Source: Phyllobates terribilis
Lineage: Eukaryota
Reading direction: 5' to 3'
Length of the DNA stretch: 64,000 nt
Assembly (NCBI RefSeq): GCF_046119375.1
Contig: NW_027362765.1
Location: forward strand, 87,110,001 to 87,174,000
Position 1 is the stretch's first letter, and each line of letters starts with the position of its first letter. Of the stretch, positions 1 through 64,000 are shown piece by piece. A program made the position numbers and the translations under genes. Under the pieces are notes generated by a model, which worked only from the letters and a program-made list of their open reading frames with translations, was not told where the DNA came from and did no database searches.

Positions 1-21
1 TGCTTCCCCTTCTATTACCAG

Positions 22-100
22 GCGCGTTGCTGGTGAGTGGCGTATACGACCTGCTTCCTATCATAGACACCTATGTGAATGATGCTCTGAAGATGTCGCT
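22..100 (+). CDS. AFMID: AFMID (kynurenine formamidase) internal coding exon
   Basis: ag|GCGCG...CT|gtgagt; encodes (G)ALLVSGVYDLLPIIDTYVNDALKMS(L), matching the AFMID LVSGVFDLEP region; phase joins the next exon. Confidence 0.93.
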
Positions 101-1090
101 GTGAGTCTCTGCTTCTCCATAAGATCTCTGCTTGCTGTCAGTGTATGGATTTTATTTTATTATTCTTTATCTTACAATGTGATACAATTATTTCCATCCT
201 GATACATTGTAACAAACCATCAGAGTTCCTGTACTCTGCTCCTAGACCGCCGCGTCCCCGCGGGATGAGCCGGACGTCCTATGTGACCCGGAGTCTGGTC
301 ACTGGACTAGCAGCAGCGGTTCACTGACGGCTTCCTGTTACTGTCCATATTTAGAGCACCGGTATCGAACGGCAGCAACAGGAATACACCGCCATATCTC
401 TGCTGTTAAAGTGCCACATGCAGATAAATGCAGTCTATTGCTCCCTGTTATCAGCCCTTTCAAAGGGGGAGAGGCTTATTGTTGAGAGTAGAAAGGGCTG
501 AAAAATCCCTGTCACTTAATGTCACCCATGGCCAGCCTAATGGCTCAGCTTGGGCTCTGGGGAGGTGATGAGAGGTGACTCCGATTTCTTCTGTTTAACC
601 ATTTAAGTGCCGCTGTCATTCTCCGCAACATTTAAATACAGCAATCGCAACGCGCAACTGTTCCTGCAATGCAACCACAGAGTGACAATGGCTTCCCACG
701 GAAGACAGGGGCCTATTGAAGACCCACACTATGAAGCTGATGCTACAGACTAAGCTTTCTTCAGGTTCAAGTCCCCTAAGGGGACTTAAAGGTAAAAATA
801 AATAAATAAAAAAAAGTTAAAAGCATTAAAAAAAAAGTTTTAATCTATTAAAGATTCAACCTGTTTTCTTAGTACAAACATAAATAAAAAAAGTTTATAT
901 ATTTGGCATCACCACCTCCATAAAAGTCCAATCTGTCGAAACATACAATTATTTAATCTGTACATTAAATAGAAAAAAAAAATGTAATTTTTCACCTCCC
1001 CCCAAAAAATGCAATAAAAACATTTTATGTACCCTAAAATGGTACCATCAACGAAAAAATGTAAAATACGTTACTGGCCTCAAAAAATTA

Positions 1091-1129
<39 letters not shown>

Positions 1130-1626
1130 TCGACTTTTTTTAAACCATTAAAATATACACAAGACCTTAATACAAGTTTGGTGTCGCCATAATGGTACTG
1201 ACTTGGAGAATATTGATACCTGGTTATTTTTCCTGCACAATCAACAATGTAAAAAATAAAAATAAAAAAAACTATGTTGGAAATGTATTTTTTTTTTTCA
1301 CCATTTTACAACACTTGGAATTTTTTTTCCCGTTTTCCGGCACGATATGGTAAAATAAATGGTGTCATTCAAAGCTACAACTCCTCCAGCCAAAAAAAAA
1401 CAAGAAAGAAAAACTCTCATACGGTTATGTAGACAGAAAAATAACAAAATCATGACTCTGGGAAAAGGAGAAAAAATGTATGAAAAAAAAAAAAAGGAAG
1501 TGAAGGGGTTAATAGAAATGAGCTGCAAATCTGGACATATCCCATGGACCGGTGCAGTGCCATTTCTGCTAGCCAGACGCTATTGCAACGTGACAGAAAG
1601 CGATTGTCTGATGCTTGTTTTCACAG

Positions 1627-1756
1627 GGAGGTGGCGCTAAAGAACAGCCCCATGCAATATGTCAGACAGATGAATGCTGGGAGGTGTCGCGTGGCCATTG
1701 CGGTGGCGGAGCACGACTCTCCGGAGTTCCACAGGCAGTCACAGCAATATTTCCAG
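1627..1756 (+). CDS. AFMID: AFMID coding exon containing the catalytic Asp (HDSPEF)
   Basis: tcacag|G GAG GTG...TTC CAG|gtgagg; EVALKNSPMQYVRQMNAGRCRVAIAVAEHDSPEFHRQSQQYFQ. Confidence 0.95.
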
Positions 1757-2017
1757 GTGAGGATGGTTACGAAATTGGAGCCCTGAAATTACCAGTATCA
1801 ATGAATGGCGAAAAAAATGGTGCTGCATTAGGTATGGCAGTATTCACTTAGGCGGAGCTGCAGTACCGGGCATCGCCTGTGGACAATGGTGGCGCTGTTC
1901 TTTTGCATTAGGGCCCATAGGATTCTACTGTAGACTCCAGCTGTAGTTCATTGCCTTGTATCGTCGCTTTCTGTTAATCTTGGGAAGCGGACTTAACCAT
2001 TTCCTCTCCCCTATCAG

Positions 2018-2122
2018 AGCCTAAAGGAATCAGGCCTTGGCGTCTCCTATGTTCTTGTGGACGGGACCGATCACTTTGATGTCATAGAGAAGCTATCCCA
2101 AGAAGACTACGTCCTCACCCAA
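2018..2122 (+). CDS. AFMID: AFMID coding exon containing the catalytic His (DHF)
   Basis: ctatcag|AGC...CAA|gtgagt; 105 bp, SLKESGLGVSYVLVDGTDHFDVIEKLSQEDYVLTQ. Confidence 0.95.
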
Positions 2123-2203
2123 GTGAGTCCGCCGCATTGATGTAGCAGAGCTGACTTTGTTTCGTGCAGCGTATTCACAGCCGTGCTCCCTTTTTCTTTA
2201 CAG

Positions 2204-2233
2204 CTCATCCTGAAGATGATCCTGGAACAATGA
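2204..2233 (+). CDS. AFMID: AFMID last coding exon
   Basis: ttctttacag|CTC ATC CTG AAG ATG ATC CTG GAA CAA TGA; LILKMILEQ* parallels the human C-terminus IILKTIFQ. Confidence 0.9.
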   Translation, partial: LILKMILEQ

Positions 2234-2396
2234 TGAGACTTTTCACTTGGGGCCCCAATGCAGGAACAGAACCAGGGGCCCAACATTATCACATGGCTTA
2301 CCTGGATCCACTCATGATCACCGCCTCATGTGTAGTAGTCATGTGGTCCTGTGAGGCTCTCAGACACGGGCACCCCTACAGCTACGACACTGCTAA

Positions 2397-2402
2397 AATA
2401 AA
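2397..2402 (+). terminator. Candidate AFMID polyadenylation signal (a second AATAAA lies at 2767-2772)
   Basis: AATAAA about 165 bp after the stop codon. Confidence 0.55.
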
Positions 2403-2859
2403 ACGCTCACCACTAACTATAATTGTCAATTGTGAATTTCAAGATTTGAGAAAGCTGGGTGACCACCTTGTAGGAGTCGTAACCCAGCTGTCCCACAGTC
2501 AGATACAGTATAATGACATACCGCCGAGCAGAGCTGCTTCTTCTCGGAGCGATGCACTGGCGCAGTGATTCCAACGAGTTTTGTGAGTAAAGCAGCCAGT
2601 GATGGATCGGTCATCTTGGCTACTGCCACCAGGTTCCTGTACAGATTGCAGCGGTTGACATGAGTTTGTTTGGCTGTTGCGCTCTGCATAGGCGGCAACC
2701 AACATGGCAGAAGCTAAGCAGCTAATGAATCCTGTGCACTGCACTATGTTCTCCCCACAGCTCTCTAATAAAAAAGCTGTCCCAAATGTATAAAAAAAAG
2801 TGTCCGTAAACAAAAAATAAATACTAATATAATACACTTTTACTTTTTTCAACTCTAAC

Positions 2860-5800
2860 TAGGGCTCAGGTTACAGCTTAGGTTAGGGCTCAGGTTAGAC
2901 CTAGAGTTCACGCTCAGAGCAGGGCTTTGGTTAGGGCTCAGGTTCAAGTTAGGGCTAGAAGTAAGGCCCTAGTTACTGTTCAGGATAGGGTTAGAGTTAT
3001 AGAGTTAGGTCTCAGAGCAGGGCTTGGGTTATAGCTCAGGTTAGAGCTAGAGTTCACGCTCAGAGCAGGGCTTGGGTTAGGGCTCAGGTTAGAGCTAGAG
3101 TTCGCGCTCAGAGCAGGGCTTGGGTTAGGGCTCAGGTTAGAGCTAGAGTTCGTGCTCAGAGCAGGGCTTGGGTTATAGCTCAGGTTAGAGCTAGAGTTCG
3201 CGCTCAGAGCAGGGCTTGGGTTAGGGCTCAGTTTAGAGCTAGAGTTAGCACTCAGAGCAGGGCTTTGGTTATAGCTCAGGCTAGAGCTAGAGTTAGCGCT
3301 CAGAGCAGGGCTTGGGTTAGGGCTCAGGTTAGAGCTAGAGTTAGCACTCAGAGCAGGGCTTTGGTTATAGCTCAGGCTAGAGCTAGAGTTAGCGCTCAGA
3401 GCAGGGCTTGGGTTATAGCTCAGGTTAGATCTAGAGTTCGTGCTCAGAGCAGGGCTTGGGTTATAGCTCAGGTTAGATCTAGAGTTCGTGCTCAGAGCAG
3501 GGCTTGGGTTATAGCTCAGGTTAGATCTAGAGTTCGTGCTCAGAGCAGGGCTTGGGTTATAGCTCAGGTTAGAGCTAGAGTTTGTGCTCAAAGCAGGGCT
3601 TGGGTTAGGGCTCAGGTTAGAGCTAGAGTTAGCGCTCAGAGCAGGGCTTGGGTTATAGCTCAGGTTAGATCTAGAGTTCGTGCTCAAAGCAGGGCTTGGG
3701 TTAGGGCTCAGGTTAGATCTAGAGTTCGTGCTCAGAGCAGGGCTTGGGTTATAGCTCAGGTTAGATCTAGAGTTCGTGCTCAGAGCAGGGCTTGGGTTAT
3801 AGCTCAGGTTAGATCTAGAGTTCGTGCTCAGAGCAGGGCTTGGGTTAGGGCTCAGGTTAGAGCTAGAGTTAGCGCTCAGGGAAGGGCTTGGCTTAGGGCT
3901 CAGGTTAGAGCTAGAGTTCACGCTCAGAGCAGGGCTTAGGTGACGGCTCAGGTTAGAGCTAGAATTCGCGCTCAGAGCAGGGCTTGGGTTAGGGCTCAGG
4001 TTAGAGCTAGAGTTAGCGCTCAGAGCAGGGCTTAGGTTATAGCTCAGGTTAGAGCTAGAGTTCGCACTCAGAGCAGGGCTTGGGTTATAGCTCAGGTTAG
4101 AGCTAGAGTTAGCGCTCAGAGCAGGGCTTGGGTTATAGCTCAGGTTAGAGCTAGAGTTCGTGCTCAGAGCAGGGCTTGGGTTAGGGCTCAGATTAGAGCT
4201 AGAGTTCACACTCAGAGCAGGGCTTGAGTTAGGGCTCAGGTTAAAGCTAGAGTTAGCGCTCAGAGCAGGGCTTGGGTTAGGGCTCAGGTTAGAGCTAGAG
4301 TTCGTGCTCAGAGCAGGGCTTGGGCTACGGCTCAGAATAGAGCTAGAGTTTGTGCTCAGAGCAGGGCTTGGGTTAGGGCTCAGTTTTGAGCTAGAGTTAG
4401 CGTTCAGAGCAGTACTTAGGTTGTAGCTCAGGTTAGAGCTAGAGATCGCGCTCAGAGCAGGGCTTGGTTATAGCTCAGGTTAGAGCTAGAGTTAGCGCTC
4501 AGAGCAGGGCTTGGGTTACGGCTCAGATTAGAGCTAGAGTTCGCGCTCAGAGCAGGGCTTGGATTAGGGCTCAGGTTAGAGCTAGAGTTCGCGCTCAGAG
4601 CAGGGCTTGGGTTAGGGCTCAGGTTAGAGCTTGAGTTAGCGCTCAGAGCAGGGCTTAGGTTATAGCTCAGGTTAGAGCTTGAGTTCGCGCTCAGAGCAGG
4701 GCTTGGGTTATAGCTCAGGTTAGAGCTAGAGTTTGTGCTCAGAGCAGGGCTTAGGTTATAGCTCAGGTTAGAGTTAGAGTTCGCGCTCAGAGCAGGGCTT
4801 GGGTTATAGCTCAGGTTAGAGCAAGAGTTCACGCTCAGAGCAGGGCTTGGGTTAGGGCTCAGCTTAGAGCTAGAGTTCGCGCTCAGAGCAGGGCTTGGGT
4901 TAGGGCTCAGTTTTGAGCTAGAGTTCGCGATCAGAGCAGGGCTTGGGTTATAGCTCAGGTTAGAGCTAGAGTTAGCGCTCAGAGCAGGGCTTGGTTTAGG
5001 GCTCAGATTAGAGCTAGAGTTCGCGCTCAGAGCAGGGCTTGGGTTATAGCTCAGGTTAGAGCTAGAGTTAGCGCTCAGAGCAGGGCTTGGGTTACGGCTC
5101 AGATTAGAGCTAGAGTTCGCGCTCAGAGCAGGGCTTGGATTAGGGCTCAGGTTAGAGCTAGAGTTCGCGCTCAGAGCAGGGCTTGGGTTAGGGCTCAGGT
5201 TAGAGCTAGAGTTAGCGCTCAGAGCAGGGCTTAGGTTATAGCTCAGGTTAGAGCTTGAGTTTGTGCTCAGAGCATGGCTTGGGTTATAGCTCAGGTTAGA
5301 GCTAGAGTTCGCACTCAGAGCAGGGCTTGGGTTAGGGCTCAGGTTAGAGCTGGAGTTCGCGCTCAGAGCAGGGCTTTGGTTATAGCTCAGGTTAGAGCAA
5401 GAGTTCACGCTCAGAGCAGGGCTTGGGTTAGGGCTCAGCTTAGAGCTAGAGTTCGCGCTCAGAGCAGGGCTTGGGTTAGGGCTCAGTTTTGAGCTAGAGT
5501 TAGCGCTCAGAGCAGGGCTTAGGTTATAGCTCAGGTTAGAGCTAGAGTTGGCGCTCAGAGCAGGGCTTGGGTTAGGGCTCAGGTTAGAGCTAGAGTTCGC
5601 GATCAGAGCAGGGCTTGGGTTAGAGCTCAGGTTAGAGCTAGAGTTAGCGCTCAGAGCAGGGCTTGGTTTAGGGCTCAGATTAGAGCTAGAGTTCGCGCTC
5701 AGAGCAGGGCTTGGGTTAGGGCTCAGTTTTGAGCTAGAGTTAGCGCTCAAAGCAGGTCTTAGGTTATAGCTCAGGTTAGAGCTAGAGTTCGCGCTCAGAG

Positions 5801-8800
5801 CAGGGCTTGGGTTAGGGCTCAGTTTTGAGCTAAAGTTCGCGCGCAGGGCTTGGGTTACGGCTCAGATTAGAGCTAGAGTTCGCGCTCAGAGCAGGGCTTG
5901 GGTTAGGGCTCTGTTTAGAGCCAGAGTTAGCACTCAGAGCAGGGCTTTGGTTATAGCTCAGGTTAGAGCTAGAGTTAGCGCTCAGAGCAGGGCTTGGGTT
6001 AGGGCTCAGGTTAGAGCTAGAGTTCGTGCTCAGAGTAGGGCTTGGGTTACGGCTCAGATTAGAGCTAGAGTTCGCGCTCAGAGCAGGGCTTGGGTTAGGG
6101 CTCAGGTTAGAGCTAGAGTTCGCGCTCAGAGCAGGGCTTGGGTTATAGCTCAGGTTAGAGCTAGAGTTAGCGCTCAGAGCAGGGCTTGGGTTACGGCTCA
6201 GATTAGAGCTAGAGTTCGCGCTCAGAGCAGGGCTTGGATTAGGGCTCAGGTTAGAGCTAGAGTTCGCGCTCAGAGCAGGGCTTGGGTAAGGGCTCAGGTT
6301 AGAACTAGAGTTAGCGCTCAGAGCAGGGCTTAGGTTATAGCTCAGGTTAGAGCTTGAGTTCGCGCTCAGAGCAGGGCTTGGGTTATAGCTCAGGTTAGAG
6401 CTAGAGTTTGTGCTCAGAGCAGGGCTTAGGTTATAGCTCAGGTTAGAGTTCGTGCTCAGAGCAGGGCTTGGGTTATAGCTCGGGTTAGAGCAAGAGTTCA
6501 CGCTCAGAGCAGGGCTTGGGTTAGGGCTCAGCTTAGAGCTAGAGTTCGCGCTCAGAGCAGGGCTTGGGTTAGGGCTCAGTTTTGAGCTAGAGTTAGCGCT
6601 CAGAGCAGGGCTTAGGTTATAGCTCAGGTTAGAGCTAGAGTTAGCGCTCAGAGCAGGGCTTGGGTTAGGGCTTAGGTTAGAGCTAGAGTTCGCGATCAGA
6701 GCAGGGCTTGGGTTATAGCTCAGGTTAGAGCTAGAGTTAGCGCTCAGAGCAGGGCTTGGTTTAGGGCTCAGATTAGAGCTAGAGTTCGCCCTCAGAGCAG
6801 GGCTTGGGTTATAGCTCAGGTTAGAGCTAGAGTTAGCGCTCAGAGCAGGGCTTGGGTTACGGCTCAGATTAGAGCTAGAGTTCGCGCTCAGAGCAGGGCT
6901 TGGATTAGGGCTCAGGTTAGAGCTAGAGTTCGCGCTCAGAGCAGGGCTTGGGTTAGGGCTCAGGTTAGAGCTAGAGTTAGCGCTCAGAGCAGGGCTTGGG
7001 TTATCGCTCAGGTTAGAGCTAGAGTTCGCACTCAGAGCAGGGCTTGGGTTAGGGCTCAGGTTAGAGCTAGAGTTCGCGCTCAGAGCAGGGCTTTGGTTAT
7101 AGCTCAGGTTAGAGCTAGAGTTCGCACTCAGAGCAGGGCTTGGGTTAGGGCTCAGGTTAGAGCTAGAGTTCGCGCTCAGAGCAGGGCTTTGGTTATAGCT
7201 CAGGTTAGAGCAAGAGTTCACGCTCAGAGCAGGGCTTGGGTTAGGGCTCAGCTTAGAGCTAGAGTTCGCGCTCAGAGCAGGGCTTGGGTTAGGGCTCTGT
7301 TTTGAGCTAGAGTTAGCGCTCAGAGCAGGGCTTAGGTTATAGCTCAGGTTAGAGCTAGAGTTGGCGCTCAGAGCAGGGCTTGGGTTAGGGCTCAGGTTAG
7401 AGCTAGAGTTCGCGATCAGAGCAGGGCTTGGGTTATAGCTCAGGTTAGAGCTAGAGTTTGCGCTCAGAGCAGGGCTTGGTTTAGGGCTCAGATTAGAGCT
7501 AGAGTTCGCGCTCAGAGCAGGGCTTGGGTTAGGGCTCAGTTTTGAGCTAGAGTTAGCGCTCATAGCAGGGCTTAGGTTATAGCTCAGGTTAGAGCTAGAG
7601 TTCGCGCTCAGAGCAGGGCTTGGGTTAGGGCTCAGTTTTGAGCTAAAGTTCGCGCTCAGAGCAGGGCTTGGGTTACGGCTCAGATTAGAGCTAGAGTTCG
7701 TGCTCAGAGCAGGGCTTGGGTTATAGCTCAGGTTAGAGCTAGAGTTAGCGCTCAGAGCAGGGCTTGGGTTAGGGCTCAGTTTAGAGCTAGAGTTAGCACT
7801 CAGAGCAGGGCTTTGGTTATAGCTCAGGTTAGAGCTAGAGTTAGCGCTCAGAGCAGGGCTTGGGTTAGGGCTCAGGTTAGAGCTAGAGTTCGTGCTCAGA
7901 GCAGGGCTTGGGTTACGGCTCAGATTAGAGCTAGAGTTCGCGCTCAGAGCAGGGCTTGGGTTATAGCTCAAGTTAGAGCTAGAGTTAGCGCTCAGAGCAG
8001 GGCTTGGGTTACGGCTCAGATTAGAGCTAGAGTTAGCGCTCAGAGCAGGGCTTGGATTAGGGCTCAGGTTAGAGCTAGAGTTCGCGCTCAGAGCAGGGCT
8101 TGGGTTAGGGCTCAGGTTAAAGCTAGAGTTAGCGCTCAGAGCAGGGCTTAGGTTATAGCTCAGGTTAGAGCTAGAGTTCGCGCTCAGAGCAGGGCTTGGG
8201 TTAGGGCTCAGGTTAGAGCTAGAGTTAGCGCTCAGAGCAGGGCTTGGTTTATAGCTCAGGTTAGAGCTAGAGTTCGCGCTCAGAGCAGTGCTTGGGTTAG
8301 GGCTCAGTTTCGAGCAAAAGTTCGCCCTCAGAGCAGGGCTTGGGTTATGGCTCAGATTAGAGCAAGAGTTCGCGCTCAGAGCAGGGCTTGGGTTATAGCT
8401 CAGGTTAGAGCTAGAGTTAGCGCTCAGAGCAGGGCTTGGGTTATAGCTCAGGTTAGAGCTAGAGTTAGCGCTCAGAGCAGGGCTTGGGTTAGGGCTCAGG
8501 TTAGAGCTAGAGTTAGCGCTCAGAGCAGGGCTTGGGTTAGGGCTCAGGTTAGAGCTAGAGTTCGCGCTCAGAGCAGGGCTTGGGTTACGGCTCAGATTAG
8601 AGCTAGAGTTCGCGCTCAGAGCAGCGCTTGGATTAGGGCTCAGGTTAGAGCTAGAGTTCGCGCTCAGAGCAGGGCTTGGGTTATAGCTCAGGTTAGAGCT
8701 TGAGTTCGCGCTCAGAGCAGGGCTTGGGTTATAGCTCAGGTTAGAGCTAGAGTTTGTGCTCAGAGCAGGGCTTAGGTTATAGCTCAGGTTAGAGCTAGAG

Positions 8801-11800
8801 TTCGCGCTCAGAGCAGGGCTTGGGTTAGGGCTCAGGTTAGAGCTAGAGTTCGCGATCAGAGCAGGGCTTGGGTTATAGCTCAGGTTAGAGCTAGAGTTAG
8901 CGCTCAGAGCAGGGCTTGGTTTAGGGCTCAGATTAGAGCTAGAGTTCGCGCTCAGAGCAGGGCTTGGGTTAGGGCTCAGTTTTGAGCTAGAGTTAGCACT
9001 CAAAGCAGGGCTTGGGTTACGGCTCAGATTAGAGCTAGAGTTCGCGCTCAGAGCAGGGCTTGGGTTATAGCTCAGGTTAGAGCTAGAGTTAGCGCTCAGA
9101 GCAGGGCTTGGGTTATAGCTCAGGTTAGAGCTAGAGTTTGTGCTCAGAGCAGGGCTTGGGTTATAGCTCAGGTTAGAGCTAGAGTTCACGCTCAGAGCAG
9201 GGCTTGGGTTAGGGCTCAGCTTAGAGCTAGAGTTCGCGCTCAGAGCAGGGCTTGGGTTAGGGCTCAGTTTTGAGCTAGAGTTAGCGCTCAGAGCAGGGCT
9301 TAGGTTATAGCTCAGGTTAGAGCTAGAGTTCGCGCTCAGAGCAGGGCTTGGGTTAGGGCTCAGGTTAGAGCTAGAGTTCGAGATCAGAGCAGGGCTTGGG
9401 TTATAGCTCAGGTTAGAGCTAGAGTTAGCGCTCAGAGCAGGGCTTGGTTTAGGGCTCAGATTAGAGCTAGAGTTCGCGCTCAGAGCAGGGCTTGGGTTAG
9501 GGCTCAGTTTTGAGCTAGAGTTAGCACTCAAAGCAGGGCTTAGCTTATAGCTCAGGTTAGAGCTAGAGTTCGCGCTCAGAGTAGGGCTTGGGTTAGGGCT
9601 CAGTTTTGAGCTAAAGTTCGCGCTCAGAGCAGGGCTTGGGTTACGGCTCAGATTAGAGCTAGAGTTCGCGCTCAGAGCAGGGCTTGGGTTATAGCTCAGG
9701 TTAGAGCTAGAGTTAGCGCTCAGAGCAGGGCTTGGGTTATAGCTCAGGTCAGAGCTAGAGTTATCGCTCAGAGCAGGGCTTGGGTTATAGCTCAGGTTAG
9801 AGCTAGAGTTGGCGCTCAGAGCAGGGCTTGGGTTAGGGCTCAGGTTAGAGCTAGAGTTCGCGATCAGAGCAGGGCTTGGGTTATAGCTCAGGTTAGAGCT
9901 AGAGTTGGCGCTCAGAGCAGGGCTTGGTTTAGGGCTCAGATTAGAGCTAGAGTTCGCGCTCAGAGCAGGGCTTGGGTTAGGGCTCACTTTTGAGCTAGAG
10001 TTAGCACTCAAAGCAGGGCTTGGGTTACGGCTCAGATTAGAGCTAGAGTTCGCGCTCAGAGCAGGGCTTGGGTTATAGCTCAGGTTAGAGCTAGAGTTAG
10101 CGCTCAGAGCAGGGCTTGGGTTATAGCTCAGGTCAGAGCTAGAGTTATCGCTCAGAGCAGGGCTTGGGTTAGGGCTCATTTTAGAGCTAGAGTTAGCACT
10201 CAGAGCAGGGCTTGGGTTACGGCTCTGATTAGAGCTAGAGTTCGCGCTCAGAGCAGGGCTTGGGTTAGGGCTCAGTTTTGAGCTAGAGTTAGCGCTCAGA
10301 GCAGGGCTTAGGTTATAGCTCAGGTTAGAGCTAGAGTTGGCGCTCAGAGCAGGGCTTGGGTTAGGGCTCAGGTTAGAGCTAGAGTTCGCTATCAGAGCAG
10401 GGCTTGGGTTATAGCTCAGGTTAGAGCTAGAGTTAGCGCTCAGAGCAGGGCTTGGGTTAGGGCTCAGTTTTGAGCTAAAGTTCGCGCTCAGAGCAGGGCT
10501 TGGGTTACGGCTCAGATTAGAGCTAGAGTTCGCGCTCAGAGCAGGGCTTGGGTTATAGCTCAGGTTAGAGCTAGAGTTAGCGCTCAGAGCAGGGCTTGGG
10601 TTATAGGTCAGGTCAGAGCTAGAGTTATCGCTTAGAGCAGGGCTTGGGTTAGGGCTCAGTTTAGAGCTAGAGTTAGCACTCAGAGCAGGGCTTTGGTTAT
10701 AGCTCAGGTTAGAGCTAGAGTTAGCGCTCAGAGCAGGGCTTGGGTTAGGGCTCAGGTTAGAGCTAGAGTTCGTGCTCAGAGCAGGGCTTGGGTTACGGCT
10801 CAGATTAGAGCTAGAGTTCGCGCTCAGAGCAGGGCTTGGATTAGGGCTCAGGTTAGAGCTAGAGTTCGCGCTCAGAGCAGGGCTTGGGTTAGGGTCAGGT
10901 TAAAGCTAGAGTTAGCGCTCAGAGCAGGGCTTAGGTTATAGCTCAGGTTAGAGCTAGAGTTCGCGCTCAGAGCAGGGCTTGGGTTAGGGCTCAGGTTAGA
11001 GTTAGAGTTCGCGCTCAGAGCAGGGCTTGGTTTATAGCTCAGGTTAGAGCTAGAGTTCGCGCTCAGAGCAGTGCTTGGGTTAGGGCTCAGTTTCGAGCAA
11101 AAGTTCGCCCTCAGAGCAGGGCTTGGGTTATGGCTCAGATTAGAGCTAGAGTTCGCGCTCAGAGCAGGGCTTGGGTTATAGCTCAGGTTAGAGCTAGAGT
11201 TAGCGCTCAGAGCAGGGCTTGGGTTATAGCTCAGGTTAGAGCTAGAGTTAGCGCTCAGAGCAGGGCTTGGGTTAGGGCTCAGTTTAGAGCTAGAGTTAGC
11301 GCTCAGAGCAGGGCTTGGGTTAGTGCTCAGGTTAGAGCTAGAGTTCATGCTCAGAGCAGGGCTTGGGTTACGGCTCAGATTAGAGCTAGAGTTCGCGCTC
11401 AGAGCAGGGCTTGGATTAGGGCTCAGGTTAGAGCTAGAGTTCGCGCTCAGAGCAGGGCTTGGTTAGGGCTCAGGTTAGAGCTAGAGTTAGCGCTCAGAGC
11501 AGGGCTTAGGTTATAGCTCACGTTAGAGCTTGAGTTCGCGCTCAGAGCAGGGCTTGGGTTATAGCTCAGGTTAGAGCTAGAGTTTATGCTCAGAGCAGGG
11601 CTTGGGTTATAGCTCAGGTTAGAGCTAGAGTTCGCACTCAGAGCAGGGCTTGGGTTAGGGCTCAGGTTAGAGCTAGAGTTCGCGCTCAGAGCAGGGCTTT
11701 GGTTATAGCTCAGGTTAGAGCAAGAGTTCACGCTCAGAGCAGGGCTTGGGTTAGGGCTCAGCTTAGAGCTAGAGTTTGCGCTCAGAGCAGGGCTTAGGTT

Positions 11801-13360
11801 ATAGCTCAGGTTAGAGCTAGAGTTGGCGCTCAGAGCAGGGCTTTGGTTAGGGCTCAGGTTAGAGCTAGCGTTCGCGATCAGAGCAGGGCTTGGGTTATAG
11901 CTCAGGTTAGAGCTAGAGTTAGCGCTCAGAGCAGGGCTTAGGTTATAGCTCAGGTTAGAGCTAGAGTTCGCGCTCAGAGCAGGGCTTGGTTTAGGGCTCA
12001 GTTTTGAGCTAAAGTTCGCGCTCAGAGCAGGGCTTGGGTTACGGCTCAGATTAGAGTTCGCGCTCAGAGCAGGGCTTGGGTTATAGCTCAGGTTAGAGCT
12101 AGAGTTAGCGCTCAGAGCAGGGCTTGGGTTATAGCTCAGGTCAGAGCTAGAGTTATCGCTCAGAGCAGGGCTTGGGTTAGGGCTCAGTTTAGAGCTAGAG
12201 TTAGCACTCAGAGCAGGGCTTTGGTTATAGCTCAGGTTAGAGCTAGAGTTAGCGCTCAGAGCAGGGCTTGGGTTAGGGCTCAGGTTAGAGCTAGAGTTCG
12301 TGCTCAGAGCAGGGCTTGGGTTACGACTCAGATTAGAGCTAGAGTTCGCGCTCAGAGCAGGGCTTGGGTTAGGGCTCAGGTTAGAGCTAGAGTTCGCGCT
12401 CAGAGCAGGGCTTGGGTTAGGGCTCAGGTTAGAGCTAGAGTTCGCGCTCAGAGCAGGGCTTGGGTTAGGGCTCAGTTTTGAGCTAGATTTAGCGCTCAGA
12501 GCAGGGCTTAGGTTATAGCTCAGGCTAGAGTTAGCGCTCAGAGCAGGGCTTGGGTTAGGGCTCAGGTTAGAGCTAGAGTTTGTGCTCAGAGCAGGGCTTG
12601 GGTTATAGCTCAGGTTAGAGCTAGAGTTCGCGCTCAGAGCAGGGCTTGGGTTAGGGCTCAGTTTTAAGCTAAAGTTCGCACTCAGAGCAGGGCTTGGTTA
12701 GGGCTCAGATTAGAGCTAGAGTTAGCGCTCAGAGCATGGCTTGGGTTAGGGCTCAGGTTAGAGCTAGAATTTGCGCTCAGAGTAGGGCTTGGGTTAGGGC
12801 TCAGATTAGAGTTTGTGCTCAGAGCAGGGCTTGGGTTAGGGCTCAGGTTAGAGCTAGAGTTCGCGCTCAGAGTAGGGCTTGGTTAGGGCTCAGTTTAGAG
12901 CTACAGTTAGTGCTCAGAGCAGGGCTTGGGTTATAGCTCAGGTTAGAGCTAGAGTTAGCGCTCAGAGCAGGGCTTGGGTTAGGGCTCAGGTTAGAGCTAG
13001 AGTTCGCGCTCAGAGCAGGGCTTGGGTTAGGGCTCAGGTTAGAGCTAGAGTTAGCGCTCAGAGCAGGGCTTGGGTTATAGCTCAGGTTAGAGCTACAGTT
13101 AGCGTCAAGAGCAGGGCTTGGTTAGGGCTCAGTTTAGAGCTAGAGTTAGCGCTCAGAGCATGGCTTGGGTTAGGGCTCAGGTTAGAGCTAGAATTTGCGC
13201 TCCGAGTAGGGCTTGGGTTAGGGCTCAGATTAGAGTTTGTGCTCAGAGCAGGGCTTGGGTTAGGGCTCAGGTTCAAGTTAGGGCTAGAAGTAAGGCCCTG
13301 GTTACTGTTCAGGTTAGGGTTAGAGTTATAGATTTAGGTCTTAGAGCAGGGCTTGGGTTA
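2860..13360 (+). repeat. 48-bp tandem satellite (~215 units) made of 8 degenerate TTAGGG-like hexamers
   Basis: Consensus GTTCGC GCTCAG AGCAGG GCTTGG GTTAGG GCTCAG GTTAGA GCTAGA; 16-aa periodicity in all ORF translations. Confidence 0.97.
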
Positions 13361-13415
13361 GGGCTTATATAAGCATATAATGACTGTTCAAATCAAGTAC
13401 AGATGCTCTGTGCTG

Positions 13416-13585
13416 CATGGCGCAGCCAATAATTTAACTACACCTTCCCATCTGCTTACTTTCCTTCAATCTCTACCCTCCTCTAGCCCTATGAAGCCAG
13501 AGCTGTCAATTTAAGAAGAGGGGGTGGAGATAGAGGGAAAATAAGCAGGTGGGAAAGTGTAGTTAAATGATTGGCCACACCATGG
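13416..13585. repeat. Imperfect long inverted repeat (hairpin or MITE remnant)
   Basis: ccaataatttaactacaccttcccatctgcttactttcc... pairs with ...ggaaaataagcaggtgggaaagtgtagttaaatgattgg; arms about 60-70 bp. Confidence 0.7.
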
Positions 13586-13664
13586 AGCACCAAGCTCCTG
13601 TACTTGGCTTGAACAGTCATTCGGTGCTGACAGAGTCCCTTTAAAGCTTAGGTAATTTCTCAGG

Positions 13665-14085
13665 TTAGGGCTAGTGTTGGGGTTAGGGTTCAAGTTAGGG
13701 CTAGGATTACGGCCCTGGTTAGGACTCAGGTTAGGGATCAGGTTCAGGTTAGGGCTAGGTTTAGGACCCAGGTTAGGGTTAGAATTAGGAATCAGCGTTA
13801 GGGTTCAGGTTAGGGCTAGAATTAGGGCCCTGGTTAGCTTTAGGAATCAGGTTCGGGTTAGGGCTAGGATTAGGGTTAAAACTCAGGCTAGCGTTTGGGT
13901 TCACGTTAGGGCTAGGATTAGGGCCTTGGTTACTGTTCAGGTTAGGGCTAGAGTTTTACAGTTAGGGCTCAGAGCAGGGCTAGGGCTTAAGTAATGACTC
14001 AGATTAAGGCTCGAGTTTAGTTTAGGGCTAAAGTTATATAGTTGGGGCTCGGAGCAGAGCTTAGGTTAGAGTTCGGGTTATGGTA
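13665..14085 (+). repeat. Degenerate telomere-like hexamer tract without the 48-bp higher order
   Basis: GGTTAG/GGCTAG/GGTTCA hexamer periodicity; shares the gttcaagttagggctag and ggttactgttcagg motifs with the satellite ends. Confidence 0.8.
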
Positions 14086-16360
14086 TTTAAATAGGTACAT
14101 AAATAAAAAATTTATATCTAACAATGTATAATTTTTTTAAATGTTATGTTGGATTTCAGCAGAAGAAAACTAGAGGGCCAAATGGCACACTATACTTACC
14201 ATAACAATTTTCTATAATACATGTGCTTGGGATGTAAGGGGTTCAATACTGGACTGCTGGAAAGGGCTCAGAGTACTAACAGTTACGGGGTGTGAAATAC
14301 TCATCTTTCCCCCGGGGGCTGGCAGCCCACGCTATGCCACTGTATTTAGGGTGTCTGTAAAGGCGGCCATATTGGTGGTTCCTAATGGTAAATCTGTTTG
14401 GTTATATAGTGCGGCGGCCATATTAGCGGTCATCCAGCTTTCCCAGAGTCGGACATAACAAAGAAGCCACCATGCGAAGTCTGTGGGCAGCCTGAGACTG
14501 TTTAATCTGTAGGAGTCCCATGACCACGGTCGATCAATGGCGGATGGCGGTACGGTGTGTTTGCAGACAGCAGACCTGTCTCTAGGAGTGTGCGCGCTCC
14601 CTGCCCAAATCTCCTTTACTGTAACTGCCGTCCTGTCCTGGAAATCTCTCGGGGGTTAATGATTGCTGTATTTTTCCTGCAGATTAATCATTCACACTGT
14701 GCCAGGAATAACAACATGACCACACATGAGGAATATAGATATCTGATCCTGGGAAAGCTGGGTGATTGCCAACTACAACCCTGCTATGACTACCCACATG
14801 GGTCATCTTTGCTGCAGATTTACAGCTGATTTTTGCACCATGAATCCACAGCATTTCTGTAGTGAAATCAATCCCGGATGAGCGGCACATACTCCACTTT
14901 GTGTCCCCTGCTGGTATGTTGTCTTCTTTTTCTAGCAGGGGGAGGGAGTTACATGACTGCTGCAGCCAATCGCCAGCCCAGATTGGCTGCAGCTTTCACA
15001 TTCTTTCCAAGATGCAACAGAGATTGTTTCTTCCAGCTTGGATGGAACATGAAGGCTGCGGCGGATCAGGGCACCTGATTGGCTGCAGCGGTCACTTGTG
15101 TGGCGAGCTGTAAATTTTATTAAAACATGTTAGGGTTCACATGACATTTTGATCACCTGTTATTGCATTTTCCATTTTTTTAATATATTTTTTCTTACTT
15201 TATGGGTATCTGTATTAGAAAAAAGTGGGTGATTCAAATGTGTGTGGGTTTTGTTTTTTTTTAGATTTTAATAAACCTTTTTTTTTTTTTATACTTTTTT
15301 CTTTTAATCCCCCTTAGCAGACTTGAACCTACTTTATATTGTATAGGGAAAATCATGGCTTCCCTTCATGAAGCCCAATGTGTGGCTGGACGTTTCAGGA
15401 GTACCAATATGGTGGTGAAAGCAGAACGGACGACTTAAAGGGGTCGTACAGTGTAAAACAAATCATCATCTATCCGCTGGATGGTTGGTTACTTACCAAT
15501 CGGCAAAACTTTTATCACCTCTTTACAATGGACACTCAACCACCGCTCCATTCATTCTCTATGGGGCTGCCGAAAAAGCTGATCGCAGCGCTTAATGGCC
15601 CCATAGGGAATGAATAGAGCAGCAGTTGATCGTATGCACTGCGGCTCCATTTCAACGGTGCAGGTCCCCGTGGTTGGAACCGCCGCATCGATCAAGAAGT
15701 GATCACATATCCAATTTGTTTTCACCAGAAAACCCCTTTAAGAGCCTCTGTCAGAGACTTATAGAGGCATATAAACGGTCAATCAGCAGCGATTGCTGCC
15801 GGGTTTCACACAGCCAGGTGTGCGGCGAGTTCAGCTCCTGAGGCCGCTCCACATACCTCGCCGTATTATTACATCCCATGTCAGGAAGGGGTTAAATTAA
15901 AGAAGTGGACAATTCCTTTAAAAATATGCACAAATGTCAGTTTCGAGGCAGATTTTCCACAACCTGCATCTAGCGCCCATACAGGATTTTCTGCACAGGA
16001 ATCTTAGGAGAATCTGCAGCGAATATATAAAGTGTGAACACGACACAGAGGGCTGAAAGCTGCGCTGATTCCACAGCGATGGCTGCATTGTGACACGCGC
16101 GCGACATGATGCTGTCGCCTGCTATAAAACTGTCGCCCAACAGCAAAGTGGAAGACGAATCGCAGAAATGTGTGACTATGTGGAGAGAAGCGGCTCCTGT
16201 CACCCAACAGTGATGGAGGGGGGTTATTGAAATGAAAGAATCACTTGGGTACTTTTTGGTTACTGAGAAGAACATCAGAAGAATGAAAGGGTTAAGCTCT
16301 GAGGGGAAAAACTGCATGTTAATTTTGTCAGTTATATACACAAATAGAGTTCGTTGATGA

Positions 16361-16494
16361 TGACGTCACGGAGTGTGGCTTGATACCGCGGTGGATTTCG
16401 GGCATTGTAGTTCGCTATAGTCATTACGTACGTGGTTTCTTTTTTTTTTATCTCCATCCCGTGGTGCTTTGCGTCCTGTTACGTAGATTTGAAT
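16361..16494 (+). promoter_or_regulatory. BIRC5 proximal promoter: CRE, ZNF143/THAP11-like motif, CHR
   Basis: TGACGTCA 16361-16368; GAACTACAATGCCC on the minus strand 16400-16413; AGATTTGAAT 16485-16494 (CHR TTTGAA) 8 bp before the ATG. Confidence 0.65.
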
Positions 16495-16502
16495 TGAGCG
16501 CC

Positions 16503-16652
16503 ATGGTGAACACTCCTCCGCTCATCCTGCCGGCGGCTCAGCCCGGGGAGCCCCGGTTACCGGATGAATGGCGCCTGTACCAGCAGGACACACGGGTTCG
16601 GACCTTCAGCAACTGGCCGTTCACTGAGGGCTGCGCCTGTACTCCGGAGCGG
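16503..16652 (+). CDS. BIRC5: BIRC5/survivin exon 1
   Basis: GCGCCATGG start; MVNTPP...DEWRLYQQDTRVRTFSNWPFTEGCACTPER|gtgagg (BIR N-terminus, CACTPER CDK1 site). Confidence 0.96.
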
Positions 16653-16674
16653 GTGAGGCAGCTGCCATGTCCTC

Positions 16675-16832
16675 TGCATACAGTGTGTGTATATGGGAGT
16701 GTGCACATGTATGTGCAGATATACAATCTGTATATATAGGAGTGTGTACACATGTGTTTATGTACATGTATGTACAGTGTGTATATAGGGGTGTACATGA
16801 ATGTATGTCTGTATGTACAGTGAGTGTGTGTA

Positions 16833-16867
<35 letters not shown>

Positions 16868-19800
16868 GTACAGTGAGTGTGTGTATGTGTGTGTGTATAT
16901 ATATATATATATGTACAGTGTGTGTATGGGAGTGTACATGTATGTACAGTGTGTGTGTATGGGAGTGTACATGTATGTACAGTGTGTGTGTGTATGGGAG
17001 TGTACATGTATGTACAGTGTGTGTGTATGGGAGTGTACATGTATGTACAGTGTGTGTGTGTATGGGAGTGTACATGTATGTACAGTGTGTGTGTGTATGG
17101 GAGTGTACATGTATGTACAGTGTGTGTGTGTGTATGGGAGTGTACATGTATGTACAGTGTGTGTGTGTGTATGNNNNNNNNNNNNNNNNNNNNNNNNNNN
17201 NNNNNNNNNNNNNNNNNNNNNNNNNNNNNNNNNNNNNNNNNNNNNNNNNNNNNNNNNNNNNNNNNNNNNNNNNNNNNNNNNNNNNNNNNNNNNNNNNNNN
17301 NNNNNNNNNNNNNNNNNNNNNNNNNNNNNNNNNNNNNNNNNNNNNNNNNNNNNNNNNNNNNNNNNNNNNNNNNNNNNNGTGTGTGTGTGTATGGGAGTGT
17401 ACATGTATGTACAGTGTGTGTGTGTGTATGGGAGTGTACATGTATGTACAGTGTGTGTGTGTGTATGGGAGTNNNNNNNNNNNNNNNNNNNNNNNNNNNN
17501 NNNNNNNNNNNNNNNNNNNNNNNNNNNNNNNNNNNNNNNNNNNNNNNNNNNNNNNNNNNNNNNNNNNNNNNNNNNNNNNNNNNNNNNNNNNNNNNNNNNN
17601 NNNNNNNNNNNNNNNNNNNNNNNNNNNNNNNNNNNNNNNNNNNNNNNNNNNNNNNNNNNNNNNNNNNNNNNNNNNNNNNNNNNNNNNNNNNNNNNNNNNG
17701 TGTGTGTGTGTATGNNNNNNNNNNNNNNNNNNNNNNNNNNNNNNNNNNNNNNNNNNNNNNNNNNNNNNNNNNNNNNNNNNNNNNNNNNNNNNNNNNNNNN
17801 NNNNNNNNNNNNNNNNNNNNNNNNNNNNNNNNNNNNNNNNNNNNNNNNNNNNNNNNNNNNNNNNNNNNNNNNNNNNNNNNNNNNNNNNNNNNNNNNNNNN
17901 NNNNNNNNNNNNNNNNNNNNNNNNNNNNNNNNNNNNNNNNNNNNNNNNNNNNNNNNNNNNNNNNNNNNNNNNNNNNGTGTGTGTGTGTGTATGNNNNNNN
18001 NNNNNNNNNNNNNNNNNNNNNNNNNNNNNNNNNNNNNNNNNNNNNNNNNNNNNNNNNNNNNNNNNNNNNNNNNNNNNNNNNNNNNNNNNNNNNNNNNNNN
18101 NNNNNNNNNNNNNNNNNNNNNNNNNNNNNNNNNNNNNNNNNNNNNNNNNNNNNNNNNNNNNNNNNNNNNNNNNNNNNNNNNNNNNNNNNNNNNNNNNNNN
18201 NNNNNNNNNNNNNNNNNNNNNNNNNNNNNNNNNNNNNNNNNNNNNNNNNNNNNNNNNNNNNNNNNNNNNNNNNNNNNNNNNNNNNNNNNNNNNNNNGTGT
18301 GTGTATGGGAGTGTACATGTATGTACAGTGTGTGTATGGGAGTGTACATGTATGTACAGTGTGTGTGTGGGAGTGTACATGTATGTACAGTGTGTGTGTG
18401 TGTGGGAGTGTACATGTATGTACAGTGTGTGTGTGTGTGGGAGTGTACATGTATGTACAGTGTGTGTGTGTGTGGGAGTGTACATGTATGTACAGTGTGT
18501 GTGTGTATGGGAGTGTACATGTATGTACAGTGTGTGTGTGTATGGGAGTGTACATGTATGTACAGTGTGTGTGTGTGTATGGGAGTGTACATGTATGTAC
18601 AGTGTGTGTGTGTGTGTGTATGGGAGTGTACATGTATGTACAGTGTGTGTGTGTGTATGGGAGTGTACATGTATGTACAGTGTGTGTATGGGAGTGTACA
18701 TGTATGTACAGTGTGTGTGTGGGAGTGTACATGTATGTACAGTGTGTGTGTGTGTGGGAGTGTACATGTATGTACAGTGTGTGTGTGTGTGGGAGTGTAC
18801 ATGTATGTACAGTGTGTGTGTGTGTATGGGAGTGTACATGTATGTACAGTGTGTGTGTGTGTATGGGAGTGTACATGTATGTACAGTGTGTGTGTGTGTA
18901 TGGGAGTGTACATGTATGTACAGTGTGTGTGTGTGTGTATGGGAGTGTACATGTATGTACAGTGTGTGTGTGTGTATGGGAGTGTACATGTATGTACAGT
19001 GTGTGTGTGTGTATGGGAGTGTACATGTATGTACAGTGTGTGTGTGTGTATGGGAGTGTACATGTATGTACAGTGTGTGTGTGTGTATGGGAGTNNNNNN
19101 NNNNNNNNNNNNNNNNNNNNNNNNNNNNNNNNNNNNNNNNNNNNNNNNNNNNNNNNNNNNNNNNNNNNNNNNNNNNNNNNNNNNNNNNNNNNNNNNNNNN
19201 NNNNNNNNNNNNNNNNNNNNNNNNNNNNNNNNNNNNNNNNNNNNNNNNNNNNNNNNNNNNNNNNNNNNNNNNNNNNNNNNNNNNNNNNNNNNNNNNNNNN
19301 NNNNNNNNNNNNNNNNNNNNNNNNNNNNNNNNNNNNNNNNNNNNNNNNNNNNNNNNNNNNNNNNNNNNNNNNNNNNNNNNNNNNGTGTGTGTGTGTGTAT
19401 GGGAGTGTACATGTATGTACAGTGTGTGTATGGGAGTGTACATGTATGTACAGTGTGTGTATGGGAGTGTACATGTATGTACAGTGTGTGTGTGGGAGTG
19501 TACATGTATGTACAGTGTGTGTGTGTGTGGGAGTGTACATGTATGTACAGTGTGTGTGTGTGTGGGAGTGTACATGTATGTACAGTGTGTGTGTGTGTGG
19601 GAGTGTACATGTATGTACAGTGTGTGTGTGTATGGGAGTGTACATGTATGTACAGTGTGTGTGTGTATGGGAGTGTACATGTATGTACAGTGTGTGTGTG
19701 TGTATGGGAGTGTACATGTATGTACAGTGTGTGTGTGTGTATGGGAGTGTACATGTATGTACAGTGTGTGTATGGGAGTGTACATGTATGTACAGTGTGT

Positions 19801-22176
19801 GTGTGGGAGTGTACATGTATGTACAGTGTGTGTGTGTGTGGGAGTGTACATGTATGTACAGTGTGTGTGTGTGTGGGAGTGTACATGTATGTACAGTGTG
19901 TGTGTGTGTATGGGAGTGTACATGTATGTACAGTGTGTGTATGGGAGTGTACATGTATGTACAGTGTGTGTATGGGAGTGTACATGTATGTACAGTGTGT
20001 GTGTGGGAGTGTACATGTATGTACAGTGTGTGTGTGTGTGGGAGTGTACATGTATGTACAGTGTGTGTGTGTGTGGGAGTGTACATGTATGTACAGTGTG
20101 TGTGTGTGTGGGAGTGTACATGTATGTACAGTGTGTGTGTGTATGGGAGTGTACATGTATGTACAGTGTGTGTGTGTATGGGAGTGTACATGTATGTACA
20201 GTGTGTGTGTGTGTATGGGAGTGTACATGTATGTACAGTGTGTGTGTGTGTATGGGAGTGTACATGTATGTACAGTGTGTGTATGGGAGTGTACATGTAT
20301 GTACAGTGTGTGTGTGGGAGTGTACATGTATGTACAGTGTGTGTGTGTGTGGGAGTGTACATGTATGTACAGTGTGTGTGTGTGTGGGAGTGTACATGTA
20401 TGTACAGTGTGTGTGTGTGTATGGGAGTGTACATGTATGTACAGTGTGTGTGTGTGTATGGGAGTGTACATGTATGTACAGTGTGTGTGTGTGTATGGGA
20501 GTGTACATGTATGTACAGTGTGTGTGTGTGTGTATGGGAGTGTACATGTATGTACAGTGTGTGTGTGTGTATGGGAGTGTACATGTATGTACAGTGTGTG
20601 TGTGTGTATGGGAGTGTACATGTATGTACAGTGTGTGTGTGTGTATGGGAGTGTACATGTATGTACAGTGTGTGTATGGGAGTGTACATGTATGTACAGT
20701 GTGTGTGTGGGAGTGTACATGTATGTACAGTGTGTGTGGGAGTGTACATGTATGTACAGTGTGTGTGTGTATGGGAGTGTACATGTATGTACAGTGTGTG
20801 TGTGTGTATGGGAGTGTACATGTATGTACAGTGTGTGTGTGTGTATGGGAGTGTACATGTATGTACAGTGTGTGTATGGGAGTGTACATGTATGTACAGT
20901 GTGTGTGTGGGAGTGTACATGTATGTACAGTGTGTGTGTGTGTGGGAGTGTACATGTATGTACAGTGTGTGTGTGTGTGGGAGTGTACATGTATGTACAG
21001 TGTGTGTGTGTGTATGGGAGTGTACATGTATGTACAGTGTGTGTGTGTGTATGGGAGTGTACATGTATGTACAGTGTGTGTGTGTGTATGGGAGTGTACA
21101 TGTATGTACAGTGTGTGTGTGTGTATGGGAGTGTACATGTATGTACAGTGTGTGTGTGTGTATGGGAGTGTACATGTATGTACAGTGTGTGTGTGTGTAT
21201 GGGAGTGTACATGTATGTACAGTGTGTGTGTGTGTATGGGAGTGTACATGTATGTACAGTGTGTGTGTGTGTATGGGAGTGTACATGTATGTACAGTGTG
21301 TGTATGGGAGTGTACATGTATGTACAGTGTGTGTATGGGAGTGTACATGTATGTACAGTGTGTGTGTGGGAGTGTACATGTATGTACAGTGTGTGTGTGT
21401 GTGGGAGTGTACATGTATGTACAGTGTGTGTGTGTGTGGGAGTGTACATGTATGTACAGTGTGTGTGTGTGTATGGGAGTGTACATGTATGTACAGTGTG
21501 TGTGTGTGTATGGGAGTGTACATGTATGTACAGTGTGTGTGTGTGTGTATGGGAGTGTACATGTATGTACAGTGTGTGTGTGTGTGTATGGGAGTGTACA
21601 TGTATGTACAGTGTGTGTGTGTGTATGGGAGTGTACATGTATGTACAGTGTGTGTGTGTGTATGGGAGTGTACATGTATGTACAGTGTGTGTGTGTGTAT
21701 GGGAGTGTACATGTATGTACAGTGTGTGTATGGGAGTGTACATGTATGTACAGTGTGTGTGTGGGAGTGTACATGTATGTACAGTGTGTGTGTGTGTGGG
21801 AGTGTACATGTATGTACAGTGTGTGTGTGTGTGGGAGTGTACATGTATGTACAGTGTGTGTGTGTATGGGAGTGTACATGTATGTACAGTGTGTGTGTGT
21901 ATGGGAGTGTACATGTATGTACAGTGTGTGTGTGTGTATGGGAGTGTACATGTATGTACAGTGTGTGTGTGTGTATGGGAGTGTACATGTATGTACAGTG
22001 TGTGTGTGTGTATGGGAGTGTACATGTATGTACAGTGTGTGTGTGTGTGTATGGGAGTGTACATGTATGTACAGTGTGTGTGTGTGTATGGGAGTGTACA
22101 TGTATGTACAGTGTGTGTGTGTGTATGGGAGTGTACATGTATGGCTGTATGTACAGTGTGTGTATATAGGGATGTA
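16675..22176. repeat. Compound minisatellite: constant core ATGGGAGTGTACATGTATGTACA plus a variable (GT)n linker
   Basis: Read directly; units about 29-39 bp; fills most of BIRC5 intron 1. Confidence 0.96.
17174..19384. other. Five assembly gaps (N runs) inside the minisatellite
   Basis: N at 17174-17378, 17473-17699, 17715-17976, 17994-18296 and 19095-19384. Confidence 0.98.
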
Positions 22177-23840
22177 CAGTACAGACCAAAAGTTTGGACA
22201 CACCTCATTTAAAGATTTTTCTGTATTTTCATGACTTTGAAAATTGTACATTCACACTGAAGGCATCAAAACTATGAATTAACACATGTGGAATTATATA
22301 CTTAGCAAAAAAGTGTGAACCAACTGAAAATATGACTTATATTCTAGGTTCTTCAAAGTAGCCACCTTTTGCTTTGATGACTGCTTTGCACACTCTTGAT
22401 GAGCTTCAAGAAGTAGTCACCGGAAATGGTCTTCCAACAATCTTGAAGGAGTTCCCAGAGATGCTTAGCACTTGTTGACCCTTTTGCCTTCACTCTGCGG
22501 TCCAGCTCACCCCAAACCATCTCGATTGGGTTCAGGTCTGGTGACTGTGGAGGCCAGGTCATCTGGCGTAGCACCCCATCACTCAGTAATGATGGCCACT
22601 CGTTTTTCTTTACTTAGCTGCTTTTTTCTTGCCATAATACAAATTCTAAGTAAAGAAAAACGAGTGGCCATCATTACTTTAAGAAATGAAGGTCAATCAG
22701 TGCGAAAAATTGGGCAAAACTTTGAAAGTGTCCCCAAGTGCAGTTGCAAAAACCATCAAGCGCTACAAAGAAACTGGCTCACATGAGGACCGCCACAGGA
22801 AAGGAAGACCAAGAGTCACCTCTGCTTCTGAGGATAAGTTTATCCGAGTCCCAGCCTCAGAAATCGCAGGTTAACAGCAGCTCAGATTAGAGACCAGGTC
22901 AATGCCACACAGAGTTCTAGCAGCAGACACATCTCTACAACAACTGTTAAGAGGAGACTTTGTGCAGCAGGCCTTCATGGTAAAATAGCTGCTAGGAAAC
23001 CACTGCTAAGGACAGGCAACAAGCAGAAGAGACTTGTTTGGGCTAAAGAACACAAGGAATGGACATTAGACCAGTGGAAATCTGTGCTTTGGTCTGATGA
23101 GTCCAAATTTGAGATCTTTGGTTCCAACCACTGTGTCTTTGTGCGACGCAGAAAAGGTGAACGGATGGACTCTACATGCCTGGTTCCCACCGTGAAGCAT
23201 GGAGGAGGAGGTGTGATGGTGTGGGGGTGCTTTGCTGGTGACACTGTTGGGGATTTATTCAAAATTGAAGGCATACTGAACAAGCATGGCTACCACAGCA
23301 ACTTGCAGCGGCATGCTATTCCATCCGGTTTGCGTTTAGTTGGACCTTCATTTATTTTTCAACAGGACAATGACCCCAAACACACCTCCAGGTGGTGTAA
23401 GGGCTATTTGACCAAGAAGGAGAGTGATGGGGTGCTACGCCAGATGACCTAGCCTCCACAGTCGCCAGATCTGAACCCAATCGAGATGGTTTGGGGTGAG
23501 CTGGACCGCAGAGTGAAGGCAAAAGGGCCAACAAGTGCTAAGCATCTCTGGGAACTCCTTCAAGATTGTTGGAAGACCATTTCCGGTGACTACCTCTTGA
23601 AGCTCATCAAGAGAATGCCAAGAGTGTGCAAAGCCGTCATCAAAGCAAAAGGTGGCTACTTTGAAGAACCTAGAATATAAGACATATTTTCAGTTGTTTC
23701 ACACTTTTTTGTTAAGTATATAATTCCACATGTGTTAATTCATAGTTTTGATGCCTTCAGTGTGAATGTACAATTTTCATAGTCATGAAAATACAGAAAA
23801 ATCTTTAAATGAGGTGTGTCCAAACTTTTGGTCTGTACTG
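22177..23840 (+). mobile_element. Tc1/mariner element, DD38E (Intruder-like), fold-back structure with ~410-bp inverted arms, TA target duplication
   Basis: TA|CAGTACAGACCAAAAGTTTGGACAC ... GTGTCCAAACTTTTGGTCTGTACTG|TA; arms 22177-22584 and 23422-23840; 38 residues between QQ(D)ND and NPI(E). Confidence 0.93.
22646..23680 (+). pseudogene. Disrupted DD38E transposase
   Basis: LSKEKRVAIITLRNEGQS, GRPRVTS, WSDESKF, QQDNDPKH, SPDLNPIEMVW...KGGYFEEPRI*; +1 indel near 22716, -1 indel near 22850, TAG at 23450-23452. Confidence 0.92.
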
Positions 23841-23842
23841 TA

Positions 23843-24250
23843 TGTACAGTTTGTATATGGGAGAGTACATTTATGTATGGCTGTATGTACAGTGTATATG
23901 GGAGTGTACACCCTTATATACACACTTTACATACAGCCATACATAAATGTACACACACTGTACATACGTGTATACACTGTACATACAGCCATTCATGTGT
24001 ACATTTATGAATGGCTGTGTGTACACTTATGTATGGCTGTATGTACAGTGTATATAGGGGAGTGTACATTTATGTATGGCTGTGTGTGTATGGGAGTGTA
24101 TATGTATGTACCGAGGTTTTGTATGGTTGTATTTACAGTGTGTGTATATATGTATATACATTGTGTATATTGGAGAGTATGTACAGATGTATAGTGTGTA
24201 CATGTATGGATGTATGTATAGGAGAGTGTGGACATGTATGTACCTTATAG
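23843..24250. repeat. Degenerate TGTA/TATG low-complexity repeat (older flank of the intron-1 minisatellite)
   Basis: Same gtatgtacagtg and gggagtgta motifs but diverged; continues across the Tc1 insertion. Confidence 0.8.
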
Positions 24251-24476
24251 ACATGTATGAGTCATTGTACAGCCTCGCACACTGTGTATTCTCTGTATCA
24301 CACGGATGCTTTGTATAGTGGTAACTAGAGATGAGTGAATGGATTCACAGGAGCCTGGTCCAGTGGCCTTGTTAGTAGCCCATGACAGCAGGACATTCTG
24401 CACCTCTTCTGATTAGTAGCCATGGTGCAGCGCCATTGTTGTAGCATAAGGGATGCGTGACATTGTGCCAGGATGT

Positions 24477-25585
24477 TGGCAGGTTGGAGAAGGGTCGCAG
24501 GGTCCTGCGGTCATGGATTACTGGCAGGTGGGAGAAGGGTAGCAGGGTCCTGCGGTCATGGATTACTGGCAAGTGGGAGAAGGGTCGCAGAGTCCATCAG
24601 TCATGGATTACTGGCAGGTGGGAGAAGGGTAGCAGGGTCCAGCGGTCATGGATTACTGGCAGGTGGGAGAAGGGTAGCAGGGTCCAGCGGTCATGGATTA
24701 CTGGCAGGTGGGAGAAGGGTAGCAGGGTCCAGCGGTCATGGATTACTGGCAGGTGGGAGAAGGGTAGCAGGGTCCAGCGGTCATGGATTACTGGCAGGTG
24801 GGAGAAGGGTAGCAGGGTCCTGCGGTCATGGATTACTGGCAGGTGGGAGAAGTGTCGCAGGGTCCAGCGGTCATGGATTACTGGCAGGTGGGAGGAGGGT
24901 CGCAGGGTCCAGCAGTCATGGATTACTGGCAGGTGGGAGAAGGGTCGCTGCGTCCTGCGGTTATGGATTACTGGCAGGTGGGAGGAGTGTCGCTGGGTCC
25001 TGCGGTCATGGATTACTGGCAGGTGGGAGAAGGGTCCAGCGGTCATGGATTACTGGCAGGTGGGAGAAGGGTAGCAGGGTCCAGCGGTCATGGATTACTG
25101 GCAGGTGGGAGAAGGGTAGCAGGGTCCAGCGGTCATGGATTACTGGCAGGTGGGAGAAGGGTAGCAGGGTCCAGCGGTCATGGATTACTGGCAGGTGGGA
25201 GAAGGGTAGCAGGGTCCAGCGGTCATGGATTACTGGCAGGTGGGAGAAGGGTAGCAGGGTCCTGCGGTCATGGATTACTGGCAGGTGGGAGAAGTGTAGC
25301 AGGGTCCTGCGGTCATGGATTACTGGCAGGTGGGAGAAGTGTCGCAGGGTCCAGCAGTCATGGATTACTGGCAGGTCGGAGGAGGGTCGCAGGGTCCAGC
25401 AGTCATGGATTACTGGCAGGTGGGAGAAGGGTCGCTGCGTCCTGCGGTCATGGATTACTGGCAGGTGGGAGGAGTGTCGCTGGGTCCTGCGGTCATGGAT
25501 TACTGGCAGGTGGGAGAAGGGTCCAGCGGTCATGGATTACTGGCAGGTGGGAGGAGGGTCGCAGGGTCCTGCAGTCTTGGATTAC
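24477..25585 (+). repeat. 45-bp G-rich minisatellite (~25 units, two 36-bp variants)
   Basis: GGCAGGTGGGAGAAGGGTAGCAGGGTCCAGCGGTCATGGATTACT; 15-aa periodicity in translations. Confidence 0.95.
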
Positions 25586-25953
25586 TAACATGGCCACTGG
25601 ATTAGGCACCTGCCAATCGATTTGTTCATCTCTATCTTGGAGCCACGGATCCCCCGGTAAGTGCCGTTCTCCCCATATGACTTCTCTCTTCCAAGAAACA
25701 GGGCTAAGTTGTTATGGGCCGAGGCCGCAGTGTACAGTTGTCGCAGTAGATGTGGCTCTGTATACCGGACCTTATGGAGTATGTACTGTATATACACCGG
25801 GAGGGCAGTGTCTTCTGAATGACACAGGAGATGTTGGGAGCAGTAGTACCACCCACACATTGTCAGAGTGTCTAATGGGTCAGCCATTAGCGGTAATGAT
25901 TCCACTGACTGCCCTGGTCCTGCAGTCGCTAACCATTATCTTCCTCCTTACAG

Positions 25954-26063
25954 ATGGCTGCAGCCGGCTTCATCCACTGTCCTGGGGGGAACAGCCCTGA
26001 TGTCGCACAGTGTTTCTTCTGCCTGAAGGAGCTGGAGGGATGGGAACCGGAGGACGACCCCAT
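25954..26063 (+). CDS. BIRC5: BIRC5 exon 2
   Basis: cttacag|ATG GCT...CCC AT|gtaagt; 110 bp; [36 protein letters not shown] (two Zn-binding Cys). Confidence 0.97.
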
Positions 26064-26221
26064 GTAAGTGTGGATGGAAGGGAGGGAGCGCCATCGCGGG
26101 CATCCACTGTAGAAAGGCAGGTGACTGCAGCAGGGGGCGCTGTAATGGCAGCCATATTGGTAGGTGTAGCTGAGCGATCTATGAGGTGTGAATCCCTTTA
26201 TGACTTCAGTTCCCCTTCCAG

Positions 26222-26339
26222 CCAGGAACACATGAAGCACGCCCCGGCCTGTCCCTTCATCAGCCTGAAGAAGACGCCAGAAGAGCTGACACTCAGTGAA
26301 TTTCTGAAGCTGGATAGGGAGCGGGTGAAGATAAAAATG
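26222..26339 (+). CDS. BIRC5: BIRC5 exon 3
   Basis: ccttccag|C CAG...ATG|gtgaat; 118 bp; (I)[39 protein letters not shown] (Zn-binding His and Cys). Confidence 0.96.
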
Positions 26340-26739
26340 GTGAATAGACTGCCTCTCTTCAAAACTAGCAAACCAATCAGAGCTTAGTATTCAGAAAAAT
26401 AGCGCCACCTCTGATCACATATGGCATTGAACATCAGCACAATTTACTTGAAAGCTGCAATACCAGGCCTGGCACTGTTTATGGGGAAATTGCAGACCCC
26501 TTCTAACCACTGTTCATATTGGAAATTGTGGTTTTGACAATCTGGACACCTATATAGTGGTGGTAAATCTAGACTCGTAATCATACTGCCTGGGCAATGA
26601 GTGACACTCATGTTCTTGTCACTTTATTTCAGGGGAACTTTCCAAATCTTCCCTGTGTAGCTGAGTCACTTGTCAGTTTGTCCATTAGTGGGTGCCGTCT
26701 CTCAGTATTGTATCTCATATCCTGTCTCTTCTCTCCCAG

Positions 26740-26829
26740 CTTAAAGTGATGAACCAACACATTGAGACGTTCCAGACTTTGACGCAGAGGACGAGAGGAT
26801 CGCTGGAGAAGCTGGATAAGGATGACTGA
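26740..26829 (+). CDS. BIRC5: BIRC5 exon 4 (C-terminal helix); protein total 155 aa
   Basis: ctctcccag|CTT AAA...GAC TGA; LKVMNQHIETFQTLTQRTRGSLEKLDKDD*. Confidence 0.92.
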   Translation, partial: LKVMNQHIETFQTLTQRTRGSLEKLDKDD

Positions 26830-26924
26830 GCCCCTCCATCCCCCGCTGTGCGGTGTATATAGTGTTAATATTTTCTTCTCCGTCGTCCCATTCTGTTTTT
26901 ACTGCTGCCTGTAACATTCCCTTT

Positions 26925-26930
26925 AATAAA
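26925..26930 (+). terminator. Candidate BIRC5 polyadenylation signal
   Basis: AATAAA about 95 bp after the stop codon. Confidence 0.65.
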
Positions 26931-27387
26931 CTGTCCCAGCTGGGTGCAAATAATCTATTCTACTGACTGATGACAATGATTGCTGCATTATAGGGGTCAG
27001 CAATATACCTGCAGCCTTCATTGAGGAGTGGGGGGGGGGGGGGTATATCAATAATCTGTGCATGCCCAGACCTTGCAGCGGGGCTTACAAAAGTATTGGT
27101 CACCTCACCGCCAAGTTTCCGCCATTGCCGGATGTCCAGAAAACTTGCACATGTGTAGATCATAACAATAGAAGATGCTGATGGCTGTGCTGTCACACTA
27201 CCATCCATCACTGATCATTTTCTGGACTAGAGCGGCGTCTTCACAACCATTTGTTTAGCCTGCCATTTTATAGTGGTTGTCTGGCGCCTCTCACCTCGGA
27301 CTGTGTCTACACAACCTCCCTGGCGTCACTTGCCTTCCAATATGGAAGTGGCACCAGACAACCCTTTAAAAGTCCTAAAATAGTCCC

Positions 27388-27739
27388 TTAAAGTTGTGGT
27401 CAGAAACTGACATTTATTTTAATCCTAAATGTCTGTCTAATGTAATAATATACTTAAATTAAAAATTCCCTATCATTCCTTCACTACTCTGAATTATATA
27501 ATTTTTTTGACGCTTCGTTTCAGGGTGGGGCGCAGTGACCGCAGCCTCTGCCCCCTGATGTCCTGTGTGAGTATCCTGGCAGGAGCTGGGACTTAGCGTC
27601 AAGCAGCAAGTAGGTAAAAAAAAATAGCAGATAGCGTAGTGAGGGAATGATATATTGAATTTTTAGTTAAGTATTGTAGACAAATTAGTTTACATTAGAC
27701 ATTTAGGATTAAAATGTTAGTTTTGGACTACCCCTTTAA
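27388..27739. mobile_element. TTAA-bounded MITE (T2/Kolobok-like)
   Basis: ttaaagttgtggtcagaaactgacattt...aaatgttagttttggactacccctttaa; long imperfect inverted arms. Confidence 0.7.
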
Positions 27740-28567
27740 GGGTGCACAGTCAGCATATTTAGCAATCTTCAGCATTGCGATATATACCCTCTCCCCCACA
27801 CTGACTGCTGTGATGAAAGCTGAAGATGTTAGTAATCTCTCTACTTCCAGCACTCGTTATCACACACGATCCACCATTGAGGAGAGAAGACTCACAACCT
27901 GCTCTAAGCTATTGTGGGGGCGTGTTCTTTCCCCTGTATCTTGCTGCCTGCTTATGATTGGTCAACGTCATTCAGGGGAAGAACACTGGTAACTCCCACC
28001 CCACCTCCCGGACTTAATTACATCCTATACTTTACACGCTAATATCTCTGCAATGGAGAGGAGAAAATAAACTACCGTCACTAGACCAAGATGTGGCCAG
28101 TTTAACATGCCCAAACTGGTGAAAGGTCCTGTTTAAAGGCATGTATTATCAACTTAAACATTTTGCAAAGGCTTTGTATCCATACCCATTGCTGACATCT
28201 GAATGAGCCACATGAGAATTTGTCAGTGAGCTCCTTCTGACAAGAGTTTGGAGCTCGTATCATCCGTATTTTTCTGAGCTCCTTTGATTTATGACCACAT
28301 ACAAGTCTGGCTGAACTTTGATGTGGTTTTTAAATCACCACAGAGGAATCCAGAAAAATACAGATGAGCGTTACATACTCTGTCAGGATGAGCTCGCTGA
28401 CATTCTTAGATTAACTCATGCTTCAGCAATAAGACAAAACTGGAAACGCGTAGGGTCTGATTCATTTTAGTTCTTCAGACTATTCCTTACTTAGATCTCG
28501 CCATGCGCCTTGTCTATTGAGACAGGAGCTGGTTACATGTTCAGCTCTGCTGTGCGGGTCACATCCC

Positions 28568-28573
28568 TTTATT
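28568..28573 (-). terminator. Candidate THA1 polyadenylation signal
   Basis: AATAAA on the minus strand about 85 bp after the stop codon. Confidence 0.6.
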
Positions 28574-28656
28574 CTACGTTCATGTACAAGGACTGATTGA
28601 TGGTCGGCATAAAAGCAGTGATTCGGCAGTAGTGTAAAATTCCAGTGCCCCTCTTG

Positions 28657-28934
28657 CTAGGGAGCCCCTGTTTTGTATGTTTGTAGCACCCACTTGAGCT
28701 TTTCCAGTGCTTGCAGGGTGTTTTCCGTGGACACGTCCCGATGCCAGACGAGCCGTACGGTGCCAGGAGAGATGACCAGAGCTTTCACCGCCACACCGGA
28801 CTGCTGGTCGCATGCGCTCAGACGGTCACACAGATCCTGACCACTCAGCGGTGCCATGATTGTGAGCAGCACCATGTTACTGTCCACTGCAGCCGGGTCC
28901 GTGCTGCAGACGGGCGAGGCCAGCTCGTGTACCG
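28657..28934 (-). CDS. THA1: L-threonine aldolase exon 7 (last)
   Basis: ttccttccag|CG GTA CAC...; (A)VHELASPVCSTDPAAVDSNMVL...VRLVWHRDVS...TGAP*. Confidence 0.93.
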
Positions 28935-29335
28935 CTGGAAGGAAAAGTTGGCAGTTTAAAGGGCTTGTTCTGGACTATGTACCATGCACCTCTCCAATGA
29001 ACTTTAGGCCAGGGACAAATCTGTATATGGACCTCCCAACCCAAACTTAGACATATGATCGGCTGAACCCAGCTTTATGGGGAATATGCGCTGAAATATA
29101 TCCAGCCTGGAAAAGGGGAATCCGTATTACCAAGGAATCGCTACTCAAGCAATTCTCATACCTTTTTTTGTGCTGCATTAAAATACAACTGCTCCCATTG
29201 GGGAGATCTATGCAAATTAAAGGGGTTTCGCAGGCTTACTATTATGGATGACCTAGGCTTAGGAGAGGGCATCAGTATCAAATGGTTTAGGGTCCAGCAC
29301 CCCCTACAGATTAGCTGGGTACTGCGGCGTCTTAC

Positions 29336-29528
29336 CTTTGGCAAACGTCTTGGCGTTCTGATGATCTAACTTTACGTTCTCTTTTGCAAGTTTCAATGCC
29401 ACCAGTCCGGCGGCCGCCAGTACACCCGCCTGCCGCATTCCTCCCCCGAGCATCTTCCGTACCCGCCGCGCCTCCGCAATAAACTCTGCTTTGCCCGCAA
29501 GTAAGGAACCCACTGGTGCCCCAAGTCC
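29336..29528 (-). CDS. THA1: L-threonine aldolase exon 6
   Basis: tgtgcag|GGA CTT...AAA G|gtaaga; GLGAPVGSLLAG...RKMLGGGMRQAGVLAAAG...DHQNAKTFAK. Confidence 0.96.
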
Positions 29529-29596
29529 CTGCACAAAACACAAGAATCCTCTATAGATACTGAGTAGGTAGTTTTCATTTTTCGTGAATTCCTTAC

Positions 29597-29734
29597 CTTT
29601 GACAGACACAGTGACACGGAGTCACAGAAGCGGACAATCTCTGCTGCCTCCACCTCCAGCGCCTCTGCAGCATTGTGGAGTCGCGCCCCATCTAGGTGGA
29701 TCTTCAGCCCGTAGCGATCTGCCAGGTCCCGTAC
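29597..29734 (-). CDS. THA1: L-threonine aldolase exon 5 (PLP-binding Lys)
   Basis: ccgcag|GTA CGG...TCA AAG|gtaagg; VRDLADRYGLKIHLDGARLHNAA...CDSVSLCLSK. Confidence 0.96.
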
Positions 29735-29809
29735 CTGCGGAGGAAGATGGGAGTGAGATCATCTGGTGGGGGGTGGTACACATAGTACAGCGCGGTGCAC
29801 TGCACCCAC

Positions 29810-29995
29810 CTCCTGCATGTAGGATAGGGGGAGCACGCGGCCCCCCATGCGGTTGTGGCTGTTCTCTAAGCAAATGAGACACGTCTGAGCAACATGCACA
29901 TCTGGGTAGCTATGCTGGATCTTGCTCTCCAAATCCTTCAAGTCCAGGCGTCCGTCTTTCAGGGTCCGTACAGAACGAGGGAACACTCCTGCAAC
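29810..29995 (-). CDS. THA1: L-threonine aldolase exon 4
   Basis: cgcacag|GTT GCA...CAG GAG|gtgggt; VAGVFPRSVRTLKDGRLDL...ICLENSHNRMGGRVLPLSYMQE. Confidence 0.95.
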
Positions 29996-31127
29996 CTGTG
30001 CGAAACGCGGTAGCACAAATGTGAAAAATGTGTATATATTTGGGGGGGAAGAAAAAAATTCTATTTGTCTGATGTTCATCATGTGGTCTAAGTGACTTTA
30101 TTCTGTAGTTTTTATGACTTTTGCACAATAAAAAATAAAGTTCATTGATGGATCAGGATGAGGGTTTTACTTTATTTTATTTTTTTGCATGATGAGGAAA
30201 AAAAAAAAAAGGAAAAGACTGTTTACAGCATTTGGATCTCATTCACCCATGTATTCTAGCAGTGTTTTCCGCAGATCATGTACCCATTATAGTCTATGGA
30301 GCTGTTCACATGTGTGCGGGCTTTTTTTGTAGACAAAGGGGGCGATTCATCAAGACCATACAATCTCTCGCTGGTCTTGACGATTCGGCGTGTTGGAGCG
30401 GGCGCACATCTCACGCTCCAGCTCTGCCCACTTTGTTGGAGTTGGGGCGAGAATAGCGTGTTTTTTATCTAACAAGGTAGAAAGAATTTGGCGGGGTTTT
30501 TTTTTTTCAAATTGTTCTGTTTACTCTTCCGGGGTCCAAAAATGTGACTTTTTGGGCAGATTATGACCTTTCTCATACATCGAATTGCAATGTAGGGAAA
30601 AAAAAAGCGCAGATGCTGGCGGTATAGTCACTCAAGTGAAAGGCGCTATATCACCACTCACAGTGTTTTTTGTTTAACCTTGGTACATAAGGGTCAGGGA
30701 CCATACTTGAGCACTTTGCACTTGGACTGTCCTTTTTGCTTTTCTCCATTTTTTATTTTGTATCTAAGTGACGGATCAAATCCCACACTTATCTGACCAT
30801 TGCAGGTGAATTCTGACCCTCAAAAAAAAGCTATTGACCATTTGCCAATTTTTGCACTTTTTTTTTTTTTTCCAATCTGTACCAATTCAGACTTGGCACT
30901 GAATTTTGGGAACGGTGGATGTGACTGGACCTCTGTGCTCAGACACTATGGAGGGCGGTGGAGCAGCCTGCTAGACCAGATGAGCGCATGTTGCGATTTT
31001 TTTTTTCAACATGGACATGAGGTCCATGCGCTAACACGTAGGCTGCCTTGTATTTTTGGGACCGGTGTATTCAAAATCAGCACAGCCCCATCAGACGTTG
31101 CAGGATAACACCTGTATGGTCAATATA

Positions 31128-32680
31128 CACTGCTCAAAAAAATAAAAGGAACACTTAAACAACAGAATATAACTCCAAGTAAATCAAACTGTTCACTTAG
31201 GAAGCAACACTGACTGACAATCAATTTCACATGCTGTTGTGCAAATGGAATAGACAATAGATGGAAATTATTGGAAATTATCAAGACAACCTCAATAAAG
31301 GAGTGGTTCTGAAGGTGGGGATCACAGACCACATCTCAGTACCAATGCTTTCTGGCTGATGTTTTAGTCACTTTTGAATGTTGGTTGTGCTTTCACACTC
31401 GTGGTAGCATGAGACGGACTCTACAACCCACAGAAGTTGCTCAGGTAGTGCAGCTCATCCAGGATGGCACATCAATGCGAGCTGTGGCAAGAAGATTTGC
31501 TGTGTCTGTCAGCATAGTGTCCAGAGGCTGGAGGCGCTACCAGGAGACAGGCCAGTACACCAGGAGACGTGGAGAGGGCCGTAGGAGGGTGACGACCTAG
31601 CAGCCTGACTGTTACCTCCGCCTTTGTGCAAGGAGGAACAGGAGAAGCACTGCCAGAGCCCTGCAAAATGACCTCCAGCAGGCCACAAATGTGCATGTGT
31701 CTGCACAAACGGTTAGAAACCGACTCCATGAGGGTGGTATGAGGGCCCGACGTCCACAGATGGGGGTTATGCTCACAGTCCAACACCGTGCAGGACGCTT
31801 GGCATTTGCCACAGAACACCAGGATTGGCAAAGTCACCACTGGTGCCCTGTGCTCTTCACAGATGAAAGCAGGTTCACACTGAGCACATGTGACAGAGAC
31901 TGGAGATGCCGTAGAGAGCAATCTGCTGCCTGCAACATCCTTCAGCATGACCGGTTTGGCAGTGGGTCAGTAATGGTGTGGGGTGGCATTTCTTTGGAGG
32001 ACCGCACAGCCCTCCATGTGCTCGCCAGAGGTAGCCTAACTGCCATTAGGTAACTAGATGAGATCCTCAGACCCCTTGTGAGACCATATGCTGGTGCGGT
32101 TGGCCCTGGGTTCCTCCTAATGCAGGACAATGCCAGACCTCATGTGGCTGGAGTGTGTCAGCAGTTCCTGCAAGATGAAGGCATTGAAGCTATGGACTGG
32201 CCCGGCCGTTCCCCAGACCTGAATCTGATTGAGCACATCTGGGACATCATGTCTCGCTCCATCCACCAACGTCACGTTGCACCACAGACTGTCCAGGAGT
32301 TGGCGGATGCTTTAGTCCAGTTCTGGGAGGAGATCCCACAGGAGACCATCCGCAACCTCATCAGGAGCATGCCCAGGCATTGTAGGGAGGTCATACAGGC
32401 ACGTGGAGGCCACACACAATACTGAGACTCATTTTGACTTGTTTTAAGGACATTACATCAAAGTTGGATCAGCCTGTAGTGTGTTTTTCCACTTTAATTT
32501 TGGGGGTGACTCCAAATCCAGGCCTCAGTTGGTTAATAAATGTGATTTCCATTGATGATTTTTGTGTGATTTTGCTGTCAGCACATTCAACTTTGTACAG
32601 AACAAAGTATTCAAGGAGAATATTTCATTCATTCAGATCTAGGATGTGTTATTTGAGTGTTCCTTTTTTTTTGAGCAGTG
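31128..32680 (+). mobile_element. Tc1 element, DD34E, short TIRs, TA target duplication, in THA1 intron 3
   Basis: TA|CACTGCTCAAAAAAATAAAGGAACACT ... AGTGTTCCTTTTTTTTTGAGCAGTG|TA; 34 residues between MQ(D)NA and NLI(E). Confidence 0.93.
31409..32425 (+). pseudogene. Disrupted DD34E transposase
   Basis: [14 protein letters not shown]..., FTDESRF, QDNARPH, SPDLNLIEHIW, ARGGHTQY*; stops at 31598-31600 and 32051-32053. Confidence 0.9.
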
Positions 32681-32697
32681 TATATAGTGTGTATACA

Positions 32698-33054
32698 GGA
32701 GAGTATGTACAGATATATAGTGTGTACATGTATGTACAGTGCGTGCATAGGAGTGTGTACATGTATGGATGTATGTATAGGAGAGTGTGGACATGTATGT
32801 ACCTTTATAGACATGTATGAGTCGTTGTACAGCCTCGCACACTGTGTATTCTCTGTATCACACGGATGCTTTGTACAGTGGTAACTAGAGATGAGTGAAT
32901 GGATTCACAGGAGCCCATGACAGCAGGACATTCTGCGCCTCTTCTGATTAGTAGCCATGGGGCAGCGTCACTGTTGTAGCATAAGGGACGAGTGACATTG
33001 TGCCAGGATGTTGGCAGGTAGAAGGAGGGTCGCACGGTCCTGGATTATTGGCAG
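32698..33054 (+). repeat. Copy of the BIRC5 intron-1 segment 24172-24527, followed by a second copy of the Tc1 right end (33055-33125)
   Basis: Direct alignment by eye; 33055-33125 repeats 32621-32688. Confidence 0.88.
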
Positions 33055-33282
33055 TATTTCATTCATTCAGATCTAGGATGTATTATTTGAGTGTTCCCTT
33101 TATTTTTTTGAGCAGTGTATATAGTCTCTGCTGTTACAAGCGACACACACCAGGTGGCAGCACAACATAAACGCACGTAGAGTAGAACACAGTGAAATGG
33201 ATGCAAGTGCATTTAAGACCCTAGGATGGGTGAGGGTCCCAGTGATCAGAAAATAACCCTTTAATGTCCTCAGGTGTCTTAC

Positions 33283-33371
33283 CTGTGCCGTATTTCCCTG
33301 CTCATAGAAGAACGTGTGAGATTCATCCCCAACCAGGACCTCCGATCCCCTGAGCCGGCAGTGAACCATGA
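33283..33371 (-). CDS. THA1: L-threonine aldolase exon 3
   Basis: ctcgccag|TC ATG...GCA CAG|gtaaga; (V)MVHCRLRGSEVLVGDESHTFFYEQGNTAQ. Confidence 0.95.
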
Positions 33372-33602
33372 CTGGCGAGAGACGGGACGTAATGATAAAC
33401 CAGTCTGCTGCACCCTGCTTGCTGTCAATGAATGACGAAGGCAGAAAAGCAGCCAATACATGGCGACGAGCCATGCACTTGGACTTAGATGGGTGTGCCG
33501 GGCCTCATTCAGTTGCAGTAAGCAGAGATCTTGAAAACAGCCAAGATGCATTAGAAAAATGCTACGTTTTTGCTGATGTGCACATTGGCTCGGGCCACTT
33601 GC

Positions 33603-33686
33603 CTGCGATCAGATTTCCCATGGTGGCGGTGGTCACAAACAGAGCGTCTTCCGTTCCGAGGAGCTGCGCCGTATGTCGCTGAAGCT
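33603..33686 (-). CDS. THA1: L-threonine aldolase exon 2 (GC donor)
   Basis: gcctacag|AG CTT...GCA G|gcaagt; (E)LQRHTAQLLGTEDALFVTTATMGNLIA. Confidence 0.93.
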
Positions 33687-33818
33687 CTGTAGGCAAAAAC
33701 ATAAGTAATTTGTCACTAAAGGGACACTCCACTTAAAGTTTGTGTTTTGTTAGAGGGGTACCATCAGCTGCCATATCCTTAAAGACCTCCCCCCCCCTTC
33801 TCCAAACATGACACTCGC

Positions 33819-34050
33819 CATTCACAGTGGGGTCTTCACCATAGACGTCATCTCCCACCTCTGCCTCGGCCATGGCTCTCCTCATCTCCGCGCAGGGCTT
33901 GGTGACGGTGTCGCTGCGCAGATCCACCACCATGGCGCCTATGTTTGCACCGCTTTGGCTTCTTGTATACATGGAGCGGAAAATGGGGCAAAACGGGGGC
34001 GCGCTAAGTGCCAGACTTTTATTACGATGAGGACTGACCTGAAAGAACAT
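33819..34050 (-). CDS. THA1: L-threonine aldolase coding exon 1 (GC donor); start at 34050 gives 399 aa
   Basis: MFFQ...[40 protein letters not shown]|gcgagt; DLRSDT motif. Start codon choice is inferred (alternatives at 33972 and 33933). Confidence 0.88.
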
Positions 34051-34414
34051 ATGGAAATGATGTCATTCACATCTGATAATCTAGAATATCTGATAATCCG
34101 GCACCTGCCCGTGCCCGATGTCCGTACTATCGCTGTATTATGAGTTTCGCCATTTTGGATACTATTTTGGGGAGTTTTCGCCTCCCTTCTCCCAAAACAG
34201 TCAAATGATGCAAAGTCTTCCATGTTGCAAAATGCACAAAATTCCTACATTTGCAAAGCAGCCATATGTATAGAGCCATAATACAATACCCAGCAGCGGA
34301 TCCCCAGGGACACAGCCGCCCTCACTCTCTTCATAGGGCAAGATACAAGTAACTCTATGGAATTTGGACCCCAGGAGTCGCGGAGTGACGTGAGAAAACA
34401 CGCTGTAAATGCCG

Positions 34415-34500
34415 GACTACATTTCCCGTCATGCACCGAGCGCTTATCTCGTAGGCGGGGGGTGGAGAAAGGCAAACATGCACCCTGGGAGCTGTAGTTT
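34415..34500. promoter_or_regulatory. ZNF143/THAP11-like motifs upstream of THA1
   Basis: GACTACATTTCCCGTCATGC 34415-34434 and minus-strand AACTACAGCTCCCAGGGTGCATG near 34478-34500 in CpG-rich DNA. The motif is also common in frog MITEs. Confidence 0.4.
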
Positions 34501-35540
34501 AACCCTCTGCTGGGCAGCTGTAAACTGCTAAGTAATGTGAACATTGGAGAAAAGTTGATAATTAACGATTCCTTGATGTACGTGAGATTAGAACTACTCA
34601 GAAAACCATAAAATAAGTAATGTAGGTGTTAAGTAGAGCAGTTTACCTTTGCATCCAATCAGATTCCGGCTCTTATTTTTCTAAAGCAGGTTAAAGAATG
34701 AAAGAAGGGATCTGATTGGTTGCTAGGGTAGTATTAGGGCATTGCTAGATTAGCTGTGATTTAAAGGGACAGAAATTTACAAGGCGCGTCGATGTATTTG
34801 ACAAAAAACACAATAAACAGTGCATGTAAATTTCCTCAACACAGTTACTACAGTGGTCTCTCTAGCTTTCACAAAACTACAACTCCCAGCATCACCTGCT
34901 TTAGTTTTGCGTGCTCTTAACTGCGATATGCATGGAAAATTGCTATTTAAGTGATATAAAAAAGGTAATCCCACTTGGAATACTCCCTTTAAAACAATCG
35001 CTGAAGTAGTAATTCCCTAACATACAAGAATTTGCATAGCAACTGTTCCCCATAGCTACCAACCAGATACCTTATTCCCATCTTTCCCCATAGAATGAGG
35101 GTAGTAGTCGACTACTGTGAACCCTTTGACCCCTTGAGGAACCGTGAGTCGGTCTCGTCATCTTATCTGAAGTCTGAGGAACCAATTCTGTGACTTTACC
35201 AAAAAATTAAGATTAATCACAGAGGACGGGCATCTTCTTAAGACGGTGCAATGTATTGCCTCCGGGGTTGTTTCTGCACCCGAATACAAGGTCCTAAAAA
35301 GGCGTCACTCAGCTTTCCCAATGTCCTGAACAGCAAATAGGTAAACTGCCATTCAGGAACCTGAGGAAGAAAATCCTAAAACTATATTAAATGTGGATTC
35401 AGTGCCAATAAAAAAAATAAAAAAAAGCTGTAATGGCGGCCATATTGGCTGTCACCCAGCTTTCCTAGAAAAGCTAGGTGAATATCGCTGAGCCATAATG
35501 GCGGCCTTAATATCAAAATCTTATTCCGAAGGGACTGTCT

Positions 35541-35963
35541 TTAAAGGGTTTTTCCTATCTTCAGTGATGGATATTGTCAGGTAGTTCTTGTAAAAACAAG
35601 CACTTTTGCAATTTACTGCTTGTTAAAATTTGCAGCCATTCTTGAGTTATTAACACTTTTCTTTGTTGCTTAGGAGACCGACCACTGCTGCTGTCTTCCT
35701 TGTAAGCACTGTCCTGAAGTAACAGCATGCTCCAGCTATCCTGGGAAGCTTCAAAACAGCGAACAAGCTCAACATAAAAGAGCTTGTAAGCACTACATGT
35801 GTTCTACTGATTAGCTGCAGTGGTCGGTCTCCAAGGGCAACGAGATGTAAGCAAAAGAAAAGTGTTAATATCTCAAGAACGGCTGTTGGTTTTAATAAGC
35901 AGTAAATTGCAAAGTTGTTTGTATTTACAAGCGCTAGCCGACAAGATGTGAATATACCTTTAA
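35541..35963. mobile_element. TTAA-bounded MITE
   Basis: ttaaagg...cctttaa ends; internal arms ttgcaatttactgctt/aagcagtaaattgcaa, taacacttttcttt/aaagaaaagtgtta, ggagaccgaccactgc/gcagtggtcggtctcc. Confidence 0.75.
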
Positions 35964-37524
35964 GGCAGGTGTGAGGGAAAGTCGTAATGGCGGCTAGATA
36001 TAACTAATGAACTGACTGCTCAAGAAGGACTCTTCCTTTGTTATTAGACTCCGTGTTCGAGATGGGAACCTGATTGACCCTAATAAAAATCAGTGACCCT
36101 ATTACAGCTGAGTAGAGACACCTTAAAGGAGCGGTATAGGCAGCCATCTTGGATATCTTTGATGGAGCACAACTGAATGTGTCCTTATTAAAGGGGTATT
36201 CCAGCCAGAAACATTTATCAGATCAGGGGCAATATTATGCAGGAGCCCATGGATGACAGAGAATAGGGGCCCTCTTCACTTTTGATTTTACCTCCTTGCC
36301 TTCCAAGAGCTATAACTTTATTATTTTCCGGTCCGTATCGTTGTATCACGGCTTGTTCTCCTGCGGTACCAGACCATTTTGGAATCCATACGACTTTCCG
36401 ATCAGTTTTTATTTTCTTTTTTTGGAATGATCAAAAATCATTTTATTTTATTTCATTTTTGGGCTTCGGCGTTCTGGTGTGATAAGAACTGTCATTTTTT
36501 TTTGGACCTTTTTTATTGGTCTCATGATCATTTAGAAAGAAAAACCTTTTTAAAAATTTACTGTAAAATTACCGATCTCCTATGAAGCCCAGCCAAAGGC
36601 TAGGCTTCAGAGGTGTACCAACAAGGATGGCAGACTCGGAGGGCCGCCATGACAATGCCATCGCCATCGCCACCCCTTGATCTATGGCGGGAAATGGTAA
36701 CAGGCATCAGAAGGGACTCCTCCCCCCCATTTTTAACCACTGAAATGCCGCTGTCACGATTGCCGAGGGCAGCATAATAGGGGTTACGTATGCAGCAGGA
36801 AGACTTGGGTGCCAGCTGTATAACACAGCTGGCGCTAGCCCTGTTGGATGCAGTGGGCACATACAGCAGATGTTCATAACTGAAATCTAGGCAGAGTGGG
36901 CCCCCCAAGTGCTATGGACCCCTGGGGACTGTTCCCTCCCTGGCTATATCTATAGGGGCCCCCGATGATCACTAGAACAGTATGTCCTGGGCAACCTCAG
37001 CTCCGCTCCATCTTGAGTGTGTTTGCTTTGTTTCTAGGATAGGGATTCCCCTCGGTCATTTCCTTTGTTTATCCCACAGCCCAAAAAAAAAAAAAAGTCG
37101 CCCCATCCAAGTGTTCCCCGCAACGATCACGCCCTGCAGCTGTTTTTTGCCGTGAGCGCACGCTTCAGGAATCCAGTGTGGAAACATTTGTGTAAGCGTT
37201 TTGGAAACTGGGCGAAAATGAGCCTGTAACCATGGCGGTCACAAAACAAACGTGTCGTAATCCCCCTTCCCTGCCGCTGGAGAGGGGTTCTGGGAACTCT
37301 GCAGCCACGAAGTGAAGACTTAAGAAACCTATTCCTGTAAAGTAGCCGTCATGTGTAGTCACACATGAGTAACAGACCAAGCTGGCCTTGGAAAGGATGG
37401 GGGGGGGTCATCCAAAATAATCGCTTATAAAGCAATTCCCTAATATACGTATGTTTTCAGAATTGTTCTTGGGTTCCTGTGATTTTTGCCATTCAGTAGG
37501 ATGGGAAAGAAGAATGAAATAAAG

Positions 37525-38200
37525 TACAGATTATGGGAGTAAGGAAAAAAAGATGGATGGCATAGTAGAGATTATGGGGCTAGGGAAAGATGGATGATAT
37601 AAAGTAGATATTATGGGGCACAGGAAAACTGGATGACAGAGATTATGGGGGCTAGGGAAAGCTGGATGACATAGTAGAGATTATGGGATTTAGGGAAAGA
37701 TGAATGACAGAGATTATGGAGGTAAGGGAAAGATGGGTGACATAAAGAGGAAATTAGAAAGCACGGGAAAATCAATAGCATAACGGAGATTATGGAGTTT
37801 AGGGAAAACTGGATTACATAGAGATTATGGGGTTTAGGGAAATCTGGATGACAGAGATTATGGGGGCTAGAAAAAGCTGGATGACATAAAGATTATAGGG
37901 GCTAGGGAAAGCTGGATGACATAAAGGTTATGGGGACTAGGGAAAGCTGGATGATATAGAGATTATGGGGGCTAGGGAAAGATTGATGACAGATTATGGG
38001 GGCTAAAGTGAGCTGGATGACAGAGATTATGGGGGCTAGGGAGAGCTGGATGACAGAGAGTATGGGGGCTAGGGAGAGCTGGATGACAGAGATTATGGGG
38101 GTTAGGGAGAGCTGGATGACAGAGATTATGGGGGATAGGGAAAGCTGGACGACAGAGATTATGAAGGTAAGGGAAAGGTGGATGACATAAAGTAGAGATT
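37525..38200. repeat. 33-bp minisatellite (~20 degenerate units)
   Basis: GAGATTATGGGGGCTAGGGAAAGCTGGATGACA; 11-aa periodicity in ORF 37996-38190. Confidence 0.88.
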
Positions 38201-38825
38201 ATTTGGAGATGAGGATTTTTTTCCCTCGTCGTGGCTGACAACAGAGAACAATAGAGCTAAGATAGTATTTAGCTTCAGCGGTAGCTGACTGTGATAATGG
38301 TCCTATTGTGAGAACGGGTGTGTGATGGCAGCGCCTGGGGTAAACTTGTGCCCAGACAGAGAGCTGACAGAAGCGTCTGGCACGGCACCTCTGGCTTTAC
38401 ACGACTTGTTCATACAGGTGTTTGGGATCCCAACCACAAAGCTTCCTCCCCGCACTCCCCCTTCTAAATTTCCTGGCACCCAGATAGGAATCCGTATGTT
38501 TCCTCAATGGTCTTGTTGTCGTGGAAACAAGGAAGTGCGTCCGAGGCGGCGCTAACAGGAATATAATTACAGATTATGACGCACGGGCAACATTCCTAGC
38601 TGTGACAGAGGAAGGGATGACTTCCCTGAAGGAGACGGCCTCGCCTGTTAACCCTGCTGTGTATGGTAGACAGGGCCACTCCTGATCCTGCTGATGGGCC
38701 ATGTCATCGCCATCTCACCTGGATTAACCATCTACCATTCTCACCTGGCGTGGGAGTGGGAAGTCATAACCGTCACCCCGCTTTCCCTGACTCCTGATAG
38801 ACTAGCTGCAGCGTGCTAACGCTTA

Positions 38826-39028
38826 GGCCCTGGCCCCACTATCAGTATTTGATCAGTATTCGGTCAGTATTTTTTCTCAGGAGTGGGAGCCAAAACCAGG
38901 TGAGGAACAATCAGAGAAAAGGTATAATAGAAACAAGTCACCAATTCTGCATTTATCACCCACTCCTGGTTTTGGCTCCCACTCCTGAGAAAAAATACTG
39001 ACCAAATACTGATAGTGGGGCCTTGGCT
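38826..39028. mobile_element. Harbinger-like MITE with near-perfect ~58-bp arms
   Basis: ggccccactatcagtattt...tctcaggagtgggagccaaaaccagg / cctggttttggctcccactcctgaga...aaatactgatagtggggcc. Confidence 0.75.
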
Positions 39029-39443
39029 TATAGTAACCATTCGGGTTGTCACCCAGCTTTCCCAGAGACAGATATAACTAAGGAAGGGTGGTCTTCTACA
39101 TAGGGTGCTTGAAGGCGTATGGATATCAGTGCAGTGGACTATTTTCTGCTCTGCCAGTAGTTGGTTATGTGACATCATCAGCCCCGACGTGATGATGTCA
39201 CTAGTGTAAAACACACATAGTACACATACATAGCAACTTACTCACAGGCCTACAAGATAACATACACATAATAAAGCACATGTGTGCATATATAGCCATA
39301 CATGCTAAGATCTATATACACACCAACTCAGACACAAGATACACACTGGGACATCAATACATACACACAATACAATATATACACAGAAAGCAACTCAGCT
39401 TTATATTACACACATATGTGGATTTTGTAGTATGTACCTGAGT

Positions 39444-39448
<5 letters not shown>

Positions 39449-39527
<79 letters not shown>
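39449..39527. repeat. (AT)n microsatellite, ~39 units
   Basis: Read directly. Confidence 0.98.
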
Positions 39528-39529
<2 letters not shown>

Positions 39530-39530
<1 letters not shown>

Positions 39531-40260
39531 TATATATTACACACACAGCAACTCAGGTACACAATAAGAAATCCATACACACTGACATATATATATACAC
39601 ACCAACTCAGGTAAACATACACACACCAACTCACATACAAAAAACATACACAATAAGGCAACAATACATACACACAGCAACTCAGATACACATGTTCACA
39701 CTAATTGAGCCATACATATATACACACACACACACTTCAACTCAGATACACACTAAGAAATCCATACACACTGACATATATATGTATACACACACACCAA
39801 CTCAGGTAAACATACACACACCAACTCACGTACAAAAACCATACACAATAAGACACCAATACATACACACAGCAACTCAGATACACATATACACACTAAT
39901 AGAGCCATATATATATATACACACACACACTTCAACTCAGATACACAGTAAGAAATCCATACACATGTATACACACACCCCAACTCACATGCAAAAATAT
40001 ATACAATGAGGCATCAATACACACTCAGATACACATATACACACTAAGAAATCCATACATATTCACACACATAATATATATATTACACACATACAACAAC
40101 TCATATACAAAAACATACACAAGGCATCAATTCACACACACAGCATATACACACTAAAAACATCCATACACACTAACACAAGCATACATAAACAAAATAC
40201 ATAGACACACACTAAAATATCTATATGTGCACACACAGCAATGTATACACAAGATCCGTA
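39530..40260. repeat. CA-rich degenerate tandem repeat
   Basis: Recurring caactcagatacac, aagaaatccatacac and caactcaggtaaacatacac blocks. Confidence 0.8.
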
Positions 40261-40791
40261 CGGTGGCTTTGGTAGTGATATGTCACGCGAGCAAAGATGG
40301 CTAGGTGTCGGTGCGACATAACAGCACAATACTAATTAATGGGGTCACATTGCGACCTTGACATGAAAGTCACAGAAAATCGTACTCGCTTGGATTTTTT
40401 GTGACCTGGTAGTCGCAGTACAGTTGGGTTCGCAATGTGACCCCATTCACTTTTATCACACTGCAAGGTAGCTGCGACACCTAGCCAACTTTGGCCAAAG
40501 TCTCTACATAGCCCCAGCCTTACACATACCGTACCCACACACACACACACACACACACATATAAAGGAAGACATCCACACTAACACATATAAAGGAAGAC
40601 ATCCACACTAACACATACACATTCTTACATATATACACATACCCCAACTCAAACAAGCATACACTAACACATCCATATACAAACAAAAGACCTACATACA
40701 CACACGTACAACTAGTCACACATATACATTACACACATACATAATACATTAGACAGATAATTTCATTTGTTTTGGCAAAAAAATACTTCTG

Positions 40792-40797
40792 TTTATT
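40792..40797 (-). terminator. Candidate SOCS3 polyadenylation signal with an upstream AU-rich block
   Basis: Minus strand TTTGCACTAATTTATATTT...TAATTTATAATAAA. Confidence 0.6.
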
Positions 40798-41573
40798 ATA
40801 AATTATAAAGCCCGATGTAAAATATAAATTAGTGCAAATGTCCCAGATAAGTGGTGCCTTTAGGGGGCGCCATGTAAACATAAATGAGGTCACAATGGCA
40901 AATTCTGCGATAGGACATGGGGTTATTCTGGTCCAGTCTCTTTTTGTGCAATATTGTCCTGATCCAGACTGCTCACATTCACGGTGAGGACACTGCGATC
41001 CTGTCCTCCATCTTGCACCTAAGACTCACCACCCATCCATTATAGTCAAGTTTTTTTCATGAAGCTGCCTTAACATACGAGGCCAAGTCGCTTGCTGTAA
41101 ATTTGTGCAAAAGTTCCTGATGTGTCTGTCACACTGCCGCCGGTGGGCATGCCCGGGGGAGTGTGCACGGTTATTCTCGCTCTTTCAGCAGATTAAGGCT
41201 ACGTCGGTGACAATAAATATTTCTTCTGTATAACCGATGTGGACATTCAGTGCAAGGCGGGTGCTTGGCTCTGGTGTTGTGCCAGGGGAAGAGGACCAGA
41301 ACCAAACCTGCAGTCTCCATAGTCCTGCACCCGTGTAAACGTGTGGAGTTGGGTAAAGTCAACGGTGCTGGGGGTCTCGACAGCCTCGACAGTCTCTCGC
41401 TTGGCGTCACGTCAGATCTAGGCCTCGTGTCTGTCTCCGTCTTAGTAGGCACTTTGGTGATTCTTCCATACTGATCTGTTGGCGTCAGCGCCAACACTTG
41501 GCTCAAAGTGACGTTGATCTTTGAGGTTCCAGTCAGCCATAGTGCTCTTTCCACCACAATTGTGGCTCCTTCA

Positions 41574-42158
41574 TTATACGGGGGAGTCGTATTTCTCTAG
41601 GAAGTCCTTAATGGGCATCGGAAGTTGCTCCTTGGCACCATACTGTTCCAGCTGCCCGTTGACGGCCTTTCGGCAGAGATGTTGCAGAGTGGAGACACTT
41701 GAGGACAGAGGCCTAGACAGTAATAACGGGACACGCTCACCCGCGGCATAGATGTAATAAGACCGCTTGGCGTTGGTGGACATGTAATGCTTGAGAAGTT
41801 TTAGTACACAATCGAACCTCGGCACCGGCTGCGACCTGCGTTGGTCAGTCTGTAAAGAGAAGCCACAAGGATCGCACTGGATGCGCAAGTTCCTGGTGCC
41901 GGACTCGGTTTTGACGCTAAGTGTGAAGAAGTGCCTGTGGTCTGAACTGTCCCGGATAAGGAAAGTGCCCGCCGGTTCGGTATGGAGGAGTGAGTTGGCT
42001 TGGGAACCGGATACAGTGCTCCAATAAAACCCGCTCTCCTGCAGCTTATGTACCGAACTCAGCACCAGGTTGTACTCGACTATAGAGGTGAAGGTCTTGA
42101 GCCGAAGGTTGGAGTCCAATACCCGGCTCATAGTCGGGAATTTGCTCTGAGTGACCAT
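41574..42158 (-). CDS. SOCS3: Suppressor of cytokine signalling 3, 194 aa, single coding exon
   Basis: MVTQSKFP, KIR LKTF, SH2 (SGFYW, GTFLIRDSS, FDCVLKL), SOCS box TLQHLCRK...LPMPIKDFLEKY. Confidence 0.98.
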   Translation of the reverse strand: MVTQSKFPTMSRVLDSNLRLKTFTSIVEYNLVLSSVHKLQESGFYWSTVSGSQANSLLHTEPAGTFLIRDSSDHRHFFTLSVKTESGTRNLRIQCDPCGFSLQTDQRRSQPVPRFDCVLKLLKHYMSTNAKRSYYIYAAGERVPLLLSRPLSSSVSTLQHLCRKAVNGQLEQYGAKEQLPMPIKDFLEKYDSPV

Positions 42159-43522
42159 GACGGTGGGAGCCAGCTTTGCTTCCGGTCAGGATGGAGCCGG
42201 TGTGCCTCGAGAGAAGCGCCGAGCTGATTTTCGTTACAATTTTCTGGAAAATAGAAAAACGGAGGAGATTAGGATTTTGTATGAAGGAAACGATGCATTT
42301 TCCTACAACTGGAAGCTGAGATACAGGGAGCTGTATGGTGGACTTCTCCTATCGGAAAGCAGGTGGTCAAAACTTACCTAACCTGAGATCATAGTCACCG
42401 AGGAATAAAATCATGGCTGACCACTAATATGAAGACCCCCCCACCAACAGACAACAACCCATATCTCAGCTTCCTTAAAGGAGTCACACCTGAATTTCCA
42501 GGTTTTGAATACAGTCAGGCTTCACGTAAATGCAGCTGTGCTCGGCCTGCGTATCATTTGCATAGCTTCCAGGTATCTACCACTGACATTCTCAGAATAG
42601 ACTATGAGTAACTACAAGATCAGCCTTCGCTTAGCCCCCCTTAAATCATACAAATCCAGCACCGCATTGCTGAACAGACCCCCACCGATGTAGCAGAGCA
42701 GCAGTGACATATGGCACACTCAGTTCTGCTACACTTCCTATCGCAGTAGCAACAAGGAACCGTCCACCTTCCTTGAACATTGACATACAATAATAAAATA
42801 TAATAATAATATTATTATTATTTCTTATTTAAATAAAAAAGCAACAATTTTTGCATGTTGTTACTATTATTTCAATTATTATTATTTCTAATTTAAATAA
42901 AAAAATGCAACCATTGTTTTATTAATTCAATTTTTTTTATTATTATCATTTCAATTATTATTATTTCTAATTTAAATAAAAAAGCAATTTTTTTTTTATT
43001 AATTTGATTTTTGCAATTACTATTATTATTATTTCAATTATTATTATTTATAACTTACATAAAAAAAAGCAACCATTTTTTTATTTGATTTTTTTGCATT
43101 TTTTATTATTATTTCAATAATCATTATTTCTAATTTCAATCGGAAAAAAAAAGCAACCATTTTATTATTAATTTGATTTTTGCATTTTTCATTATTTCAA
43201 TTATTATTTCTAATTTCAATAAAAAAAAATGCAACCTTTATTTATTTATTTATTTATTTATTTAATTCAATTTTTGCTTTTTTTTTTAATTGGTAAAAAA
43301 AAATATTTAAATTAGAAAAAAAAAAAGTAATAATGGCAAAAAAAATTTTTTTGTTAAATATTCCTTCTTTTTATCTTTACCGAATTTTATTATTATTATT
43401 TATTATTATTATTATTATTAATAATAATATTAATAATAAGGAAATAATGAAAAATTATATATTTTTAAATTAAATTTGGTAAGAAGAAAAAAAAAAAGAT
43501 AATATGACTCGAGATTTCTTAC

Positions 43523-43662
43523 CGGGTATGTTTGCAGAAGTCCAGCTCAGTTAATGTTTTGGGGTCCTGTAATATCCTATATGGAGAGAGTGGAATATTC
43601 CGCTTCGAGGGACACTATAATAATCCACCGTTGTGCTTGCTCCAAGTTACAAATGAGCATAC
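43523..43662 (-). other. SOCS3: Putative non-coding exon 1 of SOCS3 (intron 42244-43522)
   Basis: Donor CCG|GTAAGA at 43522; acceptor ttttccag at 42244, 85 bp upstream of the ATG; TATA box about 30 bp further upstream. The TSS is approximate. Confidence 0.6.
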
Positions 43663-43687
43663 AACTCCATGAGATGACACGCGCACA

Positions 43688-44031
43688 CTTTTATAGTGAT
43701 GTGAGCTCGCACTCCTCCTCCTTCCTCAGACACTCCTCTTCCCCATACACAGCATTAACATTACAGGAAGAGCCTCTTCCAGGAACAGGCCTGTATCATG
43801 CACACAGCTCACTGTGATGGCTGGGGGCCAGATCCTGCCTCCCTATTCCTGGCAGGGCTCAGAGGTTTCTCCCATTCTCTAGTAGTGTTTCCTTCCAAGA
43901 ATCACAAAGGACACACACATGCAGAGACCCTGACTACAGGCTGTCAATAGTTTTCTGGAACCATTATCATTCAAAAATGTCACTTTCTGGCAAATTGCAG
44001 CAGAACAAAAAAAAAAAAACATTCACAGGAA
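43688..44031 (-). promoter_or_regulatory. SOCS3 promoter: TATA box plus a cluster of STAT (GAS) sites
   Basis: TATAAAAG (minus) 43688-43695; TTACAGGAA 43761-43769; TTCCAGGAA 43777-43785; TTCCAAGAA 43893-43901; TTCACAGGAA (N4) 44022-44031. Confidence 0.75.
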
Positions 44032-44299
44032 ATTATTGCTACAAGTACAGATTATCAGTAGTTGCGGTGAAGGTTCTTTTTTCTTTGTAATTTTGCATGA
44101 ACTTATTCCTTTTTTTGCATCCCCTATATACAGTATTATTATTTTATTATACTTATTACTGTTTTTTGTTTTGTTGGTAATTCTGGTAATTAATTTTTTT
44201 TCCGGTTCCTCTGATATCATTTTCTTTAGAAGAACTATATAACTTTTGTTTAGTTTTATATCATTTTAATTATTAGAAAAAAAATTTTCACTTGTTTTC

Positions 44300-44690
44300 T
44301 TAAAGGGGTTGTCCAGTGAAAAAAACCCTTAGGATAGGTGATAACTTGTTGATTAGTGGGGGTCCGATCTTGGGGACACTTTTATCCCCGTTAGGTTATG
44401 TAAAATGCAAGTAACCTGTTTAATGGGTGCAGAAAATCTGCTACATCAAAAACTCATGGTGGGAACAAAGCCTTAGAATGGAACGGCAGTGCGCAAGTGC
44501 GACTATTTTTCCGGCAGCCCCATAGAGAATGAATGTAGCGGCGGTCGGGCACCCGATCTGTCGCACCATCTTGTAACAAGCATTAAAGTTCCCCATCGGG
44601 GATCACAATTCCCCGTTCTGTCGATCGATGCAGGTCACAGCGGCTAGATCCCCCACAGATCAGTGAGTTATCACTGGACAACCCCTTCAA
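44300..44690. mobile_element. T2-like MITE
   Basis: 17-bp TIR aaggggttgtccagtga / tcactggacaacccctt. Confidence 0.75.
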
Positions 44691-45299
44691 AAAAAACTTT
44701 TTTTTTCTTTGTTAGCCCATCTTAACACAGCCAAATGAAAAATTCATCCAATTTTTCTTCCATATTGTTACCGTGTTTTGACACCTGCATATCTGTTTTT
44801 GACAACTGTATTTTTTTTTCTGAAATCTAGAAGAATGGATGAGTCTGCATTTTTTCCAGTTCCGAACTACCACATTGAATATCATTGGTCCCTGTGCGGA
44901 TCATTATTACATTTATATTTATTTATATATATATATATTTATTTATTTTTTATTTATTTTTTTTTTTTACATATTTTTTTTTTCATAATAAAATTTTGAC
45001 TGTTTTTACTTTATTTTTTTTCGTAATGGGAGTATTTCTGCTCTGCTCACTTCCGCACCAGGAGGTAAGCGGGGCCAGTGACGTCACGACTGCTGATGCC
45101 GACCGGGTGGCTTGTCTGATCAAGTATTGTTCACCTGTCCGTTAATAAATCGGGCATGCCAGGTATCAATAGACATGACGTCACTGACATCAGTCACCCC
45201 TTGATGTGGATAGGTCCTGCCGATCGCAGTCATCCAGGTATCATTACCAGCCCTGCTCACCTCCTGATGCAGACAGAAGTGAGTGGAGCTGAAATACAC

Positions 45300-45730
45300 C
45301 CTTTGAATATATTCTTTATATATTTTTTTATATTACAGAATTTTTCCTTTTTTCTAGGTATACACTCTTTAAAAATATTTTACATTTTTTTTATACATTT
45401 TTTATATTACAGAATTTTTCCTTTTTTTAGACATACACTCTTTAAAAATATTTAACTTTTTTTATAATTTGTTATATTACAGAATTTTTCCTTTTTTTCT
45501 AGGTATACCCTCTTTAAAAATATTTTACATTTTTTTTATACATTTTTTATATTACTGAATTTTTCCTTTTTTTCTAGGTATACACTCTAAAAATATTTTA
45601 CATTTTTTTTATACATTTTTTATATTACAGAATTTTTCTTTTTTTCTAGAAGTACACTCTGAAAATATTTTTAAATATATTTTTTATATATATTTTTTTA
45701 TGTTACAGAATTTTTACTTTTTTTTCTGAC
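45300..45730. repeat. AT-rich ~73-bp tandem repeat (~6 units)
   Basis: tattacagaatttttcctttttttctaggtatacactct recurs at about 45331, 45406, 45476, 45552, 45624 and 45702. Confidence 0.85.
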
Positions 45731-46712
45731 ACTTAAAATGAGATCAAAATGCTTTTTTTTTTTTTTTTTTTAGAAAAGCTTCATTTTTTGGCGAAAAAAA
45801 GTTTGCGCTCAACTTTATTTTTTCGAAAGCGTCAGCTGATGATGTTGGCAATGAGCAGGTTAATGGCAGCACGCTGCCGGCCGGCAGTGCTGTTTTTGTA
45901 CGTGGTTTGCAGGATGTACGTCCCTCTGTCTCACGTGTCTGTGCGTGTGTCTGTACTGTAACTATACAAACACGCCGCGCTTCTGGGAACCGGAGCTCTG
46001 AAAAACACAGCTGCTGCCTCTTCAGGTGAAATGCAAACCATGTGTTATTAGAGGCGGCGGTGGCAGAGCGGAGGGCACCTCCTAAGCTCAGATTTGGCAT
46101 CACGTTATGAAACCATAGAAAAAAAAAATATTTTCATAAAAAAAAAAAAAAAAAAGTGAATAGGCCTCAGTGTGTTGGCAGCGGGCAGAGGAGGGGGCAG
46201 CCCCGATGTACACGTCCTCGGATAAACTTTATGTATGAGAGGTAGGAAAACATTGATGTGACGTTAATGCTTCGAGGGAGCTCCGCATTCCTCGTACGGG
46301 TGCAACTAAATCACTCTACGCAAATATTTGGCGCCGCCATCGCTTTTGTTTTTGCTGCGTATTAGAATTTTGGACACTGGATTTGCGCTGACATGCCAGA
46401 GTCGGGCAACTGGCGCCAGAATATTTCGACAGTCTGTAATGTAAAGTGTCGCGGAATGTGTTGGCGCTATAGAAATAAAAATTATTATCCATTATGAACA
46501 TTGGCAGGAGCGCTCGCCAGCATTGGGCATCGTATCTGATGTCGAACCTTCACATTTTTACTCAAATTTACTCTTGGAGCAAAGGTTTCCCCCTGAATTA
46601 CTTTATGATACAAGGTCACCCAGCTTTCCCAGTTCCTAGACATTATGTCATTTTACGGGATTTGCCTTTCAAAGTTGATGAAAAGACTGTTAATAAGAGT
46701 TTGTGAAAGCTG

Positions 46713-49020
46713 TAGTGACGGCCATATCGATGTCACCCAGCTTTCCCAGTTTCCTACACATCTAGTTCTGTCATTTTACATCACTACTCTTTCACTTTTA
46801 GATGCAGTTATGACGGCCATATTGTTTTGTCAACCATCGTTTTCCAGTCATCTTTATGACTAATTATCTCCTTTTACATCCACCTCTCCTATAACTAGCA
46901 TTTTTTATTCACGGTTCAGGAAAAGCTGGGTATCATCAGCCCTTGTAGAGGTAGTAGTGTCAGCCATATTGGTTTGTCAATCATCTTTTTCCAGCCATCT
47001 TCATGACTAATTATCTCCTTTTACATCCACCTCTCCTATAACTAGCATTTTTTATTCATGATTCTGGAAAAGCTGGGTATCATCAGCCCTTGTAGAGGTA
47101 GTAGTGTCAGCTATATTGTTTTGGCACCCTGCTTTCGTGCACTAATAGGAACTAGTTCCGTCATTTTATATTCACAATTCTTGTACCAAGCATTTGCCAT
47201 TCAGGAAAAGCTGAATATTAGCCCACATTATGGCTTTGGTCGGAGACATATTGATTTGTCACCTAGCTTTCTCAGTCTCTCACCTATATATGGTAGTTCT
47301 GTCATTTTACTCCAACCCCCTTATATCAGGCGGTTTTCATCTACCTTCATAGTTGTACTAGTGCCAGACATATTGGTTTGTCATCCAGCTTTCCCAGTCA
47401 CCTGCACAACTAATTATGCCATTTTACATATACTTCTCTTATATCTAGCATTTTTTATTCCTGGTTCAGGAAAATCTGGGTATCAACTTTTTGTAGAAGC
47501 AGCCATATTGGTTTGTTATCCAGCTTTCCCAGTTTCCTACACGTAGTTCTGTCATTTATATCACCACCCTTTTACTTTCAGGAAAAGCTGTGGATTAACC
47601 CTCGTAGAGGCATTTGTGACCGCCATATTAGTTTGTCACCCAGCTTTTCCAGTCATCTTCATAACTAGTTATCTCCTTTTACATCCACCTCTCCTATAAC
47701 TAGCATTTTTTTATTCATGGTTCAGGAAAAGATGGGTATCATCCTTTGTAGAAGCAGCCATACTGGTTTGTCACCCAGCTTTCCCAGTCACCTGCACAAC
47801 TAATTCTGTCATTTTACATACACTTCTCTTGTATCTATCATTTTTTATTTGTGGTTCTGAAAAAGCTGGGTATCAACCTTTGTAGAAGAAGCCATATTGG
47901 TTTGTCACCCAGCTTTCCTAGTTTCCTACACATAGTTCTGTCATTTTACATCACCACTCTTTTACTTTCAGGACCAGCTGGGGATTAACTCTCGTAGAGG
48001 GAGTTGTGACAGCCATATTGGTTTGTCACCCAGCTTTCCCACATCTACTGTAGTTCTGTCATTTTACATCACCAATTTTATTACCAGGCATTTGCCATCT
48101 ACCATTGTAGATGCAGTAGTTGCGGCCATGTTGGTTTGTCACCCAACTTTCCCAGTATTTTACACATCTAATTCAGTAATTTTACATCCTACGCCTAATG
48201 ATTATCATTCAAGGCTCAGGGAAATTAACCCTAGTCATTGCAGTAGTGGAAGCCATGTTGGTTTGTCACCCAGCTTTCCCAGTCACCTACAAGACTAATT
48301 ACTTCATTTTACACCCACTCCTCGTATCTAACTTTTTATTTCATGAGGCAGTAGTTGCGGCCATATTTGTTTGCCACCCAGCTTTCCCATCCACTACTCT
48401 TGTACCTTGTGCATTTGCCTTTCATATTTCAGAAACAGCTGGAAATTAACCCTAATAGATGCAATAGCGGCGGCCTTGTTGGTTTATCACCCAGCTTTCC
48501 CAGTCACCTGCATGACTCATTCTGTCATTTTCCATCCACCTCTCCTACATCTAGCATTTTTTTGTCAGGTTTCAGGAAAAAAAAACAGTGTATTAACCCT
48601 TATAGAGGCAATAGTGGCGGCCATATTGGTTTATCACCCAGCTTTCCCAGTCACCTGCATGACTAATTCTGCCATTTTACATCCCCTTCTTCTATATCTA
48701 GCATTTTTTTAGTCAGGTTTCAGGAACAACTGTGTATTAACCCTTGTAGAGGCAGTAGTGACAGCCATATTGGTTTGTCACCCAGCTTTCCTAGTCGTTT
48801 GTATGACTAATTCTGCCATTTTACATCCCCCTCTCCTATATTTAACATTTTTTTAGTCAGGTTTCAGGAAAATCTGTGTATTAACCCTTATAGAGGCAGC
48901 CATATTGGTTTGTCACCCAGCTTTCCCAGTCTCTTACACATACATTTCTGTCATTTTACATCCCCCCACATAACATTAGCCATTGATGGCTCAGGGTAAA
49001 GCTGGGTATTAACCCTTAGA
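46713..49020 (+). repeat. Degenerate tandem array, ~18 units of ~100-145 bp, core GCGGCCATATTGGTTTGTCACCCAGCTTTCCCAG
   Basis: The core recurs throughout; most units also contain GGAAAAGCTGGGTA, the inverse of the core. Confidence 0.88.
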
Positions 49021-50879
49021 CTGAGGATATAAGGCAACTTTGGTCGTGTGACAGAACGCTTGCTCGTCGCCATATTTGACCACCTGTACGCCACCACATG
49101 TGACCTGGCTGAAATATATAACTAGTCACACACAACAGCCATGTCACCGTGTAGCCTTGCATTGTGCTGGTTGTTGTGGCCGCCGCCATATTGGTGTGTC
49201 AGCCAGTTTTTCTCAGAAATAGCTATGAGAAGTTTCTGTATTTTTTTTTTATTTTCAGGAGAAAAGGTTCTTTTTGGGAAAGAGGAACACCTGAGATTTC
49301 TTTTTAGGTGGAAGCAGACATGGGTAATTTCAGTATCTCTTCAGAGTTCCTCTTTCTTGTAAGCCAGAAGGAGACGGTCGTTTTTCTCAATAAGCGTGAC
49401 ACACCTCGGAAGGAGGACGTTCTGAGACATATTTTAGTCACAATCTAGTCAGAAAGTCCTCAGCAATTCCCCTAAACGGCTGCTTTTACTATGACAGTCC
49501 CAGATGAATTTCCCCGCTTTTCCCAACCTCTGTCCCATATTGGAGCATCGTAGTCACCGGGGCGTGTGGCAAGTTCAACGGGGCCCTTACATCACACGGA
49601 GCCATTATGCCTTTAATTAATCACTATATAATCATCTCATCATCATTGTGGGCTGCTATGTGAGCGACTCAGGTTTCGCTTTCACACTAAAGCCGCCATA
49701 TAGATTAGATGGCTGTGGGACAAACGATCCTTCGGCCGAATCGGTCGCTATCTCGACCGTCTCGGTCGCTATCTCGACCGTCTCTCCCATACACAGAAGC
49801 GCTCGTTCGGTTGTGCTCTGTGTTCTTTATGAGAAAGACGTTGCCAGACATCTGTACCGGTGGGTTATCTTCGGGGGAACAAAATGATCCATGCGCCCAT
49901 TGGACATCTTCCCCTATGACCAATTTCGAGACCCCTATATACATTGAACTGTCGACTGAACCTGTTGATATCGGCAAGTTCAGCCAACATTAGAGAAAAC
50001 GACAGAGTTCACTCCCACTTAGAGGGGTTTTTCCGACTTTACAAGTTATCCCCTATCCATAACTTGTCTGACCTTTAGGACCTCCAGCGATCCTGATAAT
50101 GGGGCTTTGGAACAAGACTGGGCACCCATCTCGAATGAAGCGCAGATGCGCAAGCTTGGCCTCTGCTCCATCCATTATTTGAGGGTCTTATCAATTAGGT
50201 GTCTAGTTTGAGGTGGTCGAACGAATGGGACCCTCTCAGGTACTGAGAATGGGGGCATGATATATGGACCTAGCCAACTGAGCGAATATATTCCATAGAC
50301 TCTGGCTCCAATCACAATAGATTAACCTCTTAGATGCTGCTGTCAATAATGACAGCGGAATTTAGGAGGTTAGAAACGGGAAATGGGGAGATCACTTCTG
50401 ACATCCATTGTTCGCGCACAACAGGATTACAGGGTGCTGATGGGCTGTTATGGCAGCCGGGGGTCTTCAGTGAGCGCCATACTCCTATGAAGTCCAGACT
50501 TGTAATTATACAATACACAGCAAAAATACGGTACTGCAGTGGATTGTATATGCGATAACGCGATCACCGGTTCAAATCCTCTAATGGTTTCAATAGGCAT
50601 TGTAAAAAAAAAAACATTGAGAAATATTTTAATATATATTTTATAATAATATATCAGTATACCTATATAACAGAAATAAATCTGTGAATCACCCATTTTT
50701 TGCCATAAAGTAGATAGCCGAATCATTAAAAGATAATAATAATAATAATTAACATATTTGTGTATTTGTCCAAACTAAAAAATATAAAAAAAATATTTAT
50801 TTCATACGGCCAACGTCAACATAGAAAAAAAAAGATCAAAATGCCAGAATCTGTGTTTTCAGGTAGCGTCACCTCTCAA

Positions 50880-51133
50880 AAAAAAAAAATAGAATTGCAT
50901 TTATTTTCCCACCCTTTCACCCCACTTAGTATTTTTTTTCCTGATTTTTTACAGTAAATCAGTGAAGTAAATGATGTCATTCAAAACTACAACTTGTCCC
51001 ACAATAAATCAAGCCCTCTTACAGTTATGTAGATGGAGAAAAATACTTAAAAAAGAGTTATGAGTCTTGGAAGAAAAGGAGGATAAAATGAAAACGCAAA
51101 AATAAAAAAATCACCCAGTCGTGAAGGGGTTAG
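50880..51133. mobile_element. Right end of a non-autonomous DNA element; related copy in the AFMID intron (~1280-1512), similar terminus at ~15897
   Basis: Shared ...gtcattcaaa(a/g)ctacaact...gttatgtaga...GTGAAGGGGTTA; left ends not resolved. Confidence 0.5.
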
Positions 51134-51780
51134 AATTTCGAGTAATCTTGATGTTGACTTCAGACCAGGATGTCAAGTCTTCATCACCCAAGGGCATAAC
51201 ATTCTGTGAGACGCCTCAGGTAATGGAAATGAAGTTACTGGAACCAGTACCAGCATTTTTATAGAATGCAAATAGCTAAAAACATGCAGGTAACATGTAG
51301 AAGAATCACTAGGTGGGGGACATTTAAAAAATCCCCAGTAAATATAAGTCTATTTGCTTTTTTTAATCAATCAATACAAGAAAAAGCTTTCCAGAATCAA
51401 TAATTCTTTGGAGAAGACTCAAAGTACAGATTACTGTCGCGTTTCGGATCACAAATGTCCCTCAGTCACAGCATAATGTGTACTCTATGTCTGCTGGATA
51501 TTCATTCATTCATTCATTCATTCATTCATTGGTAACGTAAAAGTATCCGGAGTGACACAGATGTATACTAACGAGGCAATTAGCAGCTTTACAGCTGGGG
51601 CTAAATAGTGACTTAGGCTGCCACACATTTTGTGGCCAAAATTTGAAGCACAATACAGCTGAATAAGTTTTCGTATTGTGACCCCCAGGATACTATGATC
51701 GTGACTAGTGAGTTTCAAAAAGTGATTTATAGAGAAGATCCAAAACACTTCATGATGAAAGAGCATGGTGGCAGCACAGA

Positions 51781-51965
51781 GGCGGCACAGAGGCAGCTCA
51801 GTGGTTAACACAGTAGCTTTACAACACTGGGGTCCTGGGTTCAAATCCCACCACGGACAACATCTGGAAGGAGTTTGTATGTTCTCCCCATGTTTGCATG
51901 GGTTTCCTCCAGAGACATACTGATAGGGAATTTAGATTGTGAGCCCCAATGGGGACAGTGATGAA
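51781..51965 (+). mobile_element. tRNA-derived SINE (V-SINE-like), truncated
   Basis: A-box-like GCAGCTCAGTGG, B box GGTTCAAATCC (51838-51848), V-domain-like GGAGTTTGTATGTTCTCCCCATGTTTGCATGGGTTTCCTCC. Confidence 0.75.
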
Positions 51966-53104
51966 GATGCCTTTTTTTCAACTCACTTTTCTTTTTTGAT
52001 CTATGGTTTTCGCTGACTTTTTTTGTGAAAAATTCATCAAAATGGCTCACAAGATTCATGAATTTTGCGCACTGCCCAAAATTTTCTTTTTTTTCTCTGT
52101 TTTTGCGACTTTTTAGTGGGAAATGGCCATAAAAAAATTCACCAAAATGACTATCTTGCATAAAATCACTCTGGGGGGCTGCAACATATTTTGCAACTTT
52201 TAAAAAGTCATATTTCATGAATCTCTCTAGAACATCTGGAAAAGCTACATTCACGTAAAAATCTGAAAAGATTTTAAGCCAGAAATGGCTTTGATAAGTT
52301 ATTTGCTCAAAAAATGTGCAACTGTTGGCCTTTTTCATGCCAGTTTTGCCCAGCTCTGCCAAGAAGGGATGAATGGGACCACGATGCCACAGCTCGTCTA
52401 ATTCATGACAAGCTGTGGTGTACCTTACGCCAGAAATCTTACTCCAGTCCTTTGACTGGAGTAAGATTTGTGGTGAGGCTCATGGAGGCACATGTCACTT
52501 TTCAGATGCCCCTGATTCATTAAGAGACCTCTCACTTAATGAATCTAGCGCCTATGACTCCAACCCTTATCAAGTTGCTCACACTAGTCTTCATGAATCG
52601 GGGCCTAACTAAAACCACAAAAGACAACATAGAATATTCACTAATTGAGGGGTATTATTCATGCCCCAAAAAATGTTGAAAATGCAATGATGAATCGGGC
52701 CCACAATTTTGGGCTTTGCACAAAATCCATGAATCGCATGCTCCATTTTTATGAATTTTGCACAAAAAACATCAGCGAAAACCACAAGTCAAAAAGCAAA
52801 AGTGACTTAAAAAAAACTCCCGCTAGTGATGAATTGGGTCATTTGTCTTCATGGGCTTGTAGCCGGGAGTCCTGCTCTGGTGTTTGTGTTCTAAAAAGGC
52901 TATGTGACAATTTTTCTCCAGTAATAGAAGCTTTTTTTTTAGCAACACATCTGTGGCTGGTGGTGTACTTATTGTCCTATGGGCCCGATGCAAACATTGG
53001 ACCTTGGCCCCCACCAGCACACTGGTCAAAAGGATAAAGATACTGTAATAATGCCCCACGCCCTGGACCCTTTCTTTTATATTGTTCTTCATCCCAGCCC
53101 CTAT

Positions 53105-53570
53105 CTTGTAATAATGTCTTCCATCCTGCCTTCTATCCTGTAATAATATCCTCTATCTTGCCTCCTATCCTGTAATAATGTCCTCCATCCTGCCTCCTAT
53201 CCTGTAATAATATCCTCCATCTTGCCTCCTATCCTATAATAATGTCCTCCATCTTGCCTCCTATCCTGTAATAATGTTGTTCTCCATCCTGGCCCCTCCT
53301 ATAATAATGTCCTCCATCCTGCCTCCTATCCTGTAATAATGTCCTCCATCCTGCCTCCTATCCTGTAATAATGTCCTCCATCCTGCCTCCTATCCTGTAA
53401 TAATGTCCTCCATCCTGACCCCTCCTATAATAATGTCCTCCATCCTGCCTCCTATCCTGTAATAATGTCCTCCATCCTGACCCTTGTCCTGTGCCCCCAT
53501 TCTGTAATAATATCCCTTGTACTGGACCCCCCATTCTGTAATAATGTCTCCCATCCTGGCCCCATTCTGT
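53105..53570. repeat. 32-bp minisatellite (~14 units)
   Basis: ATAATGTCCTCCATCCTGCCTCCTATCCTGTA. Confidence 0.9.
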
Positions 53571-54216
53571 ATTAATGGCCCTTGTCCGGAGCCCCTTCTA
53601 TTCTTCTCCAGTACATTTAAAAAAGAATAAAACAAATATTCTTACCTGTGCGGCGTCCTCCTCTATAGCTGGCGCAGAAGCTGGCAGCTTACTTCTTCAT
53701 GCACCACCCGACATCGGCAAGCTGACTTCTATTGCCATTCTCTGATTGTCTGGCAGCGCGTATTGCCACAATACATTCCAGCTGAATGTGTGTCCGAGGA
53801 CGCCCACCCAGGTGAAATTGGTGTCAGTGGCTGTGGCCTCAACTCTGCAAAACCTTAGCTAACGTGTCATCATTACACAGTGCTGGTACATATTTATTAA
53901 TGATATCGAACACTCCCGAAATTGTAAACTTTAAGGGCTCATTCAGACGTTCATTTTTTACATATACGAGTTTTTGTTCAGACTTTCATCACAGTGTCTT
54001 CAGAATTTAGTCTCATCAGTTTTTCTCCAATGAGAAAAAAAATCTCCAGCTTCTCCTATCAACCAGTCCGTAAAAAACGGAAAACACATCAATGACATCT
54101 GAGTGCTGTCCAATTTTTTCATGGACCCATAGACTTCCATTGGCGATTTTGATCTGACACTAGGATCGACAAAAATAATCAGATATGTGAACTGTCCCAT
54201 AGACTATCATAGGTAC

Positions 54217-55033
54217 TGTAGCATCGGCGTCTCTGCCCCGTACTAGGCAGAGACGCCGTCCCTCTCACCTCCCCGCTCCAGGCGCGGCGTCCTCCAGCAC
54301 TTCTCTCCCAGCTGCTTCCGGCATGCGCTCCTTCCCCGGCAGTGTGCTTAGGGCGCGCGCGCTCCCCCTCTCTTAAAGGGACTGCGCGCGCCGTCCTAAG
54401 GAGTCCCCGGCCAATTGCCGGAGGACCTCCCATATATAAGGCACCTCCTCCAAAATGGAGGTGCAGGAGCAATGTTGTTGCAAAGCCTTCACTCTGCTTC
54501 AGCCCTCAGGTCCCGTTACCAGTTACCTGCCAGTCACCTGCCAGATTCCTGCTTGTTACCTGCCAGTCACCTGCCAGATTCCTGCTTGATACCTGCCTGA
54601 TATCCGCTTACCTGCTTGCAAGCCTGCGGTCCGACGGTCTGCCTTCCGACACCTGTCAGTCTGTCTATGGACCAGCCTGCCCGCTCACCTGGGAGCGCTC
54701 ACCTACTACCTGTCTGCTAGCCTACCTGGAGGCTCCGCTGTCACGTGCTGTGACCACCTGCCTGTCCAGAGACTCTTGCCCGCTCACCTGGGAGCGCTCA
54801 CCTGCTACCTGCCTGCTACCCTACCTGGAGGCTCTGCCGTCACTTGCCGTGACCACTCGCCTGTCTAGAGACTGTCCCCGTCACTTGCCGTGACCTCCTG
54901 CCCTTCTACCCAGAGACTGTCCCCGTCACTAGCCGTGACTACCTGCCCGCCTTCCCTGGGAGCCACCCGCTTCCTTACAAGGACTGCCCCCTTGTATAGT
55001 TGCTCAGAGGTTCCACCTCCCAGACCCGTTACA
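54217..55033 (+). repeat. 5' LTR (817 bp)
   Basis: TGTAGC...GTTACA; TATATAA at 54433; two 33-bp internal repeats. Confidence 0.96.
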
Positions 55034-55046
55034 GTTTGCTCGGGCC

Positions 55047-55988
55047 ATGGAACCCGGTGGTCCCCAGATCTCCGATCTGCACCAGGAAGTCTTACGTCAG
55101 AAAACTCAGCAGGAGGTGGTACTGTCCTATCTACGGTCCGTTAACTCTCGTTTAGGCGCATTGTGTGACTCGTCTTTGTCTACCTCTGGTCCAGCCGTGC
55201 CCATTCCTGCGGTACCGCAATCCAGTCCCTTCATGGTACTCGACTATGGACCTCGGCTTCTGGCACCTCCACGCTTTGCCGGCGAACCTTCTTTAGCTCA
55301 GGGTTTCATAAACCAGTGCACCCTGCACTTTGAGCTATTGGCATACCAGTTCATCTCCGACCGGGCCAAGGTGGCCTTCATCATGTCCCATCTCACTGGG
55401 GAGGCACTGGCATGGCTAAATCCCCTGTGGGAGAGAGGGGATCCCCTGGTGTCCGACCTGCCGTCTTTCCTCGCTGCTTTCCGAAAAGTCTTCGATGAAC
55501 CTGGACGGAAAACCTCTTCTGCCTCTTCTCTGCTATGTCTCCGCCAAGGGAGTCTCACCGTGGGCCAATATGCCATACGGTTCCGCACCCTCGCTTCTGA
55601 GCTTGCCTGGGAAAATGAGGCTCTGGCATCCGTCTTCTGGGAGGGTCTTTCCGGTCGGATTAAGGACGAGTTAGCTGGTCGGGATATTCCTACCACTCTG
55701 GATGACCTGGTGTCACTAGCTACCCGGATTGGCATCCGGTTCCAAGAACGTGCCAAAGAGACTGCCTGGGAGAAAGACTTTTCTTGCTCTGCTCCTACTT
55801 CCCTGAGACCTGCCTCTCAACCAGTCACTCCGCGGGCGCCCTCGTCTGAACCTATGCAGATCGACCAGACCAAGATGGTCAGATCTCGCCAAGAATCTCG
55901 CCGAGCCGAGGGAAGCTGTTTCTATTGTGGCAGTATGGAGCACTTCATCCGTTCCTGCCCGGAAAAGCCGGGAAACGCCAGTGTCTAG
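55047..55988 (+). CDS. Gag, 313 aa, with CCHC zinc knuckle
   Basis: Open ORF; retrotransposon gag motifs (RAKVAFIMSHLTGEALAW, QGSLTVGQYAIRF), CFYCGSMEHFIRSC. Confidence 0.93.
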   Translation: MEPGGPQISDLHQEVLRQKTQQEVVLSYLRSVNSRLGALCDSSLSTSGPAVPIPAVPQSSPFMVLDYGPRLLAPPRFAGEPSLAQGFINQCTLHFELLAYQFISDRAKVAFIMSHLTGEALAWLNPLWERGDPLVSDLPSFLAAFRKVFDEPGRKTSSASSLLCLRQGSLTVGQYAIRFRTLASELAWENEALASVFWEGLSGRIKDELAGRDIPTTLDDLVSLATRIGIRFQERAKETAWEKDFSCSAPTSLRPASQPVTPRAPSSEPMQIDQTKMVRSRQESRRAEGSCFYCGSMEHFIRSCPEKPGNASV

Positions 55989-58263
55989 GACCGCTCGGAG
56001 AGGTCGTCCTAGACAAAAGTAAGCCCTCTCCGTCTCTGACTTTACCGGTCTCTATTGCTTGGGGAGAAAACCGTCACTTTGAACTCGCCCACCTGGATTC
56101 TGGAGCTGCTGGAAACCTCATCTCCCAGTCTCTGGTAGAGAGATACCGTATTCCCACCAAGCCCCTGGCTGAACCATTGTCAGTCGCCTCCGTGGATGGA
56201 AGACTTCTCTCGGAGACCATCCTGCTCGTCACTGAACCCATAACCCTGCAGGTGGGAATGCTGCACTCTGAGGAAATCTCATTCCATGTGCTGTCCGGAC
56301 TTTCTCACTCCCTGTTGCTAAGTCTACCCTGGCTCCAGACACACGAACCCGTATTGAACTGGCGATCCGGTGAAGTACTCCGATGGGGTCCAGACTGCCA
56401 TAGGACCTGCCTGGTTCCGGTTCGCCCAGCTCGCCCTCCGCCTACTCCAGCTAATTTACCAGGTCTTCCGGCTCCTTACTGGCCCTATGCGGACGTCTTC
56501 GGTAAGAAGGAAGCAGAGACGTTGCCACCCCATAGGCCATATGACTGCCCGATCGACCTGGTACCTGGCACCACTCCTCCTCGTGGGCGTATCTACCCGT
56601 TGTCTGCAGCCGAGACCCGGTCCATGTCTGAGTACATTGAAGAGAATCTGGCTAGGGGATTTATCCGAAAATCTACCTCCCCGGCTGGAGCCGGATTCTT
56701 CTTTGTCAAAAAGAAAGACGGCTCATTACGTCCCTGTATTGACTACAGAGGACTCAATCTCATCACAGTAAAAAACAAATACCCCCTGCCGCTCATCTCC
56801 GAATTGTTTGACCGTCTCAAGGGCGCCAGGATCTTCTCCAAGCTGGATCAACGAGGAGCATATAACCTGGTCCGTATCCGTCAAGGAGACGAGTGGAAGA
56901 CGGCATTCAATACCCGGGACGGTCACTATGAGTACCTTGTGATGCCCTTCGGTCTCTGTAATGCGCCCGCTGTCTTTCAAGAACTAGTCAACGACATCTT
57001 CCGTGACCTCCTGTACTCCTGCGTAGTGGTATACCTGGACGATATCTTGGTCTTCTCTCCGGATCTCCCCACACACCGAAGGGATGTTCGTCAGGTCCTG
57101 CTTAGGCTTCGGCAGAACCACCTCTATGCCAAATACGAGAAGTGCCTCTTCGACCAGACCTCCCTACCGTTCTTGGGCTATGTCATCTCCCAGACAGGTC
57201 TGCAAATGGATCCCGAGAAGCTCTCTTCCGTTCTAAAATGGCCTCGTCCTGAAGGTTTGAAGGCGATACAGCGATTCCTGGGCTTCGCTAATTACTATCG
57301 TCTTTTCATCCCACACTTCTCGTCTCGGACTGCTCCCATATCTGCACTCACCCGTAAGGGGGCTATTCCCAGGACATGGTCGCCTGAAGCCGAGGAGGCC
57401 TTCCTTTCCTTAAAGAAAGCCTTCGCCTCTGCTCCCGTCCTGCACCGTCCGGACTGTAATAAACAATTCTACCTGGAGCTTGATGCCTCCTCCTCCGGAG
57501 CCGGAGCGGTACTCACCCAAAAATCTTCTACCGGGAGAATGGTAACCTGCGGCTTCTTCTCCAAAATCTTCTCCTCGTCTGAGCGCAACTACTCCATAGG
57601 AGACCGTGAATTGCTAGCCATCAAATTGGCACTGGGGGAGTGGCGCTATCTGCTTGAAGGGGCTCTCTACCCGGTAATTATCTACACGGATCACAAAAAC
57701 CTGGCATATCTCCAAAATGCCCAGAGACTCAATCCTCGCCAGGCCCGGTGGTCGTTGTTTTTTGCCCGCTTCGACTTCATTCTTCATTTCCATCCGGCGG
57801 ACAAGAACGTCAAAGCTGATGCCTTGTCCCGGTCCTTCCTGTCCTCCGATCAAGAGGAGGAGCCTACGCACATCATCGACTCCTCCAAGGTGATGAATGT
57901 GGCCCCCTTGGATCTGACTCGTCTCCCACCCGGTAAGACGTTTGTAGCTGTACCAGATCGGGAGAGGGTTCTTCGCTGGGGACATTCTTCTAAACTAGCT
58001 GGCCATGCTGGCCAAAAGAAGACCTTCCAACTCATTACCCGGCATTACTGGTGGCCTTCCCTGCGTAAGGACGTGGTAGACTTCGTCACGGCCTGCTCAT
58101 CCTGTGCCCGTAACAAAGTTCCCAGACATCTTCCAGCCGGCCATCTCCTGCCCCTTCCCGTACCTGCTGCTCCTTGGCAGCACATTGCTATGGACTTTAT
58201 CACCGATCTTCCTATTTCTGCCGGTTGTACAGTCTTTTGGGTTGTCGCTGACCGCTTTCTAAG
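55970..58263 (+). CDS. Pol (protease, RT, RNase H, N-terminal integrase), entered by -1 frameshift
   Basis: LDSGA, YLVMPFGLCNAP, YLDDIL, ELDASS, TDHKNL, HHCC (H-SSKLAG-H...CSSC), AMDFITDL; frame open up to a 1-bp deletion at 58256-58258. Confidence 0.93.
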
Positions 58264-59982
58264 ATGGCCCACTTCATTCCCCTGCCTGGTCTCCCATCTG
58301 CACCCGAGCTGGCTAAAGACTTTATCTGCCACATCTTCCGTCTCCATGGCCTGCCCCTCCACATCGTGTCGGATCGTGGGGTTCAGTTCACCTCACGCTT
58401 CTGGAGAGACACATGTAAGCTGCTTGACATCACCCTGGACTTCTCCTCCGCTTACCACCCACAGTCCAATGGTCAAGTGGAGCGGATCAATCAGATCCTG
58501 ACCAGTTACCTCCGGCACTTCGTTAATGCACACCATTCGGACTGGGTGGATCTCCTACCATGGGCCGAGTTCTCTTACAATAACCATGAGAGCGAATCCT
58601 CTTCCAAATCCCCGTTCTTTATAGTCGGTGGCCGACATCCCCGGATTCCACTTCCTGTCTCCGTTTCTGTGGACAACCCTGCTGCGGAGTCTCTTGTCAG
58701 CGAATTTTCTACTATTTGGGAGAGTACCAGGTCCGCTCTTCTTCTGTCCTCTGAGCGGATGAAGAGATATGCTGATAAGAGACGTCTGGATCCGCCTCAA
58801 TTCCGTCCGGGAGACAAGGTTTGGCTCTCGTCCAAACAATTGCTGCTCAAAGTACCCTCCTTCAAGTTGGGCCCTCGATTCATCGGTCCCTTCGTAGTCC
58901 TCAGGCAAATTAACCCTGTGGCCTACAAATTAAAACTCCCGGCCACCCTACGGATTCCCAACTCCTTCCACGTATCTCTCCTCAAACCCGTTGTCTTTAA
59001 CTCTTTTTCCAATAATCCAGGTGCCCCTCCTGCTCCGGTTTCCGCTGACGACGTCTTTGAGGTAGAGAGTATTCTGGCCTCCAAGAGGGTAAGAGGAAAA
59101 ACCTTTTTTCTGGTGGATTGGAGGGGGTTTGGTCCTGAGGAGAGAACTTGGGAACCCAGGGAGAACATCAACGCCCCGCTTCTCCTTGAAAAATTTCTTT
59201 CTGGCCAAAAAAAGAGGGGGCCTAAAGGGGGGGGTACTGTAGCATCGGCGTCTCTGCCCCGTACTAGGCAGAGACGCCGTCCCTCTCACCTCCCCGCTCC
59301 AGGCGCGGCGTCCTCCAGCGCTTCTCTCCCCGCTGCTTCCGGCACGCGCTCCTTCCCCGGTAGTGTGCTTAGGGCGCGCGCGCGCTCCCCCTCTCTTAAA
59401 GGGACCGCGCGCGCCGTCCTAAGGAGTCCCCGGCCAATTGCCGGAGGACCTCCCATATATAAGGCACCTCCTCCAAAATGGAGGTGCCCGAGCAATGTTG
59501 TTGCAAAGCCTTCACTCTGCTTCAGCCCTCAGGTCCCGTTACCAGTTACCTGCCAGTCACCTGCCAGATTCCTGCTTGTTACCTGCCAGTCACCTGCCAG
59601 ATTCCTGCTTGTTACCTGCCAGTCACCTGCCAGATTCCTGCTTGTTACCTGCCAGTCACCTGCCAGATTCCTGCTTGATACCTGCCTGATATCCGCTTAC
59701 CTGCTTGCAAGCCTGCGGTCCGACGGTCTGCCTTCCGACACCTGTCAGTCTGTCTATGGACCAGCCTGCCCGCTCACCTGGGAGCGCTCACCTACTACCT
59801 GTCTGCTAGCCTACCTGGAGGCTCCGCCGTCACGTGCTGTGACCACCTGCCTGTCCAGAGACTCTTGCCCGCTCACCTGGGAGCGCTCACCTGCTACCTG
59901 CCTGCTAGCCTACCTGGAGGCTCTGCCGTCACTTGCCGTGACCACCCGCCTGTCTAGAGACTGTCCCCGTCACTTGACGTGA
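58264..59982 (+). pseudogene. Integrase core, GPY/F and chromodomain, frameshifted from upstream pol; the frame continues into the 3' LTR
   Basis: MAHFIPL, VSDRGVQF, GQVERINQ, GPRFIGPF, FEVESIL...FLVDWRGFGPEERTWEP. Confidence 0.88.
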
Positions 59983-60122
59983 CCTCCTGCCCTTCTACCC
60001 AGAGACTGTCCCCGTCACTAGCCGTGACTACCTGCCCGCCTTCCCTGGGAGCCACCCGCTTCCTTACAAGGACTGCCCCCTTGTATAGTTGCTCAGAGGT
60101 TCCACCTCCCAGACCCGTTACA
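59238..60122 (+). repeat. 3' LTR (885 bp)
   Basis: Follows the PPT; four 33-bp internal repeats; otherwise about 99% identical to the 5' LTR. Confidence 0.96.
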
Positions 60123-61249
60123 GGTACTTGGTCTATCCGTGAAAAACATGGATAGTATTAGTAAGTGAAAAATGGACTCTGAATGAGCCCTAAGGTGTTG
60201 AAAATACAATTGGTGTGGCATGCTTATCATGAATGATTCGAAAATTTTTAAATGGCGTCTATCTTTATTTAGAGCTATGTTACCTGCTCGATTGAGTGGT
60301 AGCCTGGATTATATGTGGCGGCCAACACTCACATTAACAATAATTCTAGTTTTTACAAAACTACACCATGTTAATTTTTTGGATACATCTATAGTGCCCC
60401 CACAGCAGGTACTGTACATCACATCTTGTACTTCTCACCAATCTCGTTAACTCATATCCAGGGTATAGAGAAGTTTAATCCCCCATAAGGAGGAGGTGAC
60501 CTGAACGCAAACTCTTTCATAAATATCCTAAGGTCTCAACTAGTGATGAGCGAGCATGCTCGCAACTGCTCAGTGCTCGCCCAAACATCTCACTGCTCGA
60601 CAAGCTCGGCGCTCGGTGAGTATTTCCACGGTTGCTCGGTGGGAGCTCGGGTCTCCTCCCTGCATGTTTGGCGCTCTTTAGAGTGCCAATCAACAAGCAG
60701 GGATTGCCTGCCACTCATTGTAATGCCGCAGCCATGTTGGTTGTGGCATTACAGTGATTGGCTGGCCGCACAGGGTCATCAGGTCTATATCAGACCTGGC
60801 GCCGCCATGCTCGTCACAGTCACTCCGGAATCAGGCAGTGTAGGGAGGGGTGCTGCTGAGCTAGGGAGAGATTTGCTTGTTCCTAGTTAGTGTAGGTATA
60901 CCAGACTATATTAGAGACACATATACATTTCAACAAACAAACATTCCTTCTGAGGACTAATCCAGCTGCAGAGATATCAGGCAGGCAGTGCATATAGGCT
61001 GGCTGGCAGGGTATATAGCAGACTGCAGTGCACATAGCAAGAGGGTCCATTCCAGTTCTATCTGCTGGTGCTTTTACAGATATTTGTAGAAATAGGCCCA
61101 GGTATCAGGAGCCAGGAATATATATATATTTTTATCTTAATCCTGATTATTTGCTTAAAAAGCAATCCAGAGAACAGCTTATCTGAGCTATTTGCTTGTT
61201 GGCAATGCAGAATACAGCCAGGTCCTTTCCATATTACAGCGCTAAAAAT

Positions 61250-61920
61250 CCAGCTATTTAAAACTGTGGTTTGTCTGTCACACGGATCATATATAATTGC
61301 GCTAAAAATATTGCCATTTCTGCCCTCCATTAAAATTTTGTTGCAGTGTGTCAGTGAACTGATTGACACTAGGTCGGCACTGTTAAAAATAGTTACCTAC
61401 AGGCCAGCTATTTAAAACTGTGGTTTCTCCGTCACACGGATCACATATAATTGCGCTGAAAATATTGCCATTTCTGGCCTCCATTTAAATTTTGTTGCAG
61501 TGTGTCAGTGGACTGATTGACACGAGGTCGGCGCTGTTAAAAATAGTTACCTACAGGCCAGCTATTTAAAACCGTGGTTTGTCCATCACACGGATCACAT
61601 ATAATTGCGCTGAAAATTCTGCCATTTCTGACCTCCATTAAAATTTTGTTTCAGTGTGTCAGTGAAGCTATTGACACCAGTTTGCTGTTAAAAATAGTTA
61701 CCTACAGGCCAGCTATTTAAAACTGTGGTTTGTCCGTCACACAGATCACATATAATTGCGCTGAAAATTCTGCCATTTCTGGCCTCCATTAAAATTTTGT
61801 TTCAGTGTGTCAGTGAAGCTATTGACACCAGTTTGTTGTTAAAAATAGTTACCTACAGGCCAGCTATTTAAAACTGTGGTTTGTCCATCACACAGATCAC
61901 ATATAAATTCGCTCCAAATT
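61250..61920 (+). repeat. ~152-bp subterminal tandem repeat of the hAT (~4.4 copies)
   Basis: ccagctatttaaaa(c/a)(t/c)gtggttt recurs at 61250, 61404, 61558, 61709 and 61860. Confidence 0.9.
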
Positions 61921-61964
61921 CAGCCATTTGTAGTGAGCGTGGAAGATATTGTCCTCCATTTAAA

Positions 61965-64000
61965 ATGGGCAAGACACGTGGCAAGGGACGGGGAACTGGA
62001 CGTTATGGTGATGGTGCATGCAGAGGCCGAGGCCGTGGGCAAGCTGAAATTGTGCCACAACAAACACCCACATCTTCTCGCTCGACCTTCCTGTCCCAAT
62101 TAATAGGGGACTGCAGAATACCACTATTGAAAACAGAGCAGTGTGAAAAGGTTATTGGTTGGATAGCAGATAATGCTTCCAGTCACTTAGCCACCACCAC
62201 CACCACCCTGCTTCCACACAGTCAAGTCTCAGTAGCCGTGAGTCTGGACCGCATATTCCTCACCCTGATCCTCTTTCCTCCCACCATGCCGAGTGTCCAG
62301 AGACAACTGATCCCACACTTGGACACTCTGAAGAGCTGTTCACTTTTCCATTTATAGATTCGGGCCTCTCGCCTGGTCCACTTGAAGCAGGGCAAGAGGA
62401 GATCGCATGTAGCGATGCCCAAATATTTGAGCAGCCACGATCATAGAAAAGCGGCGGTGGGAAAGTGTCACAAGAGGTGGACGATGATGAAACACAATTG
62501 CCAGAAAGTCAGGAGGAGGACCAGGTTGCGGAAGTGGAAGACAAGGTGGTGGATGATATAGTAACTGACCCAACCTGGCAGGAGGACATACAGAGCAAGG
62601 ACAGCAGCACACAGGGGGAAGGAGGCAGAGCACCCCAACAGGCAGGAAGAAGCAGTGTGGTGGCCGCAGACAGAAGGCGGGCAACCATTGCCCATTAACA
62701 CCAACATGACGGAAGTTACCAGGAAGTTAGGTCTTCCTGAGTCTGGTTGCTTTTTAAAGACTCTGTCGATAACCCCAAAAAGGCCATTTGCACCACCTGC
62801 CAGGCCAGCATCAGCAGGGGTAGCAAAATTACCAGCCTGACCACCACTAGCATGATCAGCAAAAGGCAGCAAAGCACCTGAGTTTGTGGGCCAAACCCCA
62901 GGGTCCAGGAACAGTGTCTGCGGGTGACACCACTGCTTCTTCTGCTGTTGTGCATGCAAGCCAATCCCCTGCCCATAGTGCATATGATGATGCCTCCTGT
63001 CCTGCACCTGTCGTTGCTCACTCTCAACTAGCACCATCAGCAAGCATGTCCTTGTCCCAGTGCAGCGTTCAGTTGTCCATACCCCAGTCCTTGTAACGCA
63101 AGCGCAAATATGCAGCCATCGTCCCACAGGCCACACTACTAAATTCCCACATTTTGCGACTGCTTGCGCTCGAAATGTTGCCTTTTACGCACTCGGTCCC
63201 CAGCCGCCACTATTTTTCCCGGTGTGCCGTCCCCGCATTACACAAGCACATGTCCCACAACATTAGCCATGCCCTCAACAATGCAGTTACAGGGAGAGTC
63301 CACCTAACCACAGACACGTGGACAAGTGCTTGTGGGCAGGGACAGTACATCTCACTGACGGCACACTGGTTAACATAGTGGAAGCAGGGACCCAGTCGGA
63401 CCTTGGGACAGAACACATCCTCCCGATGCCGAGGATTGCTTGCCCTAGGTCAATCAGGGTTGCCCCCACAGTCTACAGCTCCTGCACCTCATCCTCCTCC
63501 TCTTCAGCCTCCATCTCCGAAATGACCAAATCAGTCACAAGCTGGAAGCACTGCAGCACTGCCTCGGCCAAGCGGCAACAGGCTGTGCTGAAGCTAATAT
63601 GCTTAGGTGACAAACCGCACAATGCTGAAGAGCTGTGGACAGCTCTGGAAGAGCAGGCAGATCTGTGGCTGACACCGCTGAACATACAGACAGGCATGGT
63701 CGTGTGTGACAATGGCCGGAACCTGGTGGTGGCTCTGAGGCGAGGCGAGCTCACACATGTACCATGCCTGGCCCATGTGATTAACCTCGTGGTTCAGCGG
63801 TTTCTCAAAATCTACCCGGAGCTGTCGGATCTGCTTGTCAAAGTACGCCGCCTGTGCGCCCATTTTAGAAACTCAGCTACGGCTTCTGCCGCCATTGCCG
63901 TGCTTCAGCAGCGTTTGCAGCTTCTGGTTCACCGACTGGTGTGTGATGTCCCCACGCATTGGAACTCTACAGTGCAGATGTTGGGAAGGATTTGTGAGCA
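61965..64000 (+). pseudogene. hAT transposase remnant (BED finger, DDE)
   Basis: RG-rich start MGKTRGKGRG, AICTTC (BED), VHLTTDTWTS, VCDNGRNL, PCLAH, CDVPTHWNS; multiple stops and frameshifts. Confidence 0.87.

Follow-up and report, generated by a model that had tools for sequence, protein, structure and literature searches.

A predicted self-primer altered in one ageing copy of an abundant, likely self-priming chromovirus family in Phyllobates terribilis

Introduction

In the retrotransposon Tf1, the RNA's initial 11 bases are described as pairing with the PBS, and RNase H as cutting between bases 11 and 12 (PMC7175516). The accounts available of the wider Tf1/sushi group present self-priming as one of its common features, vertebrates included (PMC10085805, PMC6317226, PMC4600332); in their telling, Tf1 is where it has been demonstrated, and in other elements it is implicated or predicted. 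In a literature search covering papers other than Butler 2001, the main paper on the vertebrate members, we found no report of compensatory primer–PBS changes in an amphibian-type genome.

Here we describe a Tf1/sushi-type element of the frog Phyllobates terribilis, in a window of 64,000 nucleotides (assembly GCF_046119375.1, contig NW_027362765.1, positions 87,110,001 to 87,174,000 of the forward strand; positions below are those of the window). Our reading, held with considerable confidence, is that the element is old and broken and belongs to a chromodomain Ty3/gypsy family of high copy number, whose members likely prime themselves with the first ten bases of their RNA, and that a doublet substitution in the predicted primer of its 5′ LTR is likely neutral and arose after insertion. 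The copy itself matters little; the useful result is covariation at the level of the family, which supports self-priming in vertebrate chromoviruses.

Results

Anatomy of the element and its PBS

The whole element spans 54217-60122, with all features on the + strand, and is bounded by 5-bp TSDs, GGTAC at 54212-54216 and the identical five bases at 60123-60127. Its 5′ LTR (54217-55033, 817 bp, TG...CA) contains internal repeats of 33 nt and 99 nt; the 3′ LTR (59238-60122, 885 bp) also runs TG...CA and follows a polypurine tract (PPT) with a 3-nt spacer (59224-59237). Between the LTRs lies a gag ORF (55047-55988) with Pfam matches to Retrotrans_gag, Ty3 capsid and the zf-CCHC zinc knuckle, followed in a different frame by the first part of pol (56012-58252), which carries protease, RT, RNase H and the integrase zinc finger. 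The second part of pol (58261-59190), in a frame other than that of the first part, holds the remaining integrase core, a Tf2-1-like SH3 domain and a chromodomain; over pol as a whole Pfam recovers PR, RT, RH, IN, SH3_Tf2-1 and Chromo. The best PDB match of pol is Ty3 Gag-Pol (E 3.7e-96), and the sole PDB match of gag is the PEG10 capsid.

The TG...CA LTRs, TSD, PPT and order gag-PR-RT-RH-IN are those of Ty3/gypsy elements, and the chromodomain at the integrase C-terminus (PF00385, E 9.4e-12) marks a chromovirus. Judged from its layout and from Pfam SH3_Tf2-1 and PEG10 similarity, the copy is a member of the known Tf1/sushi-type self-priming chromoviruses. No other relative of the element was found in the window by tblastn, and the window holds no tRNA gene; the insertion site showed no host-repeat match among the fetched loci.

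The PBS, TTGCTCGGGC at 55036-55045, begins 2 nt past the end of the 5′ LTR. The 14 nt that follow the LTR contain no TGG, the first one lying at 55048 within the gag start, and the first-pass annotation was right that this PBS is not of the tRNA type. Its perfect reverse complement occupies 59486-59495 of the 3′ LTR, where a TATATAA starts 30 nt earlier, at 59456; the equivalent site of the 5′ LTR (54463-54472), 30 nt behind the TATA box at 54433-54439, is mismatched at 54465 and 54466. The same annotation had given the coordinates of the three ten-base sites, and each proved exact. The Tf1/sushi layout, in which there is no tRNA PBS and the PBS instead complements a stretch of the LTR behind the TATA box, thus holds for the family and the 3′ LTR, whereas in this 5′ LTR the pairing is broken by 2 nt. 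By simple arithmetic, a perfect 10-mer match would be expected by chance anywhere in the LTR with a probability of about 0.5%, and at 25-35 nt behind the TATA box with one of about 6e-5; because these odds are so low, the pairing between PBS and LTR is not a chance match.

If the family behaves as Tf1 does, the G located 30 nt behind the TATA box (54463 in the 5′ LTR, 59486 in the 3′ LTR) would be where transcription starts, RNA nucleotides 1-10 would pair with the PBS, and RNase H would cut the primer free.

Primer and PBS change together between subfamilies and families

The family is very abundant in the 10.6-Gb host genome, and the copy is one among thousands of decayed members. An exact 26-mer containing the family primer finds 41,116 LTRs, and the same flanks with any ten bases between them find 44,983; the exact LTR-end/PBS/gag-start junction occurs in 16,580 places. 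The variant of the 5′ LTR studied here occurs twice, against those 41,116 exact copies of the primer seen in its 3′ LTR, so it is indeed the 3′ LTR that keeps the family form, as first proposed.

T replaces A at primer position 6 in 2,553 LTRs, which form a sister subfamily. Seven of 30 sampled loci of this T-type subfamily reach the PBS, and the paired base is A in all seven (two of which carry one additional PBS change elsewhere), versus none of the 18 parsed elements that had been selected on the A-type primer alone; the seven agreements represent one inherited evolutionary event counted repeatedly, not seven. The first-pass annotation had suggested looking for covariation among family copies, and the finding that the T-type subfamily changes primer and PBS together supports the Tf1/sushi-type self-priming that it had put forward.

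For a survey reaching across families, 112 loci were fetched by primer or PPT patterns. The loose PPT pattern was about half background and yielded few elements; overall, 59 of the 112 loci could be parsed into elements that have two LTRs and at least 1.7 kb between them, and the other 53 were dropped. In 56 of the 59, the PBS–LTR duplex scores at least 9 Watson-Crick pairs. These duplexes fall into seven primer types, all of which begin with G and lie behind a TATA-like box at 28-35 nt. Of the three elements that score under 9, one seems to have suffered an internal deletion, another to have had its LTR end miscalled, and the third to be an old copy in which a single internal position is mismatched. 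In a cross-family control, own pairs scored 9-11, pairs from related families up to 9-10 and unrelated pairs mostly 4-8; this score allows G-U steps and some unrelated pairs reach 7-8, so the weakest single matches lie near background.

When the leaders are folded, the central duplex forms in most sisters, and in one of two sisters inspected the LTR end also takes part in a 4-bp helix; the helices that would flank the primer in a three-duplex 'pretzel' would be 3-4 bp long. Self-priming of the family is likely and is well supported by covariation, with an RNA start site that is predicted by position.

The copy is of typical age and its integrase frame is broken

Pol is interrupted in this copy, being split into stop-to-stop frames of 883 and 576 codons. 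Two anchors in the integrase are spaced 74 nt apart, versus 75 nt in 16 of the 16 sisters holding both, and this spacing puts an approximate frame break, private to the copy, at 58253-58262 within the integrase core. The interior of the copy has a further 34 private substitutions. Of 817 aligned columns, 11 (1.35%) differ between its LTRs, the doublet making up two of the 11; the LTRs also differ by indels of 2 nt and 66 nt. Among the sisters, LTR–LTR divergence runs from 0.24 to 3.5% with a median of 1.5%; the age of the copy is typical. The first-pass annotation had left out the 11 differences, both indels and the integrase break.

Decay is the rule in the subfamily to which the copy belongs: a pol frame of at least 1,050 codons is present in 4 of 17 complete close sisters (three of the 20 were incomplete and were left out). 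One sister subfamily has such a frame in 14 of 18 copies. The description of the element as almost intact and disabled by 2 nt is not supported, both in view of the integrase frame break, private to the copy, and in view of how common primer damage is in the family (8.6% of its LTRs; 5 of 38 elements altered in the 5′ LTR only), as set out below.

Changed primers and doublets are common in the family

The primer is changed in 3,867 of the 44,983 family LTRs, a count that leaves the T-type subfamily outside (30 of 30 sampled members have different flanks). Because thousands of sister repeats are altered within the same ten letters, the two altered letters of this copy are most likely the product of ordinary ageing. 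Among 38 other elements not selected for intact primers, five are changed in the 5′ LTR only and one in the 3′ LTR only. Of the 30 closest loci, one is this copy, 27 others have the family primer in their 5′ LTR, one has a single change and one gave no match.

Both bases equivalent to 54465-54466 are altered in nine LTRs, in six kinds; two of these have the doublet of this copy, and one LTR of the nine, besides this copy's, is a 5′ LTR. The second LTR with the same doublet is a solo LTR that shares none of the four other comparable 5′-private substitutions, and since it belongs to a subfamily 11% diverged, its doublet arose independently. The mirror doublet is found in 7 PBS copies, against 16,580 intact ones. 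Doublets are enriched in the family generally, with 12 adjacent pairs among 256 LTR–LTR differences in 17 sisters, where 4.7 would be expected, and three among the 34 private internal substitutions of the copy, where 0.27 would be expected.

Predicted consequences for the copy

Duplex energy is -9.8 kcal/mol for the primer of this copy, against -18.8 kcal/mol for the family primer. In folding, the probability of in-register pairing is 0.00 in the leader of the copy and 0.02-0.95 (median about 0.76) in 18 sisters, one of which folds at only 0.02 with a matching primer. The leader of the copy is thus predicted to lose its primer duplex, and the loss in cis that the first-pass annotation had proposed is, on these folds, a fair prediction; the copy would prime poorly in cis.

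On the Tf1 scheme, the primer would be removed ahead of minus-strand synthesis and the 3′ R would supply these ten bases to new LTRs; for that reason inheritance of the defect through the LTR would be expected to fail. The PBS of offspring could take the letters of the primer; the cDNA of Tf1 is described as retaining a copy of the PBS (PMC11042837). We searched for such offspring and found a single element with a PBS complementary to the changed primer; with a divergence of 18.6% and 2 of the 34 private sites in common, it is not a descendant. For two of the seven loci with a PBS doublet the alignment was poor, and we disregarded how many sites they share. Since about 16,600 PBS junctions are still intact and many pol frames still open, the defect would presumably bring the family no cost.

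Alternative explanations

That the doublet came from faulty assembly or polishing of a high-copy repeat, hiding a true 5′ LTR with the family primer, is to our minds quite improbable. Such an error could account for the 5′ side holding six of the seven substitutions that fall within 250 nt of the LTR start, and no sample contig bridges both bases without differences, though the samples seem to lack the insertion: contigs of three samples match the 5′ flank exactly to 54216 and then diverge into non-LTR letters, so the insertion is probably missing from those samples, or else the contigs are paralogous. Errors in such repeats should, however, lean towards the majority letters, whereas a solo LTR has acquired this doublet independently, the PBS of another element shows it in mirrored form, and doublets are enriched across the 17 sisters. 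One contig each in X1 and X2 that matches through 54466 was discarded, as what we take to be library adapter begins with the same two letters. A template switch from a nearby hairpin was likewise discarded as the origin of the doublet; by eye, only 3 nt of flanking sequence match. We give scarcely any probability to gene conversion or recombination of the 5′ LTR with a variant subfamily that has a matching PBS. A second LTR with the doublet does exist, as does one element with a complementary PBS, but the former is solo, 11% diverged and without the four comparable 5′-private substitutions, while the latter, 18.6% diverged, retains the family primer at each end and has 2 of the 34 private sites in common with the copy. 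A subfamily is not made by two LTRs out of 44,983, and no variant subfamily with this doublet was found in the assembly, in which such conversion is largely refuted. Of the two origins offered by the first-pass annotation, a change after insertion is supported; for LTR recombination no donor was found.

The doublet might fail to block mobilisation, the intact PBS being primed in trans by the RNA 5′ end of a co-packaged sister, or the 6-8 remaining pairs sufficing, with proteins supplied by intact copies. We regard this as unlikely, even though the PBS is intact, some 41,000 LTRs hold a matching primer and pol frames of at least 1,050 codons persist (14/18 in the one sister subfamily, 4/17 among close sisters): no offspring was found, the sole element with a complementary PBS is unrelated, and none of 16 close sisters, a small sample, shares the private sites of the copy at majority level. 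Priming in trans is our own extrapolation, and the literature search found no paper on it. At the level of the family, a host RNA (a tRNA fragment or another) might be the primer and the LTR match might serve another role; this has very little probability in our estimate, given the lack of a TGG within 14 nt of the LTR end, the seven different PBS sequences that each track their own LTR site, and the compensatory change fixed in the T-type subfamily. Priming by the RNA 5′ end thus remains our preferred reading for the family.

Discussion

The host genome may serve as a natural mutagenesis library for vertebrate self-priming, with some 45,000 LTRs and 16,600 PBS junctions of one family and with related families showing stepwise compensatory changes. 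It is possible, though on balance doubtful, that mining it would show reverse transcription to copy primer changes into the PBS, such that it takes no more than two generations for each of the two to be corrected by the other. If this is true, vertebrate self-priming would go from a prediction to population-scale evidence, in which this copy is one data point.

The doublet resembles the multinucleotide mutations described in humans (PMC6633265, PMC4158752), in which two adjacent bases are changed above independent chance. Such events are put there at about 2% of variants, a human figure; in the frog genome the likeness is one of pattern.

Among described elements, the vertebrate V-clade (Sushi-ichi, Amn; PMC10085805, PMC6317226), as far as these sources describe it, shares with the frog family an integrase chromodomain, a Tf2-1-like SH3 domain and a PEG10-like capsid, as well as the lack of a tRNA PBS and a PBS complementary to the predicted RNA 5′ end. 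The LTR's 3′ end matches the Sushi motif CNTNACA (PMC3601003), whereas its 5′ end, TGTAGCA, departs from the motif TGTYANR. Further points of difference from the V-clade are a primer duplex of 10 bp and a spacing of 1 nt from the PBS to the gag start codon.

Tf1 and Tf2 of Schizosaccharomyces pombe and Tj1 of S. japonicus are described as having an RNA 5′-end primer that pairs with a PBS just behind the 5′ LTR (PMC7175516, PMC5341516, PMC4600332, PMC11042837), as predicted for the frog family. Tandem copies sharing one LTR, reported for these yeast elements, are present here too. In the frog element, unlike in Tf1, Tf2 and Tj1, gag and pol lie in different frames. The primer of Tf1 has 11 bases and is described as experimentally shown, whereas that of the frog family has ten and is recognized through covariation.

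Insertion site of the studied copy in other samples

The 5' flank of the studied chromodomain Ty3/gypsy copy (54217-60122) was compared with assembled contigs of sequencing runs. Contigs from three samples (runs X1, X2, X3, X4 and X6) matched the flank at 54176-54216 without a difference and, past 54216, continued in letters that are not those of the LTR. Of the eight loose letters that follow 54216 in X3 and X6, no more than four agreed with the 3' flank in the window. The insertion is probably missing from the sampled individuals, or else the contigs represent a paralogous site.

The target-site duplication, GGTAC (54212-54216), is identical to the five bases preceding the 3' LTR (59233-59237), and it recurs in one other parsed element, the host-genome locus L063; this repetition may reflect chance or a target preference.

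Promoter, primer and coding features across the family

In both LTRs, the stretch from the TATA box to the predicted self-primer holds a short inverted repeat (54441-54464 in the 5' LTR, 59464-59488 in the 3' LTR), which overlaps the first bases of the primer and is preserved among subfamilies whose interiors are 19% apart. At loci L073-L092, subfamilies with interiors ~19% different from that of the studied copy have the same TATA-primer block and PBS as it does. LTR length in these subfamilies ranges from ~800 to 1,300 bp, with 33-nt and 99-nt repeats accounting for the variation; one solo LTR exceeds 2 kb. A related family with long LTRs and an interior of just ~1.8-1.9 kb (L116, L121), probably non-autonomous, retains a primer-PBS pair of its own, which a single compensatory step separates from that of the studied copy's family.

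At the end of gag (55963-55988), directly ahead of the stop and overlapping the pol frame, is a GGGAAAC run, which resembles the PEG10-type -1 frameshift site.

Other repeats in the window

A 48-nt satellite of ~217 copies with GGTTAG-like units (2876-13273) is telomere-repeat-like, and further satellites occupy 16812-22143 and 24477-25586. Inverted arms of 112 nt each, 82% complementary and separated by 621 nt (51972-52816), read as a MITE-like element.

Tandem arrays

Head-to-tail copies at ~5.2 kb spacing were found at L021-L025 (C4 of the host genome G000, 83.94-83.96 Mb) and at L143; at these loci the same LTR has the polypurine tract (PPT) before it and the PBS after it, and they are apparent tandem arrays with shared LTRs. 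On C1 (20.01-20.02 Mb), four PPT matches lie at 4.5 kb intervals. For Tf1, tandem copies sharing LTRs that arise via integrase-independent insertion have been described (PMC11042837), and the LTR-sharing tandem copies here are like those.
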